Virus record (IMG/VR): IMGVR_UViG_2872164251_000001 | DNA: 46,293 bases | Reading direction: 5' to 3' (one strand) | Source of the DNA: a virus | Taxonomy: Duplodnaviria > Heunggongvirae > Uroviricota > Caudoviricetes | Part shown: positions 1 through 46,293 of the stretch, one piece after another | Layout: every line of letters begins with the position of its first letter | How positions within the stretch are numbered: the first letter of the stretch is position 1 | Made by a program: the position numbers and the translations under genes | The notes under the pieces: model-generated | Told to the model about the DNA's origin: nothing | The model's database searches: none | Seen by the model: only the letters and a program-made list of their open reading frames with translations

Positions 1-1039
1 TTACCTCGCATTTAAGTAAACCACGTTCTCCTCTTGTGCCGTATTTGTGCCATTGCGACTTATAATCGCATCGATTTTGCTTGCGTGCTCGGTGAGATGC
101 CCGGCTGAAAGGTGGGCGTATCTTTGAACCATTTCGAGAGTTTCCCATCCTCCCATCTCTTTAAGTGCAAGAAGAGAGACACCGGACTGAACCAGCCAGC
201 TTGCCCAGGTATGCCTCAGATCATGGAAGCGGAAGTTGCTAATGCCTGCCCGCTTTAACGCTCCCTTCCATGCCTTGTTGCTGTCGGTTCTCATCTTCCT
301 TACCGCTGCTGTTTTTGTTCCGTCGCTTCGGTAGGCAGGTTTGGTGTGGACAAATACCCATCTCTTATGGAGCCCCTGCTGTTTTCTTAATATCTGGCAT
401 GCGGTTTCGTTAAGAGGAACTCCGATCGCATTGCCAGCTTTTGTTTCATCAGGGTGCATCCATGCCATTTTCTTATCCAGATCGACCTGTGACCACTCAA
501 GGTCTGTAACGTTGGAACGGCGAAGGCCTGTCGTGATTGCAAACATGACCACAGGGAAGAAGTGAGGAGCAATTTCTGCAAACAGGCGCTTCGATTCCTC
601 CTCTGTAAGCCATCTGATGCGTCCATTCTTAACGCGTGGTGTTGATATTTTGGGTGCCCTGTCAAGCCATCCCCATTCAACAGCCATATTGAGAATGGCG
701 CGAAGTATTGCCAGATGCCTCGTCTTCGTTCCTTTGCTTGCAAGCTTTGGTTTATACTCCGGCACCGGATTGCCAAGTCGCAAACACCTGTCCCGGCTCA
801 TCTCCCAGTTCAGGCGATGGCGGCGGTTTTCCATCCCGTCTACCGCCTCCATTATTTTTTCTGTTGTTATGTCAGAGAGAATGGCTTCTCTGAAGTGCAA
901 CATCCAGAACGATATAATGCTCTTGTCATCATCAATGGACTTCTTATCCGATTTCTCACGCAGCCACCGTATGCAGGCTTCCTTGAATAGCTTTTTCGGT
1001 GATTCCCCGAGATTTTTTACTCTCCACGCTTTGAAGTGG

Positions 1040-2208
<1,169 letters not shown>

Positions 2209-2289
2209 TGGAGCACCTGTGTTGTTCTGAGGTGAGCATATCACCTCTGTTCAGGTGGCCAAATTCAGTGTGCCACTTCACTTCTGCTT

Positions 2290-2637
2290 TCAGACGATCG
2301 TGAAGTTCTTGCGCTTGCCTTTTGTCCGATGTTTCAAGAGAGCGTCTAACTCTTGATCCATCTGGCGCGACGAAATCGCAGTGCCACGTGCCACCGCGTA
2401 GTTTGATTGACATGCTTTAACCTCCTGCACATCAACCGCATTCACCGCGCTATTGTGTCTCACAGACTTAAGCGCCGCAATGCAGTCTGACTTGCAAATG
2501 CGATATGGGCTTTTAGGTTTATCTGGATTTATCTTTACGGCCTGAAGTCGTCCACTTCGTATCCACTGCGTGATAGTGCCTTTGTCTACCTTCAGATACG
2601 ACGCTGCCTCTTCACGAGTGAAGATTTCTTCTTCCAC
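2290..2637 (-). CDS. xis: Excisionase-like DNA-binding protein (AlpA/Xis-type HTH), GTG start
   Basis: MEEEIFTREEAASYLKVDKGTITQWIRSGRL HTH; directly upstream of and overlapping integrase start; GGAG 7 nt before GTG. Confidence 0.6.
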   Translation of the reverse strand: MEEEIFTREEAASYLKVDKGTITQWIRSGRLQAVKINPDKPKSPYRICKSDCIAALKSVRHNSAVNAVDVQEVKACQSNYAVARGTAISSRQMDQELDALLKHRTKGKRKNFTIV

Positions 2638-2727
2638 CTGGAATCTCCATTTATTGGATTGGTATTATTGCGGTAGGTCTGGATATCATTGAGCAATGAA
2701 CAGGCCTCATCGAGTATGAGGCTGTGG

Positions 2728-2975
2728 TTAGTCCTTGCGTAACTCGCTAATTCTTCTGTAAGTCTCTGGTGCTTTGTTTCCGTGTATCTTCATTTCAGAC
2801 TTCAACAGATCAACGAGGGAATCCCATTCGTTGAGGATGCCTTTGAATGCCGGAACGCGCTTTGCAACCTTGTCGAATGAATCTCTGATTTCTGGGATCT
2901 GCTCAACAAGTGCAACGCATCGTCTGAAATCGGCTGCGTCATGGGGAGCGCCGAAGTGATGACCATAGATATTCT
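2728..2975 (-). pseudogene. 3' fragment of an early-region gene, 5'-truncated at the IS629-like junction
   Basis: Frame open from IS boundary: ...NIYGHHFGAPHDAADFRRCVALVEQIPEIRDSFDKV...ELRKD stop; no start codon. Confidence 0.3.
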
Positions 2976-3017
2976 TGAACCGCCCCGGGTTTCCTGGAGA
3001 GTGTTTTATCTGTGAAC

Positions 3018-3908
3018 TCAGGCTGCCAGATCATCGTTTCCGATGGAAGCATAATAAGCTTTTTCTGCTTCTGCCGGAGGGATGTGGCCCAGCCTTTCCA
3101 GCAATCGTCGATTGTTATACCAGTCCACCCACGTTAGTGTGGCCAGTTCCACTTCTGCACGGTTTTTCCAGCTCTTACGGTGTATTACCTCCGCTTTGTA
3201 AAGACCATTGATGCTCTCCGCCATCGCGTTGTCATACGAGTCGCCTGTACTTCCTGTTGATGCCAGTAATCCGGCTTCCTTAAGCCGCTGTGTGTAGGCC
3301 AGCGATACATACTGAGAACCTTTATCACTGTGATGGACCGTGCCGGACGGTCGACGGGCCCATAACGCCTGCTCCAGTGCATCCAGCACGAATGTCGTTT
3401 CCATGGACGATGAGACCCGCCACCCCACGATGTATCCGGCAAACACATCAATGATGAACGCCACATAGACGAAGCCCCTCCATGTGCTGACGTAAGTAAA
3501 ATCAGCCACCCACAGCTGGTCAGGTCGTTCTGCCACGAACTGACGGTTTACGCGGTCGCCTGCGGCAACGGCTTTCCGGCTGATGGTCGTACGGACCTTT
3601 TTACCCCGGAGAACACCGGCAAGTCCCATAACCGCCATGAGACGTGCCACAGTGCATCTGGCCACTCTGATACCTTCCCGTAACAACTGACGCCAGACTT
3701 TACGCACACCGTATACCTTGTGATTTTCATCGTATACGCGCTGTATCTCTTTCTTCAGCCAGTCATCGCGCTGCGCACGGGCACTGCGTTTATCCGGATG
3801 ATGTCGCTGTTGCTGACAGTGGTAATACGTTGACGGGGCAATATGCAGTTCGCTGCATAGCGGTCCGACCCCGTACTGCTCACGCAGCTTATCCAGCAGT
3901 GGCATCAT
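3018..3908 (-). CDS. IS629-like OrfB transposase
   Basis: 296-aa IS3-family DDE transposase ORF overlapping OrfA. Confidence 0.8.
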
Positions 3909-4171
3909 TTTTTCCAGAGGCGGTCGAACTCCGCCTTCGCAAAATAAGCGGAAGCCTGGCGAAGGATATCGTTACTGCGGCGCAGTTCACGATTTTCACG
4001 CTCCAGCTCTTTCAGACGCTGACGTTCAGCGGTGGTGAGCCCTCCATCACCGCCCCCGGTATCCCGCTCATGCTGGCGAACCCAGACACGCAGAGTCTCC
4101 GGCGTACTTTCCAGAACCATACGGACTGCCCGTTGACGGACTTCGGGGGAAAAACGAGTATTTTTAGTCAT
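3905..4171 (-). CDS. IS629-like OrfA (shortened)
   Basis: [37 protein letters not shown]... Confidence 0.75.
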
Positions 4172-4225
4172 CCTGTTTACCTCCTTCTCAGGAAGTTTAG
4201 TCTCCAGGATTCCCGGGGCGGTTCA

Positions 4226-4645
4226 TCGTGCGAGGAAATGACAATGCTTTTAATTCAACCTGGATTTGGCCTTAGCATCAAAAAAGGGCACATGTTTGGC
4301 GAGAAAGAGTCTCAACGAAAAATGGTGTCGATACAGTTGCCATTTATCAGTATTTATTGGCTAAACAGGGAGGCAACAAATTATTGGTATACCTGCGCCA
4401 GAGCAGCATTTAACGACCCTGACTGGTTTGTGAAAAACCACCACGCAGTTCGTCAGGCAAAGAGAAAGGCCAATACGACATACATGAAGGCGTATCGAAA
4501 AGCATGGAAAGAACACCGCGATCGATACCAACAAGACATGGAAAAGCTTGAATCAGAAAACATGGAATTAAGACGAAAGCTCGGTGAAGCAAAACGAGAC
4601 ATCGATGCTTACAAGCGACTTTTTAATGGTGAAAGCCATGCTTAG
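4226..4645 (+). pseudogene. 5'-truncated nin-region ORF reading out of the IS629-like junction
   Basis: Frame open across IS boundary; C-terminal ...MKAYRKAWKEHRDRYQQDMEKLESENMELRRKLGEAKRDIDAYKRLFNGESHA. Confidence 0.3.
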
Positions 4646-4814
4646 CCCATCCCAATCCCTTCAATACCAGAAAGAAAGCGTCGAGCGAGCTTTAACGTGC
4701 GCTAATTGCGGTCAGAAGCTGCATGTGCTGGAAGTTCACGTGTGTGAGCACTGCTGCGCAGAACTGATGAGCGATCCGAATAGCTCAATGTACGAGGAAG
4801 AAGACGATGAATGA
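4638..4814 (+). CDS. ninF: NinF-like small Cys-rich protein
   Basis: ESVERALTCANCGQKLHVLEVHVCEHCCAELMSDPNSS matches lambda NinF as I recall it; start overlaps upstream stop. Confidence 0.55.
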   Translation: MLSPSQSLQYQKESVERALTCANCGQKLHVLEVHVCEHCCAELMSDPNSSMYEEEDDE

Positions 4815-5529
4815 GTTAATAAATGGCAATGCCATCAAAATGACAAGCATTGAAATCGCTGAGTTGGTTGGTAAGCGTCATGACAATGTGAAACGTACCA
4901 TCGAAACGCTGGCTAAAAATGGTGTTATCCGGCTTCCTCAAATTGAGGATTGTGGAAGAATCAATGGGTTAGGCTTAAATCAAAGTTTTTGTGTGTATGT
5001 GTTCGAAGGCGAACAAGGAAAGCGAGACAGTATTGTCGTTGTAGCCCAGTTGTCGCCGGAATTCACCGCTCGCCTTGTTGACCGCTGGCGAGAGCTTGAA
5101 GAAGCTGCGGTTAATATCCCCAAAACGCTACCGGAAGCGTTGCGCCTTGCTGCTGATCTTGCTGAGCAGAAAATGCAACTGGAAAACCAGCTCGCAATTG
5201 CCGCACCTAAAGTTGAGTTTGCCGATCGCGTTGGCGAGGCCAGCGGAATTTTGATTGGAAACTTTGCAAAGGTTGTTGGAATTGGTCCAAACAAACTGTT
5301 TGCGTGGATGCGCGATCACAAAATCCTTATTGCTTCAGGTTCCCGGCGCAATGTGCCAATGCAGGAATATATGGATCGCGGCTATTTCACAGTGAAAGAA
5401 ACAGCGGTCAACACAAATCACGGAATACAGATATCGTTCACCACAAAAATCACCGGGCGTGGTCAACAGTGGCTGACCAGAAAGCTGCTCGATAATGGAA
5501 TGCTGAAAGTAACAGGGGAGGCTGCTTAA
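4807..5529 (+). CDS. Rha-family regulatory protein with C-terminal ANT/KilAC antirepressor domain
   Basis: MTSIEIAELVGKRHDNVKRTIETL Rha-like N-terminus; ADRVGEASGILIGNFAKVVGIG ANT-like C-terminus. Confidence 0.7.
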   Translation: MNELINGNAIKMTSIEIAELVGKRHDNVKRTIETLAKNGVIRLPQIEDCGRINGLGLNQSFCVYVFEGEQGKRDSIVVVAQLSPEFTARLVDRWRELEEAAVNIPKTLPEALRLAADLAEQKMQLENQLAIAAPKVEFADRVGEASGILIGNFAKVVGIGPNKLFAWMRDHKILIASGSRRNVPMQEYMDRGYFTVKETAVNTNHGIQISFTTKITGRGQQWLTRKLLDNGMLKVTGEAA

Positions 5530-5819
5530 TGGCTAATCTACGCAAAGAAGCACGCGGCAGAGAATGCCAGGTACGTATTTACGGCGTATGCAATGGTAAT
5601 CCTGAAACTACAGTTCTGGCACATTACCGGATGGCTGGAATTTGCGGAACGGGAATGAAGCCTGACGACCTGATCGGCGCATGGGCTTGTAGCGCGTGTC
5701 ACGATGAAATCGACCGACGCACCCATAATCTCGACAACAAAGACGCCAGACTTTACCACCTCGAAGGCGTGATCAGGACGCAGGCGATACTGCTGAAGGA
5801 GGGGAAGATTAAGTCATGA
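5529..5819 (+). CDS. DUF1364 (YbcO-like) putative nuclease
   Basis: ARGRECQVRIYGVCNGNPETTVLAHYR...ACSACHDEIDRRTH; position upstream of rusA. Confidence 0.7.
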   Translation: MANLRKEARGRECQVRIYGVCNGNPETTVLAHYRMAGICGTGMKPDDLIGAWACSACHDEIDRRTHNLDNKDARLYHLEGVIRTQAILLKEGKIKS

Positions 5820-6178
5820 GCGAATATCAGTTTGTGCTTCCATACCCGCCGTCGGTGAACACCTACTGGCGAAGACGGGGAAACCAATACTACATCAGCG
5901 ATAAAGGCCAGAAATACCGAAAAGAAGTTCAGCAAATAATCCTCCAACTCAAGTTAGACATTTTCACCAAATCACGACTCCGCATCAAAGTCATCGCAGA
6001 CGTTCCAGACTCCCGCCGCCGCGACCTCGATAACATCCTGAAAGGTTTACTCGACTCCCTTATCCACGCCGGATTTGCGGAAGACGACGAGCAATTCGAT
6101 GACATTCGCGTAATTCGTGGTGTGAAAGTACCAGGCGGAAGGCTTGGAATAAAAATCACCGAACTGGAGAACGTATGA
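5816..6178 (+). CDS. rusA: RusA Holliday-junction resolvase
   Basis: LPYPPSVNTYWRRRG...RRRDLDNILKGLLDSL...GGRLGIKITE. Confidence 0.85.
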   Translation: MSEYQFVLPYPPSVNTYWRRRGNQYYISDKGQKYRKEVQQIILQLKLDIFTKSRLRIKVIADVPDSRRRDLDNILKGLLDSLIHAGFAEDDEQFDDIRVIRGVKVPGGRLGIKITELENV

Positions 6179-6363
6179 ACGCCACAATTCAAACGATACC
6201 AGAGCTTCTTATCCAGACACGAGGCAATCAGACCGAAGTGGCGAGGATGCTTTCCTGCGCAAGAGGAACAGTGCTCAAGTACAACCGAGACAGCAAAGGC
6301 GAGCGTCACGTAATAGTTAACGGCGTCCTGATGGTCAAACAGGGCAAGAGGGGAAGACGATGA
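6175..6363 (+). CDS. ninH: NinH-like protein
   Basis: IPELLIQTRGNQTEVARMLSCARGTVLKY...IVNGVLMV resembles lambda NinH. Confidence 0.65.
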   Translation: MNATIQTIPELLIQTRGNQTEVARMLSCARGTVLKYNRDSKGERHVIVNGVLMVKQGKRGRR

Positions 6364-6983
6364 GACTCGAAAGCGTAGCTAAATTTCATTCGCCAAAAAG
6401 CCCGATGATGAGCGACTCACCACGGGCCACGGCTTCTGACTCTCTTTCCGGTACTGATGTGATGGCTGCTATGGGGATGGCGCAATCACAAGCCGGATTC
6501 GGAATGGCTGCATTCTGTGGTAAGCACGAACTCAGCCAGAACGACAAACAAAAGGCTATCAACTATCTGATGCAATTTGCACACAAGGTATCGGGGAAAT
6601 ACCGTGGCGTTGCAAAGCTTGAAGGAAATACTAAGGCAAAGGTACTGCAAGTGCTCGCAACATTCGCTTATGCGGATTATTGCCGTAGTGCCGCGACGCC
6701 GGGCGCAAGATGCAGAGATTGCCACGGTACAGGCCGTGCGGTTGATATTGCCAAAACAGAGCTGTGGGGGAGAGTTGTTGAGAAAGAGTGTGGAAGATGC
6801 AAAGGCGTCGGCTATTCAAGGATGCCAGCAAGCGCCGCATATCGCGCTGTAACGATGCTAATCCCCAACCTTACCCAACCCACATGGTCACGCACTGTTA
6901 AGCCGCTGTATGACGCTCTGGTGGTGCAATGCCACAAGGAAGAGTCAATCGCAGACAATATTTTGAATGCGGTCACACGTTAG
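6360..6983 (+). CDS. Q: Late antiterminator Q, lambda type
   Basis: 207 aa, MRLESVAKFHSPKSPMMSDSPRATASDS... with Cys4 zinc motif CRDCHGTG...CGRCKG; followed by lambda-like PR'. Confidence 0.85.
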   Translation: MRLESVAKFHSPKSPMMSDSPRATASDSLSGTDVMAAMGMAQSQAGFGMAAFCGKHELSQNDKQKAINYLMQFAHKVSGKYRGVAKLEGNTKAKVLQVLATFAYADYCRSAATPGARCRDCHGTGRAVDIAKTELWGRVVEKECGRCKGVGYSRMPASAAYRAVTMLIPNLTQPTWSRTVKPLYDALVVQCHKEESIADNILNAVTR

Positions 6984-7025
6984 CAGCATGATTGCCACGG
7001 ATGGCAACATATTAACGGCATGATA

Positions 7026-7054
7026 TTGACTTATTGAATAAAGTTGGGTAAATT
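7026..7054 (+). promoter_or_regulatory. PR' late promoter (-35 TTGACT, 17-bp spacer, -10 TAAATT) with qut region
   Basis: TTGACTtattgaataaagttgggTAAATT immediately downstream of Q. Confidence 0.6.
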
Positions 7055-7060
7055 TGACCC

Positions 7061-7253
7061 AACGATGGGTTAATTCGCTCGTTGTGGTAGTGAGATGAAA
7101 AGAGGCGGCGCTTACTACCGATTCCGCCTAGTTGGTCACTTCGACGTATCGTCTGGAACTCCAACCATCGCAGGCTGAGAGGTCTGCAAAATGCAATCCC
7201 GAAACAGTTCGCAGGTAATAGTTAGAGCCTGCATAACGGTTTCGGGATTTTTT
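7061..7253 (+). ncRNA. Short terminated late leader transcript (lambda 6S-RNA-like)
   Basis: From predicted PR' start to tR' hairpin; about 190 nt; ends inferred not measured. Confidence 0.5.
7196..7253 (+). terminator. tR' rho-independent terminator
   Basis: 10-bp arms ATCCCGAAAC / GTTTCGGGAT followed by TTTTTT. Confidence 0.6.
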
Positions 7254-7694
7254 ATATCTGCACAACAGGTAAGAGCATTGAGCCGATAATCGTGAAGAGT
7301 CGGCGAGCCTGGTTAGCCAGTGCTCTTTCCGTTGTGGTGAATGCACAGGCTGATGTGTAAGGGCAAGAATCTTTCGCTGGATTCGGTGTGGCCACGTAGC
7401 CAGCTGTAGGCAGTTGCAGCAAACCGGAGATCAGCACCGGTCGCCACAATCCAAACTGAGCCGTAGCCACTGACTATCCTGAATTCATCAGTGATAGTTA
7501 CGCTGCGGCCTTCTACACATGATCTTCGTGAAAGTGGGCGGCATGAGGTTGCGCTAACAACCTAATGCCGTTTTGCCCGTGCATATCGGTCACGAACAAA
7601 TCTGATTACTAAACACAGTAGCCTGGATTTGTTCTATCAGTAATCGACCTTATTCCTAATTAAATAGAGCAAATCCCCTTATTGGGGGTAAGAC

Positions 7695-8018
7695 ATGAAG
7701 ATGCCAGAAAAACATGACCTGTTAGCCGCCATTCTCGCGGCAAAGGAACAAGGCATCGGGGCAATCCTTGCGTTTGCAATGGCGTACCTTCGCGGCAGAT
7801 ATAATGGCGGTGCGTTTACAAAAACAGTAATCGACGCAACGATGTGCGCCATCATCGCCTGGTTCATTCGTGACCTTCTCGACTTCGCCGGACTAAGTAG
7901 CAATCTCGCTTATATAACGAGCGTGTTCATCGGCTACATCGGTACTGACTCGATTGGTTCGCTTATCAAACGCTTCGCTGCTAAAAAAGCCGGAGTAGAA
8001 GATGGTGGAAATCAATAA
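7695..8018 (+). CDS. S: Holin S, lambda type (dual-start MKM)
   Basis: [43 protein letters not shown]... Confidence 0.9.
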
Positions 8019-8478
8019 TCAACGTAAGGCGTTCCTCGATATGCTGGCGTGGTCAGAGGGAACTGATAACGGACGTCAGAAAACCAGAAATCATGGTTAT
8101 GACGTCATTGTAGGCGGAGAGCTATTTACTGATTACTCCGATCATCCTCGCAAACTTGTCACACTAAACCCAAAACTAAAATCAACAGCCGCCGGACGTT
8201 ATCAGCTTCTTTCCCGTTGGTGGGATGCTTACCGTAAGCAGCTTGGCCTGAAAGACTTCTCTCCGAAAAGCCAGGACGCTGTGGCACTGCAACAGATTAA
8301 AGAACGTGGCGCTTTACCGATGATTGATCGCGGTGATATTCGTCAGGCAATTGACCGTTGCAGCAATATCTGGGCTTCACTTCCGGGCGCTGGTTATGGT
8401 CAGTTCGAGCATAAGGCTGACAGCCTGATTGCAAAATTCAAAGAAGCAGGCGGAACGGTCAGAGAGATTGATGTATGA
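8002..8478 (+). CDS. R: Endolysin R (lytic transglycosylase)
   Basis: [52 protein letters not shown]. Confidence 0.9.
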
Positions 8479-8942
8479 GCAGAGTCACCGCGATTATCTC
8501 CGCTCTGGTTATCTGCATCATCGTCTGCCTGTCATGGGCGGTTAATCATTACCGTGATAACGCCATGACCTACAAAGAGCAGCGAGATAAAAAAGTCAGT
8601 GAGCTGAAGCAGGCGACCGCCACCATTACTGACATGCAGCAACGCCAGCGTGCTGCTGATGCACTCGATGCTAAATACACGAAGGAGTTAGCTGATGCGA
8701 AAGCTGAAAATGATGCTCTTCGGCGCAAGCTTGATAATGGTGGCAGGGTGCTCGTCAAAGGAAAATGCCCTGTGCCATCCTCAGCCGAAACCTCCAGCGC
8801 CTCCGGCATGGGCAATGATGCCACCGTCGAACTCTCTCCAGTTGCTGGACGAAACGTTCTCGGTATCCGGGACGGAATTATCCGCGACCAAACAGCACTG
8901 AGAACGCTTCAGGAATACATCAGGACGCAATGCCTTCGATGA
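8475..8942 (+). CDS. Rz: Rz i-spanin
   Basis: N-terminal [32 protein letters not shown] then coiled coil; central region differs from lambda Rz as I recall it. Confidence 0.8.
8695..8901 (+). CDS. Rz1: Rz1 o-spanin lipoprotein embedded in Rz (+1 frame)
   Basis: [19 protein letters not shown] lipobox then Pro-rich segment. Confidence 0.7.
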
Positions 8943-9116
8943 TAGCGATAATTTTACTCATCATCCTTCACATCTGGCTCTGTAGACAGGGGGGTGATCA
9001 CTTCTGGAGTAAATCCAGATTAAACATCTCATTGCTGATGCTTGATATTGAGCATCTGGCGCGCGGTAAGGGGCTGCGTTGAGATAAGAGCCAGTCATCA
9101 CAAACACCAGGATTTA

Positions 9117-9140
9117 GCCTCGCATTCGCGGGGCTTTTTT
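9117..9140 (+). terminator. Putative rho-independent terminator after lysis cassette
   Basis: CCTCGC att GCGGGG stem (one G-U pair) followed by CTTTTTT. Confidence 0.4.
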
Positions 9141-9287
9141 ATATCTGCAACAAACGCGCTTCACACGCGCGACTTATGAACACAGAGCCTTTCAGGATGA
9201 CCCTTGAGGATGCCGGTTTGGTAATCGGTGCCTTTCTGTGGGCCGGAATCCTGTGTGACAAGGTTCATCACTAAAAGGTAATCACTG

Positions 9288-9793
9288 ATGAAGTACCCAA
9301 CAGTTATTGTCAATGGTGTGTCCGTTCGTGTTGATGAGGATGGACGCTACAACTTAAACGATCTCCATGCAGCAGCAGTTGCAAATGGAGAGGCTACAGA
9401 GCAACAGCGCCCAAGCCAGTTTTTGCGTAGCGCGCAGATAAAACGCTTCATAAAAGCACTTTGGAACAAATTCAACCACTTAAAATAATCAAAGGTGGTG
9501 CAGAACCAGGTGTGTGGGGTGTTGAACTTCTGGCAATCAGATATGCAGCATGGATTAAGCCGGAATTTGAAATCGAAGTTTATGAAGTTTTCAAAACGGT
9601 TGTCCGTCTCGGCGTTGGCGCAATGTCCCGTCTGAATAGAATCGATCACATCATCAATACTGAAACCAAAGCGATAAGCCAGTGCGCAAGCCAAATGGCT
9701 AAGTGGGGCGTTGGTGGGCGAAAAAGATTGCTTCATGTTGCACGTGAGAGAGCGGCAAATGAAGTGCAAATGTATTTGCCCGGAATGGTGTGA
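9288..9793 (+). pseudogene. KilA-N domain gene, frameshifted near 9455-9465
   Basis: 9288-9488 (VIVNGVSVRVDEDGRYNLNDLH) and 9461-9793 (GVWGVELLAIRYAAWIKPEFEIEVYEVF) are consecutive parts of one KilA-N domain in different frames; paralog of 20981-21778. Confidence 0.6.
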
Positions 9794-10234
9794 TTTCGCA
9801 GGTTAATCCAGTTTTTGCATTACGGCAGTACCGCGAAACAACCCAAGCCAGTAAGTGGGGAAATAACACTGGCAGCCACTGAAAGATGAACCTCCAGCCT
9901 TATGGCAAAAAAGATTCTTTGTGGTGGCGGACTGATGGAAAGACATCGGTTATTGCAGAGGCCATTCAATGAGTGGTCTCGATAATGGCTTATACCCTAC
10001 ACGGGATAACTTAACTGATATCCCTTTTAACGGATAAACGGAGCCAACAATGGCAGAGATTATTCCCATGACTGAAGAACAGAAATTCCAGTTAGAGATT
10101 TACAAACTGGTTATGAACCAGAACGCAGCCGCAGAAGAAGCATTTCAGTTCATTGGCACTGATGAAGTGGCACACTGAATTTGGCCACCTGAACAGAGGT
10201 GATATGCTCACCTCAGAACAACACAGGTGCTCCA

Positions 10235-11403
<1,169 letters not shown>

Positions 11404-11411
11404 CCACTTCA

Positions 11412-11501
11412 TTTCTTGCCTCAAATGGCAGTACGTTAACTATTCAGTCAAATGGTGCGGCGTTTACTGCCACAACCATCAAGATAATCGCGGAGCAGTG
11501 A
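11412..11501 (+). pseudogene. 3' end of a gene truncated by IS911 (possibly a P22-type tail-needle gene)
   Basis: Frame open from IS junction: FLASNGSTLTIQSNGAAFTATTIKIIAEQ stop, stop overlaps next ATG. Confidence 0.2.
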
Positions 11502-11956
11502 TGATTCAGTTCAAACCAACGCGAAACATCGACCTGATCGAAGCAGTAGGAAATCACACTGACATTATCGCCGGGAGCAACAACGGCGATGGATACGACT
11601 ACAAGCCTGAATGCCGTTACTTTGAGGTTAACGTGCACGGGCAGTTCGGCGGAATTGTTTACTATCAGGAGATTCAGCCGCTAACCTTTGATTGCCACGC
11701 CATGTACCTGCCAGAGATTCGTGGATTCAGCAAGGAAATCGGGCTGGCGTTCTGGCGATACATTCTGACTAACACCACCGTTCAGTGCGTCACATCGTTC
11801 GCTGCGCGCAAATTCCGCCACGGTCAGATGTACTGCGCAATGATTGGCCTTAAGCGTGTAGGAACCATCAAGAAATACTTCAAAGGCGTGGATGACGTGA
11901 CGTTTTACAGCGCCACACGCGAAGAACTAATCGACTTCCTGAATCACGGGAGATAG
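11501..11956 (+). CDS. Hypothetical virion protein, P22 gp14-like by position
   Basis: 152-aa ORF with GGAG RBS, immediately upstream of the gp7-like gene; assignment by gene order only. Confidence 0.35.
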   Translation: MIQFKPTRNIDLIEAVGNHTDIIAGSNNGDGYDYKPECRYFEVNVHGQFGGIVYYQEIQPLTFDCHAMYLPEIRGFSKEIGLAFWRYILTNTTVQCVTSFAARKFRHGQMYCAMIGLKRVGTIKKYFKGVDDVTFYSATREELIDFLNHGR

Positions 11957-11958
11957 CC

Positions 11959-12651
11959 ATGTTATATGCATTTAAGCTGGGCAGAAAACTGCGCGGCGAG
12001 GAACCTTATTGCCCTGAAAAAGGCGGGAAAGGTGGCAGCTCTGATAAAAGCGCAAAGTATGCAGCAGAAGCTCAGAAGTATGCCGCAGACCTGCAAAATC
12101 AGCAGTGGCAGACGATCATGAAAAACCTTGCTCCGTTCACGCCTCTTGCGGAGCAGTATGTTAACCAGCTTCAGAACCTTTCCAGTTTAGAAGGTCAGGG
12201 GCAGGCACTTAATCAGTATTACAACTCTCAGCAGTATAAAGACCTTGCAGGTCAGGCTCGTTACCAGAGTCTTGCTGCTGCGGAGGCGACGGGTGGACTT
12301 GGTTCGACAGCCACAAGCAATCAACTGGCTACGATCGCGCCGACACTCGGTCAGTCTTGGTTATCAAACCAGATGAGCAATTACAACAATCTGGCAAACG
12401 TTGGGCTTGGTGCGCTGCAAGGTCAGGCAAACGCCGGGCAGACATACGCCAACAACATGAGCAGCATTGCACAGCAAAGCGCAGCTCTTGCCGCTGCTAA
12501 TGCCAACAAACCATCAAGTCTTCAGACAGCAATTAGTGGCGGAACGTCTGGTGCGATTGCCGGTGCAGGTCTTGCCAGCCTTTTGGGAACATCAACACCT
12601 TGGGGCGCTGGCATTGGTGCTGGTATCGGATTGCTTGGCTCGTTGTTTTAA
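11959..12651 (+). CDS. P22/Sf6 gp7-like ejection (injection) protein
   Basis: MLYAFKLGRKLRGEEPYCPEKGGKGGSSDKSAKYAAEAQKYAADLQNQQ..., Gln/Asn/Ala-rich, C-terminal glycine-zipper GAIAGAGLASLLG...GAGIGAGIGLLGSLF; recognised from memory of P22 gp7. Confidence 0.55.
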   Translation: MLYAFKLGRKLRGEEPYCPEKGGKGGSSDKSAKYAAEAQKYAADLQNQQWQTIMKNLAPFTPLAEQYVNQLQNLSSLEGQGQALNQYYNSQQYKDLAGQARYQSLAAAEATGGLGSTATSNQLATIAPTLGQSWLSNQMSNYNNLANVGLGALQGQANAGQTYANNMSSIAQQSAALAAANANKPSSLQTAISGGTSGAIAGAGLASLLGTSTPWGAGIGAGIGLLGSLF

Positions 12652-12660
12652 GGGGTAATC

Positions 12661-12714
12661 ATGGCTACTTGGCAAGGATCAAATGGCGGATTATTGGCTG
12701 GTATCGGCGGCGTC
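12661..12714 (+). pseudogene. 5' fragment of next ejection-protein gene (gp20-like) truncated by IS1
   Basis: MATWQGSNGGLLAGIGGV then the IS1 end. Confidence 0.35.
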
Positions 12715-12729
12715 GGTAATGACTCCAAC

Positions 12730-13233
12730 TTACTGATAGTGTTTTATGTTCAGATAATGCCCGATGACCTTGTCATGCAGCTCCACCGATTTTGAGAACG
12801 ACAGTGACTTCCGTCCCAGCCTTGCCAGATGTTGTCTCAGATTCAGATTATGTCGCTCAATGCGCTGAGTGTAACGCTTGCTGATAACGTGCAGCTTTCC
12901 CTTCAGGCGTGATTCATACAGCGGCCAGCCATCCGTCATCCATACCACGACCTCAAAGGCCGACAGCAGGCTCAGAAGACGCTCCAGTGTGGCCAGAGTG
13001 CGTTCACCGAAGACGTGCGCCACAACCGTCCTCCGTATCCTGTCATACGCGTAAAACAGCCAGCGCTGACGTGATTTAGCACCGACGTAGCCCCAATGTT
13101 CGTCCATTTCAGCGCAGACAATCACATCACTGCCCGGTTGTATGCGCGAGGTTACCGACTGCGGCCTGAGTTTTTTAAGTGACGTAAAACCGTGTTGAGG
13201 CCAACGCCCATAATGCGTGCGCTGGCGCGACAT
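12730..13233 (-). CDS. insB: IS1 InsB (expressed as InsAB' by frameshift)
   Basis: 167-aa ORF typical of IS1 InsB. Confidence 0.85.
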
Positions 13234-13427
13234 CCGACGCCATTCATGGCCATATCAATGATTTTCTGGTGCGTACCGGGCTGAGAGGCGGTGTAAGTGA
13301 ACTGTAGTTGCCATGTTTTACGGCAATGAGAGCAGAGATAGCGCTGATGTCCGGCAGTGCTTTTGCCGTTACGCACCACGCCTTCAGTAGCGGAGCAGGA
13401 AGGACATCTGATGGAAATGGAAGCCAC
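13152..13427 (-). CDS. insA: IS1 InsA
   Basis: [43 protein letters not shown]. Confidence 0.85.
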
Positions 13428-13482
13428 GCAAGCACCTTAAAATCACCATCATACACTAAATCAGTAAGTTGGCAGCATTACC

Positions 13483-13839
13483 AACTGGGGGTAATCCGTA
13501 TTTCTCACGGATTACGGAGTCTATTTTTTCTTCCATTTGTTTATAGTCAGGAAGAAGGCGTTTCAGTGGTGCGGGAATGTCCTGGCAATACGCTTCTGTT
13601 GCATCATGCATTAACGCTTCAAAAGCAAATTCCTGCGGCACCAGCTGGCTGCAAAGAACCGCATGTTGGGCGACGCTGTAGAAGTGCGAAAGATGACCGG
13701 CAAAGCGACAGATATTTGAAAGGGAAACCGCGATATCGTTAATATCGATGTCGTCTTTATTTATCCTGTCATAATAAAAATGCTTCCCGGAAAAAGTTTT
13801 AATAAATGACATTTTGTTCTCCACGTATATGCGCTGCAC
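13483..13839 (-). pseudogene. HD-domain protein (YfdR-like), C-terminally truncated by IS1
   Basis: H..HD signature (RFAGH ... LMHDATEAY); reading frame runs into the IS1 end. Confidence 0.5.
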
Positions 13840-13939
13840 CGCGCTGAATTCTGGTAAAAAGAATCCCTCACCATCCGGCGATTATTGAGTAAATTACGTT
13901 TCCATAAATGCCCCCGCAGGGGCATTTGCAGTAATGAAA

Positions 13940-14764
13940 TCAGGCGGTGAAAGTACCAATAAAGGTTTCTACTTTGCTGTCCTTGAATTTCTCAACAAGC
14001 AGATCACGAAATTCGTTAGCCATTTCTTCCTGCACCGCCTCCAGCTGAATAATGCGCAGAACCAGTACCGGACGATCGCCAGTGATAATGCTGAGGCGTA
14101 ATTTAAACGGACGTTCTTTCAGACCTTCAAACGGAATGCATTTAAATTCAAATGCCACTGGCATAATGTCTTTGGTCTTCGCTTCGACAGACTCCATCAG
14201 GGAGCGTTTGCCGCTGAAGTCATTATCTTCAAAATCAGCGGTCTGGTTTGCTTCAATCGTGATTTTACGGACCGCCGCAGCCGCTTTTGTTGCCTGAATG
14301 GTGTCACCATTAGCATCAAAGCCCACAAGGTAGTCGGCCCAGTCTTCAATCCATTCTGCCAGTGATTTCTGGGAGTTACGCTCGCCATTAACAGACAACA
14401 GAGCAGAGAACGGTGCTGTCTTTTTCAGTTTGAGAGTGGCGGTGTTATCTGCGTGACCTGGTTCATCAATAGTACCCAGGTTAAGCACACTGACGGCACG
14501 CATATTATCAGCATCGATAAAGCAGCGGGTGCCTTCATCTGCAAGATCTTTAGAATAACGGGTAAAGTCATCGATGCTGGCAGTGGAAAGCGCACCACGG
14601 AAACGGAAGCGATTTAAATTAAATTTTTCCAGATCATGAATGCGGAAATTCTCAGGCAATGCCACAGCATCGGCACCAATCTTACTGATAATTTCATTAA
14701 CACCCTGAGCAGAAATAAGGGCATGGATTTGATTAATTGCGGTTGCGTCTAAGTTCTGAGACAT
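13940..14764 (-). CDS. YfdQ-like (DUF2303) early-left protein
   Basis: 274-aa ORF, size and position match CPS-53 yfdQ as I recall it. Confidence 0.55.
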
Positions 14765-14829
14765 AATAAGTCCTAACTATATAAAGATATTCAGTGATGA
14801 GATAAATAATCAGTTAATTAAGAACGATA

Positions 14830-15193
14830 TTAATGACCTGCTGCGCGGAGTTTTCCGTCAGGTTCACCGGCAAGAGTCAGTAATTGTCCCTGGTCTTCCT
14901 GCAGAATAGTCAGGCGACCACCGCGATTGACATACATCGGCGTTTCGGTGGTGTCTTCTTCGGAAATTTTCCCGCGGTTAGTCGGGCGAACATATGAGAG
15001 TTTGTGTTTGATTTTCACACGGTTCTCATCAAATGGTTCGATTTCCAGGTTGAGTGAGACCTTACCTTTGGTTTTCGTGTTCATCACACCGGAAGCGACT
15101 TCACTGAGAACTGCGCCGATTTTGGTTTCAAATACGCCGCCGTCCAGCTCCCCGATAAATGCCTGCACATCAGTACTGCGTTCGCTAGCCATT
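14830..15193 (-). CDS. YfdP-like hypothetical early protein
   Basis: MASERSTDVQAFIGELDGG... with GAGGAG RBS; the longer upstream extension in the ORF track looks non-coding. Confidence 0.5.
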
Positions 15194-15629
15194 TTGCTGC
15201 TCCTCATCATATCGACCCTGCAAGGCCGATTAGTTTCTCCACAAAACAGAGAAGAACACCTGCGGTAGCAGCCGCCCGGATGGATTGGGTTATGAGCCCG
15301 TCGTCCGGTGATGCTCTTCTCTGTTTTGTAAAAAGGACGGTACCAGCCGGAAGCAAGGGTACAAACTGGTACCGCCAGGACTACACACAGCATAAAGTTG
15401 TGGTGCCGGGTGCCTCCCGGTGCCTGGCGAAGGTTGCACACCAGACGGGTGGGTATCCACAGAAGGTCGACTGTCAGCCTCAACCTTAACCCGCGTGCGC
15501 TGAGCCGCATTCACCACAACTCTAAGGATTCTCTTTGGTTGAAAATACTTAGCTGTTATGTGCCTGTCTTTTCACCACTTCAGGCTCGGTGGTATCCTTT
15601 TAAGCCCGTATACATAAAAGGAAAATCAA

Positions 15630-15875
15630 ATGACTTTTGATGAAAAAGAACTTGATAATGCAATTAATAAAATCATCGTAACGTCGCTCTTTTCCTGTCT
15701 CAGCGACACTCAGCAGAAACAGTTCTACGAATCGGCTTTCAACATGATCGAGCGTTGTTGTTTCTGCGATGCCGACGAGTTACCTGAAAAAATCAGGAAA
15801 CAGTTGGCTGATGCTCTTCGAGTGCGACTTTCTGACCAATTTTCTGAAATGTGCTCTCCGAATTTGGACAAATAG
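15630..15875 (+). CDS. Hypothetical 81-aa protein, antisense to the early-left operon
   Basis: AGGAAA RBS 7 nt before ATG; 3' end overlaps the convergent 15793-16068 ORF by about 80 bp. Confidence 0.3.
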   Translation: MTFDEKELDNAINKIIVTSLFSCLSDTQQKQFYESAFNMIERCCFCDADELPEKIRKQLADALRVRLSDQFSEMCSPNLDK

Positions 15876-16068
15876 AAAAAGGCCATTTCCATTCAGGGTC
15901 TGATGGAAATACTTCAGCCTGTTCCAAAGCACGGCGTAAAGAGAACACAACTCCAGCCATAATCTGATGTTTCCCATTGGTCCAGCTATCGCCGCTCTGA
16001 TCTACAGGGGCGGCTATGTCGTATGACCAAACGACTTCACAGTTATTGTTTAAAATCTGGACTTTCAT
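15793..16068 (-). CDS. Hypothetical 91-aa protein, first gene downstream of the PL-like promoter
   Basis: AGGTG RBS then ATG (MKVQILNNN...); occupies the N/rex-type position next to cI. Confidence 0.4.
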   Translation of the reverse strand: MKVQILNNNCEVVWSYDIAAPVDQSGDSWTNGKHQIMAGVVFSLRRALEQAEVFPSDPEWKWPFSICPNSESTFQKIGQKVALEEHQPTVS

Positions 16069-16189
16069 TTCATACACCTGCTTTAACATGAGTGCCTAGT
16101 GGCACAACATGACTCAACGAATCATCCTGGACTTCATATGCCCCAGGCGGCTACTTCGTGGGCGTCCTGCCTGTTCGTTGTTTCGCTTG

Positions 16190-16232
16190 GGTACATTATG
16201 TATCCCAAGGGTACATTGTCAAGTATAAAAAA
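16190..16232 (-). promoter_or_regulatory. PL-like early-left promoter with GGTACA-type operator half-sites (OL)
   Basis: Minus strand TTGACA-16 bp-CATAAT; overlapping GGGTACA / TGTATCCC inverted repeat. Confidence 0.45.
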
Positions 16233-16249
16233 ACCTGCCGAAGCAGGTT
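16226..16249 (-). terminator. Rho-independent terminator downstream of cI
   Basis: AACCTGCCGAAGCAGGTT hairpin followed by T-run on the minus strand. Confidence 0.55.
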
Positions 16250-16261
16250 CATAAACATTGA

Positions 16262-16936
16262 TTAGGCTTTGATTTTGTATCTTCTTGGTTTTCCTGAGAA
16301 AATCACTGTACCAATTATAGAGCAATTACCGTTGATCTTAATGTAAGGCTCAGGCCAGTTTGGGTTTAACGCTTTGAGATAACGCTGTGTCCCATCTTCT
16401 ATCAACCTTTTGAAGGTGGTTTCGCCTGTATCGTGCATCAATGCAATAACGTCGTCACCGTGGCAGGCAGGTACTTCAGGATCGACAAAAATCATGTCTC
16501 CCGGGCGGTACTCATCAATCATTGAATCACCTATCACCCGCAAGATATAAGTCATTTCCCCACAGGGTACAGGGCAGGGATACGTTTCTGCTGTGCTCAA
16601 ATCAACCTCAGAATATCCAACTTCTTTCCATGCTCCGGCCTGTACCCATGATATGACAGGGACTAATGTGATTTGTTTATTAGTGATTGAAACATCAGGT
16701 TTTTTTGTGATGTTCGTTGTCTGGTGTTCTTGATCGAGCCATCCGACAGGCAGGTCGAAACATTTTTCGATGTGTCGTGCCATGCTGTCACCGATATTTT
16801 TAGTAGCACCATCTCCCATAAACCTGCTGGTCTGGGTTGGCTCGCGATCAATCATAGTGGCAAAGGAAGAATTCCCGCCAACACCATCTCTCAGTTTTCT
16901 GGCGTTAGACCGCCGGATGTCATGGATTGTTTTCAT
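16262..16936 (-). CDS. cI: CI-type prophage repressor (HTH plus S24 LexA-like peptidase domain)
   Basis: Ala-Gly cleavage site (VQAGAW), Ser nucleophile in VIGDSM, divergent from a Cro-like gene. Confidence 0.85.
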   Translation of the reverse strand: MKTIHDIRRSNARKLRDGVGGNSSFATMIDREPTQTSRFMGDGATKNIGDSMARHIEKCFDLPVGWLDQEHQTTNITKKPDVSITNKQITLVPVISWVQAGAWKEVGYSEVDLSTAETYPCPVPCGEMTYILRVIGDSMIDEYRPGDMIFVDPEVPACHGDDVIALMHDTGETTFKRLIEDGTQRYLKALNPNWPEPYIKINGNCSIIGTVIFSGKPRRYKIKA

Positions 16937-17026
16937 AACGAAATTAAAACCCTTGTACCGTTAAGGTACAAGTGTCTTGGAGGTTCATTTCAATCATGTA
17001 ACATGTACACCGGAGGTACATATTGT
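16937..17026. promoter_or_regulatory. OR region: divergent PRM/PR promoters with palindromic operators
   Basis: Perfect 21-bp palindrome CTTGTACC-GTTAA-GGTACAAG at 16952-16972; ATGTAC-N7-GTACAT further right. Confidence 0.6.
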
Positions 17027-17227
17027 ATGAAAGCGTATTGGGACTCTTTAACCAAAGAACAGCAGGGCGAGTTGGCCGGAAAAGTTGGCTCAACACCTGG
17101 CTACTTACGGCTGGTTTTCAATGGCTATAAAAAAGCCAGTTTTGTGCTGGCTAAAAAACTTGAGCAATGCACGTCAGGTGCAATTACGAAATCTGACTTA
17201 AGACCGGATATCTATCCGAAAGATTAG
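17027..17227 (+). CDS. cro: Cro-like HTH regulator
   Basis: 66 aa, GGAGG RBS, divergent from cI across operators. Confidence 0.65.
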   Translation: MKAYWDSLTKEQQGELAGKVGSTPGYLRLVFNGYKKASFVLAKKLEQCTSGAITKSDLRPDIYPKD

Positions 17228-17258
17228 CAGAACACTTTCAATTTTTAACCACAGAACG

Positions 17259-17822
17259 ATGAGGCTAACCGTGGGTAAGCATCACTGGAAAATAGAAAAA
17301 CAGCCTGAGTGGTACGTGAAAGCTGTCAGAAAAACTATCGCGGCGTTGCCGGGTGGTTACGCTGAAGCGGCTGACTGGCTCGATGTAACAGAAAACGCTT
17401 TATTCAACCGCCTTCGTGCAGATGGCGATCAGATTTTCCCGCTGGGATGGGCAATGGTTTTACAGCGTGCTGGTGGCACTCACTTCATTGCTGATGCTGT
17501 GGCGCAGTCTGCAAATGGCGTCTTTGTGTCTCTTCCTGACGTCGAGGATGTGGACAACGCCGATATCAACCAACGCCTGCTGGAAGTCATTGAACAGATC
17601 GGCAGTTATTCAAAACAGATTCGTTCAGCAATTGAAGACGGTGTAGTGGAACCGCATGAGAAGACAGCAATTAACGATGAGCAGTACCTCTCAATTTCGA
17701 AGCTGCAGGAGCATGCAGCACTGGTCTACAAAATCTTTTGCGTTTCAGAAAGTAGTGACGCCCGCGAGTGTGCAGCTCCGGGCGCCGTGGCATGTCGTGA
17801 CTGTGGAGAAACTAACGCATGA
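17259..17822 (+). CDS. CII-like phage regulatory protein (uncertain family)
   Basis: 187-aa ORF in the cII position between cro and the replication gene. Confidence 0.35.
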
Positions 17823-18175
17823 ACAGTTTAACAACACACTACCGTCGCTCGCAACTGATTGCGCTTCCTGTACCGGGTGGAAAAGCGAAGGTGGAGTATT
17901 GCTATGCAGTAAATGTACCAGGTGACAGGGAAATTGTAACCCACAGCTTTGCAGAGTGGGCTGTGGGTGATTTCAACCGGCAGAAGGAGACAGTCCTTTG
18001 CGACAAGTTAACCGCTGGTTCAAAGAGCACTACGGAGTGCCCGTCAGAGTCATTCGTTGGGAGCCGGAAACACAACGTGTTATCTACCTCCGCGAAGGCT
18101 ATGAGCATGAGTGCTTCAGCCCGCTCGAACAGTTTCGTCGTAAATTCAGGGAAATAGAGGTCGGTCATGAGCACT
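17819..18175 (+). pseudogene. Small early gene with apparent frameshift (N-terminus in one frame, C-terminus in the -1 frame)
   Basis: Frame [32 protein letters not shown]... becomes Ser-rich junk after about 18000 while -1 frame reads [54 protein letters not shown] and ends overlapping the next ATG. Confidence 0.35.
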
Positions 18176-19108
18176 AAATTAACCGGCTATGTATGGGATG
18201 GTTGCGCTGCATCAGGCATGAAATTATCCAGCGTGGCAATTATGGCCCGCCTGGCTGATTTCAGTAATGACGAAGGTGTGTGCTGGCCATCAATTGAAAC
18301 CATTGCCCGCCAGATTGGCGCGGGAATGAGTACCGTCAGAACGGCTATCGCACGGCTGGAAGCAGAAGGCTGGTTAACGCGTAAGGCGCGTCGCCAGGGT
18401 AACCGCAATGCGTCGAATGTTTATCAGCTTAACGTTGCGAAGCTTCAGGCAGCGGCATTTTCTCAACTGTCAGATTCTGACCCGTCAAAATCTGACGCAT
18501 CAAAATCTGACCCGTCAAAATTTGATGCGTCGAAATCTGGCAAAAAAGCGGGTTTTCACCCGTCAGAATCTGGCGGGGATCCGTCAGTAAAATCAAAACA
18601 TGATCCGTCAGATAAAAAAACTTCTCGTCCGGACGCTTCGCAACCGGACACGCAGACGGCTGAACAGGAGTTTTTAACTCGCCATCCTGATGCGGTTGTA
18701 TTCAGCCCTAAAAAGCGCCAGTGGGGAACGCAGGATGATTTGACCTGCGCACAGTGGCTCTGGAAAAAAATCATCGCCCTGTACGAGCAGGCCGCCGAAT
18801 GTGACGGCGAGGTGGTTCGTCCCAAAGAACCGAACTGGACAGCCTGGGCAAACGAAATTCGCCTGATGTGTGTGCAGGATGGTCGTACTCATAAACAAAT
18901 CTGCGAGATGTACAGCCGCGTCAGTCGCGATCCGTTCTGGTGCCGTAACGTGCTCAGCCCGTCGAAGCTGCGGGAAAAATGGGATGAGCTTTCCCTGCGC
19001 TTATCGCCGTCCGTCAGCACGTACACCGAAAAACGCGAAGACCCGTACTTCAAAGCTAGTTACGACAACGTGGACTACAGCCAAATCCCGGCAGGATTCA
19101 GGGGGTGA
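18167..19108 (+). CDS. Replication initiator (lambda O-like) containing origin iterons
   Basis: N-terminal winged-HTH, central repeat-encoded SKSD segment, C-terminal conserved domain; position after cro/cII. Confidence 0.65.
   Translation: MSTKLTGYVWDGCAASGMKLSSVAIMARLADFSNDEGVCWPSIETIARQIGAGMSTVRTAIARLEAEGWLTRKARRQGNRNASNVYQLNVAKLQAAAFSQLSDSDPSKSDASKSDPSKFDASKSGKKAGFHPSESGGDPSVKSKHDPSDKKTSRPDASQPDTQTAEQEFLTRHPDAVVFSPKKRQWGTQDDLTCAQWLWKKIIALYEQAAECDGEVVRPKEPNWTAWANEIRLMCVQDGRTHKQICEMYSRVSRDPFWCRNVLSPSKLREKWDELSLRLSPSVSTYTEKREDPYFKASYDNVDYSQIPAGFRG
18468..18615 (+). repeat. Iteron array (putative ori) inside the initiator gene
   Basis: About 7 tandem copies of CCGTCA(A/G)AATCTGA-like 15-bp units. 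Confidence 0.55.
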
Positions 19109-19599
19109 GCATGAGTCTTTTGAATGACGTTCAGAAATTCATTGAAGCCCATCGGGGCTGTACTTCCGGAGATATTGCGGATGCTTTTGCCGGTTACTCA
19201 CGGCAGCGCGTTCTGCAGTCAGCAAGCAAGTTACGTCAGAGTGGGCGTGTGGCTCACCGTTGTGAAGGAGATACACGCAGACATTTCCCGCGCCTGACTG
19301 AGAGAGCGCAGGAACCGGAACCACAACCAGTTCGTGAAACCAGACCTGTGCGCAATTTCTATGTCGGCACTAACGATCCCCGTGTGATTTTGTGCCTGAC
19401 CCGCCAGGCGGAAGAACTGGAGTCCAGGGGCTTATACCGTCGTGCTGCAACCGTGTGGATGGCGGCATTCCGTGAAAGCCACTCCCAGCCAGAACGAAAC
19501 AATTTTCTGGCGCGTCGTGAGCGGTGCTTACGGAAAAGCAGCAAGCGCGCTGCATCGGGTGAAGAGTGGTATCTGTCAGGGAATTACGTGGGGGCTTAA
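19105..19599 (+). CDS. YfdN-like hypothetical protein
   Basis: 164-aa ORF translationally coupled to upstream and downstream genes. Confidence 0.4.
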   Translation: MSMSLLNDVQKFIEAHRGCTSGDIADAFAGYSRQRVLQSASKLRQSGRVAHRCEGDTRRHFPRLTERAQEPEPQPVRETRPVRNFYVGTNDPRVILCLTRQAEELESRGLYRRAATVWMAAFRESHSQPERNNFLARRERCLRKSSKRAASGEEWYLSGNYVGA

Positions 19600-20252
19600 T
19601 GAGTAATAAATATTGCCAGGCGCTGGTGGAACTGCGGAACAAACCAGCCCATGAACTGAAGGAAGTGGGCGATCAGTGGCGCACGCCGGACAACATTTTC
19701 TGGGGAATTAACACCCTGTTTGGCCCGTTTGTTCTGGATCTGTTCACTGACGGTGATAACGCCAAATGTGCCGCGTATTACACGGCGGAAGACAACGCGC
19801 TGGCGCATGACTGGTCAGAACGTCTTGCGGAGCTTAAAGGTGCTGCCTTTGGTAATCCCCCATACAGCCGCGCCAGTCAGCATGAGGGGCAATACATCAC
19901 CGGCATGCGTTACATCATGAAACATGCCAGTGCCATGCGTGATAAGGGCGGGCGCTATGTTTTCCTGATCAAAGCTGCCACCAGCGAAGTGTGGTGGCCG
20001 GAAGATGCAGATCATATTGCTTTTATTCGCGGGCGTATTGGTTTTGAACTGCCTGTCTGGTTTATCCCGAAAGACGAGAAGCAGGTACTGACAGGAGCTT
20101 TTTTCGCTGGTGCTATTGCTGTTTTTGACAAGACCTGGAAGGGACCGGCAATCAGCTACATCGGGCGCGATGAACTTGAGGCATGTGGTGAGGCGTTTCT
20201 GGCGCAGGTTCGCCAGCAGGCGGAAAAACTGGTCAGGGAGATGGCGGCATGA
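19599..20252 (+). CDS. Phage DNA N6-adenine methyltransferase (Dam-like)
   Basis: GNPPYS motif; TAATG overlap with upstream gene. Confidence 0.75.
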   Translation: MSNKYCQALVELRNKPAHELKEVGDQWRTPDNIFWGINTLFGPFVLDLFTDGDNAKCAAYYTAEDNALAHDWSERLAELKGAAFGNPPYSRASQHEGQYITGMRYIMKHASAMRDKGGRYVFLIKAATSEVWWPEDADHIAFIRGRIGFELPVWFIPKDEKQVLTGAFFAGAIAVFDKTWKGPAISYIGRDELEACGEAFLAQVRQQAEKLVREMAA

Positions 20253-20575
20253 CGACGTTAACTCAATGCCAGCAGCAGGTGCTGGATATGCTGATTTCTT
20301 ATCAGAAAGAACGTGGCTTCCCGCCAACCAATCAGGAGGTGGCAACCATGCTGGGATACCGTTCGGTGAATGCAGCGGTGGAGCATCTTCGCGCACTGGA
20401 GAAAAAAGGCGTCATCACGATAAAGCGTGGCGTGGCCCGGGGGATAACGCTTCATACCGCGGTGAAGGACGACGACAGCGAGGCGGTCGGGATTATCCGC
20501 GCACTGCTTGCCGGTGAGGAAAACGCAAGGCTGCGTGCAACCCACTGGTTACATGAGAGGGACCTGAAAGTATGA
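20249..20575 (+). CDS. LexA N-terminal DNA-binding-domain protein lacking the peptidase domain
   Basis: MTTLTQCQQQVLDMLISYQKERGFPPTNQEVATMLGYRSVNAAVEHLRALEKKGVITIKRGVARGITL parallels the LexA winged-HTH; ATGA overlaps on both sides. Confidence 0.6.
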   Translation: MTTLTQCQQQVLDMLISYQKERGFPPTNQEVATMLGYRSVNAAVEHLRALEKKGVITIKRGVARGITLHTAVKDDDSEAVGIIRALLAGEENARLRATHWLHERDLKV

Positions 20576-20961
20576 AGCTGATCCTGCCTTTTCCGCCCAG
20601 CGTGAACACGTACTGGCGACACCCCAACAAAGGGGCGTTTGCTGGTAAGAGCCTGATAAGCGCGGCGGGGCGAAAATTCCAGAGCGCGGCGTGCGCAGCA
20701 ATAGTTGAGCAGTTACGTCGTCTGCCGAAACCAACGTCGGCACCTGCTTCAGTGGAGATCGTGTTGTTTCCTCCGGATAACCGGATCCGCGATCTGGACA
20801 ACTATAACAAGGCGCTGTTTGACGCCCTGACCCACGCGGGTGTGTGGGAAGACGACAGTCAGGTGAAAAGAATGCTGGTGGAGTGGGGGCCGGTTATCCC
20901 GGAAGGGAAGGTCGAGATCACTATCAATAAGTACGAGAAAACGGCGGGTGCAGCCGCCTGA
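20572..20961 (+). CDS. rusA: RusA Holliday-junction resolvase (second copy)
   Basis: LPFPPSVNTYWRH...NRIRDLDNYNKALFDALT. Confidence 0.8.
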   Translation: MKLILPFPPSVNTYWRHPNKGAFAGKSLISAAGRKFQSAACAAIVEQLRRLPKPTSAPASVEIVLFPPDNRIRDLDNYNKALFDALTHAGVWEDDSQVKRMLVEWGPVIPEGKVEITINKYEKTAGAAA

Positions 20962-20980
20962 TTAAGAGGAGAAACGAAGT

Positions 20981-21778
20981 ATGAATAATCTGATGGTCAT
21001 TGATGGTATTGAAGTTCGTCGTGATGCTTATGGGCGTTACAGCCTGAACGATCTGCACAGGGCTGCCGGTTCTCAGGATAAGCATAAGCCTGCATTCTGG
21101 CTCCGCAATGAGCAAACCGAACGTTTAATAAGCGAGTTGCAGATTTGCAACTCGGTCAATATAGAGCCAGTTAACGTTAGTCGTGGCGGAAATAACCAGG
21201 GGACGTATGTCTGCAAAGAACTGGTGTATGCCTATGCAATGTGGATCAGCCCGTCATTCCATCTGAAGGTGATCCGTACTTTCGATATGGTAACCAGCGC
21301 ACCGGAAAAATTATCCGGGCAGGCTGCTGACAAGATGCAGGCTGGCGTGATTCTGCTGGACTTTATGCGGCGGGAGTTAAACCTGTCTAACTCATCTGTG
21401 CTTGGGGCCTGTCAGAAACTCCAGGAGGCTGTTGGCTTACCGAATCTGGCACCACGCTATGCCATTGATGCTCCTGCTGACGCGCCTGATGGCTCAAGTC
21501 GCCCTACGCTGTCGCTGAGTGCACTGCTGAAACAGTATGGTATCCGCCTGACAGCTAATCAGGCATATCACCAGATGGCGAAGCTGGGGATCGTTGAACA
21601 ACGCGAACGATACAGCCGTACCGCGATTAACAACATCAAAAAATTCTGGTCGCTGACGGCGAAAGGCTGCATGTTCGGCAAGAACATTACCAGTCCTGCA
21701 AATCCGCGCGAGACGCAGCCGCATTTCTTCGAATCCCGATTCCCTGAGCTGTTAAAGCTGCTCGATACCGTTCATTGA
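20981..21778 (+). CDS. KilA-N domain antirepressor-like protein
   Basis: MVIDGIEVRRDAYGRYSLNDLH...GTYVCKELVYAYAMWISPSFHLKVIRTF. Confidence 0.7.
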   Translation: MNNLMVIDGIEVRRDAYGRYSLNDLHRAAGSQDKHKPAFWLRNEQTERLISELQICNSVNIEPVNVSRGGNNQGTYVCKELVYAYAMWISPSFHLKVIRTFDMVTSAPEKLSGQAADKMQAGVILLDFMRRELNLSNSSVLGACQKLQEAVGLPNLAPRYAIDAPADAPDGSSRPTLSLSALLKQYGIRLTANQAYHQMAKLGIVEQRERYSRTAINNIKKFWSLTAKGCMFGKNITSPANPRETQPHFFESRFPELLKLLDTVH

Positions 21779-21779
21779 G

Positions 21780-22775
21780 GTGACCGTGAGAGCACTACTG
21801 ACCCCTGAAATTGCCCCGCGTATGGGGATCGTATTGTTCAGACCAGGTTCAGAGCTGATGCCCCTGTTTATGCAGGGGCGTGTACTGCTGGAGCCTGAGC
21901 CGGAACGTTATTCATCTTTCGCCAGTGGTGCCGTTCCCGCGGCATCACAACCGCTGGCGGATGATCCTGCTGTTCGGGCCGTGTTCCGCAATGAGGCAGT
22001 GATCCGTCGTGCTGGTGGCGTGGAATGTCTTGAAAGCTGGCTACTTCGTGAAAAAGGCTGCCAGTGGCCTCATTCCGACTGGCACAGCGAGAACATGACC
22101 ACAATGCGACACGCTCCGGGCGCAATCCGTCTGTGCTGGCACTGTGATAACCAGCTGCGCGATCAGTTCACGGAACGGCTGGAATCAATGGCAACGGATA
22201 ACTGTGCCCGCTGGGTGTTGTCTGTTGTGCGTCGGGATCTCGGTTTTGATGATAGTCACGTTGTGACAATGCCGGAACTGTGCTGGTGGCTGATTCGTAA
22301 TGACCTGGCGGATGCCTTACCGGAAAGTGCAGCCCGTAAGGCACTGAGATTACCAAAGCCTGTTGTGCCGTCTGTCACCCGGGAAAGTGACCTTGTGCCT
22401 TCGGTTCCTGCCACCAGCATCATCCAAGATAAGGCAAAAAAGGTGCTGGCGCTGAAAGTGGATCCGGAGTCGCCGGAGTCTTTTATGTTACGCCCAAAAC
22501 GTCGCCGCTGGGTTAATGAGAAGTACACGCGCTGGGTTAAGACACAGCCGTGTGCATGTTGTGGAAAGCCCGCTGATGATCCCCACCACCTGATAGGCCA
22601 CGGTCAGGGGGGAATGGGTACAAAAGCGCATGACCTCTTTGTGTTGCCTTTGTGCAGAAAGCATCACGACGAGCTGCATGCGGATACCGTGGCATTTGAA
22701 GAGAAGTATGGCTCCCAGCTGGAGCTGATATTTCGTTTTATCGATCGTGCGCTGGCAATTGGCGTGCTGGCCTGA
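21780..22775 (+). CDS. DUF968-like nin-region protein with C-terminal HNH-like Cys/His motif
   Basis: C-terminal CACCGKPADDPHHL...LPLCRKHHDELH. Confidence 0.5.
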   Translation: MTVRALLTPEIAPRMGIVLFRPGSELMPLFMQGRVLLEPEPERYSSFASGAVPAASQPLADDPAVRAVFRNEAVIRRAGGVECLESWLLREKGCQWPHSDWHSENMTTMRHAPGAIRLCWHCDNQLRDQFTERLESMATDNCARWVLSVVRRDLGFDDSHVVTMPELCWWLIRNDLADALPESAARKALRLPKPVVPSVTRESDLVPSVPATSIIQDKAKKVLALKVDPESPESFMLRPKRRRWVNEKYTRWVKTQPCACCGKPADDPHHLIGHGQGGMGTKAHDLFVLPLCRKHHDELHADTVAFEEKYGSQLELIFRFIDRALAIGVLA

Positions 22776-22789
22776 TTTGGTGGAGAAAG

Positions 22790-23158
22790 TTGATGCGTGA
22801 TATTCAGATGGTTCTTGAGCGTTGGGGAGCATGGGCGGCGAGTGATAGTTCAGGCGTTGACTATTCACCTATAGCTGCTGGGTTTAAGGGACTTCTTCCC
22901 TATACCAGCAAGAAACGCTTGGCTTGTTCGGATAGTGATGCATTAATTATTGAAGGTTGTCTTGCTCGTCTAAAGCAAAAAAGACCTTATGAGCATTCGC
23001 TTCTTGTGGCACATTATTTATACAGAATATCCAAGCGTAAGATTGCAAAGGCGCGTGGAAAGGATGAGAAATTGATACGTATAGAAATACAGCTAGCCGA
23101 AGGATTTATTGATGGCTGCCTTTCCATGCTAGATCTAACATTAGATTTGGACGTTTAA
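22790..23158 (+). CDS. Late antiterminator Q (QuuD/phi82-like small Q)
   Basis: MRDIQMVLERWGAWAA... N-terminus as in DLP12 QuuD from memory. Confidence 0.7.
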   Translation: MMRDIQMVLERWGAWAASDSSGVDYSPIAAGFKGLLPYTSKKRLACSDSDALIIEGCLARLKQKRPYEHSLLVAHYLYRISKRKIAKARGKDEKLIRIEIQLAEGFIDGCLSMLDLTLDLDV

Positions 23159-23186
23159 TAATACGCCCCATGCAGGGGCGTATTAT
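23159..23186. terminator. Bidirectional hairpin between Q and the antisense KAP NTPase gene
   Basis: ATACGCCCC atgca GGGGCGTAT palindrome. Confidence 0.5.
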
Positions 23187-24518
23187 TTACTGGATGAATG
23201 ACATTTGATTAATATATTTTATCAATAACTCTCTGGGTGTAGTACTCCAAAAATTTAGGTGTTCATAATCAGTATAAACAGTGGTGAATTTTTTAAGTTC
23301 TTCATCACTTTTAGGGGCAAATCGCTCATTAAGAGTAATACTGTCTTTAATTATTCCGAAGAATACAATAGATATTTCAGGAATTTGCGATCTTCTCTCA
23401 TAAGAATAAGGTATTTCTTTTATGTTAAGCAGATCTGCTAAATGAGATATAGATTCTGCGGTAATTTCTTGTTTTAGTTTTTCCTTGTCACCAAAGCAAT
23501 GTATGAAGACAGCTACGACAAAGATCTTATTTATTAAAGGATCACTGCTTTTGTACTCATCGTCGTTTAATAGTTGAAAAATGTTAAGATTGCGTGAAAA
23601 AGTTTGTGTTTCACGTAAGGATAAGTTGGTTCGTTGAATTAAATCACGGATAAATCTACCAGATAACCTATTAATTTCATTTAATGATTTTGTCTTGTCT
23701 ACAAGGTAATTCCAATATATAACAGATGTTTTACATACGACGTGACCATTTATTAAACATGTGTCTGGAAGCGTGATGGTATATTTTATAAACTTGTCAA
23801 GATACTTTTGTGAGTTAATACTATAACCATAAATATGATTTATCGATGCTTTTAATTGTTCTGTGTTTGTAACTAAAATAAAAAAGACATTATTGATGTC
23901 AAAAATGTGTTTTATTGTTTCAATGACATTTGTTGAAAAACTCGGCTTACATCGGTCTAATTCATCAATTATAATTACTATCTTTTGACTTTCTGAAATG
24001 CTTTCGATGCAAGATTTAAGTGAATTTATGTTTTTCTCTGATTCCATATGGTCTTCAAGCAAATTTTCAATAGTCCCATCTATTGCTGCATTGCTTGCTT
24101 TCTTCATCGCATCTTGGAATTCTTCGGAAACTTCACTAGCCTCCTGTCGTAAAAACCAACCTGCACCAGCTTTTAGTACCGTTTTTAAACCAAAGCGAAT
24201 TGCAGGAAGAGATCTCTTAATGAAGTGTTGTTTTTCTTCCTCAGGTAAAATGCTGGCAATTGCAGAGGTTATGAGAAGTAATGGAGATTCTGCATGATCC
24301 CCTTTAAAGGCATCAATATAAACAACTTTAGATTCAGTTTCTTGCTCAATAATGAGATTTTTCAGTTTGATACTAAATTCTGTTTTCCCTGTTCCCCATG
24401 CGCCGTCTATTACCAGTGGTGAAATGTCTGCCTCTGGTTTTAGCAACTTGATGATATTTTCAGCGATGTTTCTGCGTTGGAACTCGTCACGTTCAGTGAA
24501 AGATAGTGTATCTAACAT
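23187..24518 (-). CDS. KAP-family P-loop NTPase (PifA-like), AT-rich moron
   Basis: Walker A GAWGTGKT, Walker B IIIDELDRC; 443 aa; much lower GC than flanks by eye; opposite strand to late operon. Confidence 0.75.
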   Translation of the reverse strand: MLDTLSFTERDEFQRRNIAENIIKLLKPEADISPLVIDGAWGTGKTEFSIKLKNLIIEQETESKVVYIDAFKGDHAESPLLLITSAIASILPEEEKQHFIKRSLPAIRFGLKTVLKAGAGWFLRQEASEVSEEFQDAMKKASNAAIDGTIENLLEDHMESEKNINSLKSCIESISESQKIVIIIDELDRCKPSFSTNVIETIKHIFDINNVFFILVTNTEQLKASINHIYGYSINSQKYLDKFIKYTITLPDTCLINGHVVCKTSVIYWNYLVDKTKSLNEINRLSGRFIRDLIQRTNLSLRETQTFSRNLNIFQLLNDDEYKSSDPLINKIFVVAVFIHCFGDKEKLKQEITAESISHLADLLNIKEIPYSYERRSQIPEISIVFFGIIKDSITLNERFAPKSDEELKKFTTVYTDYEHLNFWSTTPRELLIKYINQMSFIQ

Positions 24519-24580
24519 AATATAAACCTATTAACTCCTACAGTAAAAAACGAATAATACGACTTTGGGATTAAAAATCA

Positions 24581-24609
24581 TTAACGCGGTCCGCAAAAAT
24601 TCTTGTAAT
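24581..24609 (+). promoter_or_regulatory. Putative PR'-type late promoter for the lysis/structural operon
   Basis: TTAACG-17 bp-TGTAAT, followed about 35 bp later by a terminator hairpin. Confidence 0.4.
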
Positions 24610-24644
24610 CTGTTAAGAGTGGTTACTTCGCCACACAGCTTAAA

Positions 24645-24672
24645 CCCGCCGTCGAGCGGGTTTTGTCGTTTT
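24645..24672 (+). terminator. Putative tR' terminator (Q antitermination target)
   Basis: CCCGC cgtcga GCGGG followed by TTTTGTCGTTTTT. Confidence 0.5.
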
Positions 24673-24814
24673 TGTTGCTGGGGATTCGTTGGGCCTGGCC
24701 TATCCCGCAGTTATCCATTGGTTCGGCTCTTTGACGTTTCCGCTTCTGATTTGCGGTACATGATGTTCCCTCAATTTGCACCTGCTGTATCAGCGAGGTG
24801 AGAGATAACTACAA

Positions 24815-25141
24815 ATGCCTCATAACCCAAATACCTGGTTGGAGTTGGTCCAGAGCTGGTGGCGTGGAGACACACCGCTGGGCGCAGTGATTATGTCGAT
24901 TGTTATGGCTGGCTTGCGCATTGCATATTTTGGCGGTGGTGGGGGCTGGAAACGAAAAACGCTCGAGATTTTGCTCTGTGGTGCTCTGACGCTGACTTTT
25001 GCATCCGCTCTTGAGTATGTCGGATGGCCTAAATCTCTTTCTGTTGCCATTGGTGGCGGCGTTGGGCTAATCGGGGTCGATGCTATTCGTGGGGCTGCAA
25101 TGAGAGTAATCGGTAATAAGTTTGGTGGCTCTAAGGAGTAA
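24815..25141 (+). CDS. Putative holin (three predicted TM segments)
   Basis: Small hydrophobic protein immediately upstream of endolysin. Confidence 0.55.
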   Translation: MPHNPNTWLELVQSWWRGDTPLGAVIMSIVMAGLRIAYFGGGGGWKRKTLEILLCGALTLTFASALEYVGWPKSLSVAIGGGVGLIGVDAIRGAAMRVIGNKFGGSKE

Positions 25142-25144
25142 TTT

Positions 25145-25621
25145 ATGCAGGTACTAAATTCCCAGCGTAAAGCTTTCCTCGATATGGTGGCATGGTCAGA
25201 AGGAACGGATAACGGGCGACAACCGACACGTAATCACGGTTATGATGTTATTGTTGGCGGCGAACTGTTTACTGATTACTCTGATCACCCTCGCAAACTT
25301 GTCACGCTAAACCCCAAACTCAAATCAACAGCCGCCGGACGTTATCAGCTTCTTTCACGCTGGTGGGATGCCTACCGTAAGCAGCTTGCTCTGAAAGACT
25401 TCTCCCCCAAAAGCCAGGATGCTGTGGCACTGCAACAGATTAAAGAGCGTGGCGCTTTACCGATGATTGATCGCGGTGATATTCGTCAGGCTATCGACCG
25501 TTGCAGCAATATCTGGGCGTCGTTACCCGGTGCAGGTTATGGTCAGTATGAACATAAAATCGGTGATTTGATTGCCCGGTTTAAAGAGGCTGGTGGGGTG
25601 GTAAATGAAGCTGAGCTATAA
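25145..25621 (+). CDS. Endolysin (lambda R-like lytic transglycosylase), second copy
   Basis: About 90 percent identical by eye to the 8002-8478 R protein. Confidence 0.9.
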   Translation: MQVLNSQRKAFLDMVAWSEGTDNGRQPTRNHGYDVIVGGELFTDYSDHPRKLVTLNPKLKSTAAGRYQLLSRWWDAYRKQLALKDFSPKSQDAVALQQIKERGALPMIDRGDIRQAIDRCSNIWASLPGAGYGQYEHKIGDLIARFKEAGGVVNEAEL

Positions 25622-25997
25622 GCTGCTTATCGTTGGTTTCTTCGTTACTGTCATTGGTTCTTTCATCTGGTCGGCCAACCACTACTACAGCAAATATCAG
25701 TACGAAAAGAAACGTGCTGATGAGGCTGTACGAAATGCTGAATCAGCAACTGCCATTACCAATAACGTCCTGCAATCACTACAAATCGTCAATACAGTTC
25801 TGGAGGCTAACCAGCATGCAAAACAGCAGATCGCACTGGAGTCACAGAGAGCCCGGGAAGATATCAAAGTGGCTGTTGCGGATGATGATTGTGCTTCACG
25901 CCCTGTGCCTGATGTCGCTGCTGACCGGTTGCGGAAGTACGCGGACAGTATACGTGCAGGTTCCAACGATGCCGTTACCGACGAACCTGCTCGCTGA
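25605..25997 (+). CDS. Rz-like i-spanin
   Basis: N-terminal TM then coiled-coil-like segment, overlaps endolysin end. Confidence 0.7.
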   Translation: MKLSYKLLIVGFFVTVIGSFIWSANHYYSKYQYEKKRADEAVRNAESATAITNNVLQSLQIVNTVLEANQHAKQQIALESQRAREDIKVAVADDDCASRPVPDVAADRLRKYADSIRAGSNDAVTDEPAR

Positions 25998-26160
25998 AAC
26001 TCCACAGCCAGTTATACCCAATCCTCTGACTTATGGGGATAGTCTTAGTTTGAATGTAAGTCTGCTATCAGCACTGGGGCTATGTAACCGTGATAAGTCT
26101 GATCTTCGTAGGTTAGGAGAGCAAAAGTACAATCTGCATTTGAATAATAATATTCATTAG
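25882..26160 (+). CDS. Rz1-like o-spanin lipoprotein (overlapping architecture)
   Basis: MMIVLHALCLMSLLTGC lipobox, Pro-rich; starts inside Rz and extends past it. Confidence 0.5.
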   Translation: MMIVLHALCLMSLLTGCGSTRTVYVQVPTMPLPTNLLAETPQPVIPNPLTYGDSLSLNVSLLSALGLCNRDKSDLRRLGEQKYNLHLNNNIH

Positions 26161-26237
26161 GTGAAATATTATTATTTGACTGTTCTAGTTATTATGCATT
26201 TAGTTACAATACTCTCACTATTAACAGTGAGGTAAAA

Positions 26238-26792
26238 ATGAACGAAAATTATATTGCATATGAGACACTTGTAGCAAACCGTGCTGCTGCTGAGTGGGCT
26301 TGTTGGGCAATGATTGCATCTTGGGTGAGTGCTGGAGCTACTATTGTTACTTTGGTTTTGGCGTTCAAGGCATTGTTTACGTGGCGGGAACAAGAGAAAA
26401 CAAAAGTAAAAATAGATTTTAGGAATGCATTAAAGAAATTAAAGACAGCTCTATTATTTATGCCTGTCAATATTGACCCCGAGAAACTCAATGATGAACG
26501 AGAGCAAGTTATTGCGAAATGGCTATTTAAAGATGTAGATCTTATTAGTCAGCAAATTGAGTTGGGAGAAGAGAATGTTAAAAGATTTGATGAACTTTTG
26601 AGTATTTTCGATTGTTGCCAGTCTTCATGGTTTGCGACAGAGCACTTATTTGATAATACTGAGTTAGAAAAAGTTTGGCATGAGTTCGAGTCTAACTTTA
26701 ATAAATATATAAATGGTGGTGAGAGTAAGGATTTACTTATGAAAATGCTTGATAAGCTCATCTCTTCTAGATTTGTATTTGAGTCAAGATAA
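26238..26792 (+). CDS. Hypothetical membrane-anchored protein, AT-rich moron
   Basis: N-terminal TM WACWAMIASWVSAGATIVTLVLAF, GAGG RBS, imperfect palindrome CACTATTAACAGTG upstream. Confidence 0.55.
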   Translation: MNENYIAYETLVANRAAAEWACWAMIASWVSAGATIVTLVLAFKALFTWREQEKTKVKIDFRNALKKLKTALLFMPVNIDPEKLNDEREQVIAKWLFKDVDLISQQIELGEENVKRFDELLSIFDCCQSSWFATEHLFDNTELEKVWHEFESNFNKYINGGESKDLLMKMLDKLISSRFVFESR

Positions 26793-26842
26793 TTGCCTTT
26801 GAGTATTTTTCTTTATTATTTTACTTATTATAAATTTTTTAT

Positions 26843-27193
26843 ATGCCCCCTAGAATCCCAAAAGCCTGCCGTGTTCGCGGCTGCCGCTCTACAACCACGG
26901 ACCCGTCAGGCTACTGCGAAAGCCATAAAAGCGAAGGCTGGAAGCAATACAAGCCAGGACAATCTCGTCATCAGCGCGGTTATGGTTCGAAGTGGGATGT
27001 TATCCGCGTGCGTGTCCTGAAGCGTGACAAAGGCCTGTGTCAGCTATGTCTGCGTGCTGGTGTGGTGCGTGAGGCGAAAACTGTTGACCACATCATCCCT
27101 AAAGCGCATGGCGGCACAGATGCCGACAGCAATCTGCAGAGCCTGTGCTGGCCGTGCCATAAGGAGAAGACGGCCCGTGAACGGCTAAAGTGA
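26843..27193 (+). CDS. HNH endonuclease (terminase-associated)
   Basis: CxxC...DHIIPKAHGG...CWPCH motif, upstream of terminase. Confidence 0.8.
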   Translation: MPPRIPKACRVRGCRSTTTDPSGYCESHKSEGWKQYKPGQSRHQRGYGSKWDVIRVRVLKRDKGLCQLCLRAGVVREAKTVDHIIPKAHGGTDADSNLQSLCWPCHKEKTARERLK

Positions 27194-27309
27194 TCATAAT
27201 TCTCAACTGTCTGAGGGGAGGGGCGGGTCAAATCTCTGTGACCTGACGTCTTCCGGACTGCCCGCCCCATCGTTTTTTTATACCCGCGAAAAATGAAATT
27301 TAACCAGGA

Positions 27310-27813
27310 GTGCCGCATATGGCTGGAACGGCGGGGCGTTCCGGGCGTCGCCCTAAGCCAACGGCGCGCAAGGCGCTGGCCGGAAACCCCGGCAAGCGAG
27401 CCCTGAACAAAGATGAACCTGTTTTTACGCCCATCAAAGGTGTTGAGCCACCGGAGTGGTTCGCTGAAGAAGAGCTTCCTCTCGCCACGATCATGTGGCA
27501 ACTGACAACCAAAGAACTCTGCGGTCAGGGCCTGCTGTGCGTGACTGACCTTGCGGTGCTTGAGCGGTGGTGTGTGGCCTATGAGTTCTGGCGGCGTGCC
27601 GTGAAAAATATTGCCAGACAGGGCAACACCATCACCGGTGCAATGGGCGGTATGGTCAAAAATCCGGAGCTGACCGCCAAAAAAGAACAGGAGTCCGAGA
27701 TGAGCAGCACGGGGGCAATGCTCGGACTCGACCCCAGTAGCCGCCAGCGTCTGATTGGCCTGGCGGGGCAGAAGAAAGCCACTAACCCGTTTCTGAAAAT
27801 CATCGAGTCATGA
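27310..27813 (+). CDS. Terminase small subunit (P27 family)
   Basis: [22 protein letters not shown]-terminus. Confidence 0.75.
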
Positions 27814-29543
27814 GCCGGAAATCTTACCCCAACGTAAATGCTGCCAATCAGTATGCCCGTGATGTCGTGCGCGGAAAGATTGTGGCCTGCCAGTTTGTGA
27901 TTCAGGCCTGCCAGCGCCATCTTGATGACCTGATGGCGGAAAAAAGTAAGTCGTTTCGTTACCGCTTCGACAAGGAGCTGGCTGAACGGGCCGCGAAATT
28001 TATTCAGCTGTTGCCACACACCAAGGGGGAGTGGGCATTCAAGAGGATGCCCATCACGCTGGAGCCGTGGCAGCTCTTTGTGATCTGCTGTGCGTTTGGC
28101 TGGGTCAATAAAGGGTCCCGGCTGCGCCGCTTCCGGGAGGTGTATACCGAAATCCCCCGTAAGAACGGCAAATCGGCAATCTCTGCCGGTGTTGCCCTGT
28201 ATTGTTTTGCCTGTGATAACGAGTTTGGCGCGGAAGTGTATTCCGGTGCCACGACAGAGAAACAGACGTGGGAAGTCTTTCGCCCGGCGCGACTGATGTG
28301 TAAACGCACACCCATGCTGACGGAAGCGTTCGGGATTGAGGTTAACGCCTCAAACATGAACCGTCCGGAGGATGGGGCGCGGTTTGAACCGCTGATTGGT
28401 AACCCCGGTGATGGTTCATCACCCCACTGTGCGGTGGTGGATGAATATCACGAGCACGCCACAGATGCGCTTTACACCACGATGCTTACCGGGATGGGGG
28501 CGCGACGTCAGCCACTGATGTGGGCTATCACTACCGCCGGGTACAACATTGAGGGGCCGTGCTACGACAAACGGCGGGAAGTCATCGAGATGCTCAACGG
28601 TTCGGTACCCAACGATGAACTGTTCGGGATTATCTATACCGTTGATGAAGGTGACGACTGGACCGACCCGCAGGTGCTGGAAAAAGCCAATCCAAATATT
28701 GGCGTGTCGGTTTATCGCGAATTTTTGTTAAGTCAGCAGCAGCGTGCGAAAAATAACGCCCGTCTGGCAAACGTCTTTAAAACAAAACACCTCAATATCT
28801 GGGTGTCGGCGCGTTCGGCGTATTTCAACCTGGTGAGCTGGCAGAGCTGCGAGGATAAATCACTGACCCTTGAGCAGTTCGAGGGGCAGCCGTGCATTCT
28901 GGCCTTTGACCTGGCGCGTAAGCTGGATATGAACAGCATGGCGCGACTTTATACCCGCGAGATTGACGGTAAAACGCATTACTACAGTGTGGCCCCGCGT
29001 TTCTGGGTACCGTATGACACGGTGTACAGCGTCGAGAAAAATGAAGATCGACGGACAGCCGAACGCTTTCAGAAATGGGTGGAAATGGGCGTTCTGACCG
29101 TTACCGATGGTGCGGAGGTGGATTATCGCTACATCCTCGAGGAGGCCAAAGCGGCGAACAAAATCAGTCCGGTCAGTGAGTCACCCATCGACCCCTTCGG
29201 GGCGACCGGGTTGTCACATGACCTTGCTGATGAAGACCTGAACCCCATCACTATCATTCAGAACTACACCAACATGTCCGACCCGATGAAAGAGCTGGAA
29301 GCGGCAATTGAATCGGGGCGCTTTCATCATGATGGCAATCCCATCATGACCTAGTGTATCGGCAACGTGGTCGGCAAAACCATTCCGGGTAACGATGATG
29401 TGGTGAAGCCCGTCAAAGAGCAGGCGGAAAACAAAATTGACGGTGCAGTTGCGCTGATTATGGCGGTTGGCAGAGCCATGCTGTACGAGAAAGAAGACAC
29501 GCTGTCTGACCACATTGAGTCCTATGGGATCCGCTCGCTTTAA
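27810..29543 (+). pseudogene. Terminase large subunit with in-frame amber codon at 29352-29354
   Basis: ORF ends ...GNPIMT-TAG then the same frame continues CIGNVVGK...[22 protein letters not shown]... for 62 codons to TAA at 29541. Confidence 0.7.
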
Positions 29544-29554
29544 CTGAGGTAATT

Positions 29555-29737
29555 ATGATCATGCTGATTCTCGCGCCTCTGGTGGGCGTGCTGGGGGCGC
29601 TTTTGCTGGCGTATGGTGCCTGGCTGATTTATCCCCCGGCGGGGTTTGTTGTTGCCGGGGCGTTGTGCCTGTTCTGGTCGTGGCTGGTGGCGCGATATCT
29701 CGACCGTACACAGTCGTCTGTCGGCGGAGGTAAATAG
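29555..29737 (+). CDS. Small hydrophobic protein
   Basis: 60-aa ORF with TM-like segment between terminase and portal. Confidence 0.35.
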
Positions 29738-30978
29738 TGTTCTTTTCGGGATTATTTCAACGAAAAAGTGACGCACCGGTGACCACGCCAGCAGAGCTGG
29801 CGGATGATATCGGGTTGTCCTACGACACCTATACCGGAAAGCAGATCAGCAGCCAGCGGGCCATGCGACTGACGGCGGTTTTTTCCTGTGTCAGGGTGCT
29901 GGCGGAGTCGGTCGGGATGTTGCCCTGCAACCTGTATCACCTGAACGGCAGCCTGAAGCAGAGAGCCACTGGCGAACGTCTGCATAAGCTGATCTCCACG
30001 CATCCCAATGGCTATATGACGCCGCAGGAGTTCTGGGAGCTGGTGGTCACCTGTCTGTGCCTGCGGGGAAACTTTTACGCCTACAAAGTGAAAGCATTTG
30101 GCGAAGTGGCTGAACTGCTGCCCGTCGATCCCAGCTGTGTGGTACCGAAGCTTAACAGTAGCTGGGAGCCGGTCTATCAGGTCACATTCCCGGATGGCTC
30201 CGCGGATGTACTGAGCCAGGAGGATATCTGGCATGTGCGCACGCTGACGCTGGACGGACTGGTGGGGCTGAATCCCATCGCCTATGCCCGCGAGGCAATA
30301 TCGCTGGCGGCAGCGACCGAAGAGCACGGGGCCAGACTGTTCAGCAATGGCGCGGTGACGTCGGGTGTGTTGCGTACAGAGCAGACGCTGTCAGATCAGG
30401 CTTACGAGCGCCTGAAGAAAGATTTTGAGGAGCGTCACACCGGGCTTGGCAATGCTCACCGCCCGATGATCCTTGAGATGGGGCTGGACTGGAAGTCGAT
30501 GGCGCTGAACGCCGAGGACAGCCAGTTCCTGGAAACCCGCAAGTTTCAGCTTGAAGAAATCTGTCGTCTGTTCCGGGTGCCGTTGCACATGGTGCAGAAC
30601 ACCGATCGCGCCACTTTCAACAATATTGAAGAGCTGGGGCTGGGATTTATCAACTATTCACTGGTGCCGTATCTGACCCGCATCGAACAGCGGATCAACA
30701 CCGGACTGGTACGAAAAAGTAAGCAGGGCGTTTATTACGCCAAATTTAACGCCGGGGCGTTACTGCGCGGGGATATGAAGTCCCGTTTTGAAGCCTACGC
30801 CACCGGGATTAACTGGGGAATTTACTCTCCCAATGACTGCCGCGACCTGGAAGATATGAATCCGCGTCCCGGTGGTGATGTCTATCTCACACCGATGAAC
30901 ATGACCACGAAACCCTCCGATGGCAGTAAAGCCGGTAAGCAGAAGGATAACGCCAATGCAGACGAAACAACGTCTTGA
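29737..30978 (+). CDS. Portal protein (HK97 family)
   Basis: 413 aa, position after terminase, portal-like sequence. Confidence 0.8.
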   Translation: MFFSGLFQRKSDAPVTTPAELADDIGLSYDTYTGKQISSQRAMRLTAVFSCVRVLAESVGMLPCNLYHLNGSLKQRATGERLHKLISTHPNGYMTPQEFWELVVTCLCLRGNFYAYKVKAFGEVAELLPVDPSCVVPKLNSSWEPVYQVTFPDGSADVLSQEDIWHVRTLTLDGLVGLNPIAYAREAISLAAATEEHGARLFSNGAVTSGVLRTEQTLSDQAYERLKKDFEERHTGLGNAHRPMILEMGLDWKSMALNAEDSQFLETRKFQLEEICRLFRVPLHMVQNTDRATFNNIEELGLGFINYSLVPYLTRIEQRINTGLVRKSKQGVYYAKFNAGALLRGDMKSRFEAYATGINWGIYSPNDCRDLEDMNPRPGGDVYLTPMNMTTKPSDGSKAGKQKDNANADETTS

Positions 30979-31606
30979 TGTACCGCTGAGTCTGAAATCT
31001 GTCAGTGACTCCGGTGAGTTTGAAGGGTATGGCTCCGTCTTTGGTGTAAAGGACAGCCACGATGATGTGGTGATGTCCGGGGCATTTGCCGCTTCCCTGC
31101 GGGCGTGGAGTGACAGAAAAGCGTTACCTGCGCTGCTCTGGCAGCACCGCATGGATGAGCCCATCGGTGTTTACACCGAAATGAAGGAAGACGATGTCGG
31201 GCTTTACGTCAGGGGGCGGTTGCTCATTGATGATGATCCCCTGGCAAAACGCGCACATGCACACATGAAGGCCGGTTCGTTAACCGGCCTTTCTATTGGG
31301 TACGTCCTGAAGGACTGGGAATACGACCGGACGAAAGAAGCCTTTCTGCTGAAAGAAATCGACCTCTGGGAAGTCAGTCTGGTGACGTTTCCGTCTAACG
31401 ACGAGGCGCGGATCAGCGACGTCAAGAACGCGCTGGCCCGCGGGGAAATCCCCGAACAGAAAAAAATCGAAAGAGTCCTGCGTGATGTCGGACTCTCCCG
31501 TACCCAAGCCAAAGCATTCATGGCCGGGGGCTATATCGCACTGTCCCTGCGCGACGCTGAGGATGTGGGCTCTGCACTGAATGCACTGAAAAATCTGAAC
31601 TTCTAA
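30956..31606 (+). CDS. Prohead protease (HK97 family)
   Basis: AAGGA RBS; position between portal and major capsid. Confidence 0.75.
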   Translation: MQTKQRLDVPLSLKSVSDSGEFEGYGSVFGVKDSHDDVVMSGAFAASLRAWSDRKALPALLWQHRMDEPIGVYTEMKEDDVGLYVRGRLLIDDDPLAKRAHAHMKAGSLTGLSIGYVLKDWEYDRTKEAFLLKEIDLWEVSLVTFPSNDEARISDVKNALARGEIPEQKKIERVLRDVGLSRTQAKAFMAGGYIALSLRDAEDVGSALNALKNLNF

Positions 31607-31620
31607 TCAGGAGAAATACG

Positions 31621-32826
31621 ATGGCGGTAGATATTAAAGATGTCGAACAGGTCGCGCAGGAGCTGCAGCAGAAGTTTGACGACTTCAAAGCAAAGAACGA
31701 CAAGCGCGTGGATGCGATTGAGCAGGAAAAAGGCAAGCTTGCCGGGCAGGTGGAAACCCTGAACGGGAAACTCAGCGAGCTGGAAAATCTCAAAAGCGAT
31801 CTTGAAAAAGAGCTGCTTGAGCTGAAACGTCCGGCAGGTGGCGCGCAAAATAAACTGGCCACCGAGCATAAAGAAGCGTTTGTGGGCTTTTTGCGTAAAG
31901 GCCGTGAAGATGGTCTGCGCGATCTGGAGCGTAAGGCATTGCAGGTGGGCACCGATGAAGACGGTGGCTATGCCGTGCCGGAAGCGCTGGATCGCAACAT
32001 TCTCACCCTGCTGAAAGATGAAGTGGTGATGCGCCAGGAAGCCACGGTGATCACCGTTGGCGGTTCCGACTACAAAAAACTGGTGAATCTGGGCGGCACG
32101 GCTTCCGGATGGGTGGGGGAAACGGATACGCGATCCCAGACTGCCACCTCCAGACTGGAGCTGATTGAACCTCTCATGGGGGAAATCTACGGCAACCCGC
32201 AGGCCACCCAGAAAATGCTGGACGATGCCTTCTTCAACGTGGAGGCCTGGATCAACAGCGAGCTGGCAACCGAATTTGCCGAACAGGAAGAAATTGCCTT
32301 TACCACCGGCGATGGTACCAAGAAGCCGAAAGGGTTCCTGGCGTATGAATCCACTGATGAAACCGATAAGGTCCGGGCGTTCGGCAAACTTCAGCATATT
32401 GTATCCGGCGAAGCGACGGCGGTGACCGCAGACGCCATTATCAAACTGATTTACACGCTGCGTAAGGCACACCGCACCGGCGCGAAGTTCATGATGAACA
32501 ACAACAGCCTGTTTGCCATCCGTCTGCTTAAAGACAGCGAGGGTAACTATCTGTGGCGTCCGGGGCTGGAACTGGGGCAGCCGTCCTCTCTGGCGGGTTA
32601 CGGTATCGCTGAAAACGAACAGATGCCGGATATCGCCGCTGATGCGAAAGCCATTGCATTTGGTAACTTCAAACGGGGTTACACCATCGTTGACCGTATC
32701 GGCACCCGCATTCTGCGTGACCCGTACACCAATAAACCGTTTGTCGGTTTTTATACCACCAAGCGCACCGGCGGGATGCTGGTCGATTCGCAGGCCATCA
32801 AACTGCTGAAGATTGCAGCGGCGTAA
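31621..32826 (+). CDS. Major capsid protein (HK97 fold) with N-terminal coiled-coil delta domain
   Basis: 401 aa, coiled-coil N-terminus then capsid-like body. Confidence 0.85.
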   Translation: MAVDIKDVEQVAQELQQKFDDFKAKNDKRVDAIEQEKGKLAGQVETLNGKLSELENLKSDLEKELLELKRPAGGAQNKLATEHKEAFVGFLRKGREDGLRDLERKALQVGTDEDGGYAVPEALDRNILTLLKDEVVMRQEATVITVGGSDYKKLVNLGGTASGWVGETDTRSQTATSRLELIEPLMGEIYGNPQATQKMLDDAFFNVEAWINSELATEFAEQEEIAFTTGDGTKKPKGFLAYESTDETDKVRAFGKLQHIVSGEATAVTADAIIKLIYTLRKAHRTGAKFMMNNNSLFAIRLLKDSEGNYLWRPGLELGQPSSLAGYGIAENEQMPDIAADAKAIAFGNFKRGYTIVDRIGTRILRDPYTNKPFVGFYTTKRTGGMLVDSQAIKLLKIAAA

Positions 32827-32875
32827 TCACTCAGGGGCGCGGAACCGCGCCCCCTGTTCTGACGGGTGAAGAATC

Positions 32876-33076
32876 ATGATCCTGAAACAAGATCTGAAAT
32901 GGTCACCGGACGGTATGCGTGTTGAGGTCATTCGGGCCGGTGAGTATGACGACGGGGCGCTTCCTGCCCGGGTGCAGGAGATTGCACTTCAGGCCGGGTT
33001 AGCAGAGCGCGGAACCAGTGCAAAAAGCAGTAAAGCGACAAAAGAGAAAAAAGCCACGACCAGTAAAGAGGGCTGA
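32876..33076 (+). CDS. Hypothetical small head-region protein
   Basis: 66-aa ORF with Lys-rich tail. Confidence 0.35.
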   Translation: MILKQDLKWSPDGMRVEVIRAGEYDDGALPARVQEIALQAGLAERGTSAKSSKATKEKKATTSKEG

Positions 33077-33078
33077 GT

Positions 33079-33402
33079 ATGCTTCTGACAATGGAAGAGA
33101 TTAAAGCCCAACTCCGGCTGGATGAGGATTTCGATGCTGATGACCGCCATCTGCAACTGCTGGCCTGTGCGGCACAAAAGCGGACGGAAACGTATCTGAA
33201 CCGGAAGCTCTATGCACCGGATGAAACCATTCCGGACAGCGATCCGGACGGGCTGCACCTGCCGGATGATATTCGTCTGGGGATGCTGATGCTTATCAGC
33301 CATTTTTACGAAAACCGCTCGTCGGTTACGGAAGTGGAGAAACTTGACATGCCGCAGAGTTTTGGCTGGCTTGTCGGCCCGTACAGGTACTTTCCGCAAT
33401 GA
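33079..33402 (+). CDS. Head-tail connector protein (gp6-like)
   Basis: Position and size. Confidence 0.55.
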   Translation: MLLTMEEIKAQLRLDEDFDADDRHLQLLACAAQKRTETYLNRKLYAPDETIPDSDPDGLHLPDDIRLGMLMLISHFYENRSSVTEVEKLDMPQSFGWLVGPYRYFPQ

Positions 33403-33809
33403 AAATTCGTCAGGCGCAGACCAGCGCAACCTACATTCTGCCGGACCCCGGTGAACTGAATAAACGCGTCCTGATCCGCCTGCGGGTGGATATGCCCGCG
33501 GATAACTTTGGCGTGGAGCCTCAATACCTGATTACGTTCCGGACATGGGCGAAGGTTATCCAGACCAGTGCCACCACCTGGCAGGAAACCGCGCAGACCG
33601 GGGACGCCATCACCCATTACATCACCATTCGTTACCGCCGGGGGATTACCGCTGATTATGAGGTGGTCTGCGGTGACAGTGTGTACCGGGTGAAACGTCA
33701 GCGCGATCTGAACGGGGCGCGGCGCTTTCTGCTGCTGGAGTGTACGGAACTGGGCGAATGTGGGCAGAGTCACGGAGGCAACAATGACGACTTCCTTTTT
33801 GCACGTTGA
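33399..33809 (+). CDS. Head closure/adaptor protein
   Basis: Position and size, overlapping starts. Confidence 0.5.
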   Translation: MKIRQAQTSATYILPDPGELNKRVLIRLRVDMPADNFGVEPQYLITFRTWAKVIQTSATTWQETAQTGDAITHYITIRYRRGITADYEVVCGDSVYRVKRQRDLNGARRFLLLECTELGECGQSHGGNNDDFLFAR

Positions 33810-34290
33810 TTTTCAGCAGCCCGCGGAGATGCGCTTTAACCGCGCCCGTGTCCGGCGGGCGTTTGTCACGATTGGTCAGCGTCATATGCGTGATGCCCGT
33901 CGGCTGGTGATGCGCCGTGCGCGGTCGGCACCGGGTGAAAACCCCGGTTATCAGACCGGACGCCTGGCTCGTTCGATTGGTTACATGGTACCCAGAGCCA
34001 GTAAACATCGCCCTGGTTTTATGGCACGTATAGCCCCTAACCAGCGTAATGGAGAGGGAAACCGCCGTATCACCGGTGATTTTTATCCGGCTTTTTTGTT
34101 CTATGGCGTGAGGCGAGGGGCAAAGCGTCGTCGCAGCCATCATCGTGGTGCATCCGGTGGCAGCGGCTGGCGACTGGCTCCACGTAATAACTTTATGGTG
34201 GAAACGCTTGAAAAGAACCGCAGCTGGACACGCTATTTTCTGGCGCGGGAATTGCGTAAATCACTGAAGCCGGAGCGACGACACAGATGA
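33784..34290 (+). CDS. Virion morphogenesis protein (Mu G-like)
   Basis: Arg-rich protein before tail genes. Confidence 0.45.
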   Translation: MTTSFLHVDFQQPAEMRFNRARVRRAFVTIGQRHMRDARRLVMRRARSAPGENPGYQTGRLARSIGYMVPRASKHRPGFMARIAPNQRNGEGNRRITGDFYPAFLFYGVRRGAKRRRSHHRGASGGSGWRLAPRNNFMVETLEKNRSWTRYFLARELRKSLKPERRHR

Positions 34291-34847
34291 AACTGACGCC
34301 TGTTATTGCTGCGCTGCGTGCCCGCTGCCCGTATTTTGAAAACCGGGTGGCAGGCGCGGCACAGTTCAAAAATCTGCCGGAGGTCGGAAAGCTGAGACTC
34401 CCGGCGGCGTATGTGGTACCGGGTGATGACTCTCCGGGAGAAAACAAAAGCCAGACCGACTACTGGCAGGAGCTGAAAGAGGGCTTCTCCGTGGTTGTCA
34501 TACTGAGTAACGGGCGTGATGAGCGCGGTCAGTTTGCCTCGTATGATGTGGTGGACGATGTCCGGCAAATGCTCTTTAAGGCCCTGCTGGGCTGGAACCC
34601 GGAAGCGTGCGGTAACCCGATTACCTATGACGGCGGCACGCTGCTGGATCTGAATCGTCATGAGCTGATTTATCAGTTCGATTTTTCGGTCATCAGCGAG
34701 TTGACCGAAGACGATACCCGCCAGCAGGATGACCTGAACAGTCTGGATGAACTGCGAACGCTGGCGATTGATGTTGATTATCTAGAGCCCGGTAACGGGC
34801 CTGACGGCGATATCGAACATCACACCGAAATAACCCTTCCTTCCTGA
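34287..34847 (+). CDS. Tail terminator-like protein (Mu gp37-like)
   Basis: Position upstream of sheath. Confidence 0.45.
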   Translation: MKLTPVIAALRARCPYFENRVAGAAQFKNLPEVGKLRLPAAYVVPGDDSPGENKSQTDYWQELKEGFSVVVILSNGRDERGQFASYDVVDDVRQMLFKALLGWNPEACGNPITYDGGTLLDLNRHELIYQFDFSVISELTEDDTRQQDDLNSLDELRTLAIDVDYLEPGNGPDGDIEHHTEITLPS

Positions 34848-34856
34848 GAATCTTCA

Positions 34857-35024
34857 TGTTTGTGAAACCTGTTAAAGGGCGGTCAGTTCCTGACCCTGCC
34901 CGCGGAGACCTTTTGCCCGCCGAGGGGCGAAATGTTGATGAGAACAACTACTGGCTGCGCCGTGAAGCAGCGGGTGATATCCGGCGCGTGAATGAAAAGG
35001 TGAATACCGATGACGAGCTTTAAC
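34857..35024 (+). CDS. Small protein (Mu gp38-like)
   Basis: 55-aa ORF just before sheath. Confidence 0.35.
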
Positions 35025-36503
35025 ACCATTCCGTCAAATACGCTGGTTCCGATTTTTTATGCGGAAATGGATAACTCGGCGGCGAATACTGCACAGGACA
35101 GCGGAGCATCGCTGCTGATTGGTCATGCCAATAACGGTGCAGAGATTGTTGCCAACAGTCTGGTGCTGATGCCATCGGCAGACTATGCACGCCAGATTTG
35201 TGGTGCGGGAAGTCAGCTGGCGCGTATGGTCGAGGCTTATCGCCAGACCGACCCGTTTGGTGAGCTGTATGTGATTGCCGTTCCAGAAGCCACAGGCGCG
35301 GCGGCAACGGTTACGCTGACGGTGACCGGGGAAGCAACCGAAAGCGGCACGGTGAATGTCTATGTGGGACGTACCCGCGTGCAGGCTCCGGTGACCAACG
35401 GCGATAACGTCACGACGATTGCCAGCAGTATCCAGGATGCCATCAATGCCGTTCCGGCCCTGCCGTTTACGGCTTCATCTTCGGCAGGCGTGGTCACACT
35501 GACCGCGCGTCATAAGGGGCTTTGCGGGAATGAAATTCCTGTCAGCCTCAATTACTACGGCTTTGGTGGGGGCGAAGTGCTGCCAGCGGGCGTACAGATT
35601 GCCGTGGCGACGGGTACCGCCGGAACGGGTGCTCCGGTTCTCACCGGCGCGGTGGCTGCAATGGCGGATGAGCCGTTTGATTATATCGGCCTGCCGTTCA
35701 ACGACACGGCCTCCGTTAACACGCTGGTGACCGAGATGAACGATACCAGCGGTCGCTGGAGCTATGCGCGTCAGCTGTATGGTCATGTGTATACGGCAAA
35801 GATCGGCACGCTGTCAGAACTGGTGACCGCAGGTGACCAGTTTAACCAGCAGCACATTACCCTGGCGGGATACGAAAAAGAGACCCAGACGCCTGCCGAC
35901 GAGCTGGCGGCAAGCCGTACCGCCCGCGCAGCGGTGTTTATTCGCAACGATCCGGCACGTCCCACGCAGACCGGTGAGCTGGTGGGTATGCTGCCTGCGC
36001 CGAAGGGGAAACGGTTCACGATGACCGAACAACAGACCCTGCTGTCTCATGGCGTGGCAACGGCGTATGTCGAAAGCGGGGTGCTGCGCATTCAGCGTGA
36101 TGTCACCACGTACAGGAAAAACGCTTACGGTGTTGCGGATAACAGCTACCTCGACAGCGAGACGCTGCATACCAGCGCGTATGTGCTGCGCAAACTGAAA
36201 TCCGTCATTACCAGTAAGTACGGGCGTCACAAGCTTGCCAGCGACGGTACCCGCTTTGGTCCCGGTCAGGCGATTGTCACACCGGCGGTGATCAAAGGGG
36301 AACTGCTGGCAACCTACCGTCAGCTTGAGCGTGCGGGGATCGTGGAAAACTACGAACTGTTTAAGCAGTACCTGGTTGTGGAGCGTGATGCCAGCGATCC
36401 GAACCGCCTGAACACGCTGTTCCCGCCTGACTATGTTAACCAGTTGCGTGTCTTTGCCGTGGTTAACCAGTTCCGTCTTCAGTATTCAGAGGAGTCTGCA
36501 TAA
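35010..36503 (+). CDS. Contractile tail sheath protein
   Basis: 497 aa followed by tube gene. Confidence 0.8.
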   Translation: MTSFNTIPSNTLVPIFYAEMDNSAANTAQDSGASLLIGHANNGAEIVANSLVLMPSADYARQICGAGSQLARMVEAYRQTDPFGELYVIAVPEATGAAATVTLTVTGEATESGTVNVYVGRTRVQAPVTNGDNVTTIASSIQDAINAVPALPFTASSSAGVVTLTARHKGLCGNEIPVSLNYYGFGGGEVLPAGVQIAVATGTAGTGAPVLTGAVAAMADEPFDYIGLPFNDTASVNTLVTEMNDTSGRWSYARQLYGHVYTAKIGTLSELVTAGDQFNQQHITLAGYEKETQTPADELAASRTARAAVFIRNDPARPTQTGELVGMLPAPKGKRFTMTEQQTLLSHGVATAYVESGVLRIQRDVTTYRKNAYGVADNSYLDSETLHTSAYVLRKLKSVITSKYGRHKLASDGTRFGPGQAIVTPAVIKGELLATYRQLERAGIVENYELFKQYLVVERDASDPNRLNTLFPPDYVNQLRVFAVVNQFRLQYSEESA

Positions 36504-36859
36504 TGGCCCGTATCGGGGGAACCTGTTATTTCAAAATTGACGGTCAACAGCTATCGCTGACCGGCGGCATTGAGGTGCCCATGAACAGGACGGTCAATGA
36601 TGACATCATCGGCCTGGACGGTTCAGTGGACCGCAAGGAAACTCACCGTGCGCCTTATGTCAAAGGGACCTTCAAGGTGCCGAAGAATTTTCCGGCGAGC
36701 AAAATCACCTCGTCTGATGAGATGACCATCACTGCCGAGCTGGCGAACGGTCAGGTCTATGTACTGTCGTCTGCCTGGCTGCACGGCGAAGCGAACCATA
36801 ATGCCGAAGAAGGCACGGTCGATCTTGAGTTCCACGGTGAAGAAGGGGATTACCAGTAA
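36503..36859 (+). CDS. Tail tube protein
   Basis: 118 aa between sheath and chaperone. Confidence 0.7.
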   Translation: MARIGGTCYFKIDGQQLSLTGGIEVPMNRTVNDDIIGLDGSVDRKETHRAPYVKGTFKVPKNFPASKITSSDEMTITAELANGQVYVLSSAWLHGEANHNAEEGTVDLEFHGEEGDYQ

Positions 36860-37128
36860 TGAAAGAGCTTGAGTTAAAGAAACCGATTACCGCTCATGGC
36901 GAGACACTCTCCGTACTGGAGTTTGATGAGCCCACCGGGAAAGATGTCCGCGAGCTGGGGTATCCCTACCAGATGAATCAGGATGAGTCCGTCAGACTTC
37001 TGGCGCATGTGGTATCGAAATATATTGTGCGGCTGGCGAAAGTGCCGCAAAGCTCTGTCGACCAGATGTCTCCGGCAGACCTGAATGCAGCGGCGTGGCT
37101 TGTGGCTGGTTTTTTCCTCCAGGCCTGA
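36859..37128 (+). CDS. Tail assembly chaperone (G-like)
   Basis: 89 aa, ends with slippery T_TTT_TTC. Confidence 0.6.
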   Translation: MKELELKKPITAHGETLSVLEFDEPTGKDVRELGYPYQMNQDESVRLLAHVVSKYIVRLAKVPQSSVDQMSPADLNAAAWLVAGFFLQA

Positions 37129-37277
37129 CGGCTGAATACCTTACTGATCGCTTCTTTGATTGCGCCAGCTACTGGCGCATTAATCCCTTCGAATTGCTGA
37201 ATATGCCGATCAGTGAAATTCCCTTGCTGGTCAGTCAGGCAAACAGGATAGAGCAGGAGAAACGCACACATGGCTGA
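36859..37277 (+). CDS. Tail assembly chaperone frameshift product (GT-like) via -1 shift at 37110-37116
   Basis: -1 frame open from slippery site to 37277, overlapping tape-measure start. Confidence 0.45.
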
Positions 37278-39105
37278 ATTTGAGCTTAAGGCGTTGATCA
37301 CCGGTGTCGACAGGCTTTCTCCCGCGCTGTCGAAAATGCAAAAGAAAATCCGGGGATTTAAACGCCAGGCGGAAGAAGCGTCACAGGGTGGGCTGGCGCT
37401 TGGTGGCGGACTGGCAGCGGGTCTGACGCTTTCCCTGAAATCTTATGCCGATCAGGAAAACGCCGCCACCGGGCTGAAAGTCGCCATGATGGATGCGAAT
37501 GGCGAGGTTGGAAAGAGCTTTCAGGACATCAATAAACTGGCTATTGGCCTGGGTAACCAGCTACCCGGTACAACGGCTGATTTCCAGAACATGATGCAGA
37601 TGCTGGTGCGTCAGGGGATCCCGGCAGAAAATATTCTTGGCGGTGTGGGTAAAGCGACAGCTTATCTTGCGGTACAACTGAAAAAAACACCGGAAGCGGC
37701 TGCTGAGTTTGCTGCAAAGATGCAGGATGCTACCGGAACGGCGTCAGAAGACATGATGGGGCTGTTCGACACTATCCAGAAGGCGTTTTATCTGGGCGTT
37801 GACGATACCAACATGTTGTCCTTCTTCACTAAAACCAGTTCTGTTCTGAAGATGGTGAACAAGGACGGTCTTCAGGCTGCACAGAGCCTTGCCCCCATCA
37901 GCGTCATGATGGATCAGATGGGGATGAACGGGGAGTCGGCAGGTAATGCCCTGCGAAAAGTTATCCAGTCCGGATTAAGCGTTAAGAAAATCAGGGACGT
38001 CAATAAAATCATGGCCCGCCAGAAACTCGGGGTACAGCTCGATTTTACTGACGGCAAAGGAAGTTTTGGCGGTCTTGATAACATGTTCAGGCAACTGGCA
38101 AAGCTGCGAAAACTGACCGACGTTAAGCGAACAGGTGTACTTAAGGCAATATTTGGTGATGATGCCGAAACCCTTCAGGTGGTCAATGCACTAATCGATA
38201 AAGGAAAGGATGGCTACGATCAGATCCAGCAGAAGATGAATAAACAGGCCAGCCTGAATAAACGTGTTCAGGCCCAGCTTGGTACGCTGTCCAACCTGTG
38301 GGAGGCAATGACGGGGACCGCAACTAACGGCCTTGCGGCTATTGGCGGCGCATTTTCTGGTGACGCCAAAAATATCACGCAATGGCTGGGGGAGTTGGGG
38401 GAGAAATTCACGAAGTTTGCGGATGAAAATCCCCGGGTTATTCGCGGCGTCGTCGGGCTTGCTGCCGGTCTTGCGATTCTGAAACTGGGATTGATGGGCG
38501 TGGGCAGTGCCATCAGTATCGTCAGCAGGATCATGTCGATGACGCCGATTGGCATGATTGCGACGGCGATTGCCCTGGCTGCGGGATTAATTATCACTAA
38601 CTGGGATGTTGTCGGACCTTATTTCAAGAAGCTCTGGGAAACCATTGGTCCTTATTTTGAGGCTGGCTGGGAACTCCTTAAGAAAGTTTTTGCCTGGTCG
38701 CCGCTGGGGATGGTGATCAATCACTGGGGGCCGGTTGTTAAGTGGTTTCAGGATATGTGGGACAAGCTGAAGCCAATTATTGAGTGGTTTACCGACAGTT
38801 CCGGAGACACGGTCGATGCCATTAACTCTGCGCAGTGGGGCGCGGGTGCTTATGATGCTTATGGGACGGGAATACCGGCACGGGGATACACACCTTATCC
38901 GGCGGTGGATCCGGCTCAGTCAAACAACGCCTCCGATGCCACAGGCCCGAATCCCTTCATGATTAACAAAGCTTCTGCGCCAAAAGTTGATGGTGAGATC
39001 AAGGTCTCTTTTGTGAATTCGCCTCCGGGGATGCGGGTTATGGAAACGCGATCCAGCGGTTTTGATGTCAGCCATGATGTTGGCTATACGCGCTTTGGCA
39101 GGTAA
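37270..39105 (+). CDS. Tail tape measure protein
   Basis: 611 aa, Gly/Ala-rich, TM-like segments. Confidence 0.85.
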   Translation: MAEFELKALITGVDRLSPALSKMQKKIRGFKRQAEEASQGGLALGGGLAAGLTLSLKSYADQENAATGLKVAMMDANGEVGKSFQDINKLAIGLGNQLPGTTADFQNMMQMLVRQGIPAENILGGVGKATAYLAVQLKKTPEAAAEFAAKMQDATGTASEDMMGLFDTIQKAFYLGVDDTNMLSFFTKTSSVLKMVNKDGLQAAQSLAPISVMMDQMGMNGESAGNALRKVIQSGLSVKKIRDVNKIMARQKLGVQLDFTDGKGSFGGLDNMFRQLAKLRKLTDVKRTGVLKAIFGDDAETLQVVNALIDKGKDGYDQIQQKMNKQASLNKRVQAQLGTLSNLWEAMTGTATNGLAAIGGAFSGDAKNITQWLGELGEKFTKFADENPRVIRGVVGLAAGLAILKLGLMGVGSAISIVSRIMSMTPIGMIATAIALAAGLIITNWDVVGPYFKKLWETIGPYFEAGWELLKKVFAWSPLGMVINHWGPVVKWFQDMWDKLKPIIEWFTDSSGDTVDAINSAQWGAGAYDAYGTGIPARGYTPYPAVDPAQSNNASDATGPNPFMINKASAPKVDGEIKVSFVNSPPGMRVMETRSSGFDVSHDVGYTRFGR

Positions 39106-39165
39106 TGAAAAATTAATCTGTTAATGAGTCCCACTCCGGTGGGATTTTTTATGTACGGAGTTTAT

Positions 39166-40494
39166 ATGACGTGGAAAGACAGACTTCAGGACGCGTCATT
39201 TCGCGGTGTGCCGTTTAAGGTTGAAGAAGAAAGTGCGGGAACCGGTCGTCGTGTGGAAACGCACGAATACCCGAACCGCGACAAACCCTATACCGAAGAC
39301 CTGGGGAAAATCACTTTCCGCCCGTCCATCACGGCTTATGTGGTGGGCGATGACTGCTTTGACCAGCGCGATCGCCTGATTGACGCGCTGAATAAACCCG
39401 GTCCCGGCACGCTTGTCCATCCGACATACGGTGAGCTGAAAGTCTGTGTTGACGGAGAAGTTCGGGTCAGCACATCGAAGAATGAAGGGCGTATTGTCCG
39501 CTTTGACCTGAAGTTTGTCGAAGCGGGAGAACTCTCTTACCCCACATCAGGTGCGGCGACGGCGCAGACGCTGATGTCATCCTGTTCTGCACTGGATGAC
39601 TGCATCAGTGACAGCTTCAGCGGTTTCAGTATCGATGGTGTGGCGGATTTCGTGCAGAACGACGTTATCGGTAATGCCAGCATAATGCTGGGGTATGTTT
39701 CTGATGCGATGAAAGTGGTGGATTCTGCCGTATCGGATGTCGCCAGGCTGTTGCAGGGGGATATCTCGGTACTTCTGCCGCCGCCATCGTCAGGCAAAAA
39801 TTTCGTTGAGCAGGTGCAGAAAATGTGGCGTACCGGGAAACGCCTTTATGGTAACGCCAGCGACCTGGTCACCATGATCAAAACGCTTTCCGGTGTCAGC
39901 CTCGGCAGCGATCTGCAACCGCGCGGCGTCTGGAAAACGGACAGTAAAACCACCGCCACGGCGACGCAGCAGCGTAACGTGGTTGCCAGCACCCTTCGTA
40001 CGACCGCAATCAGCGAAGCGGCGTATGCCGTCACCCGATTGCCTGCGCCAACAACTTCCGCGGTGATGCAGAATGCCGCAGTGGGGCAGGCAACAACACC
40101 CGCGCAGAGCACTTGCTGGCCTTCCGCCACGCATCCGGCACTGAACAATGCACCGGCGGTGAAAAACACGGTTGACCTGCCGACGTGGGAAGAACTGACT
40201 GACATTCGCGACACACTGAATACGGCAATTGATAAGGAGTTGTCCCGTACAACCAGCGATGCGCTGTTTCTGGCGCTGCGCCGGGTGAAAGCAGATCTGA
40301 ATGCGGATATCAACACGCGCCTTGAACAGTCTGCACGGATCATTCAGCGCACACCGGATGAGGTTTTACCCGCGCTGGTGCTGGCGGCGACCTGGTTTGA
40401 TAACGCGGCGCGTGACGCGGACATTATCCGGCGTAATGCCATTACGCATCCCGGCTTTGTGCCGGTGATCCCTCTGAAGGTGCCAGTGCAATGA
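39166..40494 (+). CDS. DNA circularization protein (Mu N-like)
   Basis: Position after tape measure; GGAG RBS before MTWKD. Confidence 0.6.
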   Translation: MTWKDRLQDASFRGVPFKVEEESAGTGRRVETHEYPNRDKPYTEDLGKITFRPSITAYVVGDDCFDQRDRLIDALNKPGPGTLVHPTYGELKVCVDGEVRVSTSKNEGRIVRFDLKFVEAGELSYPTSGAATAQTLMSSCSALDDCISDSFSGFSIDGVADFVQNDVIGNASIMLGYVSDAMKVVDSAVSDVARLLQGDISVLLPPPSSGKNFVEQVQKMWRTGKRLYGNASDLVTMIKTLSGVSLGSDLQPRGVWKTDSKTTATATQQRNVVASTLRTTAISEAAYAVTRLPAPTTSAVMQNAAVGQATTPAQSTCWPSATHPALNNAPAVKNTVDLPTWEELTDIRDTLNTAIDKELSRTTSDALFLALRRVKADLNADINTRLEQSARIIQRTPDEVLPALVLAATWFDNAARDADIIRRNAITHPGFVPVIPLKVPVQ

Positions 40495-41570
40495 ACGATA
40501 ACGTCACGCTACGGGTAAATGGCCGGGAGTGGAATGGCTGGACATCGGTGCGCATCGGTGCCGGTATTGAACGGCTGGCGCGGGATTTCAGTGTGGAGAT
40601 CTCCCGCCAGTGGCCGGGAGATGGGGGTATCACCACGCTTCAGCCGCGCATTAAAAACGGTTCAAAAGTGGAAGTGCTGATTGGTGATGAGCTGGTGATC
40701 ACCGGCTGGGTGGAGGCGACGCCCGTTCGTTACGATGCCCGTTCGGTCAGCACCGGTATTGCCGGACGCAGTCTGACGGCTGACCTGATTGACTGTGCAG
40801 CCGAACCGACACAGTTTAACGGACGAGAGCTGGTACAGATTGCGCAGGCGCTTGCTGCGCCTTTCGGCATTGAGGTGGTGAACAACGGTGCGCCGTCGGG
40901 TGTTATTCCTGACGTCCAGCCCGATCACGGTGAAACGGTGATTGAGGTAATCAACAAAATACTCGGTCAGCAGCAGGCACTGGCTTACGACGACCCGCAC
41001 GGCAGGCTGGTGATTGGTGGTATTGGCTCAACGCGGGCACATACTGCGCTGGTACTCGGGGAAAACATCCTTTCCTGCGATACGGAGAAGAGTATCCGGG
41101 AGCGGTTTTCTGTTTACCAGGTGGCGGGGCAGCGTGCCGGAAACGACGATGATTTCGGTGAGGCCACCACCACCGCGCTGCGGGCCCGCACAGAGGACGC
41201 ATTTATTGCCCGTTACCGTCCGATGTATATCAGGCAGACAGGGCAGGCTACGGGGGCAGGCTGTATTGCGCGTGCTGACTTTGAAGCCCGGCAACGGGCG
41301 GCGCGGACGGATGAAACCACCTATGTGGTGCAGGGCTGGCGACAGGGTAACGGTACGCTGTGGCAGCCCAACCAGCGGGTGATTGTCTTCGATCCGGTCT
41401 GTGGTTTTGACAATACCGAACTGCTTGTCTCGGAAGTCACGTTTACTCAGGACCAGAATGGCACTCTGACGGAAATCCGTGTCGGCCCGCCTGATGCTTA
41501 TCTGCCTGAACCCGAAGACCCCGGCGCGCGGAAAAAGAAAAAAGCCAGAGTACAGGAGGACCCGTTCTGA
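40491..41570 (+). CDS. Baseplate hub protein (Mu gp44 / P2 gpD-like)
   Basis: 359 aa in baseplate cluster. Confidence 0.6.
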   Translation: MNDNVTLRVNGREWNGWTSVRIGAGIERLARDFSVEISRQWPGDGGITTLQPRIKNGSKVEVLIGDELVITGWVEATPVRYDARSVSTGIAGRSLTADLIDCAAEPTQFNGRELVQIAQALAAPFGIEVVNNGAPSGVIPDVQPDHGETVIEVINKILGQQQALAYDDPHGRLVIGGIGSTRAHTALVLGENILSCDTEKSIRERFSVYQVAGQRAGNDDDFGEATTTALRARTEDAFIARYRPMYIRQTGQATGAGCIARADFEARQRAARTDETTYVVQGWRQGNGTLWQPNQRVIVFDPVCGFDNTELLVSEVTFTQDQNGTLTEIRVGPPDAYLPEPEDPGARKKKKARVQEDPF

Positions 41571-42118
41571 TGAGGACGATTGAAGCCATGCAGCGACAAC
41601 TCCTCGGCCTGATTGGGCGGGCCGTGGTGAAAAGCATCAGTGCCGCCACGAAATGTCTGACCGTGGATGTGTCCCTGATTGCCGGTGAACCCAAAGCCGG
41701 GGTTGAACATCTTGAACCCTACGGTTTTACCGCAAGGGCAAACAGCGGTGCGGAAGCGGTGGTGTTGTTTCCGGATGGCGACCGTTCTCATGCGGTGGTT
41801 GTTACGGTGTCAGACCGGCGCTACCGCCTGAAAGGGCTGCAGACGGGTGAGGTGGCTGTCTATGACGATCAGGGGCAGTCCGTGACGCTGACCCGGGAGG
41901 GGATCGTGGTGGACGGTGCAGGTAAAACGATCACGTTTCGCAATGCACCTGAAGCACGTTTTGAAATGGACCTGGAAGTAACAGGACAGGTGAAAGACCT
42001 GTGCGACTCCGGCGGCACCACCATGTCAGCAATGCGGCTTGCCTATAACGGTCATCGTCACAGAGAGAACGGTCAGGGCAGTAACACCGATAAACCTGAT
42101 AAAGCTATGGAGGCATGA
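41570..42118 (+). CDS. Baseplate assembly protein V (spike)
   Basis: 182 aa gpV-like. Confidence 0.65.
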   Translation: MRTIEAMQRQLLGLIGRAVVKSISAATKCLTVDVSLIAGEPKAGVEHLEPYGFTARANSGAEAVVLFPDGDRSHAVVVTVSDRRYRLKGLQTGEVAVYDDQGQSVTLTREGIVVDGAGKTITFRNAPEARFEMDLEVTGQVKDLCDSGGTTMSAMRLAYNGHRHRENGQGSNTDKPDKAMEA

Positions 42119-42543
42119 TGGAACTGTGGCTGACGGTGAACGGTAAACGCACCTGCGCCAGCGCACCGCTGGATCCGCTGACCCGCGCCGTGGTGATTTC
42201 CCTGTTTACCTGGCGGCGGGCGGAGCCTGATGACAACGCCGACGTCCCGATGGGATGGTGGGGGGATACCTGGCCTGCGGTACAGAATGACCGTTACGGC
42301 TCCCGACTGTGGCTGCTTCAGCGCAGCAAACTGACCAATCAGCTGGTGCAGACGGTAAGGGGGTATATCCGCGAATGCCTGCAATGGATGATTGATGACG
42401 GCGTGGTGTCCCGTATTGATCTGGATATCCGCCGCACCGGGATTAATGAACTGGGTAACAGTATCACTCTCTGGCGTCGTGACGGACCGGTAATGATTTC
42501 TTTTGATGATCTGTGGAGTGCGATAACGCATGGCGGACAGTGA
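42115..42543 (+). CDS. Baseplate protein (Mu gp46-like)
   Basis: 142 aa, position. Confidence 0.6.
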   Translation: MMELWLTVNGKRTCASAPLDPLTRAVVISLFTWRRAEPDDNADVPMGWWGDTWPAVQNDRYGSRLWLLQRSKLTNQLVQTVRGYIRECLQWMIDDGVVSRIDLDIRRTGINELGNSITLWRRDGPVMISFDDLWSAITHGGQ

Positions 42544-43588
42544 ATTTCAGCGCCCGACGCTGGCAGAAAATATCAGTATGCTCCGTAACGATTTATTCGC
42601 CAGGCTGGACGTCAGCGACACGCTCCGGCGCATGGATGAAGACGTGCGGGCAAAGGTGTATGCGGCGGCGCTGCATACGGTTTACGGGTACATCGATTAT
42701 CTGGCAATGAACATGCTGCCTGACCTGTGCGATGAGTTCTGGCTGGCGCGACATGCTGCGATGAAACGGTGTCCGCGCAAGGGGGCCACGGCTGCCAGCG
42801 GGTATATGCGCTGGGAAGGTGTCAGCGATGGCCTGAAGGTGACCGCCGGAAGTGTTATTCAGCGCGATGACCTGGTTCAGTACACGGCAACTGCCGATGC
42901 AACCAGCTCCGGTGGTGTCCTGCGCCTGCCGATCGCCTGTTCAACTGCAGGCGCGGTCGGTAACGCTGACGACGGTACGGCATTAATCCTGGTCACGCCG
43001 GTGAATGGTCTGCCGTCTTCCGGTGTTGCAGATACCCTGACAGGTGGATTTGATACTGAAGAGCTGGAAACGTGGCGCGCCCGCGTCATTGAGCGGTATT
43101 ACTGGACGCCGCAGGGCGGGGCTGACGGGGACTATGTCGTCTGGGCTAAAGAAGTGCCCGGCATTACCCGTGCATGGACATACCGTCACTGGATGGGAAC
43201 GGGGACTGTCGGTGTGATGATTGCCAGTAGTGACCTGATTAATCCCATTCCGGAAGAATCAACGGAAACGGCGGCAAGACAACATATCGGGCCACTGGCC
43301 CCGGTGGCAGGCTCTGATTTGTATGTGTTCAGGCCGGTGGCGCATACGGTGGATTTTCATATCCGCGTGACGCCGGATACACCGGAAATACGGGCTGCCA
43401 TCACCGCGGAGTTGCGTTCGTTCCTGCTGCGTGATGGTTATCCGCAGGGAGAACTGAAGGTATCGCGTATCAGTGAGGCGATTTCCGGTGCGAACGGGGA
43501 ATACAGCCATCAGTTGCTTGCCCCGGCTGACAATATCTCCATTGCAAAAAATGAACTGGCGGTTCTGGGGACGATTTCATGGACGTGA
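42530..43588 (+). CDS. Baseplate J-like protein (Mu gp47-like)
   Basis: 352 aa, position. Confidence 0.75.
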
Positions 43589-44163
43589 CAAACGATGATT
43601 ACATCCGTCTGTTGTCGGCACTGTTGCCCCCCGGTCCGGCGTGGTCAGCCAGAGATCCGGCGATTGCCGGTGCGGCACCGTCATTAACCCGCGTTCATCA
43701 GCGTGCGGATGTCCTGATGCGGGAGCTGGATCCGCGCACCACCACTGAACTGATAAACCGCTGGGAGCGTCTGTGCGGTCTGCCGGATGAATGTATTCCC
43801 GCAGGAATACAGACCCTTCGCCAGCGTCAGCAACGACTGGATGCGAAGGTTAACCTGGCGGGCGGCATCAATGAGGATTTTTACCTTGCACAGCTTGCTG
43901 CCCTGGGCAGACCAGACGCCACCATCACGCGATACGACAAAAGCACGTTCACCTGCTCATCTGCCTGTACTGACGCGGTGAATGCGCCGGAATGGCGGTA
44001 TTACTGGCAGGTCAACATGCCAGTCGCCACCAACACCACCTGGATGACATGTGGCGATCCCTGTGATTCCGCGCTGCGTATCTGGGGTGACACCGTTGTC
44101 GAGTGTGTGCTTAACAAACTCTGCCCGTCGCATACCTACGTAATTTTTAAATATCCGGAGTAA
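43579..44163 (+). CDS. Tail protein (Mu gp48-like)
   Basis: 194 aa, position. Confidence 0.6.
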
Positions 44164-44166
44164 TCC

Positions 44167-44817
44167 ATGCATCGTATAGACACGAAAACCGCGCAGAAGG
44201 ATAAGTTCGGCGCGGGTAAGAACGGTTTTACCCGTGGTAACCCCCAGACCGGCACACCTGCCACCGATCTGGATGATGACTACTTTGACATGTTGCAGGA
44301 GGAGCTTTGCAGCGTGGTGGAGGCATCCGGTGCCAGCCTGGAGAAGGGGCGGCATGACCAGCTGCTTACCGCGCTTCGTGCGCTGCTGTTAAGCCGCAAG
44401 AATCCGTTTGGCGATATCAAATCGGATGGCACTGTGCAAACGGCTCTCGAAAACCTTGGTTTGGGAGAAGCAGCTAAAAGGAATGTAGGTACAGGGGCGA
44501 ATCAGATACCTGATATGAGCCTGTTCGCGTCAATTAATACCGTAACGGCTGCTGCGCAAAAATTTCCGTCTGGATTAATTTTACAGTGCGGTCAGTTGAA
44601 TGGTGCCCCGAATGTATCTTCAACATACGGGATGAGGTTCCCGATGACGTTCTCAAGAGTCATTGCTGTCGTAGTTACATTGAACGTTACTGGCGCGGCT
44701 GGGCAGCCGACTGTATCGGCGACAAGTGTCCAGAACACTGGATTTAATATTACTGTGTCGCCCGGTTCAGGATACGGTTCATCTGCTGATGCGTATTACA
44801 TTGCAATGGGATATTAA
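44167..44817 (+). CDS. Tail fibre protein
   Basis: 216 aa immediately before tail fibre assembly gene. Confidence 0.55.
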
Positions 44818-44821
44818 CGAA

Positions 44822-45223
44822 ATGTCATATTTTTATTCTGCATCGACAAACGGATTTTATTCGACTGAATTTCACGGCACCAATATTCCTGATGATGCAG
44901 TGGAAATTTCGGAATCAGAGTGGAAAACACTGATTAATGCACAGAGTGTAACAAAAATGATTACCTGTGGTGAGAACGGTCATCCTGTCATTGTTGACCG
45001 TCCTTCTCCAACACCAGAACAATTAGCCTTAATAAATGATGAAAAGAAATCTGCACTGATAGCAGAGGCAACGAATGTAATAGCTCCGCTTCAGGATGCG
45101 GTTGATTTAGGTATGGCAACAGATGATGAAACGAAACTGTTACTGGCATGGAAAAAATATCGGGTGCTGCTTATGCGTGTTAATGTAGTAAAACCCGAGT
45201 GGCCTATGCATCCAAATAAATAG
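44822..45223 (+). CDS. Tail fibre assembly protein (Tfa)
   Basis: MSYFYSASTNGFYSTEFHG... typical Tfa N-terminus. Confidence 0.75.
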   Translation: MSYFYSASTNGFYSTEFHGTNIPDDAVEISESEWKTLINAQSVTKMITCGENGHPVIVDRPSPTPEQLALINDEKKSALIAEATNVIAPLQDAVDLGMATDDETKLLLAWKKYRVLLMRVNVVKPEWPMHPNK

Positions 45224-45966
45224 ACTTGTTAATCTAGGATAATTGTTGGAATAATACTCATTTTTCAGTAGGTTCAGGTAGCCTGGGTATAATGCTCACT
45301 TCTACAATGATTTCAACTTATTTTATTTAATTGATATTACGAAACTTAACTCATACATAAACAATATGACTCAATACTGTCCTAAATAGCTGCGCAGAAA
45401 AGTGCTCCACTTTCGCTCAGCCCTTGCTGGGCGAAGCATCAGGAAGGCGTTCTCAGCTAGGTTGTGTTATATCTGGCTTGAGTTTTGTTGCCCATACGCA
45501 ACACATTACCCATCTGTAAACGACAAGTGTGACAGAATTAGGTGCAGCTATTTAGACTATATCGACGCAGTAACGATAATAGATATCGAAACTGTACTAG
45601 ATATTAGCTACTTATGGTTACCGGGGGGAGTCTTTTGAGCACTGGTGTTATCAATCGGCTTCAAATAATTCACCAATAAATTATATTGCGATAGCTCATC
45701 ACCTTCCAGGTTGTTTATAGCCAGTTTATCAGCGTCACCACCTACTGTTTATGCTTTTATTTCTTTGATTAATGAGTATATGATATTTTAATTCATCTGG
45801 TGTATTTCTTTCTCATGTGTTGGCCGACTGAATATCTGTTCAGTGAAGGGGTAATTTTATGTTTGCACTTCGAACATTCCCTTCAGTTGCCAAGAAAGAA
45901 AACCGTAACATTTGCGCATTAATTTTAACAGTATAATCTGAGCATAAATATGCGCTATATATCTAT

Positions 45967-45994
45967 AAAAAGGCGCAATTAATTGCGCCTTTTT
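45967..45994. terminator. Bidirectional rho-independent terminator
   Basis: AGGCGCAATTAATTGCGCCT perfect hairpin flanked by A-run and T-run. Confidence 0.7.
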
Positions 45995-45995
45995 A

Positions 45996-46293
45996 TCATT
46001 TTATCAAAAATGGCCCACCGACTGTCCTCGATAGCCAATGGCCAATTTTATCTGATACATATACACAAATACAGGTATATATGATTGCGCAGATAGGATT
46101 TGGAATGGTCACGCTGAAGCCTATGATTGCTAAAGCCATAGGGATAAATAATTTGGTGATATACTCCATTCCACATATGTTAAGAGTATTTCTTCCAGCT
46201 CTTACAATAAAGTCATTCCCACAAATTATTTTTGCTATAAAAATATTAAATATTATCAAGCCTACCGTGGTGATAATAGTATTAATAGCTTGA
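45996..46293 (-). CDS. C-terminal part of an integral membrane protein (gene continues beyond window); possible O-antigen-modification gene
   Basis: Frame open to window edge, hydrophobic, AT-rich; position distal to tail fibre genes. Confidence 0.4.
   Translation of the reverse strand, partial: QAINTIITTVGLIIFNIFIAKIICGNDFIVRAGRNTLNICGMEYITKLFIPMALAIIGFSVTIPNPICAIIYTCICVYVSDKIGHWLSRTVGGPFLIK

Follow-up and report, generated by a model that had tools for sequence, protein, structure and literature searches.

Organization of the locus

The 46,293-nt sequence analyzed here (the window; IMG/VR record IMGVR_UViG_2872164251_000001) is a lambdoid prophage whose rightward early operon contains, in this order, cro, a cII-like gene (CP76), and genes for a replication protein, a PerC-like protein, the methyltransferase Dam, a stand-alone LexA DNA-binding domain (LexA-DBD), the resolvase RusA, a KilA-N protein, a DUF968/HNH protein and the antiterminator Q (Table 1). 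The same gene block is present in SfII, SfIV and other phages. The ORF list, Pfam and TIGR01712 place the LexA-DBD gene between dam and rusA, with a product of 108 aa, exactly as in the original prediction.

This product matches the entire Pfam LexA_DNA_bind model (PF01726, positions 1–65 of 65; E 2.9e-19) and is ca. 50 % identical to the N-terminal domain of E. coli LexA (1LEA/3JSO). A Pfam search gave no match to Peptidase_S24 (PF00717) in the protein, which stops at residue 108, with rusA directly after. The profile search thus bears out the claim that the gene codes for the winged helix-turn-helix (wHTH) of LexA devoid of its S24 domain. The NCBIfam equivalog for lexA (TIGR00498) aligned only over positions 1–91 of 203, with a score of 70.6 bits that falls below the cutoff of 110.95, and residues 1–108 of the protein aligned with positions 1–106 of the 106 of the PHROG 362 profile (E 3.8e-59). 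This PHROG carries the putative label 'transcriptional repressor'.

Table 1. Location of the genes and protein elements of the window considered in this work.
Feature	Coordinates	Strand	Evidence
Second RusA gene	5816..6178		
CI-type prophage repressor with S24 peptidase	16262..16936	-	PF00717 E 1.5e-26; QAG/AW, GDSM, Lys motifs
Rightward early operon	17028..23158	+	Pfam assignments, promoter/terminator scan
Phage N6-adenine DNA methyltransferase Dam	19599..20252	+	PF05869 E 1.9e-45; TIGR01712 253 bits
Stand-alone LexA DNA-binding-domain gene (PHROG 362 family)	20249..20575	+	108 aa; ORF, PF01726, PHROG 362, pN/pS
Winged helix-turn-helix, residues 1-68	20249..20452	+	AF2 pLDDT ~80-86; Foldseek; pN/pS 0.02
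Recognition helix SVNAAVEHLRALEK, residues 39-52	20363..20404	+	alignments
C-terminal two-helix tail, residues 75-87 + 93-102	20471..20554	+	AF2 pLDDT ~88; pN/pS 0.22
RusA Holliday-junction resolvase	20572..20961	+	PF05866 E 5.9e-15; PHROG 34

The start codon of the gene (ATG, 20249–20251) overlaps the stop codon of dam (TGA, 20250–20252) and its stop codon (TGA, 20573–20575) overlaps the start codon of rusA (ATG, 20572–20574), in both cases within a 4-nt ATGA, and there is a Shine-Dalgarno sequence (GGGAG) 8 nt 5′ of the ATG. Both overlaps had been noticed before and taken to imply translational coupling of the LexA-DBD gene with its two neighbors. The overlaps are there, but all the genes from 18167 to 20961 are chained by 4-nt overlaps, indicating that coupling characterizes the operon at large rather than the LexA-DBD gene in particular. 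Additionally, the promoter/terminator scan did not reveal any promoter-like site directly 5′ of the LexA-DBD gene, which suggests delayed-early expression, after loss of the repressor or on infection. The prophage repressor is, by its peptidase domain and motifs (Table 1), of the SOS-cleavable type, as had also been anticipated, and its removal would open the rightward operon containing the LexA-DBD gene. The second rusA gene of the window is preceded by a YbcO gene, and not by a LexA-DBD gene.

SOS boxes in the window

Neither an exact search for CTGT-N8-ACAG nor a scan allowing variable spacers identified any SOS box within the 46-kb window, and boxes with one mismatch occurred in it at chance level (19 found vs. 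15.6 expected). We also used a position weight matrix (PWM) built from 21 SOS boxes; the best score in the window was 11.5 bits, lower than the mean maximum of shuffled sequences (12.4 bits). This counts against a LexA surrogate, any SOS-box target of which would have to lie outside this prophage. The search for other operator-like palindromes near the gene gave nothing but hairpins resembling terminators and a single odd palindrome at 21134.

Predicted fold, recognition helix and C-terminal tail

The LexA-DBD protein was modeled by AF2 as a monomer, with a mean pLDDT of 80. The wHTH of the model is made up of three helices (residues 6–22, 28–35, and 40–52) and a beta wing (residues 56–68), and could be superposed by Foldseek on DNA-bound E. 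coli LexA (3JSO) with an rmsd of 1.5 Å over 68 residues, which are 50 % identical. Residues 69–75 form a linker, disordered in the model, that leads to the two-helix tail.

The DNA contacts reported for helix 3 of E. coli LexA include S39, N41, A42, E44, and E45 (PMC3091678). At these five reported positions the LexA-DBD protein contains S39, N41, A42, V44, and E45, four of the five being as in E. coli LexA, and relatives that are 40 % identical to it read S, N, A, A, and E. Across the family, position 44 is occupied by Val, Ala, Thr or Phe, and never by Glu, and position 40 is Val in the subgroup of the window, from which Pro40 of LexA is absent. The family-wide absence of Glu44, together with Val40 in the subgroup, suggests that the specificity or the affinity of the protein may differ from those of LexA, which is a point against its acting as a LexA surrogate.

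The tail is kept in the alignment of relatives with 38–66 % identity; A97 and L101 do not vary in it, and each helix bears a hydrophobic stripe. As judged from the alignments, it is a family-specific element replacing the S24 dimerization/protease domain of LexA. Since LexA dimerizes via the S24 domain, which is missing here, the tail probably supplies dimerization.

HMM alignments to LexA reach residue 90, and the sequence LLAGE of the protein lies in them opposite the VAAGE cleavage site of LexA. We thus considered the Ala-Gly of the tail as a possible cleavage site, and rejected it because A88-G89 is not conserved in the family, which includes LLANE, LLVGE, and PGA/PGAR variants; the region is also predicted by AF2 to be helical. 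In the absence of a catalytic domain and of a conserved Ala-Gly, the protein is likely non-cleavable, as originally proposed, and DNA damage would probably be unable to switch it off.

Distribution and selection

The LexA-DBD gene is not new, being already annotated and widespread. A total of 2233 of the 5426 complete E. coli genomes (~41 %) carry it, under the PGAP name 'LexA family transcriptional regulator', and proteins with 96–100 % identity are encoded by phages SfII, SfV (orf42), SfIV, mEp460, and cdtI, as well as by many Stx2a/Stx2c-converting phages; these phage copies nearly always sit between dam and rusA. In a comparison of Stx phages the gene appears in a table only (pham 237, pfam01726; PMC8136144), and our search of the literature for functional work on this enterobacterial LexA-DBD family found none. 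Many further short LexA-DBD proteins, from diverse phages, are found in BFVD.

The pN/pS ratio across 46 distinct alleles was 0.08 for the whole gene; taken separately, the wHTH gave 0.02 and the tail 0.22. This is, then, a genuine coding gene subject to strong purifying selection, which is tightest on the wHTH and counts in favor of a LexA surrogate.

Genomic context of the relatives

Members of the family with 38–50 % identity occupy the same slot of the nin region, after replication or methylase genes and before RusA/DUF968/Q, and their loci show two arrangements. In type A (the window, mEp390, and loci L083–L087 and L118–L123), a methyltransferase or replication gene is followed by the LexA-DBD gene and rusA, without an SOS box upstream. 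Methylases of more than one family occur in type A loci (Dam PF05869, C5 PF00145, and D12). Among near-identical type A loci, 10 out of 80 have an SOS box right after rusA, before a variant KilA-N gene, and mEp390 carries dinI and umuD-like morons with SOS boxes elsewhere in its genome.

Type B comprises 30 loci (L082, L086, L091–L117, and L124), all relatives of P0139; relatives of the P0139 type were also found in Klebsiella phages. These loci start with a terminator, followed by a sigma-70-like promoter with a canonical SOS box overlapping or abutting its -10, and by the genes (dinI), phrog_1813, LexA-DBD, phrog_1212, (rusA), DUF968, and Q, where parentheses denote genes present in only part of the loci. 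In 27 of the 30 loci, an exact CTGT-N8-ACAG is found in the 1.3 kb upstream, with a chance expectation of ca. 0.02 per locus, and all 30 contain a PWM match of at least 17.6 bits. By their flanking sequences, the promoters that carry these boxes fall into five or more unrelated groups, and the SOS box is the sole palindrome common to 10 of 11 sequence groups. DinI, which binds RecA, is the product of the first gene of the operon (PF06183, E 1.2e-23) in 19/30 type B loci. Besides, a second SOS box drives an adjoining gene in 8/30 of them, whose 109-aa product is 62 % identical to a protein of mEp390 annotated as 'UmuD-like'. A search of viral contigs for related loci with P0218 found nothing.

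The recurrence of SOS boxes, dinI, and umuD-like genes at the loci of relatives indicates that the family has been repeatedly embedded in phage SOS circuitry, and this wiring counts in favor of the LexA-DBD protein being a LexA surrogate.

Comparison with GIL01 gp6 and with SOS regulators

The only characterized truncated LexA homologue from a phage is gp6 of the Bacillus thuringiensis tectivirus GIL01. This protein, which is 44 % identical to the N-terminal domain of the LexA of its own host, is expressed under an early promoter that LexA represses; it recognizes a palindrome of its own, GaCACAnnTGTGaC, at -43.5 of the late promoter and activates transcription there, K38 being essential for binding (PMC6182141). 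Phage-encoded LexA heads devoid of the protease are thus a known kind of protein. GIL01 gp1 was also considered as a LexA-like precedent and discarded for being MerR-like, gp6 being the relevant protein.

Both gp6 and the LexA-DBD protein are products of temperate phages, consist essentially of the LexA wHTH without S24, and are 44–50 % identical to the N-terminal domain of host LexA. Both would be expressed from an early operon after SOS induction, and the operon is directly repressed by LexA in GIL01 and in the relatives of the window gene. However, gp6 has 66 aa and no tail, whereas the LexA-DBD protein continues into a conserved two-helix tail of 40 aa; the equivalent of the essential Lys38 of gp6 is here Asn41, as in LexA; and gp6 activates late genes, which depend here on Q. 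In an alignment that includes the B. subtilis LexA sequence, gp6 reads S, K, T, H, and R at the five contact positions reported for LexA, with K38 falling on LexA N41. By this alignment, the reading head is changed in gp6, whereas the enterobacterial family has kept S, N, A, x, and E. BLASTP did not produce any alignment between gp6 and the LexA-DBD protein of the window; the lack of pairwise similarity, and the fact that each resembles the LexA of its own host, suggest that they are independent captures. By analogy, gp6 points away from SOS boxes as the target of the LexA-DBD protein. Moreover, gp6 itself is expressed from a promoter under LexA repression, so that the SOS boxes at the loci of the relatives are by themselves no proof that the LexA-DBD protein binds SOS boxes.

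The LexA-DBD protein shares its fold and recognition helix with host LexA and with the N-terminal LexA fragment 1–84. The free N-terminal domain of LexA remains a repressor that binds SOS boxes, and its degradation by ClpXP is therefore needed (PMC10584840). With respect to host LexA, the LexA-DBD protein lacks the S24 domain, the catalytic dyad, the conserved Ala-Gly and Glu44, and possesses C-terminal helices of its own; with respect to the fragment, it ends in …LKV, and not in the …VAA that would target the fragment to ClpXP. The effect proposed below, SOS boxes occupied despite RecA*, is that of the LexA(Ind-) mutants, such as LexA3 and S. aureus LexA G94E, the latter used as a non-cleavable LexA (PMC10584840). 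Those, however, are point mutants of the full-length host protein, whereas the LexA-DBD protein is natural, phage-borne and domain-deleted, and would be made only during phage development. Finally, several other phage-encoded proteins reshape the host SOS response at induction, namely AriS of the Listeria phage phi10403S, which modulates or damps SOS through its ANT/KilAC domain (PMC9043618), GIL01 gp7, which binds LexA (PMC6182141), and prophage DinI-like proteins, DinI being co-operonic with LexA-DBD in the type B loci noted above. Their folds and mechanisms are unrelated to those of the LexA-DBD protein, and none of them is a LexA-like DNA binder.

A possible LexA surrogate insensitive to RecA

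We tentatively propose, as a reading to which we give somewhat less than an even chance, that the LexA-DBD protein is a RecA-insensitive surrogate of LexA that re-occupies SOS boxes after induction. It would be a small dimeric DNA binder, composed of a LexA-type wHTH and the two-helix tail, the latter presumably responsible for dimerization. Its gene would share the rightward promoter with the other delayed-early genes, such that the protein would appear only after cleavage of the S24 repressor, i.e., upon SOS induction, or on infection. Lacking the S24 domain and a conserved scissile bond, it should not be inactivated by RecA*, and it may also escape ClpXP because it does not have the …VAA degron end of the cleaved LexA fragment. 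Since it keeps base-contacting residues of LexA, at four of the five reported positions, it could re-occupy CTGT-N8-ACAG once host LexA is gone, and SOS-box promoters would be shut again during phage growth. Its targets would include host SOS genes, genes under LexA control in colicin plasmids and in other prophages of the same cell and, in the relatives, also the SOS-box promoters of the phage itself. That the protein is specific for SOS boxes, acts as a repressor and benefits the phage is inferred; a modulation of host SOS boxes or of prophage induction, as suggested in the original prediction, appears plausible.

Besides the selection and the wiring of the relatives described above, the complete LexA_DNA_bind domain and the superposition of the model on DNA-bound LexA favor a surrogate. 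The four contact residues are identical even in relatives that are 40 % identical, whereas gp6, which has a different site, changed them. By analogy, the repression exerted by the free LexA N-terminal domain (PMC10584840) and the existence of phage proteins that damp SOS, such as AriS (PMC9043618), point in the same direction. With rather more reserve, we consider it possible that a RecA-proof surrogate of lambdoid prophages, including those for Shiga toxin, re-closes SOS boxes and thereby shuts down the host SOS regulon and the LexA-gated switches of rival prophages and colicin plasmids, and that in the relatives it provides a pulse-generating negative feedback on the SOS-controlled dinI / LexA-DBD / Q operon.

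Alternative roles

Alternatively, the LexA-DBD protein could be a transcription factor specific to the phage, acting, as gp6 does, on an operator of its own; it would repress or activate phage genes during lytic growth and leave host SOS boxes untouched. This is the main rival reading, which we rate somewhat below the surrogate; it is favored by the precedent of a truncated LexA homologue that binds GaCACAnnTGTGaC and activates a late promoter, the loss of Glu44 in the whole family and of Pro40 in the subgroup of the window, the lack of SOS boxes in the window, and the putative PHROG 362 label. Nevertheless, the other four reported contact residues are those of LexA, and they are the ones that gp6 changed; the Q antiterminator controls the late genes here, making a gp6-like activator unneeded; and neither the window nor the comparison of relatives yielded a candidate conserved palindrome besides the SOS box, which is a weak negative.

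A role as a DNA-binding accessory of the neighboring methyltransferase, RusA or DUF968/HNH protein, for instance in targeting or restraining RusA or the methylase, appears improbable. The order methyltransferase, LexA-DBD, RusA does persist at 38–50 % protein identity, with varying methylase families, DUF968 lies within ca. 1 kb downstream in most of the loci whose downstream sequence was examined, and overlapping codons join the genes. However, rusA is absent from 24 of the 30 type B loci, and type B loci generally have no methylase beside the gene; there is no dam in mEp390 or SfIV, and the second RusA gene of the window has YbcO in front of it; these same loci led us to reject an obligatory partnership with RusA or Dam. 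Furthermore, codon overlaps are generic in the operon and the synteny of the lambdoid nin region is conserved whatever the function of its genes. A functional meaning of the coupling with dam and rusA is unsupported; there are relatives without dam, without rusA or without both, and the window has a rusA gene without such a partner.

Even less probable is a function as a protein-contact decoy, in which the tail would dock as a pseudo-substrate into the S24 domains of LexA, CI or UmuD, or be cleaved in trans. This would account for HMM alignments that extend to LexA residue 90, with LLAGE opposite VAAGE; nonetheless, the Ala-Gly is replaced in the LLANE, LLVGE, and PGAR variants, the tail region is predicted to be helical and not an extended strand, and constraint is strongest on the DNA-binding helix. 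Last, the resemblance to the first 90 residues of LexA could be that of a functionless, decaying fragment of a captured lexA, which is effectively refuted by the pN/pS of 0.08 over 46 alleles, by the retention of the family and of its own tail at a constant genomic position among members as little as 38 % identical, and by its occurrence in the viable phages SfII, SfV, and mEp460 and in 41 % of the complete E. coli genomes.

Implications

The LexA-DBD gene is remarkable for being common in E. coli and in Shiga-toxin phages and for keeping the LexA reading head, with no functional study found. If it acts on an operator of its own, the protein would represent a second, independent re-tooling of the LexA fold by a phage, after GIL01 gp6. 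If, on the contrary, it binds SOS boxes, nearly half of the sequenced E. coli would carry a phage gene able to override SOS in the induced cell, and many of these carriers are Shiga-toxin producers. Engineered lexA3 phages potentiate antibiotics, and the LexA-DBD protein would then be their natural counterpart, with a bearing on toxin release, on antibiotic-induced mutagenesis and on the competition among co-resident prophages.

Remnant lambdoid region of the window

In the window, a second lambdoid late-early region, a remnant, separates the integrase from the early-left genes; it has genes for a Rha/ANT antirepressor, YbcO, RusA, a Q-type antiterminator (PF03589), a holin and Rz, and on its flanks are IS elements (three rve transposases, plus IS1) and a P22 gp7-like gene. 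No gene for the stand-alone LexA DNA-binding-domain protein (LexA-DBD) lies upstream of this second RusA. The 17-mer CTGTGGCACTGCAACAG is present twice in the window, and the two lysis cassettes therefore look like duplicates.

Coordinates of features in the window and in related loci
Feature	Location	Strand	Remarks
Remnant lambdoid region	window 4807-8942
Further coordinates listed with the remnant region	window 1040-1879, 3018-3908, 10564-11403, 12730-13233, 11959-12651
Second RusA	window 5816..6178		in remnant region
17-mer CTGTGGCACTGCAACAG	window 8279 and 25422
PerC-family protein gene	window 19105-19599	+	PF06069
Palindrome GAGTTGCAGATTTGCAACTC	window 21134-21153		within KilA-N gene
GAGTTGCAGATTTGCAACTC-like site	L067 4195-4214
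Terminator-like palindrome	window 23158-23186
KAP-family P-loop NTPase, 443 aa	window 23187-24518	-	PF07693, E 7e-70
SOS box in cI	L034, L036, L037: about 593-609
SOS box in cI	L046, L052, L071: about 543-588
Type B hairpin	L113 about 2391-2435

Neighbouring genes and the palindrome

Directly upstream of Dam, and part of the same chain of overlapping genes, lies a PerC-like gene; in E. coli pathogens, PerC-like proteins of prophages are known to regulate virulence loci. The KAP NTPase gene is situated on the opposite strand, with Q on one side and the lysis genes on the other. A strong palindrome that resembles a bidirectional terminator bounds this NTPase gene, which has the appearance of a moron and may function in defence.

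The perfect palindrome GAGTTGCAGATTTGCAACTC has similar sites in L067 and 25 other loci, always one per locus. The version found in L067-type relatives is nearly the same sequence but not perfectly palindromic, as it matches on one strand only, and is situated at the 3' end of RusA, immediately ahead of a KilA-N variant preceded by an SOS box (CTGT-N8-ACAG, the host LexA operator). This site may be a module junction marker or a binding site.

Tandem LexA_DNA_bind proteins

Some metagenomic proteins (P0130, P0131, P0148, P0150, P0153 and others) have a tandem pair of LexA_DNA_bind domains, an arrangement that would be like a single-chain dimer. Their genes (loci L088/L089) adjoin one for a HATPase_c protein, in surroundings that do not look phage-like.

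SOS boxes in cI and in the type B operon

Six prophages with a near-identical LexA-DBD gene (L034, L036, L037, L046, L052, L071) also contain a perfect SOS box, TACTGTTTTTATATACAGTA (27 bits), in the linker-encoding part of the coding sequence for an S24-type cI repressor, so that host LexA may bind inside cI.

In the type B loci (L082, L086, L091-L117, L124), an SOS-box promoter drives an operon of dinI, phrog_1813, LexA-DBD, phrog_1212 and DUF968. Gene phrog_1813, for which we know of no function, was found in 30/30 of these loci. Between it and the LexA-DBD start there is a conserved hairpin, at the same position in all type B groups and absent from the window, with loop CCTGAACAA and stems varying by compensatory changes (ATAGG/CCTAT, GCTGG/CCAGC, GTAGG/CCTGC). 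On its 3' side is the invariant ACCTGCTGCGCCACGGAGA, which includes the ribosome-binding site, and together they may constitute a translational control element. A Q-like antiterminator was detected downstream only in L082, L086, L091, L092, L094 and L117; the SOS-box promoter would put late-gene antitermination in these prophages under the direct control of host LexA.

Follow-up and report, generated by a model that had tools for sequence, protein, structure and literature searches.

A stand-alone KAP-family NTPase gene in the Q-to-PR' slot of a lambdoid prophage as candidate anti-phage cargo

What does a prophage gain from a gene that opposes its own operons at the entrance to the late region? 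In the 46,293-nt stretch of Caudoviricetes DNA that was analysed (the window), such a gene for a P-loop NTPase lies between the antiterminator Q and the late promoter, and the original prediction considered an abortive-infection or exclusion function plausible for it. The idea that KAP NTPases are conflict proteins reportedly goes back twenty years, and the exclusion of phage T7 by PifA of the F plasmid is textbook knowledge of still longer standing, although we know of no mechanism for either PifA or the KAP NTPases in general.

The gene is a member of the KAP family with intact ATPase motifs and a base composition foreign to its surroundings. The open reading frame encodes 443 aa on the minus strand, as first described, and occupies positions 23187-24518; the range of 23159-24672 originally given for it does hold the gene but extends over the hairpin on one side of it and the late promoter/terminator block on the other. 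Family membership, first proposed from motifs, is borne out by profile search (Pfam KAP_NTPase, PF07693, E=7.2e-70, 236 bits where the cut-off is 20), with residues 15-317 covering profile positions 1-292 of 293, and the same gene is recognised by PADLOC PDLC04956, phrog_8614 and the RefSeq annotation 'KAP family NTPase'. Both nucleotide-binding motifs are intact as predicted: Walker A GAWGTGKT at residues 39-46 (24381-24404, minus strand) and Walker B IIIDELDRC at residues 182-190 (23949-23975, minus strand), in which G39, W41, G42, T43, G44 and K45 and D185, E186, L187, D188, R189 and C190, respectively, are invariant across 30 family members. A chance reading frame is excluded, because the Pfam match reaches E=7e-70 and the Q-KAP-holin arrangement recurs, with conserved copies of the gene, in 50 of 5,426 complete E. 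coli genomes. A sequence search of the PDB with the protein gave no match at E<=1, and no effector domain of the nuclease, protease, TIR or pore type is recognisable in it.

The AT-richness noted at the outset was confirmed by a GC check: the gene has a GC content of 0.328 and a GC3 of 0.268, where the window averages 0.509 and neighbouring genes have 0.42-0.57, and forms the deepest GC trough across the 46-kb window. No convincing flanking direct repeats that could serve as insertion scars were found around it, the sole repeat pair nearby (14 nt, 86% identity, at 23133 and 24510) probably being a chance occurrence; a tRNA search of the 46-kb window found none, and an Rfam search of 22700-25000 returned nothing at E<=1. 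Any promoter of its own must sit in the AT-rich region upstream of the gene (24519-24584, minus strand), back-to-back with the late promoter block, because no minus-strand gene further right could supply transcription. TATTAT and other -10-like hexamers occur there; a consensus promoter scan of this region yielded sites no more numerous than in shuffled sequence, with only weak -10-like hexamers, and manual inspection found a -35/-10 spacing that was inconsistent across lineages.

A gene of 31-33% GC may be silenced by H-NS in E. coli, and the very low GC and the lack of a confident promoter would suit inert cargo, that is, an intact reading frame without present function that is shut down, for instance by H-NS bound to AT-rich sequence, or is in decay within a defective prophage. 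The prophage in the window bears IS1 and IS3-family insertions and may indeed be defective, and no isolated phage carries the gene, a search of 50,697 phage records having found no close copy. We nevertheless consider inert cargo very unlikely, since the reading frame is intact and of equal length in every copy examined, synonymous changes exceed non-synonymous changes in the NTPase core among alleles (9 versus 2, and 9 versus 4), and the catalytic motifs are invariant in the 30 diverged homologues. At 50% identity the family as a whole falls into 269 clusters, almost all of them 435-475 aa long.

The left border of the slot is the antiterminator Q (122 aa; 22790-23158, plus strand; PF06530, Phage_antitermQ, E=2.3e-51; phrog_79), which itself has a low GC content (0.42, GC3 0.33) and a mosaic 3' end, its similarity to relatives stopping at 23118-23134. 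The terminator hairpin ascribed to the KAP gene proved to be a palindrome at 23157-23187, present on both strands, with a perfect 13-bp stem (AATAATACGCCCC / GGGGCGTATTATT) and a 5-nt loop (dG -21.5/-21.4 kcal/mol and z=-5.2/-6.5 for the two strands). It lies between Q and the KAP gene, overlaps the stop codons of both, and is presumed to act as a bidirectional terminator separating the convergent genes; at this junction every lineage has a GC-core hairpin of its own. The right border is the late promoter/terminator block of the PR'/tR' type (24573-24664, plus strand), defined by alignment and terminator scan, which contains GCGGTCCGC at 24586-24594, the invariant TGTTAAGAGTGGTTACTT at 24611-24628 and, in the terminator scan, a terminator-like hairpin (24642-24663) that with its T-run occupies 24642-24673. 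Downstream of the slot, the late/lysis operon opens with a lambda-family holin gene (24815-25141, plus strand; Pfam Phage_holin_3_1, E=5.7e-25). The antisense orientation of the KAP gene between Q and the PR'-type block stands as described, and so does its description as a single gene without a partner, there being no space for another open reading frame between Q, the KAP gene and PR'. A PADLOC search of ten other open reading frames of the window gave no matches.

Comparison with related phages identifies the slot as accessory. It is empty in the Stx phage 1720a-02, where the late block directly follows the Q stop codon, and it holds alternative antisense cargo in cdtI, PhiR40_1, LT2-3 and APEC O78. 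One alternative antisense cargo gene, of 248 aa, matches defence nuclease models (PDC-M68A, 7.5e-27; CBASS effector, 4.8e-21; SduA, 4.7e-8). The cargo genes of cdtI, APEC O78 and PhiR40_1 have no PADLOC match, so that the label of 'defence hotspot' would rest on two of about five cargo types. The KAP gene thus has the features of a moron, being absent or replaced in collinear relatives, differing in GC content (0.33 versus 0.51) and having its own terminator hairpin.

These observations bear on whether the gene could serve the life cycle of its own prophage, for instance through an influence on Q-dependent late transcription, on the timing of lysis, or on replication or packaging. Such a role would agree with its constant position beside Q and PR', with the linkage to the same type of Q, which is held across genera down to 45% protein identity, with a KAP start about 55-75 bp from the conserved GCGGTCCGC element of the late promoter, and with a predicted fold as close to initiators of the Orc/Cdc6/DnaA type as to RdrA. 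It is highly improbable all the same, given that close relatives sharing its Q, late block and lysis genes either have no KAP gene or hold unrelated genes in its place, that the gene runs opposite to all phage operons and has a foreign base composition, and that the family also occupies sites devoid of Q and of a late operon (between cI and int of 186-like prophages, a P4-like island and an R-M operon).

The spread of the family reaches well beyond this prophage, across several mobile-element and defence contexts. The copies in the 50 E. coli genomes share 96.8-99.9% nucleotide identity, and the strains that carry them come from human, animal, river-water and soil sources and include ETEC H10407. 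Homologues from Citrobacter and Cronobacter (65% and 45% identity) occupy the same Q-convergent slot and keep the late promoter/terminator block, with other lysis cassettes downstream. Homologues of 44-47% identity are located between cI and int in the lysogenic operon of 186-like prophages, and also in a P4-like island, where the gene (P0106) is near a pair of nSTAND3-AAA and S8 peptidase genes. A homologue of about 38% identity (P0118) is placed within a type I R-M operon in the order HsdM-HsdS-DUF4357-KAP-HsdR. The homologues in mobile or defence contexts span 38-65% identity.

A lysogenic-conversion function unrelated to phages, such as that of a signalling or scaffolding ATPase for host physiology, stress tolerance or virulence, with a spread due to an advantage for the host or to mere hitch-hiking, might be suspected from the presence of the gene in pathogens such as ETEC H10407 and from the virulence cargo, such as stx, that the lambdoid Q-to-lysis region also holds; the slot is situated just upstream of the stx position in Stx phages. 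We judge this reading to be unlikely. The product is a cytoplasmic ATPase without a secretion signal or membrane segment, the carriers come from human, animal, water and soil sources alike, the relatives occupy a type I R-M operon and defence-type slots of P4-like and 186-like elements, and the protein is a full-length member of the PDC-S20 family of defence candidates.

The architecture of the protein points to a conserved core with two additional parts. A helical insert between Walker A and Walker B, delimited by conservation among family members (residues 93-177; 23988-24242, minus strand), is positioned where classical KAP proteins have membrane helices. It contains a cationic amphipathic stretch at residues 97-116, although the signal is modest (muH about 0.55, net charge +4/+5), and the predicted structure has pLDDT values below 50 for residues 113-156. 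No transmembrane helices were found in the protein, the best 19-residue Kyte-Doolittle mean being 1.35, and without a predicted transmembrane segment an assignment to Tmn/YobI-like or classical membrane KAP proteins was ruled out. Their absence does not exclude KAP membership, because this feature is not universal in the family and is also missing from PifA (PMC13001434). The C-terminal half (residues 251-443; 23190-23768, minus strand), delimited by identity profile and predicted secondary structure, is variable and consists of a small beta element and an all-helical region. Mean identity to the query is 0.24-0.38 over this half versus 0.56-0.71 over residues 1-250, amino-acid changes among close alleles cluster in it, and remote homologues can be aligned only to about residue 350. 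We propose that residues 251-443 are the specificity or sensor part. In its predicted fold the protein resembles ring-forming RdrA, the closest solved structure, at a moderate TM score of about 0.4, a likeness that is equally common to generic AAA+/Orc proteins.

The link to PifA that had been drawn at first survives in part: profile search shows an NTPase domain common to both proteins, and beyond residues 7-252 there is no alignment. Orthology was rejected on this ground, the PADLOC PifA match (E=1e-17) relating just residues 7-252 to positions 13-255 of 720, and a tblastn comparison with PifA-like plasmid genes covering residues 11-251 at 24.8% identity. The two are alike in having a KAP core with Walker A and B motifs, in lacking transmembrane helices and in being single proteins of mobile elements that presumably sense phage proteins; they differ in that PifA has about 720 residues and belongs to the plasmid pif operon, whereas the KAP gene encodes 443 aa in a prophage slot. 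PifA responds to T7 gp1.2 and gp10. A true PifA analogue would be a membrane-associated abortive-infection protein that is triggered by phage proteins and acts through depolarisation, nucleotide leakage and cell death. Besides the common domain, the conservation of the amphipathic stretch at the position of the membrane helices of other KAP proteins favours such a function. We find it rather unlikely, as the C-terminal two-thirds of PifA have no counterpart, the similar part reaches only about 25% identity, the amphipathic signal is modest, and EF_KAP, an Enterococcus KAP NTPase, did not behave as an abortive-infection system (PMC12632615).

With the PADLOC candidate family PDC-S20 the KAP protein aligns over its full length (PDLC04956, E=1.5e-176, residues 3-442 against positions 4-449 of 450). 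The PDC set consists of 145 predicted candidates (Payne et al., 10.1101/2024.01.29.577857), proposed because their genes lie inside BREX, DISARM and type I R-M loci. The relative P0118 is embedded in just such a type I R-M operon, and P0106 lies close to a putative defence gene pair, in keeping with the association with defence systems by which the PDC systems were proposed. A putative defence role is strongly supported by this full-length match together with the genomic context. We consider it most likely, with a probability of roughly 0.65, that the gene is a horizontally acquired moron whose product, a soluble stand-alone KAP ATPase of the PDC-S20 family, protects the lysogen from other phages. 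Weighing against this reading are the lack of a recognisable effector domain and of a confident promoter, the possible silencing by H-NS, the moderate and non-specific likeness to RdrA, the absence of a close copy from the 50,697 phage records and the possibly defective state of the prophage.

A mechanism consistent with such protection can be outlined. The gene would be transcribed in the lysogen from its own promoter, and the protein would idle as an inactive monomer. The variable residues 251-443 may recognise a phage-made protein, upon which the conserved core, by binding and hydrolysing ATP, would drive the formation of a ring (compare RdrA), and the assembled form would block phage development. 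The insert at residues 93-177 would be the most likely output or oligomerisation element. Since the protein has no domain of the nuclease, protease, TIR or pore type, it probably acts by using ATP to sequester or remodel a factor of the phage or the host, by consuming nucleotides, or through a membrane effect of the PifA kind. The antisense placement behind Q suggests that read-through from the early operon may dampen the gene on prophage induction, which would require early transcripts to pass the strong hairpin; late transcription runs away from the KAP gene.

An extension of this scheme, possible and at best tentative, describes the protein as a minimal effector-less KAP immune ATPase, with the insert as output and the C-terminus as swappable sensor, and the Q-PR' interval as an antisense slot dedicated to immunity in lambdoid prophages. 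The insert may then be a soluble descendant of the KAP membrane insert, and convergent early transcription may turn the defence off during induction of the prophage itself. If true, a KAP protein of about 445 aa would provide the simplest tractable model in which to learn how KAP NTPases of the PifA type stop phages. More generally, a compact, soluble, single-gene KAP protein in E. coli prophages would offer an easy system for the study of trigger, oligomeric state and output. More defence genes could be sought in the Q-to-PR' slot and in a second slot that follows the lysis genes, and cargo of this kind contributes to strain-specific phage resistance, which is relevant for phage therapy and typing.

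Among the characterised systems, RdrA of RADAR (PDB 8fnt, 8fnu, 8hr8) has about 800-850 residues and works with the adenosine deaminase RdrB, whereas the KAP protein is half as long and partnerless; orthology was rejected, there being no PADLOC RdrA match at E<=1 and no deaminase gene nearby. QatA shares the KAP-type ATPase core (PADLOC QatA, E=6e-12) in an alignment limited to residues 124-256; here too orthology was rejected, with 35 bits in the NCBIfam QatA model against a cut-off of 600 bits (E=5.5e-9) and no QatB, QatC or QatD neighbours. KAP NTPases of Enterococcus are anti-phage by experiment, and defence by EF_KAP needs Walker B (PMC12632615). By its published description, EF_KAP resembles the present protein in being a single-gene system with a KAP core and a C-terminal region without known domain, but its N-terminus bears two transmembrane helices and its C-terminal 'effector' region spans 322 residues, neither of which is found in the KAP protein with its approximately 190 variable residues after the core. 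For the genomic layout, the closest precedent is Tai of phi80, an antisense prophage defence gene near Q that is expressed in the lysogen and reduced upon Q expression (PMC11364771). It parallels the antisense arrangement and the suggested self-dampening by opposing transcription, and differs in that Tai is an unrelated protein encoded downstream of PR' in the late operon with an anti-Tai partner, whereas the KAP gene lies upstream of PR' and is partnerless.

A literature search for PDC-S20 found no mention, also none in the Payne supplement, the DefensePredictor supplements being outside its scope; searches by RefSeq accessions and locus tags of the KAP copies found no papers, and those for a KAP gene in a prophage near an antiterminator returned only name collisions. 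No published description of PDC-S20 at the lambdoid Q-PR' location was found. With PDC-S20, itself a computational candidate family, the KAP locus agrees in being a single-gene system, and there is no structural difference between the two. The gene belongs to an already catalogued candidate defence family, an assignment that is credible and not new.

The gene under study is a minus-strand ORF (23187-24518) encoding a 443-aa KAP-family P-loop NTPase, in which the Walker A (GAWGTGKT) and Walker B (IIIDELDRC) motifs were located at residues 39-46 and 182-190, respectively. Based on the combination of protein family, genomic context and gene anatomy, we consider it probable (about 0.65) that this gene provides a prophage-encoded single-protein defence against other phages. 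As originally predicted, it is encoded opposite to the late operon, between the convergent antiterminator Q gene (22790-23158, plus strand; Pfam Phage_antitermQ, E=2e-51) and the PR'-type block ahead of the lambda-family holin (24815-25141, plus strand), which is followed by lysozyme and Rz-like genes. The predicted AT-richness was also observed: the GC content of 0.328 (GC3 0.268), versus 0.42-0.57 for neighbouring genes and 0.509 for the window, marks the deepest compositional trough within the 46 kb window. The gene's own hairpin is a perfect 13-bp palindrome (23157-23187; dG about -21.5 kcal/mol; z=-5.2 and -6.5 on the two strands) between the Q and KAP stop codons, overlapping both. The range first assigned to the gene, 23159-24672, also takes in this hairpin and the late promoter/terminator block, while the description of the gene stands. 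The 5-nt hairpin loop (23170-23174) is ATGCA in the window and in compared loci L001 and L002, and its reverse complement TGCAT in locus L003 (5011-5015) with identical stems, which looks like a flipped palindrome centre.

The KAP assignment is upheld by the Pfam KAP_NTPase profile (residues 15-317, E=7e-70) and by the RefSeq annotation 'KAP family NTPase'; PHROGs places the protein in phrog_8614, to which no known function is attached. A full-length match to the PADLOC candidate PDC-S20 (E=1.5e-176) puts the gene, by profile similarity, squarely inside an already catalogued family. The PDC systems, described as '145 untested phage defence candidates', were drawn from genes located within BREX, DISARM and type I R-M loci (10.1101/2024.01.29.577857), and our literature search for PDC-S20 found no mention of it. 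The proposed kinship with PifA holds in part: the PADLOC PifA model matches at 1e-17, limited to the N-terminal ~250 residues of the 720-position profile, and PifA-like plasmid proteins align with residues 11-251 at 24.8% identity. The QatA model gives a partial match (PADLOC, 6e-12) and scores 35 bits versus the 600-bit cut-off in NCBIfam. In PMC13001434, T7 exclusion by PifA is summarised as involving depolarisation of the membrane and leakage; we regard a true PifA-like membrane abortive mechanism as unlikely for the present protein. No transmembrane segment was found in it (best 19-residue hydropathy 1.35), and the presence of a cationic amphipathic stretch at residues 97-116, where classical KAP proteins carry membrane helices, is a weak hint.

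An exhaustive search (E<=1e-30) yielded 269 homologue clusters at 50% identity, nearly all of 435-475 aa and therefore of fixed, stand-alone architecture, with matches mostly stopping near residue 350. Residues 1-250, including the helical insert between the Walker motifs, are conserved (mean identity to the query 0.56-0.71), and residues 251-443 are variable (0.24-0.38). Among close alleles, 12/14, 15/19 and 25/37 amino acid changes fall in the latter region, 18 of the 37 within residues 251-330, and synonymous changes outnumber amino acid changes in the core (9 to 2 and 9 to 4); these counts, being small, are only suggestive of a specificity surface at residues 251-443. In the proposed defence mechanism, a promoter of its own would drive the gene in the lysogen, a phage protein would be recognised by the variable C-terminal half, and the conserved core would drive ATP-dependent ring assembly. 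Since the protein is devoid of an enzymatic effector domain, phage development would then be blocked via the conserved insert, or by ATP-driven sequestration or consumption.

The slot occupied by the gene is delimited by comparison with the Stx phage 1720a-02, where the Q stop codon directly abuts a block matching window 24573-24664 at 89% identity; compared with that phage, the module from ~23119/23135 to ~24572/24584 is thus inserted sequence. By position, the block is the PR'/tR'-type late promoter region; no exact -35/-10 hexamers could be assigned within it. It contains the near-palindrome GCGGTCCGC (24586-24594), the invariant TGTTAAGAGTGGTTACTT (24611-24628) and, at 24642-24673, a hairpin that resembles a terminator and has a T-run. 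Both sequence elements, kept beside the same Q type in Escherichia, Citrobacter, Cronobacter and 1720a-02, are candidate Q-binding/PR' elements; they lie about 60-90 nt upstream of the KAP start in loci L007/L009 and L015/L017. If transcription stops at the 24642-24663 hairpin, the resulting short transcript would correspond to the terminated PR' RNA; an Rfam search gave no match here. In other collinear relatives the slot holds different genes, antisense to Q in every case: a pair of 147-aa (147/149 aa) and 313-aa (DUF6731) genes in phage cdtI (L005, 2980-4368) and APEC O78 (L020, 795-2207), a 148-aa gene in PhiR40_1 (L006, 3044-3490), and a 248-aa gene in E. coli LT2-3 (L019, 807-1553), all on the minus strand. 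The LT2-3 protein has an N-terminal defence-type nuclease region (PADLOC PDC-M68A 7.5e-27, CBASS endonuclease effector 4.8e-21, Shedu SduA 4.7e-8). The cargo of cdtI, APEC O78 and PhiR40_1, for which PADLOC profiles gave no match, could encode defence functions not yet characterised. A GC-core hairpin particular to each lineage marks the Q/cargo junction; searches for repeat scars flanking the slot and for a tRNA in the window found none. The Q gene (GC 0.423, GC3 0.333) is mosaic, its similarity ending at 22839 in PhiR40_1, 23134 in cdtI and 23118 in 1720a-02, and Q alleles may be exchanged together with the adjoining cargo.

The KAP gene was found in 50 of 5,426 complete E. coli genomes, including ETEC H10407, with the whole Q-KAP-holin arrangement in all 50, and no close copy among 50,697 phage records. 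Homologues in Citrobacter (65% identity) and Cronobacter (45%) are likewise convergent with Q at the same position, with differing lysis cassettes downstream. Homologues of 44-47% identity in E. coli and Yersinia 186/P2-like prophages lie between the CI repressor and integrase genes, on the strand of both, presumably a lysogenic transcription unit by analogy with phage 186. Lysogenic conversion unrelated to phages is, in our judgement, a distinctly unlikely role. In the 186-like prophages a small lineage-specific ORF precedes the homologue, between it and cI: a 61-aa YdcA-like gene in E. coli (L011, 7804-7989) and an uncharacterised 160-aa one in Yersinia (L021/L022, 6494-6976). An Enterobacter homologue (46%) resides in a P4-like island, adjoining primase/Toprim and AAA_25 genes near an nSTAND3-AAA and S8-peptidase pair, and one of about 38% identity lies inside a type I R-M operon (HsdM-HsdS-DUF4357-KAP-HsdR). 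Across these settings no partner gene is conserved, the small ORFs and DUF4357 being setting-specific. A role in the prophage's own life cycle is highly improbable, since the gene is missing from collinear relatives and family members are also found where both Q and a late operon are absent.

A second AT-rich cargo gene, of 184 aa (26238-26792, plus strand; GC 0.355, GC3 0.314), lies between the Rz/Rz1 and HNH/terminase genes. Its product, with two hydrophobic helices at the N-terminus, is assigned to phrog_6169 (function unknown) and only weakly matches SLATT_1 (E=0.0044) and CARF_TM (E=0.017). The same place holds antisense ClpP-like and hypothetical genes in strain M7424 and DUF6979 and KilA-N genes (weak PDC-S22 match) in CFSAN064035, which makes this a second variable slot beside the lysis cassette. 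Past the tail-fibre assembly gene (44726-45223), region 45000-46293 (GC down to 0.375, short ORFs only) may be further cargo or the prophage end. In the Citrobacter-type prophage L009, which bears the 65%-identity KAP homologue, early region 12240-17258 contains genes with colicin and GIY-YIG domains as well as a SLATT_5 and reverse-transcriptase pair, and one prophage therefore carries several defence-like cargo genes. The present prophage copy may be defective, as it carries transposase ORFs of the IS3 family (rve) close to the integrase end (1040-1879 and 3018-3908, minus strand) and an early-region IS1 transposase (12730-13233, minus strand); that the KAP gene itself is inert or silenced cargo appears improbable.

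Three features give the gene its value: it encodes a minimal, soluble KAP protein and resides in a tractable host, it occupies a sharply bounded antisense slot between Q and PR' whose contents can be swapped, and its contextual support is unusually broad. KAP NTPases have been experimentally linked to phage resistance; QatA is a KAP NTPase forming part of Qat, and single-gene KAP proteins of Enterococcus confer Walker-B-dependent protection with behaviour that is not abortive infection (PMC12632615). An antisense layout is already known from phage phi80, whose Tai defence gene runs against the Q-controlled operon and drops when Q is expressed (PMC11364771). The KAP gene differs from Tai in being upstream of PR', so that opposing transcription would be limited to early transcripts passing the hairpin, by which, speculatively and by analogy, the gene might be self-dampened.

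Follow-up and report, generated by a model that had tools for sequence, protein, structure and literature searches.

The window, as we call the whole stretch of DNA analysed here, comprises 46,293 nt of a virus of the class Caudoviricetes (IMG/VR record IMGVR_UViG_2872164251_000001), and the segment of interest within it, positions 26161–26842, consists of a single open reading frame (26238–26792) together with its two intergenic spacers. The frame lies on the forward strand, starts with ATG, encodes 184 amino acids and was identified by ORF calling and a profile match as a member of phrog_6169. Its Shine–Dalgarno (SD) sequence, GAGG, read from the sequence at 26229–26232 on the same strand, stands 5 nt before the ATG, in line with a ribosome-binding site (RBS) of the gene's own that had been claimed in an earlier inspection of the letters alone (the sequence-only reading). 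Upstream lie genes for a lambda-type holin (PF05106), an endolysin (phrog_90) and the Rz/Rz1 spanins, and downstream genes for an HNH protein (PF01844), a P27-type small terminase (PF05119) and the large terminase, as that reading had described them. Its claim that the composition departs from that of the neighbours is likewise borne out: the GC content is 0.355 in the gene, against 0.486 in the lysis genes (24815–26160) and 0.555 from 26843 to 30000.

This region of the window is 99.4–99.7% identical to chromosomal prophages of Escherichia coli SEC470, fS58a and APEC E123. The SEC470 prophage adjoins a tRNA-Thr gene, beside proA, and carries HK97-type head genes and a contractile tail. The HNH region is similar to that of the Shigella phages SfII, SfIV and SfI, and the window prophage is an SfII/SfV-like element of E. 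coli. Its large terminase gene contains an amber codon, and the prophage is for that reason probably defective.

Alignment with an empty-site prophage, that of E. coli 23CRST025, together with a dip in GC content, delimits an AT-rich insert at 26138–26842 whose left end takes the place of the final Rz1 codons and whose right end directly precedes the HNH start codon. Similarity between the two prophages is lost at about 26138–26176 and returns at 26843, and within the insert GC falls to 0.32–0.39. In 23CRST025 the HNH start lies within about 25 nt of the Rz1 stop, and the window is longer by about 700 bp at this place. Some part of the lysis–packaging region was matched in 2,465 of the 5,426 complete E. 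coli genomes searched and the HNH end of the same query in 390, and the gene itself occurs in 26. Other related prophages carry different cargo in the slot: Iss/Bor, YodC, GrlR, DUF2441, DUF6173 or an unrelated 197-aa transmembrane protein. Among the 50,697 records of a phage collection, the gene was present in one phage only, Salmonella phage 118970_sal3 (two records; 98.9% amino acid identity), whose holin and endolysin genes have lengths unlike those in the window. A scan of one genome per species returned two loci only, and a plasmid search found no plasmid with the gene.

A moron, reportedly as Juhala and colleagues described it in 2000, is an extra transcription unit lying between two genes that stand side by side in related phages. 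The comparison with 23CRST025 places the insert between two such genes; base composition differs from that of the flanking phage genes in the window and in all 31 distinct homologue loci; and for the window copy no terminator of its own was found. The gene is an optional, mobile, AT-rich prophage moron cassette between the Rz1 gene and the HNH and terminase genes. The empty site, the alternative cargoes and the low frequency among E. coli genomes agree with the proposal of a moron inserted at the lysis-to-packaging junction, and the two findings that had been named as contrary to it, homology to a structural or lysis protein and conservation as a core gene, were not obtained. The kind is already known, a prophage moron for a membrane protein; the family itself is uncharacterised and has no relation to known exclusion proteins.

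The protein had been called an orphan, wrongly. Residues 15–183 match positions 2–165 of the 165-position phrog_6169 profile (function unknown) with an E-value of 8.7e-74, and distant relatives match the same profile. A word-indexed search recovered 184-aa homologues with 59–70% identity in Citrobacter, Kluyvera, Enterobacter, Klebsiella, Kosakonia and Serratia, and a profile search of 1.84 billion representatives extended the family to 122 clusters at 50% identity, from Enterobacterales prophages and nearly all of 130–200 aa. Named members of phrog_6169 are all annotated as hypothetical proteins; 50 family members contained no Pfam domain, searches of Pfam, NCBIfam and PADLOC with the 184-aa protein gave nothing above threshold, the PDB gave no match to it by sequence or by profile, and a literature search returned nothing on the protein or its family.

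The length of 184 aa is constant across homologues with 59–98% identity, and dN/dS lies between 0.05 and 0.19 wherever dS is unsaturated; the protein is therefore under purifying selection, and by both the length and the ratio 26238–26792 is a real gene. Alignments show conservation of the transmembrane (TM) helix, a juxtamembrane motif (W49-x2-Q52-E-K-x-K56-x-K58-x2-F61), P76, W131-ATEHLF, W147 and a C-terminal RFVF. According to per-block entropy, the membrane-proximal part is conserved and residues 81–130, where indels also occur, are the most variable across the family. A second class, comprising P0013 and about eight other representatives (phrog_16957), has the first ~45 residues in common with phrog_6169, that is, the acidic tail and the TM helix, and continues as an unrelated, apparently beta-rich C-terminal domain. 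This class occupies the same slot in a Serratia prophage, behind a leader of the same kind. In prophages of Citrobacter and Enterobacter, paralogues occur in tandem.

The genomic niche of the family was taken from two sets of loci: nine contigs for which Pfam labels had been precomputed, and about 25 distinct IMG/VR loci covered by a census. Family genes lie nearly always between lysis genes and terminase, with lysozymes, holins and spanins upstream and HNH and small or large terminase genes downstream, and other cargo, such as methyltransferases, Mom and ParB-like proteins, is interspersed around them. The adjoining holins are of the P21 S (holin_2_1), HP1 (holin_2_3), lambda S (holin_3_1), holin_3_7 and holin_8 types, and the terminases of the Nu1/GpA, Terminase_2, Terminase_3 and P27 types; the 59–70% homologues of Citrobacter, Serratia, Kosakonia and Enterobacter occupy the same slot with differing holin, endolysin and terminase types. 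Because the lysis and packaging modules vary among loci in this manner, the slot is kept with no tie to a particular lysis or packaging system. The exception is one member (L074) that lies between tail tube and tape-measure genes. Across the 31 distinct loci the family genes are AT-rich relative to their own phage (34–47% GC vs 42–57%). In one locus an Acb2/Tad1-like anti-CBASS/anti-Thoeris gene stands close upstream of the family gene, in the same slot. Candidates for an obligate partner gene were rejected: 72-aa ORFs upstream (two loci) and a 485-aa protein downstream (three loci) are not constant and have no informative domain, and a KAP NTPase moron is absent from the gene-carrying Salmonella phage.

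The protein has one TM helix, at residues 20–47 (26295–26378, forward strand), which is its sole hydrophobic segment by hydropathy (GRAVY 1.63). The preceding residues 1–19 form a conserved acidic tail, predicted to be periplasmic, and the 137 residues that follow, 34% of them charged and with a pI of 5.2, correspond to a predicted cytoplasmic helical-bundle domain (26379–26789, forward strand) delimited from AlphaFold models and alignments. An N-terminal TM helix followed by a charged soluble domain is what had been read from the sequence. A single TM segment occurs in 138 of 142 family members, and the C side of the helix is the richer in K+R in 140 of 142, with a mean of 0.56 such residues in the 15 positions before it and 4.1 in the 15 after. 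This charge bias, taken with the positive-inside rule, predicts an N-out/C-in topology, which puts the bundle on the cytoplasmic side, and so supplies the topology prediction that had been suggested as a check.

Two AlphaFold runs, with 11 and 39 sequences, gave pLDDT values of 75–76 and a continuous helix at residues 3–73, followed by four helices that pack into the bundle; confidence is lowest at residues 81–110. Foldseek against the PDB returned no match at E ≤ 0.001, and the sole match in BFVD is a fragment of the same protein from Salmonella phage 118970_sal3. Remote homology and structure prediction, which had also been proposed as a check, accordingly yielded a family (phrog_6169) and a model of a single helix plus a bundle, and no match of known function or PDB fold.

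A near-palindrome had been reported upstream of the gene, and there are two, at 26143–26176 and 26214–26231. The first is an AT-only inverted repeat, AATAATAATATT / AATATTATTATT (26143–26154/26165–26176, 10-nt loop; no strand assigned), which spans the Rz1 stop codon. At the equivalent place relatives carry GCATTACAG-palindrome-TGnGATAATGC, and the repeat is probably a decayed counterpart of this junction palindrome, of uncertain significance in the window. Rfam gave no match at the cassette junctions, and the pattern of the junction element is not enriched in the window. We rejected the element as a Q-dependent late promoter of the pR′ kind (Q-binding site plus sigma-dependent pause element) because the same element accompanies different Q families, Antiterm in Citrobacter and Phage_antitermQ in Serratia; neither a sigma-54 promoter nor a LexA box fits in spacing and sequence, and both were discarded.

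The second near-palindrome belongs to a leader that was compared across the upstream regions of 26 distinct loci, with statistics on the -10 element drawn from 22 distinct leaders. A predicted -10-like hexamer, TACAAT (26205–26210, forward strand), is a putative promoter element conserved across the family: in 18 of the 22 leaders a hexamer agreeing with TATAAT at five or six positions ends 24–27 nt before the ATG, against a mean of 0.97 and a maximum of 6 in shuffles. Its variants in family leaders are TACAAT, TATAAT, TAGAAT and TAAAAT. Most relatives have a -35-like GTGNCN at 17-bp spacing, which is weak in the window copy, and the Serratia homologue has a full promoter at the equivalent place, GTGACA-17-TAAAAT. 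From promoter geometry, transcription is predicted to start at about 26217, some 7 nt past the hexamer. Many relatives also have an extended -10 (TGnGATAAT) 14 nt upstream of the family hexamer, with which a predicted -10-like TATTAT in the window (26191–26196, forward strand) is aligned.

Between the hexamer and the start codon, a hairpin predicted to sequester the RBS extends over 26210–26234 (forward strand; MFE -9.1 kcal/mol, z about -4 vs shuffles). Its core, CTCACT-N6-AGTGAG (26214–26231), consists of an anti-SD arm, CTCACT (26214–26219), a loop (26220–26225) and a 3′ arm, AGTGAGG, that includes the SD. The same arrangement recurs in the family leaders, 18 of the 22 distinct ones having the hexamer with an anti-SD immediately behind it; the six bases after the -10 hexamer are an anti-SD (CACCTC, AACCTC or ACTCTC, for example) that pairs with the SD across a loop of 5–12 nt. 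In each of the 19 leaders scored the SD is base-paired, and at least two of the four unscored ones show the same hairpin. Of 120 pairs flanking the 4-nt SD core, 83 are formed, compared with 61 ± 5 with shuffled partners, and the flanking pairs vary in type (A-T, C-G, G-C, G-T). Among control leaders, only 3 of 65 neighbouring genes reach z ≤ -2.5. The hairpin is present in second paralogues and absent from the non-family cargo of the slot. Collectively, these comparisons indicate a conserved RBS-sequestering hairpin in the leader. An RNA begun at the gene's own predicted start would lack the anti-SD arm, and in the folding model the SD is unpaired with a probability of 0.40 in this RNA against 0.05 in read-through RNA; translation from the gene's own promoter is therefore predicted, as is occlusion on read-through late transcripts. 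Transcripts from the upstream extended -10 would include the hairpin, which counts against this model of occlusion.

At the other end of the cassette, the AT-rich 3′ spacer (26793–26842, forward strand) aligns with the rho-independent terminator of homologues. No rho-independent terminator was found in the window, and the aligned spacer cannot form its hairpin. In the Citrobacter and Serratia homologues CCGCCnnnGGGCGG and a T-run follow directly after the stop codon; canonical rho-independent terminators occupy this position in the Citrobacter, Serratia and Kosakonia homologues, and in Citrobacter one lies upstream of the gene as well. Since these homologues have canonical terminators, the ancestral cassette had its own, which has decayed in the window copy. 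Read in this way, the family would have the classical terminator–promoter–gene–terminator structure of a moron, partly decayed in the E. coli copy.

The function that the sequence-only reading had suggested, superinfection exclusion or lysogenic conversion, is so far an inference. The best explanation, which we hold tentatively and at slightly less than even confidence, is a phage-exclusion or abortive-infection protein of the inner membrane that is expressed by the lysogen. In the lysogen the gene would be transcribed from its own sigma-70 promoter (-10 TACAAT, 26205–26210), and a transcript starting near 26217, being devoid of the anti-SD arm, would be translatable; late-operon read-through from the lysis genes would include the arm and fold back over the RBS, so that the lysogen would produce the protein but its level would stay low in the prophage's own late phase. 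Located in the inner membrane, the protein would recognise some component of an incoming phage through its variable cytoplasmic bundle, and the conserved TM and juxtamembrane module would block infection at the membrane, by exclusion or abortive infection.

Several features argue for an arms race over a housekeeping function, namely the strong diversification of the family, its tandem paralogues and the exchange of C-terminal domains on a constant N-terminal module, as well as its spread among tail types and the apparent lowering of the protein in the late phase. Other features weaken the case. The absence of sequence, profile or fold similarity to known exclusion or defence proteins tells against a role of this kind. 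Known blockers of DNA injection act mostly from within or outside the membrane, unlike this protein, most of which is predicted to be cytoplasmic. The poor -35 and missing terminator of the window copy are also unfavourable. Position alone is no sign of defence, given that Iss/Bor and YodC occur in the slot and an Acb2/Tad1-like gene lies nearby in one locus.

A wider proposal, which we consider possible and rather unlikely, is that phrog_6169 and the P0013 beta-domain class together constitute a new single-gene prophage immunity family, with a TM effector, exchangeable sensors and a means of sparing itself that is built into its DNA. The role of membrane effector would fall to the conserved N-terminal tail with its TM module and that of sensor to the exchangeable cytoplasmic domains, and the anti-SD arm, placed between the -10 element and the transcription start, would silence translation on the phage's own late transcript. 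A lysogenic conversion unrelated to phages, in which the tethered bundle modulates a process of the host inner membrane to the lysogen's benefit, is unlikely; a sensor kinase, a transporter or envelope stress would be candidate host targets.

Two further readings, both of which we consider improbable, place the action of the protein in lytic growth. One would make it a lysis accessory, an antiholin-like protein or lysis-timing regulator produced late with the preceding lysis cassette: it is a membrane protein, encoded on the same strand and directly after the spanin genes in nearly all loci, and in the window no terminator separates the gene from the late operon. However, most prophages with the same lysis cassette lack the gene; where it does occur, its neighbours include at least four unrelated holin families, and in one locus it lies in a tail operon; its homologues are bracketed by terminators and have a promoter-like element of their own, late read-through transcripts are predicted to have their RBS occluded by the leader, and Pfam and PHROG gave no match to a holin, antiholin or spanin family. 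The other would make it a counter-defence protein, a membrane-anchored inhibitor of those host immune effectors that act at the membrane. The Acb2/Tad1-like anti-CBASS/anti-Thoeris gene in the slot of one locus, and the location of the gene inside the late operon, are compatible with such a role, which is just as doubtful as that of a lysis accessory: the protein has no similarity to known anti-defence proteins, and the self-contained promoter and terminator, with the predicted late silencing, point to lysogenic rather than lytic expression.

That the frame is a non-functional remnant, or spurious in AT-rich junk DNA, is very improbable: the window prophage is probably defective, with its amber codon in the large terminase gene, and the cassette's terminator and -35 have decayed, but the constant 184-aa length over 59–98% identity, the dN/dS of 0.05–0.19, a family of 122 clusters with conserved motifs and the conservation of RBS and leader all speak against it.

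Prophage morons are a main source of lysogen phenotypes and anti-phage defences, and most are without an assigned function. Here a hypothetical protein becomes a member of a defined family of 122 clusters whose niche is fixed, whose topology can be predicted, and which has conserved motifs and a regulatory design open to testing. Should the promoter-embedded anti-SD work as predicted, it would provide a simple and general route to the lysogenic expression and late silencing of a potentially self-harmful gene; to our knowledge, no prophage cargo gene with this design has been described. Should the protein exclude phages, it would represent a further single-gene mechanism that is anchored in the membrane and has no relation to SieA, SieB, Rex or Imm. 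How prophage defences avoid targeting their own phage is an active question (PMC13043305, PMC11087260).

Among known systems, the regulatory design resembles that of IS10, and the protein shares traits with membrane effectors and with other cargo of the slot. For IS10, Davis, Simons and Kleckner are said to have described in 1985 a fold-back inhibition of transposase translation. There, an RBS-complementary sequence lies just upstream of the element's own transcription start, such that only transcripts from outside fold over the RBS, and the geometry of the family leader is consistent with such an arrangement; the gene concerned is a transposase in the one case and a prophage cargo gene in a late operon in the other, for which the start is predicted from promoter geometry. 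The TM effectors of abortive infection of the SLATT and Cap15 types likewise join exchangeable C-terminal domains to a membrane module at the N-terminus, and SLATT_1 gave a sub-threshold match over the TM region (E 0.0044; 17 bits vs an NCBIfam cut-off of 41). The sole match in PADLOC-DB v2 (5,027 models), CARF_TM, is also sub-threshold and over the TM region (E 0.017). Unlike SLATT proteins, which have two TM helices, phrog_6169 members have one, and no gene for a cyclase, sensor or nucleotide-signal enzyme is linked to them. Bor/Iss, an outer-membrane lipoprotein of serum resistance, is lysogenic-conversion cargo in the same spanin–packaging slot of related E. coli prophages; the 184-aa protein differs in having neither lipobox nor signal peptide and in its predicted N-out/C-in position in the inner membrane.

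The systems that the gene would most resemble in its mode of action are SieB, SieA and the HK97 gp15 moron, yet it belongs to none of them. SieB of lambda and P22 is membrane-associated. It is expressed from the prophage, is ~185–190 aa long and has its own promoter in a region that is also transcribed lytically, features shared with or predicted for the family gene, and it leaves the phage in need of a way to spare itself; in the P22 record, esc is annotated as protection against SieB self-exclusion. The two differ in position, SieB lying in the early-left region and the family gene at the lysis–packaging junction, and in the manner of self-sparing, by the internal Esc product in SieB and by predicted RBS occlusion in the phrog_6169 gene; hhalign comparison of the family with the lambda and P22 SieB proteins gave probabilities of 0.15–0.18%. 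RexB of lambda (hhalign probability 0.27%) is a multi-pass protein with RexA as its partner, whereas the phrog_6169 protein has a single TM helix and no linked partner gene. SieA of P22 has three predicted TM helices and an FxRYPxEAxxFNK motif (PMC10883804). The phrog_6169 protein, with its one TM helix, differs from SieA also in genome position and in occurring in phages of several tail types, and the hhalign probability was 0.8%.

The HK97 gp15 moron, which Cumby et al. reportedly found in 2012 to confer superinfection exclusion, encodes a protein much smaller than the phrog_6169 members and unrelated to them in sequence, and most of the latter lie after lysis genes. What they have in common is a small single-pass membrane protein produced from a moron inside the late operon, and L074, between its tail tube and tape-measure genes, occupies a position in the tail operon comparable with that of gp15.

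An imperfect palindrome of ~40 nt is conserved at cargo-cassette junctions and marks them in many related prophages. Its layout comprises GCATTACAG, a variable inner hairpin (for example, GGCATTCACTGAGTGCC) and TGnGATAATGC, with outer arms formed by GCATTA/TAATGC and covariation in the inner arms. Copies were located in the compared loci L004 (5925-5965), L022 (2409 and 3927), L013 (3274), L008 (6583-6680) and L070 (5021-5110), and a probable decayed copy lies at ~26157-26198 of the window. The palindrome had no match in Rfam; candidate roles include a promoter, an insulator or a recombination site. The copies situated upstream of the small terminase gene of Serratia and Yersinia phages are followed by a ~65-nt unit with a terminator at its end; this unit resembles a short RNA.

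At the other end of the inserted cassette, the start region of the HNH gene (26820-26845, aaattttttatATG) contains no recognisable Shine-Dalgarno sequence now that the insert is in place; the same start codon in the empty-site prophage of E. coli 23CRST025 is preceded by AGGA ~10 nt upstream.

A sister family of the 184-aa single-TM protein, referred to here as the beta class (phrog_16957), is exemplified by a Serratia gene (L012, 6001-6534) and includes the representatives P0013, P0098, P0107, P0115, P0126, P0128, P0133 and P0134. Both families have in common the N-terminal tail and TM helix, with a leader of the same type; the C-terminal domain of the beta class, ~130 aa in length, is unrelated to that of the target family and had no match in Pfam.

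Further cargo was recorded near family members (L061, 3370-3651; L013, 3331-5900; L011, 6744-8204). This cargo includes an Acb2/Tad1-like protein with the anti-CBASS/anti-Thoeris sponge fold (E 3.9e-17) as well as methyltransferase and glycosyltransferase-like genes. Also part of it is a 486-aa protein, weakly matched to GT2, that is encoded downstream of family members in three loci. In the IMG/VR contig L054 (2853-5692), lysis genes are followed by the family gene and then directly by the lambda-type tail genes U and V, an order that suggests a prophage remnant whose head genes have been lost.

Within the window, an in-frame amber codon at 29352-29354 (TGG to TAG at W515) interrupts the large terminase gene, cutting it into two ORFs of 514 and 58 aa. 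The TGG codon is kept in the related prophages SEC470, L027 and L042, which encode a 577-aa protein, and the amber codon is also present in the IMG/VR locus L024. Given this codon, packaging is probably defective in the window's prophage. An ALIL pseudoknot, a frameshift signal of IS3-family insertion sequences, was detected at 3834-3950 on the minus strand (Rfam RF01497, 120 bits), which places an IS element close to the left end of the window.

A second AT-rich moron (23187-24518, minus strand; GC 0.28-0.37) lies between the Q antiterminator and holin genes; its product is a 443-aa P-loop NTPase of the KAP family. The moron is absent from the Salmonella phage 118970_sal3, which carries the target gene, and the two are thus not linked. 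The NTPase has a full-length match to PDC-S20, a candidate defence system in PADLOC (E 1.5e-176), and weak matches to PifA and QatA.

Follow-up and report, generated by a model that had tools for sequence, protein, structure and literature searches.

Shigella phages SfI, SfII, SfIV and SfV are reported to have an identical cos site in common and to package their genomes by cos cleavage (PMC3851460). Their late genes are arranged in the order HNH-terS-terL-ymfR-portal-protease-capsid-tail, and terL in this group encodes a large terminase subunit (TerL) of 577 aa with a tryptophan at position 515. A more distant point of reference is TerL of phage HK97, in which D302, D388 and D471 form the catalytic centre and K463, located after an auxiliary beta-hairpin, reaches into the active site (PMC9410871). 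Prophages of Shigella flexneri, for their part, are reported to have decayed into cryptic elements (PMC5596473).

The DNA analysed here, referred to as the window, is the entire 46,293-nt stretch of the Caudoviricetes record IMGVR_UViG_2872164251_000001 in IMG/VR. It carries a prophage with the same gene order as SfII, SfI, SfIV and SfV, and its 19-kb late region is collinear with SfII at 97.9%. The prophage differs from these phages in having an amber codon in place of Trp515 of terL and in having lost the int/xis arm. Like the cryptic S. flexneri prophages, it is surrounded by insertion sequences (IS1 and two copies of IS911), truncated in one arm and adjoined by remnants of other phages, but its virion module is whole save for one point mutation, which places it at an early stage of late-gene decay. 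In our assessment, the amber codon is very probably a genuine, vertically inherited nonsense mutation (W515amber; TGG>TAG, 29353 G>A) belonging to the ordinary decay of an SfII/SfV-like cos prophage of S. flexneri.

The truncated terL ORF lies on the plus strand at 27810-29354. It has an ATG start and comprises 514 codons and the TAG at 29352-29354. The 514 codons cover the full ATPase domain and, of the nuclease domain, the first ~85%. Frame translation beyond the TAG revealed 62 further sense codons up to a TAA at 29541-29543. An earlier sequence-only reading of this DNA had given the same coordinates and codon count, both of which are exact, and had described the continuation as terminase-like. 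This description holds well. The orphaned 3' end (29355-29543, plus strand; 62 codons and the TAA) codes for a segment aligning with the HK97 beta-hairpin region, Lys536, Asp544 and the C-terminal tail, and taken alone it matches positions 251-284 of the 286 in the Pfam profile TerL_nuclease (PF20441). The 62 codons carry no further changes. At the amino-acid level they match the last residues of a 577-aa TerL, encoded by a prophage in Escherichia coli APEC E123, at 100%, and the C-termini of the SfI, SfII, ST64B and phiP27 proteins almost as closely. The open stretch after the TAG is evidently not a product of chance.

In megablast comparisons, terL was 96.5-98.3% identical at the DNA level to its counterparts in Shigella phages SfI, SfII, SfIV and SfV and in E. 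coli phage vB_EcoM-689R6 (96.5-97.1% for the four Shigella phages), ~80% identical to that of Salmonella ST64B and ~75% to that of phiP27. The gene is present in 1,405 of 5,426 complete E. coli genomes. The full-length matches examined are annotated as a 'terminase large subunit' of 577 aa (1734 nt; 1713 nt in phiP27). Codon 515, equivalent to codon 508 in phiP27, is TGG in all seven homologues aligned (SfI, SfII, vB_EcoM-689R6, ST64B, phiP27 and two E. coli prophages), and the surrounding sequence ATGAC(C/A)-TGG-TGTATC is found in all seven, the distant ST64B and phiP27 included. None of the aligned homologues naturally ends at codon 514. HK97 TerL has Met at the position aligned with Trp515 and continues well past it.

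The nearest relative of this terL is that of the APEC E123 prophage, from which it differs at only 3 of 1734 nt, namely 27977 (D56E), 28266 (A153T) and 29353 (TGG>TAG, W515*). The single TGG to TAG change proposed from the sequence alone as the cause of the truncation is thereby confirmed, with A at 29353 against G in the nearest relative and TGG throughout the homologues. The other two substitutions are private to the TerL of the window, and both fall at positions invariant in the seven homologues, phiP27 and ST64B included; A153 is aligned with Ala in HK97 TerL as well. Changes at such sites may hint at relaxed constraint rather than maintenance.

The consequences of the stop for the enzyme can be predicted from domain profiles and from HK97. 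The ATPase domain is complete (Pfam TerL_ATPase, PF03354, residues 86-256, E = 2.4e-25), and the motif PRKNGKS at residues 116-122 is read as Walker A. TerL_nuclease, on the other hand, matches the truncated ORF only over profile positions 4-242 of 286. Residues 112-556 of the full-length frame align with HK97 TerL (PDB 6Z6D) at E = 4.7e-25 and ~25% identity; chain numbering in 6Z6D is offset by +10, such that D312 of the chain, in 'GLDLS', is D302. HK97 TerL and the full-length frame are alike in their two-domain architecture and in having equivalents of D302, D388, D471 and K463, which by this alignment are D367, D461, D544 and K536 here. They differ in that identity is only ~25%, in Met versus Trp515, and in that the ORF of the window ends before the equivalents of K463 and D471. 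Accordingly placed on the plus strand, Asp367 (28908-28910, equivalent to HK97 D302) and Asp461 (29190-29192, D388) are retained, whereas Lys536 (29415-29417, K463) and Asp544 in the motif KIDGAVA (29439-29441, catalytic D471) lie beyond the stop.

Translation would thus stop after residue 514 of 577, keeping the ATPase domain, D367 and D461, and the stop would remove the stretch aligned with the beta-hairpin, K536, D544 and the C-terminal tail, leaving the nuclease incomplete. Only with Trp in place of the TAG does the frame encode a complete RNase H-like nuclease with three catalytic aspartates. An incomplete RNase H fold with two aspartates is not expected to cut cos DNA, a prediction based on the ~25%-identity alignment with HK97 TerL and on general knowledge of terminase nucleases. 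As cos cleavage should fail, genome packaging should fail too. The inactivation of packaging suggested by the sequence-only reading is therefore also the outcome predicted from the alignment of Lys536 and Asp544 with HK97 K463 and D471.

The genes surrounding terL are those of an HK97-like cos-packaging module, with HNH and small terminase genes before it and portal, protease and capsid genes after it. The HNH endonuclease gene (26843-27193, plus strand), a partner gene in HK97-type cos packaging modules that also adjoins the terminase genes in HK97 itself, is intact. So is the gene for the small terminase subunit (P27/Terminase_4 family; 27319-27813, plus strand), the stop codon of which overlaps the start of terL. 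The rest of the virion module (29555-45223, plus strand) is full length without internal stops and encodes a ymfR-like membrane protein, portal, protease, capsid, connectors, sheath, tube, tape measure, baseplate and tail-fibre assembly proteins. When every SfII protein was compared with the window by tblastn, terS and 22 genes downstream of terL were found to be full length, at 94-100% identity and with no stops. terL is the only SfII-type packaging or virion gene with a stop, the 23 others being intact. Since neither the 62 codons after the stop nor these 23 genes are damaged, either the amber mutation is recent or the late module is still under some selection.

At its right end, the window stops inside a gene on the minus strand (45999-46292) for an acyltransferase homologue, 99% identical to residues 252-349 of SfII_25. 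This end falls short of the position that the gtr genes occupy in SfII, and O-antigen-modifying cargo probably lies just beyond the end of the window.

The left arm tells a different story from the virion module. In intact relatives from other genomes, found via contigs with the DUF2303 protein and the O protein, this arm consists of int, xis, two small genes, a 178-aa gene and the DUF2303 gene. In the window, SfII-like DNA begins abruptly at 13483, inside the SfII_34 homologue, of which residues 1-110 of 178 are left (13483-13812, minus strand). The gene is cut by a 768-bp IS1 (12715-13482, minus strand) with the flanks ggcggcgtc and aactggggg. These flanks form no target-site duplication, which points to a deletion or rearrangement mediated by IS1 and speaks against simple insertion. 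In a tblastn search with SfII proteins, the window lacked the cognate int and xis as well as the two small genes beyond the SfII_34 homologue. The only int and xis present are ~55% and 41% identical, respectively, with int split by IS911, and belong to another remnant. With its left arm lost, the prophage copy is unable to excise unaided, regardless of terL. The prophage is defective apart from terL, and the amber codon is not its only lesion; the int/xis arm was lost either before the amber mutation or separately from it. The description of the prophage in the sequence-only reading as otherwise intact-looking is accordingly correct for the packaging and virion module, but not for the arm with int and xis, lost at IS1 12715-13482.

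Several other elements are found in the window. To the left of IS1 are P22/Sf6-like remnants, comprising a DUF2824 gene (11333-11956), the gene for the gp7 ejection protein (11959-12651) and a truncated next gene. A decayed lambdoid prophage occupies window positions 1-11415. Its int is present as fragments at 25-1032 and 2252-2413, split by IS911 (1032-2280), followed by a further IS3-family transposase (3018-3908), an antirepressor (4807-5529), RusA, a lysozyme (8002-8478) and Rz, and a second, inverted copy of IS911 lies at 10163-11415. Within the SfII-like prophage, a low-GC stretch (0.42) encodes a KAP-family P-loop NTPase of 443 aa (23187-24518, minus strand), flanked by the Q antiterminator (22790-23158) on one side and the holin (24815-25138) on the other. 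Its orientation, opposite to that of the late genes, suggests an accessory ('moron') gene, possibly one for anti-phage defence. In relatives, this slot holds other cargo, e.g. a DNA methylase with an AAA ATPase, or a Clp protease.

The sequence context of the mutated base points to a likely origin. Amber mutations in E. coli classically arise by deamination of 5-methylcytosine at Dcm sites. Amber hotspots in lacI, reportedly described by Coulondre and Miller in 1978, are likewise said to lie at CCAGG (Dcm) sites. Dcm methylates CCWGG, and very-short-patch (VSP) repair acts on the resulting T:G mismatches (PMC4444293). Codon 515 overlaps such a site at 29350-29354, which is CCTGG in all relatives and CCTAG here, and opposite the mutated G, in the CCAGG of the bottom strand, stands the internal C that Dcm methylates. 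In the ancestral ACC-TGG, the 5-methylcytosine of the bottom strand would have been deaminated to give a T:G mismatch which, escaping VSP repair, would have been fixed as CCTAG. Three CCWGG sites are present in terL. A repaired terL has 205 possible single-base nonsense substitutions, 44 of them transitions, and the only one that fits deamination of Dcm 5-methylcytosine is the change observed. W515amber therefore probably arose by deamination at the Dcm site, although the match of a single event could be a coincidence, the chance of which is about 1 in 44 to 1 in 205. The lacI hotspots and the window agree in the CCWGG context, the internal cytosine pair, the G:C to A:T change and the TAG product. 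They differ in that the former come from a measured mutation spectrum, while the latter is a single natural event for which Dcm activity of the host is assumed, the dcm/vsr locus lying outside the window.

The truncated product is already present in public databases. It is identical to EIQ19677.1, a 'phage Terminase family protein [Shigella flexneri K-1770]', and the exact 514-aa protein occurs on 76 contigs and is listed by 86 blocks of the collection. The TAG was present in all seven loci retrieved, which match the window at 99.9-100% identity across 5-21 kb. Three of these are NCBI assemblies (GCA_000268245.1, GCA_049895265.1 and GCA_900486275.1), and four are assemblies of public read sets (ERR591291, ERR6004804, ERR592256 and DRR016003) from different projects and platforms. 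These matches also identify the host as S. flexneri, with which the IS-rich flank agrees. A 61-nt probe centred on the TAG matched 1,199 E. coli complete-genome records, all at 60 of 61 bases and none perfectly. An exact 23-mer containing the TAG had no match in a one-genome-per-species collection, which we assume holds no S. flexneri, and a single match in viral contigs, on a contig as long as that of K-1770 (42,124 nt) and so likely to add nothing. The allele appears to be private to one lineage of S. flexneri. With longer homologues, a sense codon at the site of the stop and a stop that is reproducible, terL fits a nonsense pseudogene with a predicted loss of function.

Two peculiarities of these assemblies may be mentioned separately. 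Two of the other TAG assemblies (L007 and L008) differ from the window almost only by ~18-21 clustered SNPs at 38625-39348, which run from the 3' part of the tape-measure gene into the beginning of the DNA-circularisation gene after it. This cluster could be a recombination patch or could reflect assembly mixing between paralogous prophages. Three short-read TAG contigs (L009, L011 and L012) end exactly at window position 30540, inside the portal gene. Such breaks suggest a repeat boundary, probably due to a second related prophage that could supply late functions or TerL in trans.

Four other explanations of the TAG were weighed against a genuine decay mutation. A sequencing or assembly error masking a true TGG was among the possibilities raised by the sequence-only reading, and the difference from the homologues at codon 515 is indeed one of a single base. 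However, an error is effectively excluded, because the same TAG occurs in seven of seven independent assemblies from varied projects and platforms and the 514-aa product on 76 contigs. A second proposal of that reading was suppression of the amber codon. More broadly, a host or phage suppressor tRNA, or leaky termination, might allow enough full-length TerL to be made for packaging, for which the undamaged state of the 62 downstream codons and of the remaining virion module could be cited. This is very unlikely and finds no support in the data. The window contains no tRNA gene, hence no suppressor tRNA, and the stop is conserved in no relative, which speaks against a programmed signal. The base directly 3' of the TAG is U, and UAG followed by U is a strong termination context in E. 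coli. Natural amber suppressors are not known from Shigella. Even with full-length TerL, moreover, the prophage copy would be without int and xis. It is also conceivable that terL has become a split gene, in which a 58-aa peptide translated on its own joins the 514-aa product to form an active nuclease, since some annotators call a 58-aa ORF from an internal GTG at 29367. The likelihood of this is as negligible as that of an error. No Shine-Dalgarno motif is found upstream of this GTG, while the adjoining genes have GGAG or GAGG motifs; the 58-aa piece would begin within the segment aligned with the HK97 beta-hairpin; and such an organisation is found in no relative.

The remaining explanation is selection for the truncation: a TerL without nuclease activity, but with its ATPase and TerS-binding part intact, could poison the terminase of superinfecting SfV-like phages and so act as a dominant-negative exclusion factor. 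The allele is fixed in the S. flexneri clone and the ATPase domain is intact, both of which are compatible with this idea. Against it, the allele has a single origin with no recurrence, and none of the 1,199 E. coli records carries the TAG. A repressed prophage should express its late genes hardly at all, and D56E and A153T, which hit invariant sites, point to relaxed constraint. None of the other short members read from the 90% cluster of this TerL ends at codon 514. The 498-aa forms have an internal Met start or are shortened at the N-terminus, with W515 and the C-terminus kept; one other member is without its N-terminal end, one is a contig-edge partial that breaks off within a few residues after W515, and in one the C-terminus is disrupted in another way, ahead of position 515. 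Recurrent C-terminal truncation in the cluster was therefore rejected, the short forms being N-terminal, contig-edge or otherwise disrupted. Selection for the truncation is thus improbable, slightly more so than readthrough. The same low standing applies to the view that truncated TerL is kept for interference with the packaging motors of SfV-like phages or, as a weaker variant, that low-level readthrough tunes terminase dosage, and no observation requires either idea. Vertical inheritance of a nonsense mutation in a decaying prophage accounts for the TAG most readily, the amber codon being, by this account, one more step of prophage decay in an IS-rich Shigella genome.

The APEC E123 prophage has undergone a large deletion of its own, at positions 5331-5336 of its locus (L001), where the portal gene is joined to baseplate genes (compare window positions 30145 and 41050). 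As this deletion differs from the lesions in the window, closely related prophages appear to decay by different routes in different hosts. The terL of the window is, on present evidence, an ordinary clonal pseudogene of a kind already known. Its proper label is terL pseudogene (W515amber), and what is annotated downstream as a 58-aa 'hypothetical protein' is its orphaned 3' end. Prophage predictors should score this prophage as defective despite its complete-looking virion module. The TAG allele could be used as a clonal marker of one S. flexneri lineage. With little import beyond annotation, the locus is a clear-cut natural case of an amber mutation at a Dcm site.

Follow-up and report, generated by a model that had tools for sequence, protein, structure and literature searches.

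The stretch between positions 45224 and 46293 of the window (the whole piece of Caudoviricetes DNA analysed here, 46,293 nucleotides long) most probably represents, at a probability of about 0.88, the place where the tail module of an SfII-type prophage meets its lysogenic-conversion module. On this reading it holds the wreck of an invertible tail-fibre segment, a MITE of the IS630/ISEc33 type that entered the wreck later, and then a terminator and the 3′ end of the O-antigen acetyltransferase gene oacD, both of which are likely to be functional. The locus is a known one, present in a published phage genome, with no feature outside known types, and what is added here is the annotation of the MITE and of the invertible-segment remnant (Table 1). 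The initial annotation had placed the region at the tail-distal end of a serotype-converting phage carrying an O-antigen modification gene, and that placement is borne out, the phage being of the SfII type and the gene being oacD.

By megablast, positions 45224–46293 match Shigella phage SfII (KC736978 / NC_021857) over their full length at 98.8% DNA identity, and nine E. coli chromosomes at 96.1–99.6% identity. On a larger scale, window positions 27196–46293 are collinear with SfII 3–19103 at 97.9% identity, and the best relative examined is 99.15% identical over the last 3.3 kb of the window. The window is nearer to the E. coli prophages (99.6%) than to SfII; those prophages carry a DUF6056 protein as the serotype-specific gene, whereas SfII carries gtrII. 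The gene order in SfII is tail fibre, assembly gene, a 772-bp gap, terminator, acyltransferase, transposase, gtrII-gtrB-gtrA, attP, and int with xis. The counterpart of the present stretch is flanked there by SfII_24 (tail fiber assembly protein) and SfII_25 (acyltransferase, minus strand, 349 aa), and gap, terminator and SfII_25 (region 18034–19855) follow each other as they do in the window, but the SfII record has no annotation of a MITE or of pseudogenes. The value of reading this unannotated gap as pseudogenes and a MITE is mainly one of annotation.

Table 1. Features at and around the tail/conversion junction, in window coordinates.
Feature	Coordinates	Strand	Basis or remark
Tail fibre gene (216 aa, Gp53-like C-terminal domain)	44167..44817	+	Pfam PF21882, E=2e-13; equals SfII_23
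Surviving invertase crossover site (hix/gix-like), CTCTCGAAAACCTTGGTTTGGGAGAA	44444..44469	+	Identical 26-mer in vB_EcoM-606R2
Intact tail fibre assembly gene	44822..45223	+	Pfam Caudo_TAP PF02413, E=8e-26; SfII_24 in the SfII record, from 44789
AT-rich spacer	45224..45339	.	Homology confined to SfII-like prophages
Tail-fibre-assembly pseudogene, left piece (two in-frame stops; ends at the CTA of CTAG)	45340..45384	+	Alignment with the MITE removed
168-bp IS630/ISEc33-type MITE	45385..45552	+	Sharp CTA...TAG limits; ISEc33-like ends
Tail-fibre-assembly pseudogene, right piece (C-terminal LDYIDAV...WLP motif) through the TGA stop	45555..45638	+	tblastn
Tail-fibre-assembly pseudogene of the alternative (inverted-orientation) gene	45626..45890	-	blastn, tblastn
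Putative bidirectional intrinsic terminator, perfect 16+16 palindrome	45965..45996	.	ATAAAAAGGCGCAATT/AATTGCGCCTTTTTAT, A5 and T5 flanks
3′ end of oacD (acyltransferase-3 O-antigen O-acetyltransferase), codons 252-349 and stop	45996..46293	-	97/98 residues as in SfII_25

Positions 43800–46293 were read for ORFs, composition, repeats and terminators. The region was originally described as AT-rich, and it has a GC content of 0.34–0.42 against 0.55–0.61 in the upstream tail genes, the drop starting within the tail fibre gene at about 44450. The description of some 770 bp without convincing ORFs after the assembly gene is likewise accurate. Between the stop of that gene (45223) and position 45995 lie 772 bp, in which just three ORFs reach 30 aa, all on the + strand: one of 78 aa with a GTG start (45402–45638), one of 31 aa and one of 40 aa. 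The largest of them joins the interior of the MITE to the tail of a pseudogene, a chimera that illustrates how a widespread small IS630-type element could mislead ORF callers. Distant blastn searches of phages and E. coli genomes with the spacer (45224–45339) matched SfII-type sequences only, and local tblastn gave no match to it; for 45891–45964 no relatives were detected. Within the intact tail fibre assembly gene, positions 45016–45192 (+) match Rfam family IS009 below threshold (52.9 bits against a gathering score of 117, E=7e-11). The IS009 family may itself be modelled on a fragment of a tail fibre assembly gene.

The inverted repeat that had been reported in the gap is present and perfect. 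Its arms are 12 bp long rather than 11, at 45382–45393 (CTAAATAGCTGC) and 45544–45555 (GCAGCTATTTAG); they lengthen to 14 bp with one G-T pair and to 31 nt at 71% complementarity. On its own the repeat is only mildly unusual, since 23 of 1000 mononucleotide shuffles also contain one with perfect arms of 12 bp or more, and its real significance comes from homology. In distant blastn searches with the non-coding stretch, about 120 E. coli genomes and plasmids match only query positions 159–332 (equal to 45382–45555), at 69–76% identity. An alignment of three copies limits the homology to exactly CTAAATAGCTGCGC ... GCGCAGCTATTTAG, beyond which the flanks are unrelated. Judged by these limits, the repeat pair is the pair of terminal inverted repeats of a MITE. 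The target duplications are TA at 45383–45384 and 45553–45554, within a single CTAG site whose outer bases are 45382 and 45555.

The ends of the element place it with the IS630 family. A 42-nt query from the left end matched IS630 and ISEc33 ends on hundreds of plasmids, and among the IS elements extracted from these matches is a 1153-bp IS bounded by CTA...TAG. When ISEc33 is oriented by its transposase gene, the family consensus of the MITE is identical to it at 22 of 22 bases on the left and 29 of 29 on the right, in the same polarity; the copy in the window agrees with the ISEc33 ends at 20/22 and 19/22 bases. IS630 has been described as inserting at TA within 5′-CTAG-3′ with duplication of the TA (Tenzen and Ohtsubo 1991). 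The MITE thus resembles IS630 (of Shigella sonnei) and ISEc33 in its terminal repeats, its TA-in-CTAG target and its TA duplication, but it shares with them only the terminal ~22–29 bp on each side, is small and without a transposase, and has an interior unrelated to the IS. It is predicted to be mobilised in trans by a cognate IS630-family transposase.

Copies of the MITE span at least 10 genera and are found in phages, plasmids and Rhs loci. An exact-pattern scan with the left 23 bases returned 14 loci and 17 viral contigs, the loci lying in Erwinia, Dickeya, Serratia, Klebsiella, Kluyvera, Brenneria, Trabulsiella, Pantoea, Cedecea, Yersinia and Symbiopectobacterium. The 17 distinct full-length copies that were compared are 172–174 bp long, and 17 of 17 begin with CTA and end with TAG (C-TA...TA-G). 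Single-base indels among these copies mark the element as non-coding. When the genes neighbouring the copies were compared across locus types, there was no gene in common. Erwinia tracheiphila has two near-identical copies at different loci of one genome, which indicate apparently recent movement. Copy number is nevertheless low, with a median of one place per genome carrying the MITE, which is atypical for MITEs. The pneumococcal RUP, also a MITE mobilised by an IS630-family transposase, is present in ~100 copies, whereas the element of the window usually occurs once per genome.

Most chromosomal E. coli copies, such as that of E. coli M8 (L004, 4001–4173), lie inside Rhs loci, where they are situated between a toxin/immunity pair and orphan Rhs fragments and adjoin ISEc1. 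In Yersinia pekkanenii (L015, 6646–7359) the MITE is reduced to its left ~95 nt, which abut a frameshifted gene for a small tyrosine recombinase, and in an E. coli plasmid copy (L003) a fragment of an integrase pseudogene touches the other side of the MITE. A link between the MITE and small tyrosine recombinases was considered and set aside, the only such neighbours being the truncated or pseudogene sequences of L003 and L015, which are not conserved. A role as TnpB guide RNA was discarded as well, since a TnpB gene occurs ~420 bp from the L003 plasmid copy and near no other copy.

The literature library searched contained no paper found to describe this enterobacterial IS630-type MITE, which does not prove that the element is undescribed. 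Its low copy number, near-invariant ends and an interior recognisable across many Enterobacterales genera are the grounds for a further reading, namely that the 168-bp element is undescribed and either still mobile or co-opted, for example as a structured RNA or a protein-binding site, and that it lands preferentially in variable-cassette loci (tail-fibre, Rhs). We consider this reading unlikely.

Folding of the repeat-bounded 174-nt unit raises another possibility, that it is the gene of a structured non-coding RNA, either retron-like or some other phage- or defence-associated RNA. The + strand of the unit folds at -65.6 kcal/mol (z = -5.0 against shuffles), and the unit is conserved over Enterobacterales genera at low copy number. 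The closing stem of 12–14 bp, followed by G, presumably recalls the a1/a2 stem of retrons. However, the terminal repeats of IS630/ISEc33 recur at both ends of the unit with the expected polarity, all copies lie within C-TA...TA-G, and most of the folding stability is that of the terminal-repeat stem. Covariation was weak, RNAalifold recovering compensatory changes in only four pairs, with a covariation term of -2.4 kcal/mol, Rfam had no family matching the unit at E <= 1, and neither a reverse transcriptase nor another conserved neighbour gene was found beside the copies. A non-coding RNA gene is therefore very unlikely, and the narrower proposal of a retron msr/msd was rejected for want of a nearby reverse transcriptase and of an Rfam match, and for the IS630 terminal repeats at its ends.

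Outside the MITE, tail fibre assembly proteins are the sole source of detectable coding homology in the gap, and this holds for either strand. In distant blastn, positions 45662–45824 are ~68% identical to tail fiber assembly genes, although these matches are modest, at E ~1e-3 to 4e-5 against whole collections. In Escherichia phage vB_EcoM-606R2 (locus L005), the match to 45662–45824 falls in the minus-strand assembly gene of an invertible segment. Local tblastn with the 146-aa protein of that gene aligns its residues 47–133 to 45626–45890 in two frames, and the minus-strand pseudogene has one frameshift, in addition to in-frame stops and the absence of its first ~46 codons. For the + strand assembly protein encoded by vB_EcoM-606R2, local tblastn gives an alignment to 45552–45623 (LDYIDAVT...WLP) that begins right at the end of the MITE.

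Deleting the MITE together with one TA in silico gives GTCCTAGACTAT, and the + strand alignment then extends across the junction to 38 residues. The rejoined frame, RNLTHT*TI*LNTVLDYIDAVTIIDIETVLDISYLWLP, is identical at 20 of 38 positions to RKLTQAETTRLNAVLDYIDAVTATDTSTAPDVIWPELP (residues 159–196 of the vB_EcoM-606R2 assembly protein). That the alignment continues through the reconstructed empty site speaks both for the pseudogene and for an insertion at TA within CTAG. Both pseudogene alignments cover few residues (38 and 84, at 38–53% identity) and come from a tiny local database, so that their E-values are not on a genome scale. A natural empty-site allele (...AATACTGTCCTAGACTATATCG... 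without the element) was absent among the relatives, with all nine full-length E. coli matches (9/9) and SfII carrying the MITE. The partial match of EC812A1 was considered as such an allele and dismissed, the cause being an extra ISKpn26 insertion.

The suggestion that the non-coding stretch is a conversion remnant, that is, a decayed O-antigen modification gene (gtr or oac), fits its location beside the conversion module as well as an AT-richness like that of oacD. Distant DNA searches of the stretch, however, gave no gtr- or acyltransferase-like match, and its coding homologies are those to assembly proteins described above. We regard a decayed gtr or oac gene as highly improbable; in its place stand the pair of tail-fibre-assembly pseudogenes and the IS630-type MITE.

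The two assembly-gene relics converge, with overlapping 3′ ends, like the intact genes of vB_EcoM-606R2. The segment of that phage is ordered as tail fibre, assembly gene (+), assembly gene (-), fibre tip (-) and DNA invertase, and represents here the systems of the Mu G segment with Gin, the e14 P segment with Pin and the P1 C segment with Cin. The likeness to these systems consists of the convergent, 3′-overlapping assembly genes and of an identical 26-bp crossover site. In the window the site lies at the constant/variable junction of the tail fibre gene, where homology to vB_EcoM-606R2 ends and GC content drops. In vB_EcoM-606R2 the same 26-mer is found in the fibre gene, at L005 1889–1914, and its inverted partner (five mismatches) at L005 3711–3736, just upstream of the DNA invertase gene. 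The window site appears to resemble hixL, at 19 of 26 bases. The motif CTGTAAAC, inside the repeat-bounded unit, was evaluated as a gix half-site and rejected, the unit being the MITE and the real crossover site being that at 44444–44469.

What the window lacks, compared with the invertible segments, is a second site, an invertase and an alternative fibre tip, and its two relic assembly genes are pseudogenes. No second crossover site with up to eight mismatches occurs anywhere in the window, and tblastn with the vB_EcoM-606R2 invertase gave no match in 45101–46293, where relatives have oacD. Because there is neither a partner site in the window nor an invertase, the tail-fibre switch is dead and no inversion is possible. 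The remnant shows that SfII-type phages apparently descend from phages with an invertible tail-fibre segment.

From the observed homologies, element boundaries and restoration of the reading frame, we infer the following order of events. The 772 bp described as non-coding would derive from an ancestral tail-fibre segment, invertible like those of Mu (G) and e14 (P), that has since been wrecked. Its remains would be the last ~43 codons of the + strand assembly gene and ~88 codons of the convergent, inverted alternative gene, while the right-hand part would have been lost, and with it the second crossover site, the invertase, the alternative fibre tip and the beginning of the gene for the alternative assembly protein. 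In SfII-type phages, the conversion module (oacD-gtr) would have replaced the invertase end of the segment, bringing the bidirectional terminator and the minus-strand oacD into its place. Later, the 168-bp non-autonomous IS630/ISEc33-type MITE probably inserted into a CTAG of the + strand pseudogene, with duplication of the TA. Only the terminator and oacD are likely to be functional parts of the resulting arrangement.

The strong bidirectional terminator of the initial annotation is confirmed as a structure. Because the palindrome is perfect and has A5 and T5 flanks, positions 45965–45996 read as a terminator on both strands. The palindrome begins at the oacD stop codon, and a putative rho-independent terminator is annotated at the same place in the SfII record. 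If it functions as its structure predicts, it would stop late tail transcription arriving from the left and oacD transcription arriving from the right. Matches to Rfam families STnc40, STnc430 and STnc320 at 45897–46011 were discounted, being below the gathering scores and all located on the terminator hairpin.

The hydrophobic minus-strand protein noted as running off the window is open from 46292 to a stop codon at 45996–45998, a frame of 98 codons. These 98 residues are identical to residues 252–349 of SfII_25 at all but one position, an A versus S difference at residue 320 of 349 (position 69 of the visible 98), and 98 of 98 are identical to 349-aa variants that are common among Enterobacteriaceae, Shigella flexneri included. 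A Pfam search with the 98 visible residues alone gave no match; full-length SfII_25 matches Acyl_transf_3 (PF01757; E=2e-12, residues 15–287). According to later papers that cite Sun et al. (2014, J Bacteriol 196:3656; via PMC8952252, PMC8973906 and PMC9558356), oacD is carried by SfII, mediates 6-O-acetylation of GlcNAc and confers group O-factor 10. Since SfII_25 is the only acyltransferase gene in the SfII record and these citations put oacD on SfII, we take SfII_25 to be oacD. The initial annotation had left the choice between a Gtr-type glycosyltransferase and an O-acetyltransferase, and by homology the protein is the latter and not a Gtr-type glucosyltransferase. OacD is an inner-membrane enzyme of the acyltransferase-3 type and is predicted to perform 6-O-acetylation of O-antigen GlcNAc here, as in Shigella flexneri with SfII.

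That the region might be a decayed or partial conversion locus is correct insofar as it is the edge of such a locus. The gene is partial because the window ends, ~750 bp short of the start of SfII_25, and since its 98 visible codons are without defect the conversion locus does not appear decayed. Among the relatives, oacD is intact in SfII, L022 and the E. coli relative EC812A1, and split by IS903B in another E. coli relative, AR_0061. In the source genome oacD is probably complete and active. The window itself contains no gtr genes (gtrA, gtrB or a serotype-specific gtr), which in SfII and in the related E. coli prophages lie 2–5 kb beyond the position of the window end.

The hydrophobic ORF could also be an unrelated host membrane gene, with the window ending outside the prophage, an explanation whose only ground is the truncation of the ORF by the window. 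Its 99% identity to the phage-borne SfII_25 argues against this, as does its position in SfII and the E. coli relatives, where it is a gene within the prophage, with gtr genes and then the attachment end after it. In no relative examined did the downstream sequence consist of an unrelated host membrane gene with no phage attachment site nearby, and a host origin is almost certainly incorrect. Antisense to oacD, a 70-aa hydrophobic ORF occupies positions 46081–46293 (+), up to the final base of the window; the AT-rich codons of a membrane protein most likely produce it as an artefact.

Both oacD and the SfII conversion module have already been characterised. They bear on Shigella serotyping and on the design of O-antigen vaccines because O-acetylation changes epitopes.

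At the other end of the window, two IS911-like copies (1032–2280 and 10163–11415) stand in inverted orientation, with 99.6% and 98.9% identity to the IS911 of SfII. The pair brackets remnants of a different, lambdoid/P22-like prophage, including antitermination, lysis and terminase genes. Window positions 65–467 are 67% identical to SfII int.
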